Origin: Blastocystis sp. Blastoise
Taxonomy: Eukaryota; Protista; Bigyra: Opalinata
Direction of reading: 5' to 3'
NCBI GenBank assembly: GCA_039096225.1
Contig: JBBPEB010000007.1
Location: forward strand, 682,001-746,000
DNA: 64,000 nt
Below the pieces are notes generated by a model that had not been told where the DNA came from, searched no databases, and saw only the letters and a list, made by a program, of their open reading frames with translations. This document shows positions 1 through 64,000 of this stretch, piece after piece. The position numbers were made by a program, and so were the translations under genes. The stretch's first letter is position 1. Every line of letters begins with the position of its first letter.

Positions 1-114
1 TATAATAAATATGAAAATAATTATAATAATAAATAAGATAATAACTATAATAATATATAAGATAATAAACGGTATTAAAATAATTAGAATAATAATAATA
101 ATAATAATATATAC

Positions 115-5150
<5,036 letters not shown>

Positions 5151-6703
5151 GTTTTTAATTTGAAAAGAACTCGAGTATATATCAAAAATAAATTGAGTAT
5201 TGATTTTCCAAGAATAAACATTAAAAACGAATTTATTCAATTTTTATATTCATCAAGTCGTTATTCTTATTCGAATTTATTTATATTCATTACATATAAT
5301 GTAAGATATTCTAAATGATCTATCAATTTGGAATAAAAATAGTTTGAAGATCCTATTAGTTGTAAGTATCGATTGATTTCTTATTATTCTAATAAATTTT
5401 ATGTTTAATAAGTATGGATTTTTGAAAAAGTATTTTATTTTTATTTGTAATAAGATATAATGATGAGAGATGAGGAAATGATTGGTACTATTCTTATAGA
5501 GCAGGTGCTATATCATGATTGTAACCTTACTCAACTGATTTATCTTATTACATCAATTCTATATACATCTTAAGAGATAATTATAATTATTTTTATTCTT
5601 TTTTAATTCATTTATTATAATTTTTAGCTTAATCAAGTTAGATATTATATATCGAAATTAATAAAGTTTGATATCTAGTTCTAAGTCGTTTTATTTCAAT
5701 ATATAATCGTCTGGAGATATACACAATTCTCAAAATAATGTCAGGTATTCTTTTAATAATTATATTTTATCAATAAATATAATTTTTTTAATACTTTTTT
5801 AATGCCTTTAACGATATATTATTCTTTCAATGAAACGAAAATATTTTTTTTTTAAATTCATAATAATTGTCTTTAAAATATTTACCTGTTTTTGTATTAG
5901 ATACATTAAATAGTATGTGTGGTGAAGTATAATTTACATATTTTCATTGTATTTCAAGTTATACTTGAAAATAAATATTAATATTATTTCTATACTTGTA
6001 TGTATTGAAATGTCTACAATCATATAGAATTTATTTTTTATGATATTATAATATAGAAATAAGATTATTCTAAACAAGTAATTAAGTTATTGAGTCATAT
6101 AATCAAATTAAAAAATCATTTAAATAGTATACAATAATAGAAAAAGATATGATTAGCTTTTAAATGCAAAAAATACGAATATTATTTATTAATTAAGTAA
6201 TAATGCCAAAGAATTAATCATTCAATTAATTATGATAATTATTATAATACATTCTTACATATATAACTATAATATATATCTGATATTATTTTAAGTAAAA
6301 ACTATTAAAAAGTTGATAACTATTTTTGGAAGATACATAGAAAAGAATACACTAAAAGAAAATTAAATTCTTCTCTATAAGTCAAGTATAATAATACATA
6401 AATTATATTCTATATAATCTTAGAAAAATATCATATAGTATATTATCACTTTATTAATATATATTACTGATGAAATATATATTTAAACTTTATACTCTTT
6501 AAAAACTAAATAAAACAATATTTATAATTCTTGTCTATTCATTTATAATAAACATTAACTATACTTACCAATTATTTATATATTATATTTTAAAAAATAA
6601 CAAAACACACAAAAACGAAATCTTTATTACTATATAACTATTATGTGTTATTAAATTCTAATAAAATAAAAATATAAGAAATATATAATCAAAGAAAAGA
6701 AAA

Positions 6704-9700
6704 TTATAAAGTAGCAGGTTTTTCTACTTTTGCTTCTTGAATTTGAGGTTTTTCAACTTTAGCTTCTTGAATTTGAGGTTTTTCAACTTTAGCTTCTTGT
6801 ATTTCAGGTATTTTCTTATGAGGTTGTATTTTTCTTTGTTTCTTTTCTATCTTGGAATACTTTAGAACAAATATTAAAACTAAAACTATAACAAGAATTA
6901 CTACTACAACAATAAGAATAATTGTTGCAGCTGAAAGAGAATTACCTGCTGATACTATTTCTCCATTAATTGAAGTATTAGTAATACTCTTTAGATTAGA
7001 ATCAGTACTTTCTTTACATGCTTTAAGAAGAACAGAATCATTTCCAGTAAATAAAGTATTTATATCATTCTTTATATTATCTTCATCAGATTCATTTGCA
7101 GTTATTCTTACATTAACTGAAACACCATCACTATAAGTAGATAGACTAGAAACACTAATAATCTTTACAGCAGATGAAGGAATAGAATAAGTACTAAGAG
7201 ATTGAACTATAAGTGTTCTAAATGTTTCTATAGTAGAAGGAGTATTAAAAGTTGTATCAGTTAATCCTTCAAGTTTAACGGCAGCATTAATAAATACTTT
7301 ATTATCACCTGGATTCTCTTTGGAATTATAAACAAAACAATCAGAACTATCAGCAACTTTCCAAGATGCAGTACCAACACCTGTATTTTGACAAACACGA
7401 CTTTGAATACCGGATTGACCTAAAGGACATTCAATATAAGCAGTAGTATCTCTTTCGGTTATAGGCCAGATATCATCAAGTGAACAATTAACAATACTTA
7501 TCGTAATAGTAATAGTAGCAGTAGCTTGTCCTCTTGCATTAGATACAGTAATAGTATAACTATTAGAAGAATCAGAAGTAGGAATACCATATATATAACC
7601 ATTTTGAGTGTTAAATGTTAATCCATCAGGAAGAGAAGGAGATATAGAAAGAGGATTCAGACTACCTCCAGCAATTGAAGCCATAATAGGATTAATAGCA
7701 TCATTCTTATAGCCAATAATTGTATTTGTATTATAAGAAATTGAAGGCATCTTTAATTGACAAATATCAACAACAGAATCCCAAGCAGCAGGATAACCAA
7801 GTGGACATAATCTTGTTCTAAATCCTTCATAATTAATAGGATCTTCACAAGGTAAAGTAGCTTGTTGACCTATTTCAGTCATAGACCAAATACCTTGTAT
7901 AGGACAATTAACAATACTTATAGTAATTGTAATTGTAGCAGTAGCTTGTCCTCTTGCATTAGATACAGTAATAGTATAAGTATTAGAAGAAGCAGAAGTA
8001 GGTGTACCATATATTTGACCATTTTGATTATTAAAAGATAATCCATCAGGAAGAGAAGGAGATATAGAAAGAGGATTCAAACTACCACCAGCAATAGAGG
8101 CAACCACAGGAATAATAGCAATATTCTTATATCCAATTGTAGTAGTAGCTGTATAAGAAATTGAAGGCATCTTTAATTGACAATTATCAATAACATCCTC
8201 CCAAACAGCAGGATATGCTAATTTACATAATCTAGTTCTAAATCCTTCATAATTAATAGGATCCTCACAAGGTAAAGTTGCTTGTTCACCAATTTCAGTC
8301 ATAGACCAGATATCATCAAGTGAACAATTAACAATACTTATCGTAATAGTAATAATAGCAGCTGATTGACCTCTTGCATTAGATACAGTAATAGTATAAC
8401 TATTAGAAGAATCAGAAGTAGGAATACCATGAATTAATCCAGTAATAGGATTAAAAGATAATCCATCAGGAAGAGAAGGAGATATAGTAAGATCATTAAG
8501 ACTACCACCAGTAAGAGAAGCTATAATAGGAGTAATAGCAATATTTTTATATCCAATTGTAGTAGTTATATCATATATTATTGAAGGCATCTTTAATTGA
8601 CAATTATTAATAACATCCTCCCAAACAGCAGGATATTCTAATTTACATAATCTTGTTCTAAATCCTTCATAATTAATAGTATCTTCACAAGGTAAAGTTG
8701 CTTGTTCACCAATTTCAGTCATAGACCAACCATTTTCAGCAATACAAGAAACAGTATTAATAGTAATAGTAATAGTAGCAGTAGATTGACTTCTAGCATT
8801 AGATACAGTAATAGTATAACTATTAGAAGAATCAGAAGAGGGAATACCATAAATTAATCCAGTAATAGGATTTAATAGCAATCCATCAGGAAGAGAAGGA
8901 TTAATAGAAAGAGGATTCAGATTACCACCAGCAATAGAAGCCAATATAGGAGTAATAGCAATATTTTTATATCCAGTTATAGTAGTAGTTGAATAAGAAA
9001 TTGAAGGCATCTTTAATTCACAGCCATCAACAACAGAAGCCCAAATAGCAGGATACTCAAGTTGACATAATCTTGTTCTAGAACCTTCATAATTAATAGT
9101 ATCTTCGCATGGTAAAGTAGCTTGTTGACCAGCTTCAGTAATAGACCAATTATCATCATCAGAACAAGAAGCAGTATCAATTTGAATCATAATAATAGTA
9201 GTAACAGAACCAGCAGTATTAGTAGCAGTAACAGTATAAGTAGTAGCATCAGAATTAGTAGTAGGTGTACCAGAAATCGTGCCATCAGAAGGATTAATAG
9301 TAAGACCATTAGGAAGAGCAGGATATATAGTAAAAGTTAATTCAATACCAGTTACACTAGCATCAAGAGATACAGGTATATTTTTATGATAAATAAAAGG
9401 AGAACCAGTATAAGAAAGGTCAGTAGGAGCAACTAAAGTGCAAAGTTGTTCAACTTCACCAAATACAGCTGCAGTACATAATCTTCTTTGAATACCAGCA
9501 TAACCAATAGGACATTCTTGGAATGAATAACCACCTTCAACAGCAGGTCCCCAAGTACCATCAGCTATACAAGAAGAAGTAGTACTAGTAATATATAAAC
9601 CAAATTCAGATAATTGGAAGCCATCACTACAAGTGTTTCCATCAAGAGGAGTATTACTACATTCAGTAGCAATAAATCGATAGGAATTATAAGGTATAGC

Positions 9701-12700
9701 AGCATAGAAATCATAAGAGAATGTTTGTCCATAAGAGGTAAAGAATTGTTGATATTCATGATCTAATAATGTCCAAGTAATGCCATTATCATTAGAACCT
9801 TCAATTCTCCAACTAGAAGGAGATCTTTGATTACAAGTATTACCATTAGTAATCTTATAATGATTAATAAATTCTTTACGATCATTATTAAAAGTATATT
9901 GATAAATAGCACCAACACATCGTGGACCACTAACAACCTGAGTATTCAAATTATTATCAAATAATTTATCAGTACTTTGAGAATCAGTCTTTTCAATATC
10001 AGACCAAGCAACACCATCAGATACTCTGTATTCACCAGAAGGAATAAAAGCAACAAAACAAGTGAAATCATTAGTAGTAGGAAGAGTTTCTTTCTTATGT
10101 ATTTCAATAGCTATAACATTAGTACCAACAACAAGAATAGGATTGATAACTATAAAAACAGAACTAATAAAAGAAGTACTGGATGTAAATTCAGTTGTAG
10201 CAGCAGTATTATAATTAACAGTACCTGTAGGCATATTAATTCTTCTAATTTCATGACCATTAAGATAAATAATCATACCAGCATAAGTACTAGCACTAAT
10301 ATCGATTCCAGCATAAGCAGCATCAACAGTAGCAAGAGTAAAAGTAGTTCTATAATATTGAGTATTACCAGTAGGAGCAGATAAAGATCCAGAAATACCA
10401 GTAGACCAAGAGTCATCAGAGAAAGAATCTGTATTCCAATCAGAAGGAGCTTCAATATCATCATTTAAGTATTTCCAAGCAGCACTAGTAGAAACAATTC
10501 TACCAATATTAAGAGTAACAGTCTTAGGAGATTCACCTATAGCAAGAGAACCAGAAACAAGAGCAGTTGTACTATCTTCAACAAATACAGAATAAGTACC
10601 TTCACCCCAACCATCATTCTTGCTATCCGATAAAACTAAAGTATAAATACCAGAAGCTCTACAATAAAAGAAATTTTGAGTAGAATAATCAACAGAAGTA
10701 GATCTCGAATCAATAGCAGTACCGGTAGAATCGTTAAGTGTCCAAGAAGCTTCATTAGCATAATTTTTAAAATAGAATGATAATTTGAATAAGTTATTTG
10801 GAAAACTACAATCAATTACAGAGAAAGTAATATCATAAGTTGAAGGATAACCTTGAAAAGTTTTAGCACTAACAGTATAAGTAGTAGGAGATTGAAGTTG
10901 AGTAGGAATACCATTGAAATAACCATTAGAAGAATCCATAGAAAGACCACTAGGAAGATCAGGAGAAATAGTGAAATCATAATAATATTCAGAAGAAACC
11001 AAAAGAGCAGGAACAGGAACATCTTTATAAGCAACAAGATTAGAAGGAGTGAGACTGAAAGCAGGAATAACAAGAGAATTAGCATCTTCAATTAAGAATT
11101 CCCATTCAGAAAAAGCATATCTATTTTCATCCATAATTACAGCAGCTTTTGTAACAGCAATCTTATAATTAGTATAAGCTAGATAATTACGATAAACTAT
11201 GAAACATTTTCTTTGTTGTCTTTCTTCCCAAGAAACATTAGATTGAGAAGTAATAGAAACCCAAGTAGTACCATCCATAGAACCATAAATAGTCCAATCA
11301 GCAGGATCATAATTAGGAGCATCACTATTGGAATAAATACAATATTTACTCATATAAATAGCTCTCTTATTATTAAATTCAACAGTAACCCATTGTTCGC
11401 TAATAGAATCATGATTAGGAGTAATCCAACTAGTATTGGGATTAGAATCGAAAAGATTAGCAGCAGCACCATCAGTGAAAGCACCACTAGAATCATAAGT
11501 ACCATCAGAAGAATTTTGAATGACATTAGAATCGCCAATAAGATGGACTATACCATCAAAATCAAGATAATAAGAGCCAATACCACGATTAACTAGACCA
11601 ATAGCTATAGTAGCACTATTACCATTAGAGAGTGCATTAATATAACCAGATACAGATCTCCATATGAAAGAAGAATCACCACCAGTAGCACCAGTATCAG
11701 CATTAATTTCACCAGCAGCAAGATTATATCTATAGACTTCATTACCATTAACATAAATAACACAACCATCTTTAGATTTAAAGAATAATTCCCAACCAAC
11801 CATATTAGTCTTAGAAGTAATAGTAAAAGTATTTCTAAGAAGAATAATATTTTGAGTAACAGAAACAAGAGGATCATAAGAAAATGGAAGCCAGTTTGTG
11901 TCAGAAAATGATATTGTTCTCCATAAAGTAGTACTAGAAGCACCTTGTTGATATTTCCAAGTATTAGATTTAGGAGCAAGATCAAGACGAGTATTAACAT
12001 AATAAGTAGCAGTATTACCAGCTAATAAATATAAACGAGCAATTCTATGTTCAGTAGTAAGATCATATTTTAATGAAACATCAAGATAAGCACCTTTTTC
12101 CCAGCCATTATTACCATCATCAAAAAGAACAAACTTCCAACGACCAGCAGGTTGACAAACAGTAGATTTTTGATTATCACCATCATTAACACCAGTAAGT
12201 GTAATAATTTGAGTATTATCTTCATTATAAATAACAACACGTTCATCTTTAGAAGTCGATTTATTAACTTTAGTAATAACTACTTGAGCCATAGTAGGTT
12301 GTTGACATACTATACTACTAATAGCCATAATAAAAGAAGTAGGAGCATTTGTAGCACCATCAATAGCACTAATAGTATAAGTTTTAGTGGTAATAGCAGT
12401 ATCTACATAACCAAAAATATCACCATTAACAGCATCAAGAAATAATCCAGTAGGTAATTCAGGAGTAATAGTAAAAGTATGAATACCACTAGAAATAGGA
12501 GAAACGGATATATATGCATAAGTATTGAAATCAAGAGTATTAGAAGGATATTGAAGACCAGGAGAAAGAAGAGCCTGAGTAGTAACAAAAGTACGAATTT
12601 CAGCTAATTGAGTATAACTGTTGCCATTATTATTTAATATATCAAATTTAATTTGATTGAAAGATTTTCTATTCGAAGGAATATTAAATACATAGCTAGT

Positions 12701-13980
12701 ACTTTTAGCAGCAAACATATTTTTAGTAATATGATCTAAGAGTATCCAAGTAGCTCCACCATCTTCAGAACCATAGAATTTCCATTCTCTAGGATCTCTT
12801 CCTGACTGAGTATTAGCAGAAGTAATTTGATAAGCATTAAACCAAGTCTTAGATCCATTAGGAAGAGCAATAGTAATAGTACCAGTGTTACCTGGGAAAT
12901 CATATTGAGATGAATCGGAATTATCAACAACATTACTACAAACATAATATGTATTATCACTTTCAACAGAACAAGTAGCAGTACCACCAGAAGTAACAGC
13001 TTCACCAGCTAAAATAATAAGAAAGATAATAATTAATATATTTGTTTATATATTATAAGACATATCATTGAAAAAAAATAGATTAATAAACAAAAAACAA
13101 ATATGAATATAATAATATATACTAGTAGAAGTAATAGTAGTTGCATAACCATCAAAGACATCATAAGTATTTAATTGAGAAGAATGAGAGTGAACTTCAA
13201 TAGCAATTGTAAAATCAGTACCTGATGTGATATAAGGAGACAGAGGAATGACAATTCTATATACATATAATAATAAATATATATATAATGGATATAAAAT
13301 ATAACATATATATTTACGTTTTCATTGCAATAAAAGTGTCCACAATTAAAGAACCAGTATTAGAATCCGTTACACTATATATAATAGATAATTATTATAT
13401 TTTATTATTATACATATTTTTAGATACAAATAGAACAAAAAATAATATATATTGTATATAAATAAGTTTATAAACAAAAAGACATACGTAGGTAAACCAA
13501 CACGAGAAGCTTCAATACCATTTATATATATAATAAAACCAGAATCTATCTGAAAACCAAAACGAAGAGCATAAGAAGCAGCATAAGAAATAGAAGAAGT
13601 ATATCTATAATAACGAGTAGTAGTAGAAACAGCAGGGAAAGAACCAGGAGCAAGAGGAGTCCAAGCAGCATCATCAAAATCCATTTGAGTCCAAGAAGTA
13701 CCAGTTTGAGCAATAGTAGAAGTCTTCCAAATAGTATCAGAAGTAAAAACAAGATTCACTATATAAAATAATACAAAAAAATATAATATACAAAATAAAA
13801 CAAAAAATATTATATATAATAAATCAAATAATAATAATAATATAATAATAAATACAAGTGAATTGTTGTAATTTAGGAACATTAGCAGAAGCTTCACCCC
13901 TATTGAGTATTGCAGTTAGGAAGTTAGTTTCACCATATTTAATATAAAGATAAGCACCACTAGACCAGCCATCTCCGTAA
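6704..13980 (-). CDS. Giant type-I membrane surface/adhesin-like protein, exons 3-7 (beta-sandwich/discoidin-like modules, He_PIG-like Ig repeats alternating with HormR-like Cys modules, SEA-like region, single TM)
   Basis: The 2004-aa ORF 6704-12718 extends in frame to 13008 and through four upstream exons (about 13123-13256, 13318-13374, 13488-13759, 13857-13980) with no stop. It contains LPDGLSFN..TG.I.G.PT repeats, C..W..T..G..A..PC...G.R.R.C...W..C modules, the TM IILIVVVVILVIVLVLIFVL and a basic cytoplasmic tail. Confidence 0.85.
6716..6805 (-). repeat. 30-bp tandem repeat (x3) encoding KPQIQEAKVE in the cytoplasmic tail
   Basis: Direct repeats of ggtttttc(t/a)actt(t)(t/a)gcttcttg(a/t)attt; the translation shows QEAKVEKP three times. 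Confidence 0.85.
7430..9250 (-). repeat. 420-bp (140-aa) tandem coding repeat, about 4.3 copies
   Basis: The anchor ttgaaggcatctttaatt recurs at 7741, 8161, 8581 and 9001, an exact 420-bp period. Confidence 0.92.
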
Positions 13981-14003
13981 CTAAAAATATTATACAATTA
14001 TAA

Positions 14004-14022
14004 CACTATTAGTCTTTTTTCA
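14004..14022 (+). repeat. Left terminal inverted repeat (CACTA...)
   Basis: CACTATTAGTCTTTTTTCA preceded by the TAA target duplication. Confidence 0.8.
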
Positions 14023-14929
14023 CGGGAGGAAAAAAGCGATACATGAGAAATTCCAACTAATTATTTTTCAGATTATTTAAGATATTATCATAGTTATCCC
14101 CTTGGGAAATAAAACAAACTTCTAACATTCTATTGAAGTAAGCAAAAAAATAATCCAATAATATTAAGAATATTCATAATGGGAGCCAATAAAATGTCCA
14201 AAATTTCTTATATAGAGCATTCTATTTATTCGAAAATAATTTTAGTGTTTCAATAAAAGTAATTATCTTTTTAATAATTATCAGTTTTTTTAAACATATT
14301 TATAACTTCTGTATATAATAGAAAACAAAACTCTTAATATTAATAGAATAGATAATGATAACAATTTAAATAATAAAAATATCGTAAATATATATTTAAT
14401 GAAGATATTTGTTTATAATTAATCATATAGATCATGAAGTACAGTTTTATGCCTATAAATAAATAATAATTAATTATAAAATAAATAGCAATTAATTATA
14501 AAAATAATATTTAAATTATAAAATACATTTTGTAATTTAATCCTTTCTTAATCCTATAAAAAAATATATAAATTAGTGAAAATAGTATTAATTCTAAATA
14601 TATACATACAAATATTTACCAATATAGTTGGTTGGACAGATATATTTAAGTCTAAATCATAATTAAGTATTAACTATAAAAGAAAAGAAAATTAGATTAC
14701 AAATATATAAATATATACAAACGTAAGTATAATTTTTAATAAAATAGTACAAACGAATAACCTATATATGATAGTAATTAATTATATTATAAAAAAGAAT
14801 ATAAGAAATATATTTACAATTATAATAATGTTTAGCAAAAATAATAATCACATCAACCATGATAGAGTCTTAACTATAAATTAAAATAATCAAAAACAAG
14901 GAATTAAAAACATACATACAGAGATAAAT

Positions 14930-15558
14930 ATGTGACACAAGAACGGCTACATCAGTCATCGTCCTATATAAGATCAAGAATTACTAAAGATACATAACGT
15001 TATTAATTCATACTGAATAAACATAAAATAAATATAAAATAAATATAACAATAAATAAAATGTATTCTAGAATAAATAAAAAGGTATGTTTTTAAATACA
15101 ACCTTTATTGTCAAATCATATTACTTACAATTAGTGACGAATATTGTTTTTGACTCTGTCATAACAGCTCGTCAGTTGAGATATTATGACGTGGTTGGTT
15201 TTATACTTATATGACTTATTATTAAAGGCTTCGTCATTCCTTATCCAATTAGAAATCTATAAATATAAGTAAATTTCACGGGGAATCATATAATATATGT
15301 GTATTTATATTAATAATATATATATATATATAGATAATCAAAAAGATATATATATAATATTTACCATGAATGATTCTTTAATCTTTGATATATCTTCTAT
15401 TATTTGATGATCTTTATCTTCTAAGAAAAATCCAAAAAATGAAACAAAATTACCATTATTTTTCTTATCATAAAATGCCTTTTTTATTATTCTTTTAATT
15501 GTATTAATATCCTTAATTTAGTTCTGCAAAAGTACGGTGTCTCACACACTTTAACCAT
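14930..15558 (-). pseudogene. Decayed spliced ORF just inside the left end of the element
   Basis: ATG at 15558 (MVKVCETPYFCRTKL), then frameshifted fragments KDINTIKRIIKKAFYDKKIM, EDKDHQIIEDISKIKESFM and ISNWIRNDEAFNNKSYKYKTNHVIISQLTSCYDRVK, bounded by GT/AG sites, with in-frame stops. Confidence 0.45.
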
Positions 15559-15559
15559 T

Positions 15560-18070
15560 ATTGACTTTGTTATTAGCTTTTATAAAATAAAAATAACATC
15601 ATAAAATCCGGAACACAATTCTGAAAATGACTGTTAAAGAAATTTTTCGAAAACTCTAAATTTCTGGCTAAAAAACGCAATAAACCATTTTCGCACAAAA
15701 TTTTAACCAAAATTATTGGATTATTTTTATTTTATCCAATATTTTTCATTTTTATAAAAACACTTATTTTTCGTTTTTCATTTTTTATTGTTTTCTTATT
15801 TTTTCTATATCTCTTCACATACTATATATTTATTTTTATAAAATTAACTTTTATTGACGGGTTGGTCTTATAAATAGTTTTGACGGGTAGATTTGTTTAT
15901 ATTTACAACTTGACAACATATCAATACACACATCACTAACTATAAACTCTAAAATGGTTTCAGTTGTCATGATAATGACCTCAACTACTCTGAAACAACA
16001 ATAATTCCTTTAAATAACGACAAAAGACAAACTGATATCCAACACATTCCTTCTTTATAAACTTATTTGAGCTTTAATGTATTTATTTAACTCTGTATCC
16101 GTCATAAATATGTTTTATATTTTAATAATATGTTTTAAAAGAGAAATATTTGTTTATAAAATTTTTTCATCTTTGATACCCAATTTTGTTATCATCAGAT
16201 CTCAGTCAATATTCAACATATAATAAAAATAATAACATATTTAGAAACTAGACAACCTAAATATCATCCGTTTTTTATATTTTTATTTAATATATAATAT
16301 TAACCGAGATATGTTAATTTATATTAAAAACATAAAATTGAAATTTTTCTAAAAATGGTATATTTTGTTATCATCAGATCTCAGTCAATATTTTATAAAA
16401 TAAAAAGGTTAAAGCTTATTTAGATATAGGACGACCTAAATGTCATCCGTTTTTGCCATTTTTTTAAAATATTAAAAAATGAAGTCACAGGAGACAATAG
16501 TTAAACTCAATAAAAAAATGACGTTCGAAAATTTTGTTAAAAATTTTTCATTTGTTTTTTGTTAATATTTTCATCATTAACAAGCATATTTGACATTTGA
16601 CACTATATTGAATCACTACATATCAAAATAAACATATTTTACAATTTTATTTTGTTTTTAAAAGACTTTGACAACAGATCACCAGACAATGTTAACTCAA
16701 TAAACTCTTAAAACGTTTTAATTAGTGTTTAGAATCATTTATGGACATTGAATGTGACTTATTTGAAAAAGTTAAGACAACATGTTGAACTGATACTGAC
16801 AATGTTTGTTTTAAAAAGTCATTTATGAGTCATTATGAGTTGTAAATGTTATAAATATGCTTAAAATAAATAAATTTGTTTTTAATTGTCTTTAATTAGT
16901 GAAATAAATCGTTTAAAAAAAGAAAACATTTTTGATACTATAGTTTATTTTGACAATTTCTCCATCAATATTAATTTTTAAAAAATAAATAAAACTTATC
17001 TATAAACTAGATAACCTATAGTTTATATATTTATAAAAATATTATCTAAATATAAAATAACTTTTGAGAAAAAAAATTATATATGCAAAACATAAAAAAA
17101 TTAATTTTTGAAAAAAGGGTATACTTTATCGTTTTAATTTCTCAGTCAATATTTAATTATTTTATATAATTTTAACAAATAAATATAGAGAATAAAATAT
17201 ATTAATTATATTATTTTTAATATTTGAAATTAATAAAAAAATGAGTTCAGTAGAGTCAATAGTGTAACATGTTAAAAAACTGAAAATTGAAAAATCATTT
17301 TTCTAAAAATTTTCCAAAAGTTGACAAATCAAATTCATATTTGACAATTAATTTTTACATTTTTGATAACTAGACCTTATATGTATTGCATTTCTTAAAA
17401 AATTAGTCAAAAATAAGTTAGACGAGTGTATATATATATAACATGTTGACTCATAATTTTGAAAAAAGTAGTTAAATATGTCCTAAACCACATATCAAAG
17501 CAATTCTATAAATATTATCACTTTATAATGAGTTTAAAGGGTAAAATAATTTTGAATTGTCTGTTTGACTGTCTTAAGTGAAGAGATTCAATACACTTTT
17601 TGTAAAAATGAGTATTAGAGTGTTTAATGTTTATAATAATGAAAGAATTGTTTGAAATAAAGGTGGTTATGTGTTTGACCAAAATGTTAAAATGAGTCTA
17701 TTTTTAAAAAATGGTTAGAATAAGAAAGTATTGAGTGTTTTTGGAGTATTTTATATTAAAATTTACAATAAATAAATAATTTAAGTTGTTCAAAAAAATA
17801 TTTTTTTAGAATTACAATAGTTAAGTCAAGAGATTCAAGTCACCTTTTATTAAAATAATAAATAGACCTATTATAGAATATAGAATATTAAAAATTAGTT
17901 TAATTAAACATGGTTGACTGTTTGATAGGAGTGTTAAAATGGGTAAAAAGATTTTAATTGTTTCTAAAACTGTATAATACGTTTTTATGTCACTAAATAC
18001 AAAATTATTATTGTTTAAAGAATGTTTTTTGTCTTTCAAAAGAACTCATTCTTTGTAATTGTGACTTTAA
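15560..18070. repeat. Non-coding diverged repeat array (about 179-bp direct repeats inside about 760-bp higher-order repeats), TTGAC/GTCAA-rich
   Basis: ttttgttatcatcagatctcagtcaatatt at ~16184 and ~16363, with degenerate copies near 16950 and 17135. aaaaatga.gt..cag.aga..caatagt at ~16475 and ~17237. No real ORF. Confidence 0.7.
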
Positions 18071-19037
18071 ACAAAAGAGATTCAAGTTACTTTTTATAAA
18101 TTAAAATACTAAATTAAATATATATGTATATTAATATAAAATTCGTTTTAACAAAAGTGGATATGTGTATTTAAAAACGTTAAAATCTTTTAGAGTTTTT
18201 TTATGATAACTTATTTGTTTTAGAAGCTATATTGTATGTATAATAGGTAAAGTTTCCAAAGTATTTAAATCTATTTAGTTATGAAATGGAATGTAATTTT
18301 TGGTTTATATTTAGTTTTTCGTTTCATTTAATGAAATGATTTTGATAACACTATAAAAATTGAATTAAATTTGAATTAATTAATTTTAAATAATGAAAAG
18401 ATAATTTCTCTATAAATATTCTCTTTTACTTAAAACGAATAGATTCTATTAATGATAAATATTAAAATAAGACTCTAATTTTTTTGTTTATTATATAAAG
18501 TAATAAATATCTTTTAATTATTAAGAGTACTTTTGTATTAATAATTCAAACTAAAATAAGTATAATAAAAGAAAAATTATAATATTTATCAAATAATATC
18601 AAGATATGATTACTATTTACATAATTAAACATTTATTAATTGAGAAAAGCTGTATAATAAAATTTCTAAAATATTTATATAATAGTATATATAAAAGGAA
18701 AGGATAAAATATAAAAAAACAAATAGATATCAAAATTATAATATTTTAAAAATAAAACAAAACAATATATGAAAAGAATATATAATGTTTTTTTTAGACA
18801 AGAGAATAAGCTATTTCTCACAATAATAATTATATAGACTAATTCAAATAAAACATAAATATTTAAAGGTAGGGTATAAGTGATAATAATATGTTTTAAA
18901 AGAAAAAGTATTTTATAATCATATTGATATTATTTAAAATACTAAATATTTATAAAACTAAATGAATTGATAAAATACAAAGAAAGTTATAAATGAAATA
19001 ACAAAGAAAAGTGAATTAATATTGAAAACTAAAAACT

Positions 19038-19138
19038 AAATAGAAATAGAAATAGAAATAGAAATAGAAATAGAAATAGAAATAGAAATAGAAATAGAAA
19101 TAGAAATAGAAATAGAAATAGAAATAGAAATAGAAATA
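19038..19138 (+). repeat. (AAATAG)n hexamer microsatellite, about 16 copies
   Basis: Directly visible perfect array. Confidence 0.95.
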
Positions 19139-19451
19139 AGATCAAAAATAAAACACAAGAGTTAATTAATTATCATTGATAAACAATAAATATATATAAT
19201 CAATAATAAAAATGGCTAAAAAGAATATTAAAAAAAAAAGAAATTATACTCAAAAACATATAGAATGTTAAGTAAGAATTATCAATATGTATGAATTAAA
19301 TTATTTAAAATACTAAATTGAAAATTAAGATTAGAAGATAACAATTAAAAGCAATTGAAATAATATTTTATAGAATATGAAATAGTTTTAATCCTAAAAA
19401 AAAATAAAAACAGAAATGAATAACAAAAACATAAGAATAAATATTCATTTT

Positions 19452-20079
19452 TTAAAATTCAATGTAAGATATAACAATTGAGAGATAATAATTATCTAAA
19501 CTCAAGCGTAGGCTGGCGTAGCCAGTCGTGAAACGCTTGTAATCATTTAATTTACTGATTTCACTAAATACTGATAGATATTCTTTAATTATTTGAAAAA
19601 TTAATATGAACAATTGACTTCCTTCATCGACAACTAAACATTCATTTTCTTTCTTAAAGATAATTCTTGCTTGTATTAATTCTTCATTATTTAAAACGTA
19701 TGGAATAAACCTTAAACGTGACTATAATATTAAAAGTGTATCATAATGGTATAAATTATTATAATTACTTTTACGACCTTTGTTGATGACATAATTGATG
19801 TTACTTTAATACCTTTTTTTAGAGCCTCTCGTCGAAAAAAAATTTCCATATCATAGTCCAGTTTCTTATATTGTTCTATAATTATTATTAATTATGAGAA
19901 ATATATATATATATACTACTTTGTGTTGTATCAAGAAGTGACAAATAGAATTCACGAAATTGATTCAGAAATTCTACTTTGAATTTTTTTATTCTAATGA
20001 TTTCATCGGTAGATAACAATTCAACCTCAATTTTTCTATTTATTATAACAAAATAATATTTATAATACTTTCTAGGCAT
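19452..20079 (-). CDS. Small 3-exon hypothetical protein (about 167 aa) carried inside the transposon
   Basis: Exons 20079-19917, 19875-19805 and 19721-19452 splice at GT-AG sites into an uninterrupted frame: MPRKYYKYYF...KQYKKLDYDMEIFFRREALKKGIK/SRLRFIPYVLNNEELIQ...IEF*. Confidence 0.55.
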
Positions 20080-21500
20080 TTTTAAATGAAAATAAAAAAT
20101 ATATGATTTTATGGTTTTCTTTTATTCATTCTCTGTAAATTCTATAAAAAGTAAAAAATATTTCTTTGTGTTTACATATAAATAAAAAAAACAAATACAA
20201 TAATATTAATCATAAAAATGTTATCAGCTAGTTATGTTAAGAAAACATATTTATATATCAAATTTAGTGATTGATACAATTTATAAGAAATCTGTTTTTC
20301 TTTAGCTAACAATCAACTAAAAACAAAAACCAGAATGAACTAGAATACCTTATATTATATATATATATATTTAAGAAGATTATAATGTAAATATATTGAT
20401 CAATTTAGTAAAACAAAAGAATATTTAAAATATAATATAAAGTTTGCATCAAGTATTGTTAATCTATATATATAATAAATAATTTATATAATATATTCAT
20501 TATATATGTATATATATATATACACTCTTAGAATAATTATTGTATCTGCCAAATATAAATAAGACTAGTTAATATAATCTAAAACCATTAATTAGAAGTT
20601 GCTATCTATTTCTAAAAGTATTTCGAATAAATGAAATGATAGGAGAATATATAAAGAAAAGAAGAGTGCCGATTATATAGAAAATAGGTCAGGACTATTC
20701 TTATAGAAGAAACCACTTATATAGAAAAGAGTACTTTAATATCTCATATAGTTTATATAGATAAACAAAGAAATAATATCTTCACTTTAGCAATTATTAA
20801 TAATCGATTAAGTAAATAAACAAATCATAATCATTTGTACTTATTCTTCCTTTTAAAAGCAATAAAGTAATTCTATTTAAATCATTCAAAATATGAGCAT
20901 ATTTCTATCAAAAATGCATAACTATATGAAATACCTAAATATGTATTAATTAACATGTTAATAAAAGTAATAATTGACAATAATACAGTTGACTTTATTA
21001 AGATTGACATTCACATAATTTTAATAAAATTTAATTCAACTGGGCACTCCAATTTTGTCTCCAATTGCAACATATTTCAAATATATTATACATAAATAGA
21101 TGTGATCTCTATTTCTAAATAGCAAACCATAATATTAAATAGTATTTACAAAATAGAAAGAATCTTCAATTATTTTTCTATTCATGGTTATCCATATTTT
21201 TTTACAAGAATATATACATTTTCCATGAATCTGATGTTTTCATTTAAAACTTGAAGTAATTTCATATTATATTGAAATAACAACATAAAGTGAAGAATTC
21301 ATTGTATTTCCAGGTGCTATTTGAAATTACAAAGGTATCTAATAAAATAATTATTTTTTTGTAAAATTGATTATACAAAATCATATATCATATTGATTAT
21401 TTCTATTCACTTTCAATAATATTATTAAGAATAAATATACCTATTCCAATCTGTATTTTACATGATATATATAGAATGACACACCGATTATATTCAAATA

Positions 21501-21706
21501 ATGGCTTCCCGAATAAAAGAAAAAAATAAAGAAACAAAACATCATGAAGAAAGAAATATAGAAGTCAATGATAATTCAGTGGACATATCACACGATGATG
21601 TAATAGAACCTATAGTTTCAAATGAAGGATCTAATATAACTGGAAATGATCCTTTAATCTCAAAAATCATTAATATGATTTTGAAAGATAACGTATTTTT
21701 ATTATA

Positions 21707-21753
<47 letters not shown>

Positions 21754-22968
21754 TACATATATATATATATAGATATATATATATAGATACATATATATAT
21801 ATATAGATATATATATATAGATACATATATATAGATACATATATATAGATATCAAATGAGAATCATGGTTCTAATGGAGTAAATGAGAAGATAGAGAAGA
21901 TTATATTTGAATTTTGGATTTCATTAAGAATTAGTATGGAAAAAATTAAGAATATATATAAATTTGTAAATGATATAATTGAAATAATAAATCCATCAAT
22001 AAATAAATTTGATATTCCTCTTTATGGTCAACAGGTAGTACAAAAATTAATAAGATTAGTACCTAATAAAGTTTCTACTCTTAACATATATGTATCAGAT
22101 TGTTGTAATACTATTCTTGGATATAATAAAGGTAAAGAATCAATAGAGATAGAAAAAAGGACTTGTTCAAATAGTATTTGTGAGGTGAAATCAAGTATGA
22201 CAATAATATTATATTTTTAATATATAAGATATGCATTATTGTTTATTTAGGTAGAAGAATAACAATTGTACCTATAATACCAAGGATAAGACAAATGCTA
22301 AAATCAAAAACAATGATCCAAGATATTTCTTTTTATAAAAAAGAAGATATATTATCAATAATTAATTCAGATCAAAATAGTATTCCAGATGATATTCCTC
22401 TTTTTTTAAGAAGTATTACATATAAGAAGTATATTGAAAGATTACTAGAAAATGGCGATATTCTCTTAGCCTTTAGTTTTACTTGTGATGGGATATCAGT
22501 ATTTTCGCATTCTTCTTCAGATTATAATAGATCCTCCTTTCCTCTATTAATAAAGCTATTAAACTATAATATTAAAAGAAATTATGATAAGAGATCTTTT
22601 TGGACTTATGCAATTACTTCAGAGTATCATAGTTGGCCTATAATGTCAATAATAGTTGAAGAGTTTAAACAACTTTCAAAGGGGATAGAAATGGATATAA
22701 TGATAAACAACACTATACAAAAAAGAAAGGTTGTTGGAATATTATTAAATGTATATGGAGACTATGCCGCTATGACGGCAATTGGTTGTTTCAGTGGACC
22801 ATCTTCTATTTTCCCATGTAGATGTTGCGAATTAGAAATAGGAAGAACAGACGAACATTTTCATGAAGGAATTAAATGCTCATTTGGAAGTGTATCTAAT
22901 CTTATTGACAAAAGTAATGATAATAATCAAATTAATGAAATAAAATTTCCAATAATTATCAAGAATCC

Positions 22969-23014
<46 letters not shown>

Positions 23015-25237
23015 TAATTATATTAGTATATTTTTTATAAATATATATTATTATGTTTATATTATATTACTTTTATCATTATTTCAATATTCCATTGATT
23101 ATCCATAATAGTATATATATTATTCTTTATTCTTCTTTATACTGATATTATTATTAGTACTACTATTATCCTTAGTATCTGTATTAATATCATATGTAGT
23201 TCAATATCTTATAGTTATTACTATTCATATAATTTTTCTTATATCGCCTCTATATTTTAAATAGTTGGTATAGTATACCATTATTGATATTATAATTATT
23301 TAAATTCATATTTACTTAATATTCATGATCCATAATAAAAACATTTTTATATATATTTCTAGTATTAGTTTCTTCTATATTTATATCTATTTTTGTTTCA
23401 TTTATATACATTTTTATATAATAGTAAATGTTACTATATATACATATTATATAGAAGATACATCTTGTCTTCTACCAAGAATAATTAAATCAATACCACT
23501 GGAATATATATATAATGATGCGTTTGAAATGAAGCAATATAATCAAAGGACAATGGATACTATAAGAACTCAAAGAAGTCTATGTGAAGAGAACGAATCA
23601 TATATGGGTGTCAAAAAGAAATGTTGCCCATTTGAAAGTATTCCCTTATTTGATATTTCAGCTAGTTTCAGCATTGATACAATGCACCTATTTAATAATA
23701 TTGTAACTCTATTTCTATCCTTATTATTTGGTTTTAACACTGAGCATTACTCTTCACTAGTTTCAAAAGATAGTAATACTGAAGGAGTTGAAGTAGTTAA
23801 TAAATATTGTTTGTCTAAAGAAAACATGAATATTTTGAATACAAGAATAATCAATCTTAATACTTTATATAATAAATATGAATATGAGTTTAGATTAATC
23901 ATGAATAAAAAGAAAATATCATGTGTTTCTTCGCATACAAGAATATTCTTCTTTTCAGTTATATTACCTCTTATTACTCATGATTTCAATATAGAAGATT
24001 CTTCAATTATTCTCCTTATCGATCCTTTAGCTACAATAATTAGAGAAGTTGAATATGATAAATTATTTATGTTAAATAACAATATAGAAATACTACGAAA
24101 ACAATGTTATCTTTTTAATTTCTTATGTGAAGTTTTATTGCCTCGAGAGATTATCAATTCACAAATACATCTACTTCTTCATTTAGCTGATTCTATACAA
24201 TCAGTAGGGTCATATTTATATGGCTGTACATATGAATCAGAACGTTTTTACTCCAAAATAAAGCGGATAACATTTGGAAGAAGATGTTTTAATGAATCAA
24301 GTATAAAAAAACTTATACAAGAAGAAGCTTGTTTTATTAATGATTTTTCTAATATAAATAATAGAAATGTTTCTCCACCTATGTTAGCTGATTTAGAGAA
24401 TAATGTTGAAACCAATATCATTCATGATAATGAATATCAATCCCATAAACAATTTAAAACAATTAGATATGCTGAGAATAACTTTATTCATTCTGTAAAG
24501 GGTTTAAGAGAGTCAGAGGAGAAAGATCTTAATGAACAAGAAATATATTATCTTATAAAAGAATTGATTTTACTTAATGATACTACCATAAATCAACTAT
24601 TATTTAAAGATATTAATATGGATTTGCTCACAAATAATATAAATTTACTAGATCATAATTCATCTTATAATAAACTAAAAGAAAACTTGAAATTATTATC
24701 CATTTTTTATTATTCCGAAATTCTTATCAATGAATCATTAGTGTTTACAAGTACAGAGGAAGACGAAGGAATAGAGTCACTAGATAACTCCTATATTGCA
24801 TATAATGCAACAGATATATCAAATGTGAATACAATTCATCTAATAAAGTCATTATATTATATTCAAATAAATGATATAGTATTTATAAGAAAACATGAAT
24901 ACCCTGTTTCACAACCATCAGTTAGCAGATTATATTATATAATAAATAATTCAAATGATTCTGTTCCAATAGAATCTAAATATGGATGTCCATTCTTAAT
25001 AATCAATAAGATTATTCCTGATAATATTATTATTTCAGATATACATATAAAAAGGAAGGGTGAAGATGAGGATGAAGAATATAATCAAGTATATAATTAT
25101 TATATATATTTTTCTATATTAAATTATTATAGGAAGATATACATTCTAAGAATTCAAATAGAAGAGCATACAATTCAAGCGATATTCAAACTAATACTGT
25201 TTTTACTACACGATACTTAAAATCTTTATGGTCTTAA
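21501..25237 (+). CDS. CACTA/EnSpm TnpD-like (Transposase_21/tnp2-type) DDE transposase, 5 exons, 998 aa, apparently intact
   Basis: Exons 21501-21692, 21849-22194, 22251-22970, 23455-25088 and 25133-25237 total 2997 nt. Motifs: [19 protein letters not shown] (D1), [13 protein letters not shown]....PCRCC (D2 plus CxxC), [39 protein letters not shown] (E). Confidence 0.88.
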
Positions 25238-27243
25238 AAATACATTTTCCCATATATAATAATTATTTTATTTATTTAATTTTATTTATTAATTTATATT
25301 AAAAATGATGGATTTCATTTAATTCTTATTAATTCTTATTTTGTTTCATTCGTATTTAATATATTAAGATACAATGGTATACATATATATTTATTTATCT
25401 TATTTATTTTTTATATATATTATTTAGTATATTAAGATATAACGGTATACATATATATTTATTTATCTTATTTATTTTTATATATATTATCATCTTTCAT
25501 ATATTTCCATATTGTTTATATAAATAACATCCTAAAAGATTTGATACAAAGATCATGGTTTATCATTAGGAGATAATATTCATAATAATCTTTTAATTAT
25601 ATTTTAAAATATGTATGATGTTAAAGTTATATATAAATGACATTTTAAGACACTTTGAAATACAATATTCTTCATAATATATTATTTTTAATTAGATAAT
25701 TGGTATCCATTTTATTTAATTCAACTATTCTAATTAGTTTGATAGTTATAATATCAAACTATTCAATAACATGCAATAATCATAGTAATATGAATCAATG
25801 AAGATTTATGTAAAGATAAACATTGATATTTCTCATTTTAATAAAATATACTCTAGATATTTTTATTTAAAGATATTTGCAAAAAATCTTTATCTTTAAG
25901 GCTTAAAAGAAATAATTCATATTGATTCGAATAAGGTTTCAACGAAAAATTGAATTAAAATAAAAGCATAATATATATAACTAATAATAGGAAAAAGATA
26001 TACATTTCTTTTTTTATCTATAAATAAGATCATAACAGAACATAATAAATATGGAGAATGTATAATTAATGATCAAATTGTTTTTATAAGTAATCATAAC
26101 TGTAAAAATAAAGAGTCACAGTAGTATAATAGAAAGTATAGTATAATTAAATTCTATTAATTTTAATCATAAATAATTAATGTTATTCTTTACAAAAGAA
26201 AAATTAATCAGAATAGTATTAAATAATAAAGAAATTACGTATGAAGTAGAACATTAATGGCTGATGATATGATAAACCAAATAATAATACGAAATATCTG
26301 TATTAAGTATAAGTATCATTAGTCAATTTAATAATATGACATAAGAATTCTGATTCTTTATTGAATACTAAAAAGAAATTTAAATAATTAAAACAAAAAT
26401 TAATGTTATATAAAACCATTAAAAAGAAGAAGAACTAAATAGAAAGAATATCCATTTCTGATTACTAACTACATAATTAGAAACTTGATGATTCAATTAT
26501 AAATAGAAGATTGAGATTTAAATTCAAGGTCAAATCAAGGAAAAGAAATATATTAGTTATAAATAATCAAGAAGTGTTTCAATAATGCAAATTATTTTCT
26601 TTCAAATAAATTAATTTATATTCAGAATAAAGTGCACCTAGTAATACCAGTTATGATAAATAATACTAAGAAATATAATGATAGGTTAAATAATTATTTT
26701 CACTTCGCTAAATTGATAACAGTATCAAAAATAGATTCTTATATAATAGAATTCGAGAAGAGATTACATAATATATTCTGATAAATACTAATAATATATG
26801 ATATATATTTCGAATTATGAAACAATTTTATTATAATTAAAATAAAGTAATGTGTTCAAAATGAAAAATATTAAGTAAGTTGAAAATGATATCTTCTACA
26901 CACTATTTGTTATTACAAAATATAATTTCTAATTTCCATATTCAATGTGTGAGAATCATATCGTTTTAAACAGTATCTTTAATAACAATTATTATTATTA
27001 TTATTATCTATTCATTTTAATCAGATAATGATATAGTTTAACATTTTCTATATATAAAAAAATGATTAATTTTATTGATAAGATTAATGACTGTTTTCTT
27101 ATAATATAATTCATTTGAAATTAAGAATACAAACATAAAGAAATAGAACATATGCCATTTTTGATTTATATATTCAAAAAGAAAGAAATTATAATCATAG
27201 TTAAATGTATGCAATAATCCTCACTATAGTAATTAATAGAATC

Positions 27244-27283
<40 letters not shown>

Positions 27284-27588
27284 TATTTAAAGATATGAAA
27301 CTAATTAGAAAACAAAGAAACTTTATAATAATGATTCCATGAAAGAGATTATATAAAACTTCAAACATAAAGGAAGTATCTTCTTTTATAAATGATTGTG
27401 CCGAAAAATGCTTTATATTCTCCTTGAACATATTTAGTTTTCAATTTTATATTCAATTAAAAATAATTAAATAATTCTTATTAAAAACTCTTACATTTAT
27501 CAAATTCAAAGTAGAATATTTCTTATACGTTAACTACTTTCCGAAAAAAAAGTAATCAATAAAACTTAATAATATCATGATCAACAAG

Positions 27589-27630
<42 letters not shown>

Positions 27631-30419
27631 ATCAAAGTCTTATTTAACAACAAGAATAGAAGAAGATAATAAAAGAGACTTATTATAAGGAGTTTTAAGC
27701 AGAAAAAGGAATTACTTAAGAAGATAATAATTAGCATTTGGAAATAAAAGTAATCGAATGAAAATAAATTGTAGTAAAATGGAATTAAGTTGCTTAACAA
27801 TATATTAATAGCATGAGATTTATCATTTTAATACAACATAATATAATTATTAATATAATTATTAGGTGATACGTATGTAATATAATATAAGTGTTTCTCG
27901 AATTTCTAAAAATAGAATCATTATTTACATATAGTATTAAAATTATATGATAATTTCATTAATCAATGAAATCAATATATGGTGATGTACAAATTAAAGT
28001 ATAAATAATTACATAATAGTAAGAGTATTAAGAAAACTATAAACAGTATAATCATAGTAATCAATGGAAACATGTAGTATGAATATGAATAAAATGAGGA
28101 TAACTATCATTATTACTAGTAGTATTATTGGTAGAAAATGTATAATTACATGAATAAGAAGAAATATGTATAATTTTGTTAGGTTACATTAATTAAAAAT
28201 ATAAGGATGTGTTTTTAATAATCTATATATATATTAACTTTTAAATAATATGGAATACTCCATTTTGTAGTAACATTTGTAATTCGAATATATGTTACAT
28301 TGACTCAGATGTAAGGGAAATATAAATAATAAAAAGTTTAGGTAAGGAAGAAATAATATTGATGAAACATAATAATATGATAATTAATAAAATTAATAGA
28401 ATTTTGATATCATTATTTTTATGTGAATCGTTATTAGTTGATTCAATACTCTCAGGGGATAAACAATAGTTAGATAATAGAAATATGAAGATTCATGTAA
28501 TCAAGATTCACCACAACAGTAGAATAAAAACTAGGATACTTATATGGTTATAATAATGACATAAAGTAATAATAATGGAAAATAATAATAATATGAAATG
28601 TTTATAATATCCTGGAGTGATCATGACCAATATCATTAAAAAAATATGAACATAGACATAATAAGTATACATTAATATGAGTAATTGTAACATTCTATAA
28701 TATAGAAGGAGTATGAATATCAGTAGTACTATTAAAACAAGAAAATACTCAGTTTTGAGCCATTATTTGTATGTAACATAATTTGATAAAAGTATAATAG
28801 TATCAGGAATATGAGTAGTAGTCACAGGAGGAATAAAGATAGTATATATATATAATATTTGCATTATAGCTATTATCATTTCTATTTCATAATTAATATA
28901 ATAGGAATAGTAAGAGTATTATAATGAAATTTTAGTTCATAACATTTAATTCTAAATACAGGAATAGAGCAAAAGTAATTTTTGAATAAATATCATTAAT
29001 AGCAATATTATTATTATATAACTCAATATTTGGAAGATAAGTAGCTTTAAAGCACTCCTATTAATAAATGAATAATATGAGCCTAGTATTTTTTTTACAT
29101 AAAAATTAGTATAATAGAATTATTAATAAGTTCGATAATATCTATTTCATTATATATAAAATATAAATAAGTATATGTAGATCTTTATGATAATGTTCAG
29201 TAGGATTCATTATAATAACGGAAAGACTAATAGCATAAGAAGTATTATAACAATAAAATGGATATATTTTGAATCTAGGATAGACATCTTGAATATTATT
29301 GAGATATTTAAGAAAATAAAAATAGTAGCAAAAATATATTTACATTATAATAGACTAATTCTGTAAATCAAATATTAATTATGAATAAATATTTATATAA
29401 AGACTGAAATGAAAATATGTGTTTTCTAACGTATAAATAGAAAAAGAATAAGAGACATAAATGCTGATTTTAAATTCTTAGAAATAATATTTCTTTTTTC
29501 AGAAAGATAAATGTATAGTAACAAGTAAATAGTTTAGAAGGTAGAATTGAGTTATCAATGTAGAAAGGCTACTCTTACTAAATAGAATCAGTATATATAT
29601 TTATAGAAGCACTTAAATGAGTATATAAAAATTAAAGGATTATGAGTAGATGAAGAAAAAATTCAAAATATATATTGATAATTCTAAACAAAGGAAGAGT
29701 ATAATTGAATTTTATAGTAATTCAATTCTTTTATTTATTTAAAAAGAATATAAGAATATGAAGATAGATATATGAATAGAATATAGGAGACAAAAAAAAT
29801 GTCAGAAGAAGATAAATTAATTCCAAATATAGATTTGTCTAATGGAAAAAGAGGTAGTAGTAATACAGGAATAAAAGTAACCAAAATATATATAACAATG
29901 AACATGGTAATACATTAATTCAAATCTTAATATGTAATATATATTTATCCAATAAGTTCGTTGAAAAGAATTATATTACAATTAGAAGCTTCAAAGAAAT
30001 TAATTTAGCTTTCAAATAGTCTACATAAAATGTAGTGACATAAACATACAAAAATATATATTCTGATTAGTAATTCTAGTTTTATATGATATTTTCTAAT
30101 CAAGAAGTACAAGAAGAAATACTATAAAATATATCTCATAGTATATAAATGCTAAAATTTTCAACATTAAATAATTATCAAACAAACTATTATATGAATA
30201 ATTAGGTAATAAATATTTATATACCTTTTTTTAATCTCTAAAATAGAAATTTTGACATTATAAAGAATTATCTGTTCTCTATCTTTATATAAAATAATAA
30301 ATAAATAAATAAAAAAAATATATATATATATAACATAATAATAAGAATAAAATAAAATAAAAATATAAATAATCAAGTTCTTCTCTATAATAATAATAAT
30401 TATATATATATATATATAC

Positions 30420-31360
30420 ATATTTAAGAGGATGATGAACTTTTATACAAATAAATAATGTTTCATTCACTAATGATTCTTTTACAATTTTTCTTTCAAG
30501 AACACATTGCTTCTTAGCATATTCATGATTATTTGCAGTAATAATGTTCATAATAGCACAAACATAAGGTACCAATAATAAAAAGGTGCCTATATATATA
30601 TAGTCATTCTTATTCTTTTATTATTATTATAAAGAAAACAAATATGAATCAATAATAAATGGCTACTTATAAGTTGATAATATAGAATAATAAAACAAAA
30701 TCATTACATAAAATAGAATACAGAATTCAATATAATATAGTAAATATATAATAGAATAATAATATACAGTATCAGATATAATAATAGAAAGAACATTATA
30801 ACTATTATATAGTTAAATAATCGTAGGATAATTACAATTCAATTGTTGAGTTAATTCCCTTTCTTTACTCTTTAAATCATTATGTTGTATGTTCACTTCA
30901 ATCTTTTTCATAGCTTCTTCTAACCTCTTCTTATATAATTATGATTCACTGATTCTTATACATTTTTTATACATTCATTTAATGGCTAGAGATAATAATA
31001 ATTATTGTTATAAATAATAATAATAATATATAAACCTATATTTTTCTTTAAAAGAATATAACGATCAACTGGATTCATAAATGGAGGCAAAAAATTAATA
31101 CTCTAAATAATATATAAAATAAGAAGCATAAAATGAATAAGAATAAACAATAATAAAAATATTATTTATATACGAAAAGTGAAAAATGGAAAAGTACTAA
31201 TGCAAAAAATAAAAATATATATAATATATTTATATACCTTCAACAGTGCCTGAGTTGTTGTTTGAAAGAAGGTAGACAAGAGTAACCAAAAACCTAAATG
31301 AATTAAAAATGAATCTAAAAAAATACCTCATAAGAAATAAGTCAACATGTGTATATCACA
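30420..31360 (-). pseudogene. Decayed multi-exon gene inside the element (cargo or accessory ORF)
   Basis: GT/AG-bounded exon fragments MRFLVTLVYLLSNNNSGTVE, SINFLPPFMNPVDRYILLKK, KRLEEAMKKIEVNIQHNDLKSKERELTQQLN and VPYVCAIMNIITANNHEYAKKQCVLERK, with stops and frameshifts. Confidence 0.5.
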
Positions 31361-32501
31361 AACCATCTTAAAAAAGAATACAAAGACTACCAGGTAGAAA
31401 GAGGGAATCCAGAATGCAAAATCTTAAAGAATTACGAAAAAATATATAAAATATTTTATAATTAAATACTGAAATAGCATGCCCTTATCATAGAAACATA
31501 CATAAACCTTTTAATAAGTTCTAGTTCTAAATAGAGACGTCAAATAAATAATTAATGCGAATTCACGTTTAAATTCAAATTTATTAGTCAAAAAAGAAAA
31601 ATTACATAAAAATTCAGTTTTATTGTTCTTTTGTTTTTTTTAGATATTTTAATAGTATTATAACCTGTGACAAGTCACATACTACACTATTATTAAATAC
31701 TCTTGAATCCCACTAATCATAACTTATAAACAAACTACTCATTTTCTTTGACTCTCTGATCTGTTTTTTTAAACGTTTTAAAACTACTGTTTCTAACTTT
31801 AAATACCTGTTTATTACGGAATCATTTCAAAATACAACAAATAGAAGGACTTTTCTTTGATTCTGTGAAAAACTAGTTTTTTTATAACCTCTGATATGTT
31901 TTTTTGATGAGGAACTTTTAGTAATAATAAAATCAAAAGAAAAAACGTTTCTAAAACCTTCATGTCCTCTGATATATATTAAAATATAAATAGACTCAGT
32001 TTTGAACAAAAAAAATATTCCCGTAATTATTTTAAAAATTCAAAACTCTGGTCTAACTGCCCATGATACAAATAGGCTCGGTTCAATTTTTCAGTGTAAA
32101 AAAAATATAATTTTTTGACTTTTTGGCTGAATTTTGGTTTTGACCCATAGAGGTCTTTTTATTCATTTTTACGCATACTTGTGACTCTAAGAAGGTCTAA
32201 ACTTTAAACAGAGCAACAAAAGGTTTTAAAATATTGACCCCATTATTTGTCGAAATTGCGACTTAAAACAAAATAAAAACGTTTTGGATATTATGTGACC
32301 TTATAAAACAAGAAAATATTGTCAATTCTTTGATAACATATGCTAAACATGAATTTTAGAGTCTAATAAAAAGTCAACTGAAAAAAAGTGTCAAAATTTT
32401 GTCAAAATTCACGATTTTTGCCTAAGTCTCTAAAACTACTCTTTTTTTAGTGGCTGAACAAATTCTGAACTGAAACTAGCCAATAATATATTTTAAAAAA
32501 A

Positions 32502-32520
32502 TGAAACCAGAATAACAGTG
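32502..32520 (-). repeat. Right terminal inverted repeat (...CAGTG)
   Basis: tgaaaccagaataacagtg followed by the TAA target duplication. Confidence 0.8.
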
Positions 32521-32584
32521 TAATGATTACTTTTTTATTGGAGTAATTAAATAAAATAATTTTTAAATATTATCAATTACATAC

Positions 32585-32897
32585 TTATCGTACATAGCAA
32601 GAGTATAAACGGCATTTAATTGAAGACAAACAACATATTCTTTATACCCATTGTTATCGGCATTCGTACCAGCTCCTTCATGGATAAGAACTCCAGTTGT
32701 ATCAGTTCCTTTAAATATCTTCTACGATTCTTCATAAGCATAATTCTTAAATTCTTTTCGAAGCATAAAAAGCGCACTAGGATAAGTACACAGCGATTGG
32801 ACTATATTTATTATGATTTAAAAGCAATAATAAATATTACAAATATACCTAAGGATATCAATCCTAAAATAATAAAAAGAGCAACGAATTGTCTCAT
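32585..32897 (-). pseudogene. Exons 1-2 of the giant surface-protein gene (signal peptide and first domain) with an in-frame TAG
   Basis: Exon 1 (32897-32849) is MRQFVALFIILGLISL. Exon 2 (32801-32585) is VQSLCTYPSALFMLRKEFKNYAYEES*KIFKGTD...VCLQLNAVYTLAMYD, with TAG at 32722-32724 where the paralogous internal domain has W (FKNYANEASWTL). The phase-2 donor GTATGT matches the acceptor at 13981. Confidence 0.85.
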
Positions 32898-33689
32898 TTC
32901 TTTTTAGCCAGAAATAAATAAATATATAACAATATTTTTTTAAATTTTTTTGAAACTTGTCAAATAAAACTGTCGTGTAAGTTTTTTTACTATTTTTTAT
33001 ATAATGGCATCTCATGTATGATTGACAGATGTAAATCAATGACAGAGAATTACGTATACAAAATAGATCACGAAATCTATTGGATAATTTTTCTAGTATT
33101 TTTTTTAGTAGTTCCAGTTTTTTAAATTTAAATTTTTAAATTTTATTCAATCAGGATCAAAGATATTTAATGTACCAGTATAAATGATACATGATTTCTC
33201 GTTTTTTTTAATTTAATTCGTTTAAAACATCAAAATGACAGTTATAATGAACATTCATTTTGAGCAAACAAGTAAAAAAAATAAATGAATTAAAGATCAG
33301 GAATATGAATAATTTAGCATGATATAAACAGACTAAATATGTTTTAAAATAAAACAAATAATAAATGAGATCAATACGTGTGAAAAAATACTAGAATCAA
33401 ATTTAAATAGCTTTTTATTCATTAACATCATGAATAAGTATATCTACACCAATTATAGGAGCATAATAAATAGTTAAAGTTAATTTAAAATGTGAATATT
33501 TCTTTTGATGAATATTTGGGTACTGATAATGAGATAAAACATATTTGAAAAGTAGACAGAAATCATCATAATTACAATTTACATATGAAAATGGAATTAT
33601 TGTTAGCTATAAAGAAATTTTAATATATATAATGATTAAATAATAATGTTATAATGATTTATAGATTATAATAATAATATATATATACT

Positions 33690-34760
33690 TTAAAGCTGTT
33701 TTGAATATCAAAAATAGGAATGGAAGAATGTGCTGAAATAAAGAATAAGAATTTTCGTTTTTCTTCATAAGAATAAAATTCTAATACTTCCTACAATCAT
33801 TATATACAAGGTTCAGTAACTGTATATACACCCTTATAGCTATATATACATATATATTATAATAATATAAACAGTAGCATGTAAGTAATAAAAAAGAATA
33901 TATATATATATAGTAATATAGTTAATAAATAACTATATAAATACGTAGTAAGAGATTTCAATAAATTGATATCAATTTCTTTGATTCCTAGAAACATCTC
34001 TTCAATTTATCACCAAAAAAAACACTAATATATATAATTAGGAAGAGACTTCGCTAAATCATAAATAAAAGCATATACTAGTGGTAAACTCTCTTTTAAT
34101 CGTAAAAGACTATATCAACCTGTTTATTCTTTACGTTCACTGAAGAGTACGTGATCTTTAAATATATATCCACAAATCAGTTGTGAAGTGTTGTTCGAAA
34201 GAAGGATAGTCCACGTGACATCATAGAAACTCTTTTCATATCTTCTGCAGACTATATATGTAATAGAAATATAGGATATTATATAATAAGATATATAATA
34301 ATACATTCTATGCTAAATAAATAATAATAAATATTCTATTAAATATTAAATAAAAATACAATATAAAATATACAATAGAATCATATATATAATAATAATA
34401 TACAGAGCATCTATTTATTGGATTCAAATAATCAACATAACCATAATTAATCTCTTTCAAATCTTCTCTATCTATATCTGTACCTGTAAAAATCTTATAT
34501 ACTAACGGAGCTAAGCGGATATTCATTTGAATAGAATAACGCATACTCATACCAATAATAGCAGCTAAAGTCTTTAATAATGCTATTTGTGTTTCGTACT
34601 CAGAATTATACATCTTTAACGGATTAAATATATAGCAATTTCTACCGAGAAGGCTGTAGTTATCTCTCATGTTTGGCGTAAGAAGATAATATATCGGTAT
34701 GTTGAACTCTTTTAATTACATTTTCAAAGATTTTCAATACAGTCACCAATTATCACTAGA
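33690..34760 (-). pseudogene. HECT E3 ubiquitin-ligase domain fragment (HERC-like), degraded
   Basis: RNCYIFNP...LAAIIGMSMRYSIQMNIRLAPLVYKIFTG...EDLKEINYGYVDYL and a later EVLEFYSYEEKRKFLFFISAHSSIP fragment, with stops and frameshifts between the pieces. Confidence 0.65.
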
Positions 34761-35515
34761 ACATATAACCATTTAATAATATTCATAATTATTATTATTA
34801 TAAAATCATAGAAAACAAAAATAAAACAAGAAACAACTAGTCATTTCGAAAAAAAAGAATCACAAAAAGAATTCCAATAAAGAACAAATAAAAGCACTAT
34901 CAATAATTCAATGCATCCTTTATGTAATACTATACCCACACAGATATGTTGATTTTCTAAAAATTGTTGTTGGTACAAGTTAGAATTCTATTAATAATTC
35001 AATAATGAATACTAATACAGTAAATACAACGAAATCAGACAAATATTCATTCAATAATCACGTTATATTGGAATTAAATAGGTTTAAATAATCGAGACTT
35101 GGCATTTCATTTCCGTGGAAATCTTTAATAGTATACTCATCAAATCATATTTTTACATGGGAATGTTAAGACACTAATATTTTTCAATTCTATGATTAAT
35201 ATAAAGCAATAAAGCATAAGAATAAGCAGATAAAACGAAACTAGGATCTAATTAAGAGTGTATAGTTGCGGTTATGAATATATGATATAGAAATGAGAAT
35301 GAATAAGGAATATAGAAGCAAATGACTATAATAAAAACTGTAATGTTTATAATTTATATAAAAGAGCCAAATATTATTAAGAATTGAAATATTTAAAATA
35401 TTTAAAAAGCAAAAGAAAGAAGAACAATACATGAATTATTATTCTAATAGCAACATAAAAATATATATATCTTTTTAAAAAATGAGTAATGAATAATTAT
35501 TATATATATTAACGT

Positions 35516-38131
35516 TTATTCTTTATCAATAATGATAACAGCTACATCCATGACATTTGTTCCTGTAGGGCCAGTAACAATATGATTTTCTTTAAGATGT
35601 TTGAAATAATTATAACTATCTTTATTTTTATAATATTCCATAGCATTAAATCCTTTCTTTGTTCCTTCTTCAATAGTATGTTCATCAACAACACCTCCAG
35701 AAGCATCAGTAGGACCATCAGAACCATCGGTAGCACTACATAACACAGTTATATCTATATATATATAGTATTTTAATAATATAAAGAAACAAAGAATATA
35801 TGTAAGGTTTATTGTATTTATAGAGAGATAATACAAATTTTTAAAAAATGTAATATATATTATTTTAAAGAAATCAAGTAATAATTAATTGTTTTTTATA
35901 ATAACATATATATAATAGTTTTATAAAGATTACAAATAAAAAAAATAAATAATTTATATATATACTTTTACATGTTTGTAGTTCTAAAGCTGCTTTAAGT
36001 GCAAATTCTTGATTTCTACCACCCATTCCTTGTTTACCATCTAATTTAACTACTGTTTCTCCTCCTATATATATATATTAGTTTATTTTAGAAACATCAT
36101 AAAGAAATAGATTTTATAACTATTAAAAAAACACTAAAACATTAAAAATTTTTATATTAAACAAAATATATAATTAGAATAAGAATATAATACATATATA
36201 CCAGCAATAATAGCACAAGGTGCTTTCATTTCATGTTCACCACGAGCTATTTTCTTAGCTAAATCAACAAGTTTCTATATAAGAAAAATAATTATTAATG
36301 ATAATTGAAAAAAAATTATTATTTATATAAAAAAGTAATTAAAACTTATTTAATCTCAAAAATAGTACATATATATATATATACATCGGACATAATATTA
36401 GCTTCTCCTTCTAGTCCACTATAGAGAACTAGAGGTGTATATCCTAAAGCAATGGCGCGAGCTTTGGCGGCATCGAGGGATTGGTCATTATTACCTACAA
36501 TCTTTACTAAGTTACTATATATATATATATATAGAAAGAGAAATAATAAATAATGGTCTTGTTATATAATTATAATTATTATATATTAAAAACTATAATT
36601 AAAAAAGAGAAAAACAATAATATTATATAATAAGTAAAAATAATCTAAAAGATACTGTTGGAAGCATGGATCTGAGGGTTTGGGGGTTTCAGGGATACTT
36701 CCTTTAACGCCATTAGTAATACGATCTTGAACACTATTAATAATAATAATAATTAACATTATTATATATTGATTAAATACTATAATAAACATAGAATTAT
36801 ATATATATATATATACGATTTAGGTACTTTTTCCCAAATATCATATTTCTTCATGATATTGAGACAATCTTGATAAGTGAATTTATCAGGATAAGTCGGT
36901 CCACTAGCAATTGACGAGAGATCATCTCCCATAACATCAGAGAGAACGAGGGATAAGAGGGGAGAAGGATATGCAGCACGTGCTAATTGACCACCCTAGA
37001 TAATGAATAAAAAAGAATTCTTTATAATATATACATAGATAATAATTGTAAAATAATTTTTTTTTTTTAAATAATAATAGATTAAAAAAAATAATAATAA
37101 TAGTTAAAAAATATTAATAGAATAATAAAAGAATAATTAAAACTAAAGAAATACTTTAATAGAAGATAAGTGTTTACGAACACAGTTCATTTCTACGATA
37201 TCAGCTCCAGATCCTAATAATAACTTCGTCGTTTTTTGAAGATCTTCTAAGGATAGAGGAGAAGCAGGAAGACATAATAAAGCACTACCTCCTCCACTTA
37301 TCAGACTAACAACTAAAGTATTCTTATCTCCTTTACTTACAGTCTCTATAATCTTCTTTGAGCCTAAAACACCTATATATAAGAAATAAATAGTAAACTC
37401 ATAGAAATAATATATATATATATATTGATTTATTTCATATTTATGTTATATAAATAACATTATTTTGTTATATAATAAATAACATTATATTATATATATA
37501 AATATATTATATTATATATATAAACATGAATAAAAATAACTTACTGTTTTTATCAGGTACAGGATGAGCAGCTTCAATTATATTGATATTCTTGAAAGTA
37601 GCTCCTTTTGAATACTTATATCTATAGAATAATAAAGAAACATTTAATAAATATATATAATATTTGGTTATTCTTTAAAAAATAGATAAATATAATTTTT
37701 AAATAAGATAAATATAATTTTTAAAATAGATAAATATAATTTTTAAAATATAGATAAAAGCAATTAAAAATATAGATAAAAATAATTTTTAAAAATAAAT
37801 AAAAATAATTAAAAAAAACACATAAATACTTAGTGACAACTTGACCATCAACAACTTTGGAGTTAAAAAATGTAGAAGCAGCTTCTACCATAGGAATAGC
37901 ACCTTTACCTCCACCGACAACAATAACTTTTTGATAATCAGAAGCATGTTTTCCATTGATTACGCATTCATCGCTCTTTAAGAAATTGTAAACGGAACTA
38001 TAGGGATCAGCTCGTTTCAGGGCATCATTAAAGATTTGAAGTGCTGCTGTTCTTCTTGAAGAACAAGATGAGAACGTTCTCATAATAGAAGGATACATAG
38101 CAGAACAATTAGAGATTTTTGTGACGAACAT
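35516..38131 (-). CDS. GLYCTK: Glycerate kinase (TtuD/GckA/MOFRL family), 9 exons, N-terminal organelle-targeting-like extension
   Basis: VVGGGKGA, EAAHPVPD, LISGGGSALL, EMNCVRKHLSSIK/GGQLA, SDVMGDDLSSIASGPT, AGGETVV, GMGGRNQEFAL, ATDGSDGPTDASGG, TGPTGTNVMD. Confidence 0.92.
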
Positions 38132-39099
38132 GAGTAGAAATAACAAATAATGACTGAGAGAAGTTTTCTCAACAATTTGTATTTCTTTGAAAAAATGAAT
38201 TTTATAAAAAAGAGTATCCAAAGAAGAAAAAATGAAATGTTCACTATATCTCGAAAAATAATCGCGAATACATTCCAGTTACTATAGAAACAAGAGAAGA
38301 ACAAGAGAACCTTTCTCCATTTTGTAATGAATGTTTTCTTTAAACACGTATATATTGATGAAAATGAAGTCTAAGCTGATATAATAAAGCCTATCCGTAC
38401 CTGAATGTTTTTGATATCTCATATATGACAACAAAAAACAATTTAAAATACTTTGACTCATTTTTTATGGCAATTATTTTTCTTTTTTTTTCGTTTGACG
38501 TCTCCATAATAATTCTCATATCACTTTATATATTGCTAACTAATTCTTTTATGCATCATAATCAATATTCAATCAGACGATACTTCATTCTGTGATCTGT
38601 GTTGTTTTTTAATGATACTATATTGATATTATTTTCTTTATTAATTTTTATTGCATTTATTATTTGAATACAATAGAATTCTTTAAGAACTGTATTAATA
38701 ATGTTTACCAAACAACTTTTTCGTGTAAGATTTATAGAAAAATGAATATGCAATAAGATTTCAAACGAGTTTCTTTCATTCAAATTTATAAAAAACATCA
38801 AAAATGAAAGTAAATAATAAATAATTATTAAATAAAAACATAATTCTTATTCTCTTTATTTATTGGTTGAACAAAAGACGAACTTGAATCAGCCAGTAAT
38901 ACATAAATGTATTCACACTTACCACTTTTTTTTGGATATTCATGGTAAAAAATACAATTTCAGTCAATACTAATTGAAGAACAATGATTATTATTCTTCG
39001 GTTCAAAAATAATGACTCCTATAATATCGGTTTAAAAAACCCTTACAATTCAACTGTCTTTCATAGATACGTATTCAATTGAAGATAAGAAGAATCATC

Positions 39100-41177
39100 A
39101 TGCATATCAAAGATGCAGTGAATAAAGAAAACAAGGGTTTTCTATGTGTAGTCACTCTAGGATTAATAGTTCTGTTGTTTTGTGATATTTTCGCGTATGT
39201 AGTTAGTGATATTTCAAGTCTATTTTTATAGACCAATGCATGATAGTAGCAAGAGTATTAATATTATCAAGATATCACATCAAGTATATATTTTTTTGTC
39301 AATAAATACTGTGTTTAAATTTGTTTCTATCATTTAACTAATGTAGTTCACAGCTAATGATATAAACAAATCGATGAACAGTATTTCTTTTAAATCAAAT
39401 CTTACAAAGGAAAACATCAGTATATCAATTATTTTTTTATATAAAAATATTCTTTATTCCTTCTATAGCCATAAATAATGAAAAAACAAACTTAGTTTCC
39501 ACGTCTACTTCAGAATCAATCATAAATCAGCCAGTTATTAACAATATCCCTACTCAAATCTCTAAATCAAATGAATTAATCAGCAAGGATTGTATTTTTT
39601 TAAATACAATATTCATCAAAACTTCATAATTTCATCATTATTTATAGCAACTGATACTTCAATTCAACCTATAGATTCTACAAAAATCAACAGTATTATC
39701 CCTGAAACTCATTCAAATATTAAAATTAAGAATAATGCTGATAATGATATCTCTAAAAATACAAGTATAGCAATTATTTACTTTTTTTTTATATACTGAA
39801 TTCTTGAGTACCACATATATATTCATATATTTGAATATATTATCTATAGATATAAATATAAATAAGATTTCAAAACCAATGGCTGATATTCCTGAATATA
39901 AAACGATAATTAATCCACTTTATAATTCATCATCACCTCCTCAACAATATCCATTAAATAGTAATATATATTTATATATTTATTTATATAGATTCTTTAT
40001 AAATAATACATTTACTATAATCAATAATACATATATATAGATCAATATTGTAATACTATCAAGTTAATGTTGTATCCCCGTGGGGGAATGGGGAATCAAA
40101 TGAATTTAATGGCATTCATGTGGTACTTATCAGCTATCTATAAAATACCTATATATAGTATAGATATTATTATTTATATTTATATGTTTATTTTATTAAA
40201 ATATGTTCTATTATTATTATATATCTATAATTTACATTTATAAAATAATACATTTCTCTCTAGTTCCTTCTGATTCTATTTTTAATACTATTTTAAGTAT
40301 ACCAGAATTATTTTCTGGACAAATTGTAATATTTAATGAAAAGAATCGTAAAACAATTACAGAAACTCAATTTTTACATATTAATTATCAAGTTACAAAA
40401 GATTTATTATATATGAATGATTTAGAAAAAGAAGGTAATATCATGCGAGATAGTATACTTAAAGATACATTTTGTAATGATTATAAATATCAAATTATTC
40501 ATATATATGGTCACACACCTTGTTATGAAATGCTTTTTAATCATGAAAAATTTAAATATTATTTATATCAATATCATTTTAATCCACTTATATGGAATCC
40601 TGTTGTTACACTAGATAGTCATTATCAATATATGGTACCATTTTTAAAAGTTGTTAAACCTAAACAAAATCTCTTAGATGAAATGTATAGAATATTCCCT
40701 GGATATAATACAACAAGATTCTTATCCGTACATGGTCGTTTCCTTGGATCTTTATCAGATTTTCCTGATGATGAACAACGTATTACTGTTTGTGAATTAG
40801 ATGAATTTTTAAATACTATTAATAAAACAATGATTGAATCTCATAATCAATATTTTTATCTTGCTAGTGATTCTACTAAATTTAAACGATATGCACAAAA
40901 GAGATTTAATACTCAATGTATAGTAGGTAATTTAACAGAAATAAAAAATTCAAATTATGAACGTATTTATGAAAAAGATTCTATAGATAAATTACAAGCA
41001 CAATTAGAAGCAGCTGCTGAATATATGATTCTTCAATATGGTAATAGTTGTATTGCTTCTATTCGATCTAGTTTTAGTTATCAAGCATGCACATTACTTA
41101 TGAAACCATTTATTATTTTTGGACATCGAATTCATCCTCCTTGTTATAAATCACTTTCTGATATTTTTATTTATTAA
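39100..41177 (+). CDS. Type II membrane fucosyltransferase-like glycosyltransferase (GT11/GT23/O-FucT clan)
   Basis: N-terminal TM and Ser/Thr/Asn-rich stem exons, then PRGGMGNQM, FLSVHGRF, YFYLASDS and AEYMILQYGNSCIASIRSSFS. The exons splice in frame. Confidence 0.7.
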
Positions 41178-41206
41178 TTGATTTATTTTTTTATTTATTT
41201 ATTTTT

Positions 41207-41269
<63 letters not shown>

Positions 41270-41707
41270 TTATTATCAATAGGATTGTTTAAATTAATAC
41301 TTTTTTCTTTATTTAGCAAATGTTCTTGTTTACTTTTTTGTTATTCATTGTCGTATATATTTCTATTTCTTTTGTTCTTCAATGTATTTTTTTTTATTTA
41401 TTGTATCATTCATTCTATTATTATGATTAATATATTTCGTTATATTATTCTTTCAAATCATATTAATACATATTATATATATTATATTTATAATAAAACA
41501 AAACATCTGATTAACAACATTATATAATAGTATATTAAAAATGAAATAAAATAATAATCGAAATTTCTTTATTTAAAAAAAACAAAAAAAAGTCCTACTA
41601 TAAGTATTATTTTTTTGTTAGAAATAATATATATATATATAAGTGAAACTTTCAAAAATAAATTTTTGTTTCGTATAAAAATAATATATATATATATATA
41701 TATATAT

Positions 41708-42120
41708 TTAAAGAGGGTATCTAGTTTGAGGATGACTCCAGTCTTCATTATATTTACTCATAATAACATGCAGAATAGCATCATCAACTTGAATAGCAAG
41801 ATGTCTATCATCAACATGACAAGGAAGATTCTTCCAATCATTAGTACACTTACTGTTTATATAAGAAGTACATGTGGTCATATCCATAGTATTAATAGTA
41901 GCTACTTGACGAAGAACAATATGAGACATAGAATATAACATTTGTAAATTAGGATCATAATAATTATCAGGCATAATGACTATAGCAGCACTATAAGGTT
42001 GTAAAAAGAGAATATAATAAATAAATGAATTATAAGGCATAAGAAGAACATCTATATGAGTAATTAATTCAACACGTTCAGCAACAGTAAGAGGAGTCAT
42101 AGACGTACGTGTGACTTGCC

Positions 42121-42161
<41 letters not shown>

Positions 42162-42865
42162 GTATATATTATTATATAATATATATATATATTATTATAT
42201 ATATAATTATATTATTATAATAATAAAAATAAAAATTCTTAATAAAAGAAGAAGAAATATTTTTAAAATTGATGATTTATAAAATAAAAATAACTATATA
42301 ACTATATATATATACGTAAGGAGATCCTTTAAGAGCTTTTCTTGTGGTTTCAGCTTCATCACACCATTGAAATCCCTCAGGTTCATGTAATACAGTAATA
42401 TTTAATATTTTTCTAGTATTAACAACAGCTTTATAATTTAGAATACGATTAAATAAATCTTGTTGAATAGAATGTAAACATAAATATGGATATGTTGATG
42501 TTTCTTGTTTCAACTCAACCTATATATATATTATTATTATTATTATTATTATTTTTAATATTATAATATAATATAATATAATATATAATAATGTTATAAG
42601 ATTGTAAAAAATAATATAAAATAATATCTTTAGTATTATAAAATAAATATATATATATATATACAACAGTATGTGTTAAATATAATCTATTGTAAACATC
42701 AGTATGATTATCATAGGATGCTATATTAGTAGAATCTGATAAATAATATTGAGTTATATAAGTAAAATAATTAAATAAATCTGGATTCTCATGAATTTCT
42801 TTAGGAATATAACACACAGAAATATCCTTCTATATATGAATATATAAGAAAACAAAATAATATAT

Positions 42866-42907
<42 letters not shown>

Positions 42908-43328
42908 TAGATTGAATACCATTTTGATAAAATAATAAAGGAATAGCATTAATTAAACTATAATACCCAAGTATTGTTTGCTGATTTGTATATAATATCA
43001 CACATACTAGTTTATCTAAACCAACACTCTTTTCGCTAATCTGTCTATTTGTAACGAATACATGAGGGATATTATAAAATGTAGAATAAATATTCTCTTC
43101 TACATCAACTTGGACCATTTGCTCAGTTGAGTTATCCGTAGAAAGAGAAGATGTTTTTAACAAAATCGAATTAACATGAACAACTGGTTCTAAAGTATCT
43201 TTTTCCATTTCACTTTTTTCCTGAGTGATATTCATAGCATTTTCATTATTTCTAGAATTACTTAGCACGAAAATAATGGTTAGCATGAAAATAGATAACA
43301 CTGTACCAAATGTATTTATAAAGCTCAT
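41708..43328 (-). CDS. Type II membrane GT61 (DUF563)-like glycosyltransferase, degenerate active-site motif
   Basis: N-terminal TM. The C-terminal MTPLTVAERVELITHIDVLLMPYNSFIYYILFLQPYSAAIVIMP matches the GT61 pattern (EQv....adv...pHGAgl.n.lf.p....vie..p). Four exons in frame. Confidence 0.55.
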
Positions 43329-44288
43329 ACTCGAATATCAAATAAAAAAGTAAAAATAAATATATTTTATGAGATTTCACAAATCTAGATATGACTGATC
43401 AGGAAAAGAAAACCAAAAATTACGGTTATTTTCAAGAAACTTTATAAGTATTTGTAGGTATTTAGTTCTCTTTGCTAAAAAACGAAAGTTTTTATTTTCT
43501 GTAGATAAAACACCTCATTTCTGAATTGTTTGATCGACTTTTTAAAGCGAATTACTTCATATAGCTACTTGGTTCAACTTTCTTATACTGTTTCTTTTGT
43601 TTAACTCTTTATCTTAATACAAATATAAACATATCTTTTCAAAGACTCAAAGATGTTTAGAGTTTCCGTAGATCTTATGGAGTTTTGTAAGACAAGATTT
43701 TTTTAGTATATCTGTTGTTTCATAACTCTTGTCTCTATGGTATATTTACATACATAAAGATAAAGTAGCCAATTGAAAGAAATGACGTATCATTTAAAAA
43801 TTGAAAGATGATAATATAATGTTATATATTGATTGATCAAAGGTCTAGACTACTCTCTACATAAATTTATTATTTGGGAATGAATATTGAGACTCTAAAA
43901 AACTTTTTTCATAAATATTATTTTTATTGTCTTATGTTAATTTTCTCCATATTATACTTACTCCATTGTATACATAGAGACATATATGATAGTTTCAGTA
44001 TATTAATAATCAAATTATTTAGAAAAATTGTTATATAATACATTAAAAATCTCAATCAAAATAGCAACATATAAGGTTATTTGTATATAAGCAATTGATA
44101 ATGAATGGATGAAAAATAAAGTAATAAATGTTTTTAAACTCAATTTTGTTGGTGACATAGAGAGATATATATGTTGTTTAATATAATTATTCTACGTATT
44201 ATTGTTTTATAGTATTAATAAAGGAATAAGAATCACCAAACAAAGAATAATAGATATTACTTAATATTACATATATATATAGTATATA

Positions 44289-45504
44289 TTATAAGGGAGT
44301 TATATAGAGAAAGCCACCTCTTCCCGCCAATATTATGTACTGTTTCCCGCCAATCTTAGGACCCATTACGACTTTAGACCTGTATATGTGTTATTATTAT
44401 TATATTTATTATATATTATTATTATATTTATTATATATTATTATTATATTTATTATATATTATTATTATATTTATTATTATATTTATTATACATTATTAT
44501 TATATAATTTTATTATACATAATTATATATTATTATTATATTTATTATTATCATATTTATTATCATATTTATTATTATCATATTTATTATTATATTTATT
44601 ATATATATTATAATAAATAATATATACCATCCATTTCTGACATCTGTATTATTTCTTAATAAATCGTCTTGCTTATGGGTGAATGTACACTTGGTACTAT
44701 TATCAATTGTATATATAACATTTCCATTACCCGTACAAAACACATTTGATAATGAAGAATTAGATTGGTCAGTTGTACTACTTTGTTTCGCATCCTGTCC
44801 ATTTGGTTGGTCAACGATAAATGGAGGTATCGGCATGAAACGGAAAGAGGGATCTGAAGTGGATAACGAAATATGCGTATTATTTACTATATACAATTCT
44901 TGTGTTCTTCTATATATATAGTTTATTGTATAGAGAAAGATTATTATATATATTATTATATATATGTATTATATGTATTATATAGATACTATTATATGCA
45001 TTATAGTATTATTATCATATAGAGAAAATAAATAATATATATATACGCTAATTTATCTCTAGGTCTTTTCAATAGCGATCGGTAAAAACACTGGCCATTA
45101 CTTGTCGTTATAAGTATACAGGAATGACTCTAAAGATAGGGGAAATAAATATATACATTATGATTCTATATACATCATCAAAATATGTGTCTGTTATAGA
45201 ATAAGCAGTCATAAACCTATATATATATATATATATATAGCATATTTATATATATAGCATATTTATATATAGCACATATATATAGCATATTTATATATAG
45301 CATATTTATATATAGCATATATATGTATATAGAGAGCATATATATACAAAGCTCCGAGATGTTCAGTTTCATAATAACAGGCTGTTATATCACTCTGAGT
45401 CACAAATAATGGCAAAAGATATCTTTATATTTTAAATATAAATATAAATATATAATATATATGACAAATAATAATATATGATAATATATAAAAAAGTAAT
45501 AAAC

Positions 45505-45549
<45 letters not shown>

Positions 45550-46843
45550 CAGAAATATTAAATGAAAAAACACTGAAAATCGGATCACCACCTAATTTAT
45601 AAGCTTGACGTAATAACTGCGGGGATTCATATAAATTTATAACATAGAATACAGCACTCTATATATAGAATCAATTAAATATAAAAGTACCAACATACTA
45701 TATATTCTGTAATATATATATATATATATATATACATCTGTTCCTACATAGAAAATATGAGGTTCACAACTATCTTGAGAGAGAGAAAGAATAGCATTTT
45801 GGCGGTATAATGTGGAGGGAATAGAATAACTACTCTGTAATAAAGCTGTTCCATCTGTTTCAAGTGAATATATATATATAGTACCTTGATCAGACCCCAT
45901 ATAAAATAATTGCGGGGAGAATCGATCTTGTAGGACACAAGTGAAGCGTCCCCGCGGGGGATGAATATTTAATACAGGATCATAAGAAAATAAAGGATAC
46001 TATTATATAATGATTATATAGTATTTCTAATTATATATATATATAAATACCTTTTTTGGGGTATCAGGAATCTCTTTAGGAATCTATATATATATATATA
46101 TATAATATATATATATATACAGCATAAAGATGAACTTCTCCATTAATAAGAGCACATAAAATAGCTTTGGCGGGAAAAGATGATTTTTGGAGGGAAGATG
46201 CACCGGGAATAAATTTTAAATAAGAAGGAGAAACAGGTACAGTGAGAAATATATATGGAGTCATATTTAGATTATCATCTACAGTATATATATATATAAC
46301 ACTTTTCGAACGATCCTTATTGTACGGTGTAACATAAAGATCATTAGAAAAGGTCAATGTAGATGTTGCTATGAATCCCCGCGGGGAAGCAGCAGCAGAT
46401 GATGCCGGTAGTTCGCTATATACCGCGGCATCTTTTATTTTAACTTCAGAATATGTATATAATAATTCTTTATTGTCCTTCTCTTCTACATTCTCTTTAT
46501 CTTTTTCTTCTTTTTCTTTTTTATTCTCATTTTCTTCTTCTTTTTCTTCTTCTTTTTCTTCTTCTTTTTCTTCTTCTTCTTTAATATCTTCTTCTTCTTC
46601 TTCTTCTTCTTTAACTGAATTTTTCTTTGTTTTTTTTGTTGATACTTTTGATTTTCTCTTTTTCTTACTATTTGATGATTGTGATTCTAATACATCTATT
46701 GACATACGGAGTGTCTCTGGAGAGATTCCCGTGGGAATATCATCAGCAACTAGATCTATATAAGCTAAAGTTTGTATATAATTTCCAAGTGAAAGAAATG
46801 ATTTCGTTGAATCAGAATATGAAGAAAGAGGAGGAAATCGATC

Positions 46844-46874
<31 letters not shown>

Positions 46875-47245
46875 AAAAACTTATAAAAATATATATTTCT
46901 AGATATACATGTATGTGAATCAAAAGATATATCTAATGGCGGCATTTGAAGATCTTTCAAATAATTGGCGGGAAGAGGATCATCCGATCGATATATAGGC
47001 GTGTGATAAACTGCAGGAATATATGGACCTGAAAAAGAATATATATATATATTTAGATATATATATAACGTATACTATATAAAATATATATAATATATAA
47101 ATACATTCATCATAAGATTTACAATTGTTTTTGGTGTGAAATTCTAATTCAGACAATTGTGAAAAAACCTATAATACATAAATATAGTGTAATTCTTGTT
47201 ATATATATATCTAAATTATACTAGATAATGACAAAAATAATAAAA

Positions 47246-47290
<45 letters not shown>

Positions 47291-48083
47291 ATAGAAAACT
47301 ATTGTTTCTGCATACCTGTTGACATAGAGGACAAATAACAGAAGAACCGCTGGAATTTATGTTGTTGATAGATGCTGATAGTTTACAATGTGCTTCATGA
47401 TAAGTAAAACCCATTTTCGTTGTTAATACCCTATATATATATAATTAATAAACATAATTCACTTAATAATATATCTACATATATAAATTGAATTAAATAA
47501 TAGTTTACATACTTTTGACATTTAGAACAAATGAACTTTTGAGGCTAAATATATAATTAATCATATATATTTATATATATATATTAACAGACATCAATAT
47601 AATATATAAAAATATATACAGTTGCCATTTTCTTTGGTGACTTTGTAGTTTTCTTTGGAGTTGAAGATTTCTGAGTAGTTTTTTTAGTCGTTCTCTTTTC
47701 ATTTATACTTTTTCCATCTTTTAATACCTTATTATCTGAAGAACCCAAAAGAATATCTTGAGATTCTGAATTAGATTGTGTAGAGGAGATAATTGGAGTC
47801 GATATATCATCTAATATATCGTTACTATCATCGGTCTATATTATAATACAATTATTTAATTTAAAATAAAGCATACTTCACATAAATCCACAGTATTACT
47901 TTTTGTTTTCTTCTTTTTCTCATTTGTTGATTCTTCTTCACATCGTTTGGTTCCTTTCATATTATTATGTTCATTAATACTCTTAACTGAAGACGATTCA
48001 TGATCATTTGATTCTGTTTGTGATTTTTTTTTTGTTGAATTCACGTCAGATTTAGTTGAAGAAAAGAAATCATCAATTCTCAT
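44289..48083 (-). CDS. Multi-exon protein with two N-terminal C2HC zinc fingers, an acidic/basic insert and a WD40-like region; TFIIIC subunit GTF3C2/Tfc6-like
   Basis: Spliced FICSKCQKVLTTKMGFTYHEAHC and VICPLCQQVFSQLSELEFHTKNNC. Also AILCALINGEVHLYA/IP, YMGSDQGTIYIYSL and a terminal IILAGRGGFLYITPL* resembling the GTF3C2 propeller. Confidence 0.5.
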
Positions 48084-48607
48084 TTGATTATCTCTTCTAA
48101 AATTGAATTATAAGTTGAAATATAATTGAATCCGTGTTAGGATGGTGGTTTTAGATTATTTTTTGAATTTGTATCCCCAATAAGAACAGTATTAAATTCC
48201 CATAGAAATAATCACAAAGAATTGCATTCTTTCCGCTTTTTCTCATGGAGGAACCGCGGTATTTCTTATAAAACAAAAAATGAGAAGTGAATTACGTTGT
48301 TGAGTAGGTATAAATCATTAATAGATTAACTAACATATGAATGTCTGGAGTTTATACATATACTGGATTCATCTCGTGAATCTATACATTATCGACGAAT
48401 TCTATACAGTTTATATATATATTTGGAAATAATATTAAATATATTTAAAGATAAGAACAAAGAACAAAAAAGAGTGTTTAAAAGAAACAGTATAACAAAA
48501 TATATATCGTTTTTTGTTTTTTGATTGTATATAGGGACATTTATTAAGCCTTTAAATATATATATAACTTTGAAATAGTTTGAAATCATATATTTACAGT
48601 GAAAAAA

Positions 48608-49606
48608 ATGCCAATTTACTCATTTGCTGTCATCTGTTCCTCAAATGTCAACCGAAGTGTTGAGACACATGATTTATTTATGGTATTTTAAATGTAAATA
48701 TATATTTTATTAATATATATAGAAAAATGGAATGAAAGTATCTTCATATGGAACAGGATCCAAAGTAAAACTACCTGGAAAAAGACAAGACACACCTAAA
48801 ATGTATTTTAGTATTCATTTCTAATCTGATTATCATTAAATTGTTCATAGATATCCTTTTGGAACGACATATGCAGCAATTCTTGCAGATTTAATTAAAA
48901 CTGATGAAGATTTGTATTTATTTTTTAAACTATGACCTGTGAATATAATAGATTAAATTTGGTAATAGATGAATTTATTATTTATTTCTTTAGATTCACC
49001 CGACGAGGCATTATTCCCATGATACGTCGTGATATGACTGTTAAATCAGCTCCTCAGCGATTTCAACAACTTAAAACAGTCAATGAAATTGATGTTATTA
49101 TTTGTTTTGATCATACAGTATATGATAAATTAGTAGAAGGTATATATATATATATAGTTTTTATTTGAATGAGATATCAATCAAATGATTCTAAATTAAT
49201 AATTATTAATATAATTATTAATATATTTATAATACATATAGATTTACAGATGCGTCCAATGGAAACCATGAAATGTTTACATGTATTTAATATGAATGTT
49301 CAAGATAACCCTACAGAAGCGGCCAATGGAGCGAAATCAGCTCTGTTATTAGCTAATATTGTATATTTATATTATATTTATTTATATTTATATTTATATT
49401 ATATTTATATTATATATTTATATTTATATTATATTTATATTATATATTTATATTTATATTATATTTATAATAATATATTAAATAATACATTATATATTTA
49501 TTAGTTACAAAAGTATGATAATATTGGAACGAATATTCATTTGATTCTGGATGAATTCAGTAGACAAACAAATATAGACTTATTATATTCACAGCATTTT
49601 TTATAA
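48608..49606 (+). CDS. SSU72: RNA polymerase II CTD phosphatase Ssu72, 6 exons
   Basis: FAVICSSNVNRSVETH (CX5R), VSSYGTGSKVKLPG, YPFGTTY, VKSAPQRFQ, DVIICFD, NMNVQDNPTEAANGA. Confidence 0.95.
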
Positions 49607-50050
49607 TTTCCTTTAATTTTATTACTTTTCTTCTTTTTATATTTTAGATGTCAATATGTTTGTTGTATGTTAATCTTGATTTCTTGTTACATTCATTATG
49701 TTTTATTCTATGTATAATATAATGTTTTAAAAACATATGCAAAACAAAAGTAAATAAGCAAAAACAAATGTTTAATGTTTAAAAAAATAATAAACAACTA
49801 GAATGACTGATCACAAGAAAAACAAAATGACACAAATGAATAAGAGCAAAAACAAATATAATTTGAAAATAAATATATTTATGAATGAAAAAATGAAGAA
49901 AAGAAAGTATAGATATATATATATATAAAGACTATTAAGAAATGAATTAATATATCACATAAATTTGATTTTTAAATAGAAGAAGAAACTGATTAATATA
50001 CATAGAAATAATATATATATAATATATGTATATATATATATATATATATA

Positions 50051-52939
<2,889 letters not shown>

Positions 52940-53527
52940 GATCTAAAGAAGGACGGATAAAATATAGTTTACAAAGTAAGATATTGATTTTGCATTGTTC
53001 TAGATATATATATCTATATACGACAGAATATTTCAATAAAGAAATGCAAAAACAATAAACTTTTATTTTGAAAAGGCTGAATACCACAAAACTCTGGGAA
53101 TTCCATAAGATTCTCCAGAAAAAAAGAATATTTTGGGAAAAACACAAATCAAAATCCTCAGTTTTTCATAAGGTTTAGTTACTTATAGCATTTGAATATT
53201 TCATTAATAGTTGTTTACAAATATAAAAACATAAACGAAGTGCTGTCTCTCCTAGAAACATTCATTTATATTCTTGTGCGTAAATAAAGGTTCTTTTCTT
53301 AGATACTTAGTTTTTACTTTATTTTCGTTATAATGATCATCTAGAGATATATATGATGTAACTAGAAATTCAGAAATAAGATATAACTCAAAATAAACAT
53401 AATTTTCTAATAATCATAATGGAGGGCTTTTTTGTTTTTTATTTTTATGTTTATGCATAAAGAGTCGTTTGTGTGTTCGTCAAGAATCATATTGTTTGAA
53501 TATACGAATTGAATAAAATAGTAATAA

Positions 53528-54167
53528 ATGTCAGAAAAACCTCAAATCTCTGAGAATTTAGTTTCTTATGAGTCTTTATCGTTTTCATTGTATGTCATAT
53601 ATATAATTGAGCTTTTATCTTATGTTAATTCATCAAAAGAGAGTATAATTTCTGGTCAAATACTGTATATTCCAAAACAGCTCCAGAAACGTATGATCCT
53701 TATAATCATATAAATTACTTATAAAATATAAATTTAGATACAAAAATGTTATAAATGAATGTTATATGAAAACACCACCAAAAGTATGCTAGAATATATT
53801 TAGAATACTAAATAAAATAGAGAATGACTTCAATTTCAGATCCAATACAATGTTCTAATAACAAAAATATACAAAAGATGAATGATAAAACAGTAGAAAA
53901 GAATCAAAGTATACCAGAGATTGTTATACACAAAACAAATAAACGAGTTGAATGTATATATAATGATAGTATCTAATATAACTATATATAAACTATTTTA
54001 GGCTTTCCAGAAATCCCTCAAGTATGTCATGATAACAATATTATTTCGTTGATAATGATATATATTAGAGAACAGTGAAGAAAATGAAGAAGAAACAGTT
54101 ATGGGAACCCATTCAAAAACATGAGAAGATATATAATAAGGATAAGCATGTTAATGATTGTCAATAA
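53528..54167 (+). CDS. Small 6-exon hypothetical protein (about 135 aa)
   Basis: The frame is preserved across five short GT-AG introns: MSEKPQ...SFSL/EYNFWSNTVYSKTAPET/YKNVINECYMKTPPK/RMTSISDP...VEC/FPEIPQ/RTVKKMKKKQLWEPIQK...CQ*. Confidence 0.6.
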
Positions 54168-54377
54168 TCTAAGCATTCAATAGTGTAACTAGATAGAAGT
54201 ATAAATCTGAGTTGTGTTGCTAAAATGAAAAAGAAATTAAATAATTTAACTAAAGCAATAGAATATATCAATGATTTTTTCAAAAACGTAAAATTTGTAA
54301 CAAATGAGATAAGAAAGACATATATAAATAGATTTGATACACATCTTTCTAATAAAACATAACTATAATAATTATTT

Positions 54378-56046
54378 TTATGGTTGAGGAGGTGGAGGAG
54401 GAGCAGGAATAGAAGGAGCTGTGGATATAGGAGCAGGTGGAGGCATATACATATTCATAGGAGGAACAGCATTATATCCCATAGAAGGCATAGCAGGCAT
54501 AGAAGGCATAGCAGGAGGAAGACCAAGAGGAGCTCCGTTATATAATCCAGGAGGAGGGAAAGATCCAGAAGCATTAGCAGCCAATAAACGTTCTATAGAA
54601 ATATAGATAAAGGAAATAAAAAGAAAGTAGATCCATAAAGATTGATATAGAAATAGGAAATAGACAGAAAATAAGAAATATCAAGAGAAGTAGAAATGAA
54701 TATAGAAGAGATTGATTAAAGGTAGAATTAACAAAAAATATAAACTTTTATTAATTTTTAAATATTTAAAGAATAGTCAGTATATAATAGAAATAGAACA
54801 TTGCAAATTATATATTTTATTATATATTCTATTACATATTCTATTATAATTCTATTATATATTCTATTATAATTCTATTATATATCCTATTATATATTCT
54901 ATTATATATTCTATTATATATTCTATTATATATTCTATTATATGTAATATTATATCCTATTATATATTCTATTATATATTCTATTATATGTAATATTATA
55001 TTCTATTATATATTCTATTATATATTCTATTATATGTAATATTATATTCTATTATATGTAATATTATATTCTATTATATATTCTATTATATATTCTATTA
55101 TATATTCTATTATATATTCTATTATATATTCTATTATAGTATATATACCAGCTTGAGATCCATGTCTTTCTCCTTTAGAGTCTTTCTTAAAAGCATATTG
55201 AACAACAATTTGACGATTATAATAATATTATATATATATTGAGAATAAAAGATATAGAGAGAAATGTTTATTTAAAAGTATTCCTATTAAATAAATATAG
55301 TTATATATAACAGACTTTTATAATAATAAACATCATATTTAATAATATAAAAGAAAGTGATACATATATAAATAATATAAATATAATCAATATAAATGTT
55401 CTATATATTTAACATAAATACTAGTATTATAAATAAATAGATATACTTGTCCATTCATGCATTCAATAGCATAATCAGAAGCACTAAAAGAACTATAATT
55501 CACAAAAGCATATCCTTTACTAAGGCCTGTCTCAGGATCACGCATTATCTATAATATATATAATAAAAATCATATATATATATTTAGTAAAGAATATTCA
55601 AGAAATAGAATGATTGAATAGTAAGAGGATAATATAATTCTAATAATAAATACATGAGGAGAATTAATAAATGATCCAAAAGCTGTAAATGTATCTGCAA
55701 GAACTTTCTCATCTACTTCTGGAGCAAGGTTACTAATGAAGATATTAGCACCAACATCAACATTCTTACGATCTTGAGAAGACTTATTAATTTTTAATTT
55801 TTTATCATAGAGAGCGACATTCGCTAATACACTTAGTGCATAGTCACAATCATATTCATTTCTATATTCAACAAACGCAAATCCTTGAGAAACACCGGTG
55901 ACTTTATCACGAATGAGATGAACATTTGCTACAGGTCCAAACTGCATAAAGAGTTCCCACAATAATTCTTCATCAACTTTTTCATCAAGACTACCTACAT
56001 ATAATGTAGCATCTGAATTTCTTTGTTGTTGATTAGTATTTGACAT
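54378..56046 (-). CDS. SF3B4: Splicing factor 3B subunit 4 (SAP49/Hsh49): two RRMs and a Pro-rich tail
   Basis: [102 protein letters not shown]. Confidence 0.95.
54815..55140. repeat. 12-bp minisatellite (TTCTATTATATA)n in the last SF3B4 intron
   Basis: Many near-identical tandem copies visible. Confidence 0.85.
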
Positions 56047-56444
56047 AATTTATATATTCTTACGAATTCTATAGTATTTATATGATTACAATATATATTT
56101 GAAATCAACTATAACCCAACGATACTATAGGTCTAGGCAAAAAAGATAAATCAAAATTCTTGTTTAAAACTTCTTTCCTAAAAAAAAGTATTCACGATTA
56201 TAATACTTCACACTCTGTTATTCAAAACATTCCCACAATTAAAACAAAATTTCCAAAAAAAAGAAAAAAAACGTTCAAACTTTCAGAAGAAATCAGCATC
56301 TATAAATCTAGTTATGTGGCAAATACTCATGGATCTTCCATGGTATTAATTGTTGAATTATTTTTCAGATTATCTTGATTCATCAACTCCATGCAAATTT
56401 TACCTATATATTTTTTATGGTGTATTTCATACGTAAATTTGAAA

Positions 56445-57053
56445 ATGAGTTCAAGAGCATTTTTCAACTTTGCGAAAAAAGGTGCACAAACCTTTGTGAA
56501 ACAATCTATGAAGAGTACATCAAAGAAAGTCAACGTTGTGTTTGATCGTGCTGAGACCTCTTTCGGTAAAGTCAGAAACAATGTCAGTCTTGTATTGAAG
56601 AATGAAAATATGAACAACATGGCTTCAAACTTCCAAAGAAATATGAAAAATGTATATATTTTTATTATTGATCATTGTTGTTGTTCTTCATTTGAATGAT
56701 TTTTTTGGTTGATTCTATTCATAAACTGATTTTACATTTTTAGGCCTTAAGAATGAATGCTGCTTCTGTAACAGTTTGTGTTCCTGTGATGACTGCTTCA
56801 CTTCTTGAATTCCTTAGAATGCAAACAGCATTAGCTCTTGCTGATGAAGATGATGATGGAACGTAAGTATATATTTATTGCTTTTTCATTCTCAATTTTT
56901 TATATTTTTTTATATTTATATTTTTGCTGTTGTATTTCTATCTTTGTATTACTTATTTTTGTTCTTCATTTGATCTCTATGAGTATCTTATATATCATTT
57001 CTTCTTCTTTTTTAAGTTTATTATATATGTCTATGTCTTTACCATTTAGCTAA
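56445..57053 (+). CDS. Small (109 aa) protein with mitochondrial-presequence-like N-terminus and acidic C-terminus DEDDDGT* (possibly NFD6/NOXY2-like)
   Basis: Exon 56445-56651 is MSSRAFFNFAKKGAQTFVKQSMKSTSKK...; exon 56744-56862 is ...CVPVMTASLLEFLRMQTALALADEDDDG-AC; the final exon is C TAA at 57050-57053. Confidence 0.7.
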
Positions 57054-57499
57054 TATAATGCTTCGATAGAAGGCGCCGGCGGGTCTTATCTTTTGCATGG
57101 AGTGTCTAATGGGATACCTTTTCTTCTTTTTTTTTTGCTTCTAATTATTGACTTACAGAAAATGACTTTCAAATTCATCTTATTCTTCTAATTTTGGGTT
57201 CTATTTATATATATACTATCACATCTTTACTCGATTGTTGTGTTTTTTAACGTTTTACACTTAAACTCGATATAAAAAACAAAAAAAAATAGTTAAAATA
57301 ATATATTCATCATATAAATTAAAAAATTATAATAATTCTTATTTAAACACAAAACTGTAAGATTTTTAAATAATTTACAAAGTAATTTTTGTGAATTGTT
57401 CATTCCGTTATTTCTCAGAAAGTATATTTCTAATTTTGATATAAAAATACGTTTTACAAGTTACAGGAGTTGTTCATAATATAGAATATATAAAATTTC

Positions 57500-58981
57500 A
57501 TGTCTGACGATAATCATTATCCTACTCGATGCATTCGTGTTCTGAAAGGTCACACAGGGAACGTGAATTGCATTAGATATACACATGATGGAAAATATTG
57601 TATGTCTGCTGGTCAAGATCGATCTGTTTGTTTATGGAATCCTAACAGAGATGATGTTAAAGATGGATTTTTAATCAATAGATACAAAGGACCTCATTCT
57701 TATGGTGTGAATGAAATTGCCATAGCATCAGATAACAGTGAATTCGCATCTTGTGGTGAAGAAAGAGAAGTTTTAGTATGGGATGTATCTACTTCTCACG
57801 TAAAAAGGCGGTTATATGGTCATAATCAAGTATATATATATTACTATTCATGAAACCATTGATATCTTTAAATAATTAGAGGATTAATACAGTTGCTTAT
57901 AATGAAGAAAGTACTTTAGTAGTTTCAGGTATTTTTAAAGTTGTTTTCTTCTTTATATTATAAAATATATCTAGGTTCTTATGATGCAACTGTTAAAATA
58001 TATGATCTCAAGTATTTAAATAATGATATAGGATTATGAATATATAAGTTATTCTTTAATAATTATCTATATATATATATATAGATCTCATAATAATGCA
58101 GCTATTCAGACACTTTCAGAAGGAAAAGACTCGATTTCTCAAGTAATCTTTACAAAGAATGCTATTATCTCATCGTACATATATATATTGTTAACAGTAA
58201 TATGAATAGAGAAGATTCTGTTCATTATTATTAATTTAATTTAAATTATATTATATATTCTTTTTTATATTATATATATATATATATAGAAGTATTGATG
58301 GTCATATACGAACTTATGATATACGAGCAGGTCAACTTCGTGATGATGTATTATCTGGTATATATATAATATATATAATATATATATTTATAAGTATATA
58401 ATACATATAATACATATTCTATTTATATACTCTATATATCATTATAATAAGTTAATATTTAAATTTTATTTAATTGTTCTATATTTAGAAAGATGTTTTC
58501 TTATTTATTATTATTATATATATAGTTCCAATTACACATCTGTCACTTTCTTTTGATGAGAAATGTTTATATGCGTCAACATTAAATAATCAATCCATAT
58601 TAATTGAACGAGAAATGGGTACTATATTAAACAGATATAAAGATCACAAATCAACTAATTATAAAGTTGAAGGATATATAAATAATACAGATGATTATAT
58701 ATATTCAGGATCAGAAGATGGACAAATTATTATTTATGATTTAGTTGATGTATATATATATATAACATATATTATATATATATATAATATATATTATATA
58801 ACACTATATATATATAACAATCTATTTTCAATATTATACTATTCTTTCATTATAGGCAAAACCTATTCATACATTGACTTATCATAATAATGCAGTTACA
58901 TCACTTAGCATTCATCCTAAGAGAGAATCAACTCAATTACTTGCAGCTAGTCTTGATTCAACAATATCTGTTTGGGAATAA
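57500..58981 (+). CDS. WDR83: WD40 protein WDR83/MORG1-like, 7 exons
   Basis: LKGHTGNVNCIRYTHDGKYCMSAGQDRSVCLWNP, FASCGEEREVLVWDV, VVSGSYDATVKIYDLKSHNNAAIQTLSEGKDSISQV, SSIDGHIRTYDIRAG, YSGSEDG. Confidence 0.85.
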
Positions 58982-59520
58982 CATATTCTATTGAATAAAT
59001 TACTTTGTATATTAGTGTTTTTTTTTGTTTATTTATCATAAAATATTTTTTTCATTCGTCATAACACCAATTTATCTATATGAAATATTCATTTTCTATT
59101 TCAAAACACTATAAACATCGACTAATATACTTAATGACGACTTTTACATTTAAAAAAACAGTAAAATATCTTCATTAGGTCGTTTTTATCATATAAACAT
59201 AGGATTTACTTGAGTTGGAACTATACTGATGGTGGATTTGGTTATAAAAACAAAACTTTCGATTCATTTTTGATTGAGAACAATTTAACGAGTCAATTGA
59301 CGTTATTCCAATCATTTTTTGGCAACAGGAATGAAGTCAAATGTTAACATAGAAAAGAAAATTGGTATTAAATTTGTGTTTGCTTCCAAAAATATGTTGA
59401 ATCTGTCCTAGAATTCTGTTTTTAAATGATTATTTCTCTTTTTTCCCTTTTTAGAAAAAAGACTTCCAGGGGAATAATTATCTCTGTATCGAACACAATG
59501 GAAACATTCTAGAAAAAAGA

Positions 59521-59640
59521 TTGACAAGAACCATGACGCATGTCAACACAATTCAAGTAACCAATAAATTGTGGTCTTTCAACTCAATTGAAAGCAAACT
59601 AACGATTGGTTCCTGCATGTATTTATGGATCTGATTGGCC
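59521..59640 (+). promoter_or_regulatory. Putative nucleoredoxin promoter with three CCAAT/ATTGG boxes and a TGACGCA site
   Basis: CCAAT at 59561, ATTGG at 59605 and 59634, and TGACGCA at 59534 bracketed by inverted TTGACA/TGTCAA (59521, 59541). These lie 120-240 bp upstream of the ATG. Confidence 0.35.
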
Positions 59641-59761
59641 GTTCCACATTTGATCTCATTCATTTTTTGACTGCAGAGTTTCTATCTTTGAATAATCTTC
59701 CTTTTATTTTGTTCATAAAATATTTTCTCAATTAAAAATTAATTTAAATAATAATAATAAA

Positions 59762-60976
59762 ATGGTCTTTTCTGAAATCTTTGGTGAATCTCTTCATAGT
59801 CACAACGGTCCCGTTGCTACTTCTACTTTAGAAGGTAAATATGTTGCTCTTTACTTCTCTGCTCATTGGTGTGCTCCTTGCAGACAATTTACTCCTAAAT
59901 TTGCTGAAACTTACAAATCTATTAAGGATACTAAGAATTTTGAAGTTGTCTTCTGTTCTAAGGATAAGGATGAAGCTGGTTTCAAGGAATATTTTGATTT
60001 AATGCCTTGGTTAGCTATTAATTATTCTGATGAAGTCACTCGTACTGGTCTTGAAACCGCTTTTGGTGTTCATGGTATTCCTACTGTTGTTCTCTTCGAT
60101 CCTGAAGGTAACGTTATCAATACTCAAGCTAAACCTATGATTGAAAGCAATCCTGCTGGTTTCCCTTGGAAGGAACCTACTCTTTTCGAAATTATGGAAG
60201 GAGCTCTTGTTGGTAAGAATGGTCCTGTTGCTGTTGAAACTCTTAAGAATAAAGTTCTTGGTTTATATTTCTCTGCTCATTGGTGTGGTCCTTGCAGACA
60301 ATTCACTCCTATCTTAAAGAAGAACTACAATGCTCTTAAACAACAAGGTAAGGACTTTGAAGTTGTTTTCTGCTCTGCTGATAGAGTTGAAAAAGAATAT
60401 AATGAATATTATGAAACTATGCCTTGGTTATCTCTTGGTTTCAAGAGTCAAGCTGTTGAAGCTATTACTACTAAATATCATGTTCAAGGTTATCCTACTC
60501 TTCTTCTTTTTGATATCTATGGAAATCTCTTAACTGAAGAAGGCAGAGCTGTTCTTTCTGATGAAAATGCTGTTGCTAACTATCCTTGGATGCCTAAGGC
60601 TTGTTATGATCTTAACGCTGAACCTGATGGTATTAATAATGGTCCTTGTCTTATTTTACTTAATGAATATGATTGTTGTTCTCAAGAAGTCAAGCAAAAG
60701 AATGCTGAAGTTATTAATGCTTGTGGTGAAATTGCTCTTCAAAAGGGTGAAGCTACTAAATTATGTTATTTCTATGCCGTTAATGATGGTGAAGTTTCTC
60801 AACAAATTCGTGGATTTATTAAGAGCCAAGAATGTCCTATGTTCTTAATTGTTGATCTTCCTGATAACGGTGGTTATTATTTACCTACTTCTCAAGAAAT
60901 CACTCAAGAAAACATTCGTGCTTTTGTCCAAAAGTTCCTTCTCCATAAGGCTGAAAGACTTCAAATGAGTGCTTAA
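59762..60976 (+). CDS. NXN: Nucleoredoxin/tryparedoxin-like protein (two active TRX domains plus a C-terminal TRX-like domain), intronless
   Basis: LYFSAHWCAPCRQFTP and LYFSAHWCGPCRQFTP, FEVVFCS, MPWL, GIPTVVL, GFPW. Confidence 0.9.
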   Translation: MVFSEIFGESLHSHNGPVATSTLEGKYVALYFSAHWCAPCRQFTPKFAETYKSIKDTKNFEVVFCSKDKDEAGFKEYFDLMPWLAINYSDEVTRTGLETAFGVHGIPTVVLFDPEGNVINTQAKPMIESNPAGFPWKEPTLFEIMEGALVGKNGPVAVETLKNKVLGLYFSAHWCGPCRQFTPILKKNYNALKQQGKDFEVVFCSADRVEKEYNEYYETMPWLSLGFKSQAVEAITTKYHVQGYPTLLLFDIYGNLLTEEGRAVLSDENAVANYPWMPKACYDLNAEPDGINNGPCLILLNEYDCCSQEVKQKNAEVINACGEIALQKGEATKLCYFYAVNDGEVSQQIRGFIKSQECPMFLIVDLPDNGGYYLPTSQEITQENIRAFVQKFLLHKAERLQMSA

Positions 60977-61160
60977 ATATAATAGGGGTTTTATTAAAAT
61001 TCATATTCATCAATTAAAAAATTTTCGCTTTTTCAATTTGCTTCCTATAAATATAGTTTAAATATATTTGCTATTTTTTCTTTTTGTTTTGTTTCTATGA
61101 ATTCATTAATTTAAATAATATATACAACTAAAAATAATATATTTTTTGATACATATACAA

Positions 61161-62206
61161 TTATTCAACTATTTTTTCTTCTTCTTTACTTAATTCTTTA
61201 ATATCAAAGAAAGGTTGTTTCAACTCAATTTGTTTTCTTAAGATTCGTTTATATTTCGTAACTACTTCTTTCTTTGTTTTGGTTTTCAATTCTTCTTTCA
61301 TCGACTCATAGATTTGCTTATATAAATAGTTTATAAGAACATCTTGACATTCTTTAAAGAAATAAGGCTTAAATAAACAACCTACTATATCATTAAGACT
61401 TGAAGAAGAAGTCAATCTATATATATATTATTAACTCTTATTTATAATATATATTTATTATTTATATATATATTTTTATTTATATATATATTTATTATTT
61501 ATAATATATATTTATTATATATAACATATATTTATAATATATAACATATATTGATTATTTATATATATATTTATTATTTATATATATATTTACTATTTAT
61601 ATAAATATTTATTATATATAATATATATATTATATATATATATATATCATATAGATACGTTTCTTGGTGACTCTCTTCTATGTACGGTAATTTGATTGGA
61701 TGTTTCTTTATGAAATTTAATTTCATTGGCTTATAGATATCTGTAAATAGTTGTACATATAACCCTTTTTTCTCTTTCTTTTCCTCTTCCGTATATAAAA
61801 GACTCTGATTCCCACGGGAATATTGTTGATAGATATCTTCTTCAGTGATCATTGCATAGCGGGATGCAAGCGCGGGAACCCATTGTGAATGTAGATATAT
61901 AGATATATAAGGAGAATATACAGACTCTAAAGCTTGAATGCATTTTATTCTTTGTTTTGTAGATATATATACATCTCCGACAATTGCTTCTCTTGCTTCT
62001 TGAAGAGAGTACTCAATTTTATGACGAGAACTATATAGAGGAATATATAGGAATATATAGAGGAAAATATATTTGATAATATATAGGAATATATTGAGAA
62101 TATATATATATTTCATATATATATCTCATATATATTTCATATATATATTTCAAATATAGGAATATATATATTTCAAATATAGGAATATATATATGAATAT
62201 ATTTGA

Positions 62207-62264
<58 letters not shown>

Positions 62265-62306
62265 GTAGCTGTCTTATCAATAGGTTCGTGATCAGAACTT
62301 TCTGAA

Positions 62307-62347
<41 letters not shown>

Positions 62348-62875
62348 TTATATAGATACTAGACTGATTATCTTCACTTTCTTCTTCTTCATCATCTATA
62401 TATATATTATATATATATATATATAGTATTATATGTATATGTATATATACTTGAATATCTATCCTCATTATCATCTATAGAATAGTATATAATGATATAT
62501 ATATAGAATATATTAGTATATAATAGAGCAGAAAAAATATATATATATATCAATAATTATATCTGTATATACTGGAATCACTTGATTCTCCATCAACTAT
62601 ATATATATATAATTATATATATATATTGATAATAATATATTATATACATTTCAATCGTTTATAGGCATAATCATCTCCTATAGAATAATATATATATATG
62701 GTTATATATATGGTTATATATACGATTATATAATGAAGATGCTTTCACAAAAGAAGTACTATATATATATAGAGAGAAAGAATATTAATAATATAAATAA
62801 TACTATTAATATATACCTTGATAATACAGTTAGATTATTTCGTTTCCCACGGGGATTATTCTGATTCTGACGAGG

Positions 62876-62942
<67 letters not shown>

Positions 62943-63000
62943 TTTGCAATAATCACAACATTTGGCGGGAGCTGTTGGATGACAGTATTCTTATTAAGGG

Positions 63001-63039
<39 letters not shown>

Positions 63040-63263
63040 AATAATAAGTATAATAAGATATAGCTTCATCAAAGTATTTTAATATGGCCATTCTTCTACA
63101 TGCACGTGCAGTGCACATGGTATATACACATTCTAACTCATATAGATCTCGCTCTATATATATATATATATAGTATTATCAATTTATTATATATACCAAT
63201 ATCTTTTTCATTTCTATCTTTTGCATTACACAAAGTATATCGTAAGCTCTTACTATATATTAA

Positions 63264-63313
<50 letters not shown>

Positions 63314-63613
63314 TATATACAAATCTTGTTCGTTAAAGAACACAATACACTGACACAGGCCTCCGTCACGACCTCCTCGACCACTCTCCTATATATACAT
63401 ATATATATATATAATATACGTATATTAAGTGTTAATAAATACAACTATATATACATATATACTTGATAATAGGAATAGATTGAAGAAGGAACATTCCAGT
63501 GAATGACGAGACGTACGTCACTTTTATCAACACCCATACCAACGGCAATTGTTCCGATAATCACGTGAACAGCACCTGATAACCACATGTTCAAATTATC
63601 TTCTCTTTCTTTG

Positions 63614-63711
<98 letters not shown>

Positions 63712-63980
63712 CAATATACAGTTAGGGAAGCATGATAAACAACTGCTGCAATATTGTGATACTTCAAATATGTTAATATTGTAGCAGCCTCATCTTTTCT
63801 TCGAACATAAATAAGAACAGATTCATTCAGGTGTTTCTGTATTAGTGAGCATAACGGATTATAACCGTCATCTTCATCTTTAACTCTTATATCATAGAAT
63901 AGATTGGGTCTATTGAAATCACTTTTAATCTTTATACATCCGTCGATATGCAACTCCTTCTCAATATCTAAAGCTACTTT
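61161..63980 (-). CDS. RecQ helicase, RECQL5-like (3' part; 5' end off window)
   Basis: [48 protein letters not shown] Zn [12 protein letters not shown]...CCDYCKNP, and a C-terminal [10 protein letters not shown] segment resembling an SRI domain. Confidence 0.85.
62985..63061 (-). other. AT-AC (U12/minor spliceosome-type) intron, 77 nt
   Basis: 5' end ATATCTTATT, branch-like CCCTTAAT followed by AAGAATAC. Removal joins FDEA|[13 protein letters not shown] in frame. Confidence 0.8.
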
Positions 63981-64000
63981 CTATATATATACATATATAT

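Follow-up and report, generated by a model that had tools for sequence, protein, structure and literature searches.

The window, a stretch of 64,000 nucleotides from Blastocystis sp. 'Blastoise', a stramenopile of the tortoise gut, carries an 18.5-kb element that separates the 5' exons of a host gene from the rest of that gene. The host gene is read on the minus strand and encodes a large protein of about 2,300 residues, of secreted or extracellular type with He_PIG and discoidin domains, which belongs to a set of at least 20 paralogs. The element harbors a transposase gene, a second reading frame (ORF2), a train of small exons in its left arm and a conserved right arm. The features are as follows (window coordinates, strand, description).

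6707-13980, minus: remainder of the host gene, beginning with exon 3 (YGDGW...); encodes He_PIG, F5/8 type C and HRM domains
13981-14000, minus: 3' remnant of the host intron, ending TTTTTAG
14001-14003, no strand: left copy of the target-site duplication (TSD), TAA; a single TTA (gene strand) stands at the same point in paralog introns
14004-32520: whole transposon, 18,517 bp, delimited by its ends, terminal inverted repeats (TIR) and TSD
14004-14022, plus: left TIR, CACTATTAGTCTTTTTTCA, identical in the sister copies C15 and C13
14527-15420, minus: left-arm mini-exon train with six GT-AG introns, seen in a 424-nt spliced RNA contig (run X1)
~15365-15420, 15129-15256, 14920-14963, 14818-14873, 14719-14761, 14610-14673 and 14527-14553, minus: the mini-exons
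15287-15505, minus: conserved ORF2 exon, 3' half, corresponding to residues 61-133 in the C15 copy, where the exon spans 135 aa
15521-19539, plus: nested 4.0-kb dispersed repeat, boundaries uncertain by 1-2 nt
19536-20122, minus: 5' portion of ORF2, comprising the rest of the split exon (19536-19721) and more open segments at ~19733-20122
21476-25234, plus: transposase gene of several exons, TNP2-like with DDE catalytic core
25235-30990, no strand: AT-rich DNA specific to the family and lacking a convincing ORF; not captured host DNA
30992-32520, no strand: conserved non-coding right arm
32502-32520, minus: right TIR, reading inward CACTGTTATTCTGGTTTCA
32521-32523, no strand: right copy of the TSD, TAA
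32524-32584, minus: 5' remnant of the host intron
32585-32897, minus: orphaned 5' host exons, with ATG at 32897, signal peptide MRQFVALFIILGLISL and an exon ending ...YTLAMYD

The insertion point in the host intron

On the donor side the host exon closes with the codons for YTLAMYD plus AA at 32585 and is followed by GTATGT, while on the acceptor side TTTTTAG runs to 13981 and the next exon opens T-TAC-GGA-GAT-GGC-TGG; across the insertion the exons join in phase as N-YGDGW. Once the element and one TAA are subtracted the host intron measures 84 nt, and the homologous intron in 10 paralogs measures 84-100 nt. At the insertion point several paralogs read ...AATCATTATAATT... with a single TTA. 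Set against each other, the paralogs have AATAATCATTATAATTATATA and the window has AGTAATCA, then TTA, the element and a second TTA, and then TAATTGTATA. By our estimate a match of the 3-bp flanks alone would arise by chance with a probability of about 3.5% at the local base composition. Stronger evidence comes from the 10 paralogs with the homologous short intron and from the uninterrupted sequence that several of them have at this point. The element inserted 61 nt into the 84-nt intron of this member of the host protein family. A sequence-only reading of this DNA had proposed an element in a short intron that splits the host gene, and the restored intron and its paralogs bear this out; the motif that it saw repeated within the host protein is likewise present: the annotated protein has YTLVLSDSKNDGW at residue 1049.

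Termini and transposase of the element

The left terminus reads TAA followed by CACTATTAGTCTTTTTTCA (from 14001 and 14004, respectively) and the right terminus reads TGAAACCAGAATAACAGTG followed by TAA (ending at 32520 and 32523). As inverted repeats the two ends match at 15 of 19 positions, giving an imperfect 19-bp TIR with inverted CACT(A/G) termini (CACTATTAG... and ...AACAGTG). The counterpart of the left TIR in a related family is CACTGTTATTCTGTTTTCA, and A(C/T)AGTG is the right-end form in all related families of the genome. A TSD of 2-4 bp, and of 3 bp for CACTA proper, is a hallmark of the CACTA/CMC group; the window has TAA on both sides where the paralog introns have one copy. Outside the 19-bp TIR, comparison of the left and right arms found no similarity between them and no classical subterminal repeats on both ends.

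The main open frames of the transposase lie on the plus strand at 22295-23017 and 23325-25220 and, together with upstream exons, map to the transposase annotated in a sister copy, which is 972 aa long. Single-sequence searches found no Pfam transposase family at gathering score; a weak match to DUF4218 (19-22 bits versus a cut-off of 27) recurs in seven of eight family members. When a profile of the family was run against 1.84 billion proteins it recovered remote matches, 42 of which were scanned: Transposase_21 is present in 32 and DUF4218 in 14, and some remote matches carry DUF1258. Aligned by hhalign to the non-Blastocystis matches only, the family profile gave a probability of 99.9% and an E value of 1.3e-32 over 469 columns, with the motifs TDG, GD.PA, PCR.C, D.MH, H.L.HL and ER in register. 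Profile comparison thus finds homology to TNP2/Transposase_21, including the DDE core and the cysteine-rich motif, and these ties to Transposase_21 and DUF4218 place the enzyme in the CACTA/Mirage/Chapaev (CMC) superfamily. Close relatives of the transposase were found in this genome only, where transposase-like stretches of several families number at least 75 in 33 Mb. The enzyme would cleave at the CACT ends.

Sister copies and empty sites

The element occurs in the genome three times in full and once in part, at 97-98% identity. Besides the window copy these are:

C15:1019904-1034350: sister copy of 14.4 kb, same termini, flanks ACT/GCT
C13:1061368-1084326: sister copy of 23.0 kb, same termini, flanks TAA/TAT
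C23: partial copy, left part missing

The C15 copy has empty counterparts in two homologous places, C8 and C17. Its flanks are contiguous in C8 (2194431-2194829 and 2194828-2195227) and also in C17, and their overlap of two aligned bases plus one mismatched base indicates a 3-bp target. The triplets are imperfect at both sister copies, and the empty site accounts for ACT/GCT only, not for TAA/TAT. Copies with identical ends at separate sites, together with the empty sites, demonstrate mobility; the copies are young and the family was apparently active recently. The locus thus supplies two kinds of empty-site proof, one from C8 and C17 and one from the paralog introns. These are the further copies with other flanking triplets, and the empty sites or short-intron paralogs, that the sequence-only reading had suggested looking for, and its assignment to CACTA, made from the CACTA/CACTG termini, the 15/19 TIR, the TAA duplication and an EnSpm-type transposase, holds. 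We conclude that 14004-32520 is very probably an autonomous-type CACTA/Mirage/Chapaev cut-and-paste transposon inside a host-gene intron, which best explains the whole. A separate candidate element of 57 kb at C3:403672-460668 has all the parts (right end, transposase, ORF2, left end) arranged consistently, but may be two elements, since its flanking triplets differ (TTT and ATA).

Internal organization

The base element is 14.4 kb long, and the additional 4.0 kb of the window copy are a nested, unrelated repeat. This repeat lacks a long ORF, includes an (AAATAG)n array, ends in a 3' hairpin (...GGCTGGCGTAGCCAGTCGTGAAACGCTTGTA) and is present in at least 36 genomic copies at 88-93% identity; it is missing in the C15 copy, and in the C13 copy it occupies two positions other than this one. 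It inserted later, into the ORF2 exon of the window copy, where the two exon halves are now parted; the intact exon is seen elsewhere. ORF2 occurs at about 45 genomic places and, wherever both were mapped, lies 2-5 kb upstream of the transposase on the opposite strand. ORF2 is a second gene that the element families of this genome conserve, with transcription divergent from that of the transposase gene. Searches of Pfam at E values up to 1 and of ESM Atlas features gave no lead to a domain or function, and no similarity to TnpA was detectable.

The right arm is conserved in at least 35 elements. Its core (31981-32520) shows 77-90% identity even between element families that have no more than 34-57% of their transposase residues in common, and in the right 540 bp only the pentamer GTCAA/TTGAC occurs seven times versus 0.9 expected. 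The arm is non-coding, since tblastx met stops in all six frames and conservation was equal in every frame. This arm, and perhaps ORF2 too, would serve end recognition, in the manner of En/Spm subterminal repeats and TnpA. The AT-rich segment 25235-30990 matches only four family copies, besides short simple-sequence matches, of which the 66-nt match at 27239-27304 is a (TA)n microsatellite, and a single segment on C19 at 75% identity; no Rfam family and no tRNA was found in it. ARAGORN (default and relaxed) and Rfam (gathering scores and E up to 5) gave no credible tRNA or Rfam RNA in the element, the sole relaxed ARAGORN candidate, at 15625-15700, having a folding z of 0.34.

Three other accounts of the element can be set against this one. 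A gene-capturing, 'Pack-CACTA'-like element, its extra length made up of host-derived cargo, would suit a large element with about 10 kb that are neither transposase nor TIR, and the sequence-only reading had called the element cargo-carrying, multi-gene and unusually large. However, the 4.0 kb are a nested repeat with its own copies and are missing in the C15 copy, 25235-30990 has essentially no matches outside the four copies of the family and none to a gene, ORF2 is part of the element superfamily's own equipment, and no Pfam domains were found in the remaining ORFs; no host-gene fragment was found. We regard such an element as very unlikely, and the cargo claim is not upheld: no captured host sequence was detected and the second gene is the family's own ORF2. 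Neither is the size unusual, because 14.4 kb is ordinary for an autonomous CACTA element.

Elements of the PIF/Harbinger superfamily carry two genes and make a 3-bp target duplication, often TAA or TTA, and they are resembled by the two-gene layout and by the TAA triplets, which flank the window copy on both sides and the C13 copy on one. Against such an element, the transposase profile fits TNP2/Transposase_21 plus DUF4218 rather than a PIF-type DDE, the termini are CACTA/CACTG, and the C15 target is ACT rather than TWA, which together leave a PIF/Harbinger origin with hardly any probability. Equally improbable is a repeat-induced misjoin on contig C29: repeat copies of 97-98% identity can mislead assemblers, but here the flanks, with their clean 3-bp duplication, make up a single intron that the paralogs verify, which a misjoin would not yield, and the window copy has SNPs of its own and a unique nested insertion.

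Comparison with known systems

The preferred reading, a CMC cut-and-paste transposon, makes the Blastocystis element a new instance of an already known CACTA type, and it does not change the understanding of how CACTA elements work. With maize and plant En/Spm it shares the CACTA/CACTG termini, the 3-bp target duplication, a DDE transposase whose profile shows homology to TNP2 (TNP2/TnpD-type, Transposase_21 plus DUF4218), a size above 10 kb and a second element-encoded gene. It differs in several respects. The Blastocystis ORF2 lies on the opposite strand, divergent from the transposase and with no detectable TnpA similarity, whereas the second product of En/Spm arises by alternative splicing of one transcript. 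The Blastocystis element has a conserved arm of 0.5-1.5 kb at one end only, and its TIR is 19 bp long and imperfect (15/19). En/Spm elements in the narrow sense carry arrays of subterminal repeats at either end, to which a TnpA-like protein binds; the candidate counterpart in the Blastocystis element is the GTCAA/TTGAC enrichment of the right 540 bp. Its host is a stramenopile gut protist and its transposase is too diverged for Pfam cut-offs. With Pack-type CACTA elements it shares large internal regions that do not code for transposase, but a captured host fragment was not detected in it. CACTA/CMC elements extend beyond plants, as SmTRC1 of Schistosoma mansoni illustrates (PMC1636069); SmTRC1, Mirage and Chapaev share the CMC superfamily with the Blastocystis family, which is placed at superfamily, not subgroup, level.

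To our knowledge, the transposons of Blastocystis are almost undescribed. The locus delimits one CMC/CACTA family exactly and supplies its transposase, an accessory gene that is conserved and an end region that is conserved too. In the genome paper for the tortoise isolates, transposons are given only as total percentages (PMC12129017).

A transposon-host chimera in the deposited gene model

The spliced RNA contig of the left arm carries the window-specific bases at 15140 and 15146, and the transcript thus derives from this copy. An ORF2 stop codon falls at the 15129/14963 exon junction, so that the later mini-exons are non-coding for the element; exons were searched singly, and joined exons were only translated, as a check of the reading frame. 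The deposited model WA158_007152 (P0072) starts on five mini-exons in the element and is spliced into host exon 3. Its start, MTDVAVLVSHIYL..., maps to 14959-14527 and continues at 13979, the last transposon donor (14527) being joined to the host acceptor at 13981. According to the genome paper, which names BioProject PRJNA1041441, models of this genome were picked for strictly RNA-seq-supported introns (PMC12129017). By the deposited model the host gene is a transposon-host chimera that lacks the real signal peptide, and it is probably expressed as such. RNA contigs for window positions 11001-15500 are short and none covers 13701-14450, so that the junction from 14527 to 13980 is not seen in them, and the chimera accordingly rests on the deposited model. 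The sequence-only reading had anticipated that automated annotation would mishandle the gene, and the model does begin inside the element.

An alternative fate for the host gene is that the element is a harmless passenger, the host gene still being expressed from its own promoter, the 18.6-kb intron being spliced out and the normal signal peptide joined to exon 3. The splice signals that this would require, donor GTATGT at 32584 and acceptor TTTTTAG at 13981, have stayed intact and in phase, and the downstream frame is open for more than 2,200 codons. However, the frame of exon 2, upstream of the insertion, is interrupted at 32722-32724 by a TAG, in place of the Trp codon of every paralog inspected, although use of an alternative acceptor at 32709/32708 could bypass this stop codon in frame. 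The paralog introns at the site are just 84-100 nt long, the 5' exons are unused by a deposited model that was built with RNA-seq, and no contig joins 32585 to 13980, at a coverage too thin for exclusion. We consider a harmless passenger quite unlikely. The 5' exons may be decaying, which would explain the TAG at the conserved Trp codon. Of the earlier description of an element hidden inside an intron the location stands; a working host gene, if that was implied, is doubtful.

A further reading, possible but doubtful, takes the left arm of the family, with its non-coding mini-exons downstream of ORF2, as an evolved 'read-out' module which, with the right arm conserved in at least 35 elements, would define a CMC lineage with features in cis or at the RNA level that are undescribed for En/Spm. 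The donor of the final mini-exon would have no partner inside the element and would therefore capture the next host acceptor. If this were true, insertion into a gene would give a transposon-promoted chimeric mRNA. Here the N-terminus contributed by the transposon (MTDVAV...LSWLFVCTILLKIILTFLI) is more hydrophobic than any other stretch of the protein and could replace the lost signal peptide.

Apart from the read-out question, a chimera, if it holds, is a further likeness to En/Spm, in that an insertion in a gene leads to element sequence being spliced into the host transcript. Maize dSpm alleles are known in which element sequences are spliced into host transcripts. The locus would then be a natural example of how, in a protist of the gut, a transposon insertion rewires one gene of a large family of secreted proteins. 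As an annotation, WA158_007152 is in error in that it begins on transposon exons, the true signal-peptide exons lying 18.6 kb upstream.

Element ends and target site

Re-reading of the boundaries and host exons confirmed all coordinates of the sequence-only reading. The element is 18,517 bp long, its terminal inverted repeats match at 15/19 positions, and it separates the 5' exons of the host gene, which encodes a large He_PIG/discoidin-domain protein, from the rest of that gene.

Boundaries of the element and adjoining host gene features (window positions)
14001-14022: left boundary, read from the sequence; ...ATTA TAA, then CACTATTAGTCTTTTTTCA
32502-32523: right boundary, read from the sequence; TGAAACCAGAATAACAGTG, then TAA
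32897, minus strand: ATG, host gene start, opening a signal peptide (MRQFVALFIILGLISL)
32585, minus strand: end of a later host 5' exon; ...YTLAMYD plus two bases, then GTATGT
13981, minus strand: host acceptor; TTTTTAG before T-TAC-GGA-GAT-GGC-TGG

When the exon ending at 32585 is joined to the exon at 13980, the two are in phase and read YTLAMYD-N-YGDGW. The host family has at least 20 paralogs of 1,900-2,600 aa, and 10 paralog loci have both exon peptides with an intron of only 84-100 nt between them. The 3' part of several of these introns reads AATAATCATTATAATTATATA..., and the window on the gene strand at the insertion reads AGTAATCA-TTA-[element]-TTA-TAATTGTATA. Thus, taking out the element and one TTA brings the intron back to the family's length, 84 nt, and to its local sequence.

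A second empty site was provided by the sister copy on contig C15 (1019904-1034350), which sits within an element of a different transposon family. The flanks of this copy (400 bp each) adjoin at 100% identity in contig C8 (2194431-2194829 and 2194828-2195227) and are likewise contiguous in C17. The C8 flank alignments overlap by two bases with the adjacent base mismatched, so the C15 target was 3 bp (ACT in element orientation). The same termini are found at other sites with other triplets, as had been proposed: the C15 copy now has ACT at its left flank and GCT at its right, and the C13 copy has TAA/TAT. Taken together, the two independent empty-site tests demonstrate that the termini are exact and that duplicating 3 bp of target is characteristic of the family. 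The sequence around the C15 copy (C15:1034351-1040146) is another CACTA-like element, of an 831-aa transposase family with further occurrences on C8, C17 and C2; hence, elements of this superfamily nest within each other.

Transposase

The transposase gene (~21476-25234, plus strand) maps onto a 972-aa model from the C13 copy. Single-sequence Pfam searches returned only DUF4218, at a sub-threshold 19-22 bits (cut-off 27 bits), and this weak match lies at the same relative place in seven of eight family members. We built a profile from eight Blastocystis members and searched it against 1.84 billion proteins, which recovered the genome's own relatives first and then ~45 remote proteins; among the 42 of these that were scanned, Transposase_21 (tnp2) was present in 32, DUF4218 in 14 and DUF1258 in 13. 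Profile-profile comparison against 28 remote proteins, none from Blastocystis, gave a probability of 99.9% and an E value of 1.3e-32 over 469 columns, with the motifs sTDGf, GD.PA, PCR.C, D.MH, H.L.HL and ER aligned. This TNP2-type match, the CACT(A/G) ends and the 3-bp duplication place the element in the CACTA/Mirage/Chapaev superfamily, and the original recognition of a real CACTA element was correct. Close relatives of the transposase among ~15 billion proteins all come from this one genome.

Anatomy of the element

The further description of the element as cargo-carrying and multi-gene was not supported, and captured host DNA was not found. Further family copies are present on C15 (14.4 kb), C13 (23.0 kb) and C23 (without the left part), all 97-98% identical, with the C15 copy representing the base form of the family.

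Order of the base element, left to right
Terminal inverted repeat
Left arm, minus-strand transcription
ORF2, minus strand
Divergent promoter region
Transposase gene
AT-rich DNA, ~5.7 kb
Right arm, ~1.5 kb

The window element is a 14.4-kb CMC/CACTA transposon enlarged by a nested 4-kb repeat rather than a carrier of cargo, its extra length being due to the nested repeat, ORF2, a family-specific spacer and a conserved arm. Matches to the ~5.7-kb AT-rich stretch are essentially confined to the four family copies, and no Rfam family or tRNA match was found anywhere in the element. The nested repeat (15521-19539) forms the extra 4.0 kb of the window copy and occurs twice in the C13 copy, at two other positions. 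This sequence is a dispersed repeat in its own right, present in at least 36 copies that are 88-93% identical. It has an (AAATAG)n array and a 3'-end hairpin (...GGCTGGCGTAGCCAGTCGTGAAACGCTTGTA), and contains no long ORF. In many copies the 3' side is truncated, in one the 5' side; an apparent duplication of ~9-11 bp accompanies one insertion, and another has none.

ORF2, the element's own second gene, is encoded on the other strand from the transposase. Its 135-codon exon is conserved in ~45 places and, wherever both were mapped, lies divergently 2-5 kb upstream of a transposase. Neither Pfam nor Atlas gave a domain or feature lead. Because the nested repeat cuts this exon into 15287-15505 and 19536-19721, the window copy is probably defective for ORF2.

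The right arm (30992-32520; core 31981-32520) is conserved across at least 35 elements (68-90% nucleotide identity), some of them from families whose transposases are only 34-57% identical in protein. All of its frames contain stop codons and it has 1-nt indels, so it is non-coding, and GTCAA/TTGAC occurs seven times in its final 540 bp against 0.9 expected. The arm is probably a module that these elements share, acting in cis or at the RNA level.

Annotated transposon-host chimera

The host gene is indeed split by the element, as first read, but this is more than a simple intronic interruption: the annotation gives the gene as a transposon-host chimera. The deposited model WA158_007152 (protein P0072, 2,329 aa) matches the window's large ORF at 98% identity and begins MTDVAVLVSHIYLFKTLSWLFVCTILLKIILTFLILNYDLDLNISVQPTILVNICMIKKGLNYKI-YGDGW.... 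Mapping of the protein N-terminus placed its first 64 residues in five mini-exons of the element's left arm, after which the model is joined to host exon 3 at 13980.

Mini-exons of P0072 in the left arm
14959-14920, minus strand: mini-exon
~14873-14853, minus strand: mini-exon
14761-14719, minus strand: mini-exon
14673-14605, minus strand: mini-exon
14553-14527, minus strand: mini-exon

A 424-nt contig from X1, an RNA read run, covers the minus strand from ~15412 to 14526 with six canonical GT-AG introns spliced, and bears bases specific to the window copy at 15140 and 15146. Its last aligned exon stops at the donor used by the deposited model, and two donors differ between contig and model, indicating alternative splicing. 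In this transcript the ORF2 stop is formed at the 15129/14963 junction, so the later exons are non-coding for the element. The probable join from the left arm to 13980 is taken from the deposited model, whose annotation pipeline favoured introns with strict RNA-seq support (PMC12129017); no read contig spans it. The transposon-derived N-terminus is the most hydrophobic stretch of P0072 and may be a substitute for the signal peptide. At 14635, within a left-arm mini-exon, the window copy is without one base present in the C15 and C13 copies; the long chimeric WA158_007152 frame runs through this mini-exon.

The gene's original 5' exons, 18.6 kb upstream, are absent from all gene models inspected. 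The orphaned second exon has an in-frame TAG at 32722-32724 (minus strand) where paralogs have a conserved Trp (EESWKIF), the paralog frame being ...YEESWKIFQGTDTTG... versus ...YEES*KIFKGTDTTG... in the window. These exons are probably decaying, and since they lie outside the model and carry the TAG, the host gene is most likely without its original signal peptide. The large protein is more safely called "secreted or extracellular" than "surface", as a C-terminal membrane anchor was not found. Many contigs from X1 and a second run, X2, one of the two being a 2025 gut metatranscriptome, match the large host exon at 90-95% identity and high depth. Their source is either paralogs that are expressed or Blastocystis strains related to this one, and hence the host protein family is well expressed.

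Genomic setting

The window is positions 682001-746000 of contig C29. The genome (33.3 Mb, 34 contigs, ~22% G+C) was assigned by protein searches to Blastocystis sp. 'Blastoise', and standard stop codons are in use, as shown by a frame that stays open for 2,113 codons when read with the standard code. In three tortoise Blastocystis isolates transposable elements make up 5.6-7.5% of the genome, with families not detailed (PMC12129017, Genome Res 2025). Our literature search found no paper connecting Blastocystis with CACTA elements; the element is of a familiar type, but from this lineage such elements had not been described. The locus matters chiefly for annotating Blastocystis genomes and for the biology of transposons. 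A 57-kb stretch of another contig (C3:403672-460668) has a consistent order of right end, transposase (427251-429107, 57% identical), ORF2 (432602-432982) and left end of a related family, with mismatched flanking triplets; this is one very large composite element or else a pair of elements. Across the genome, transposase-like stretches number at least 75 and belong to several families, and the window's CACTA element is one among many such.
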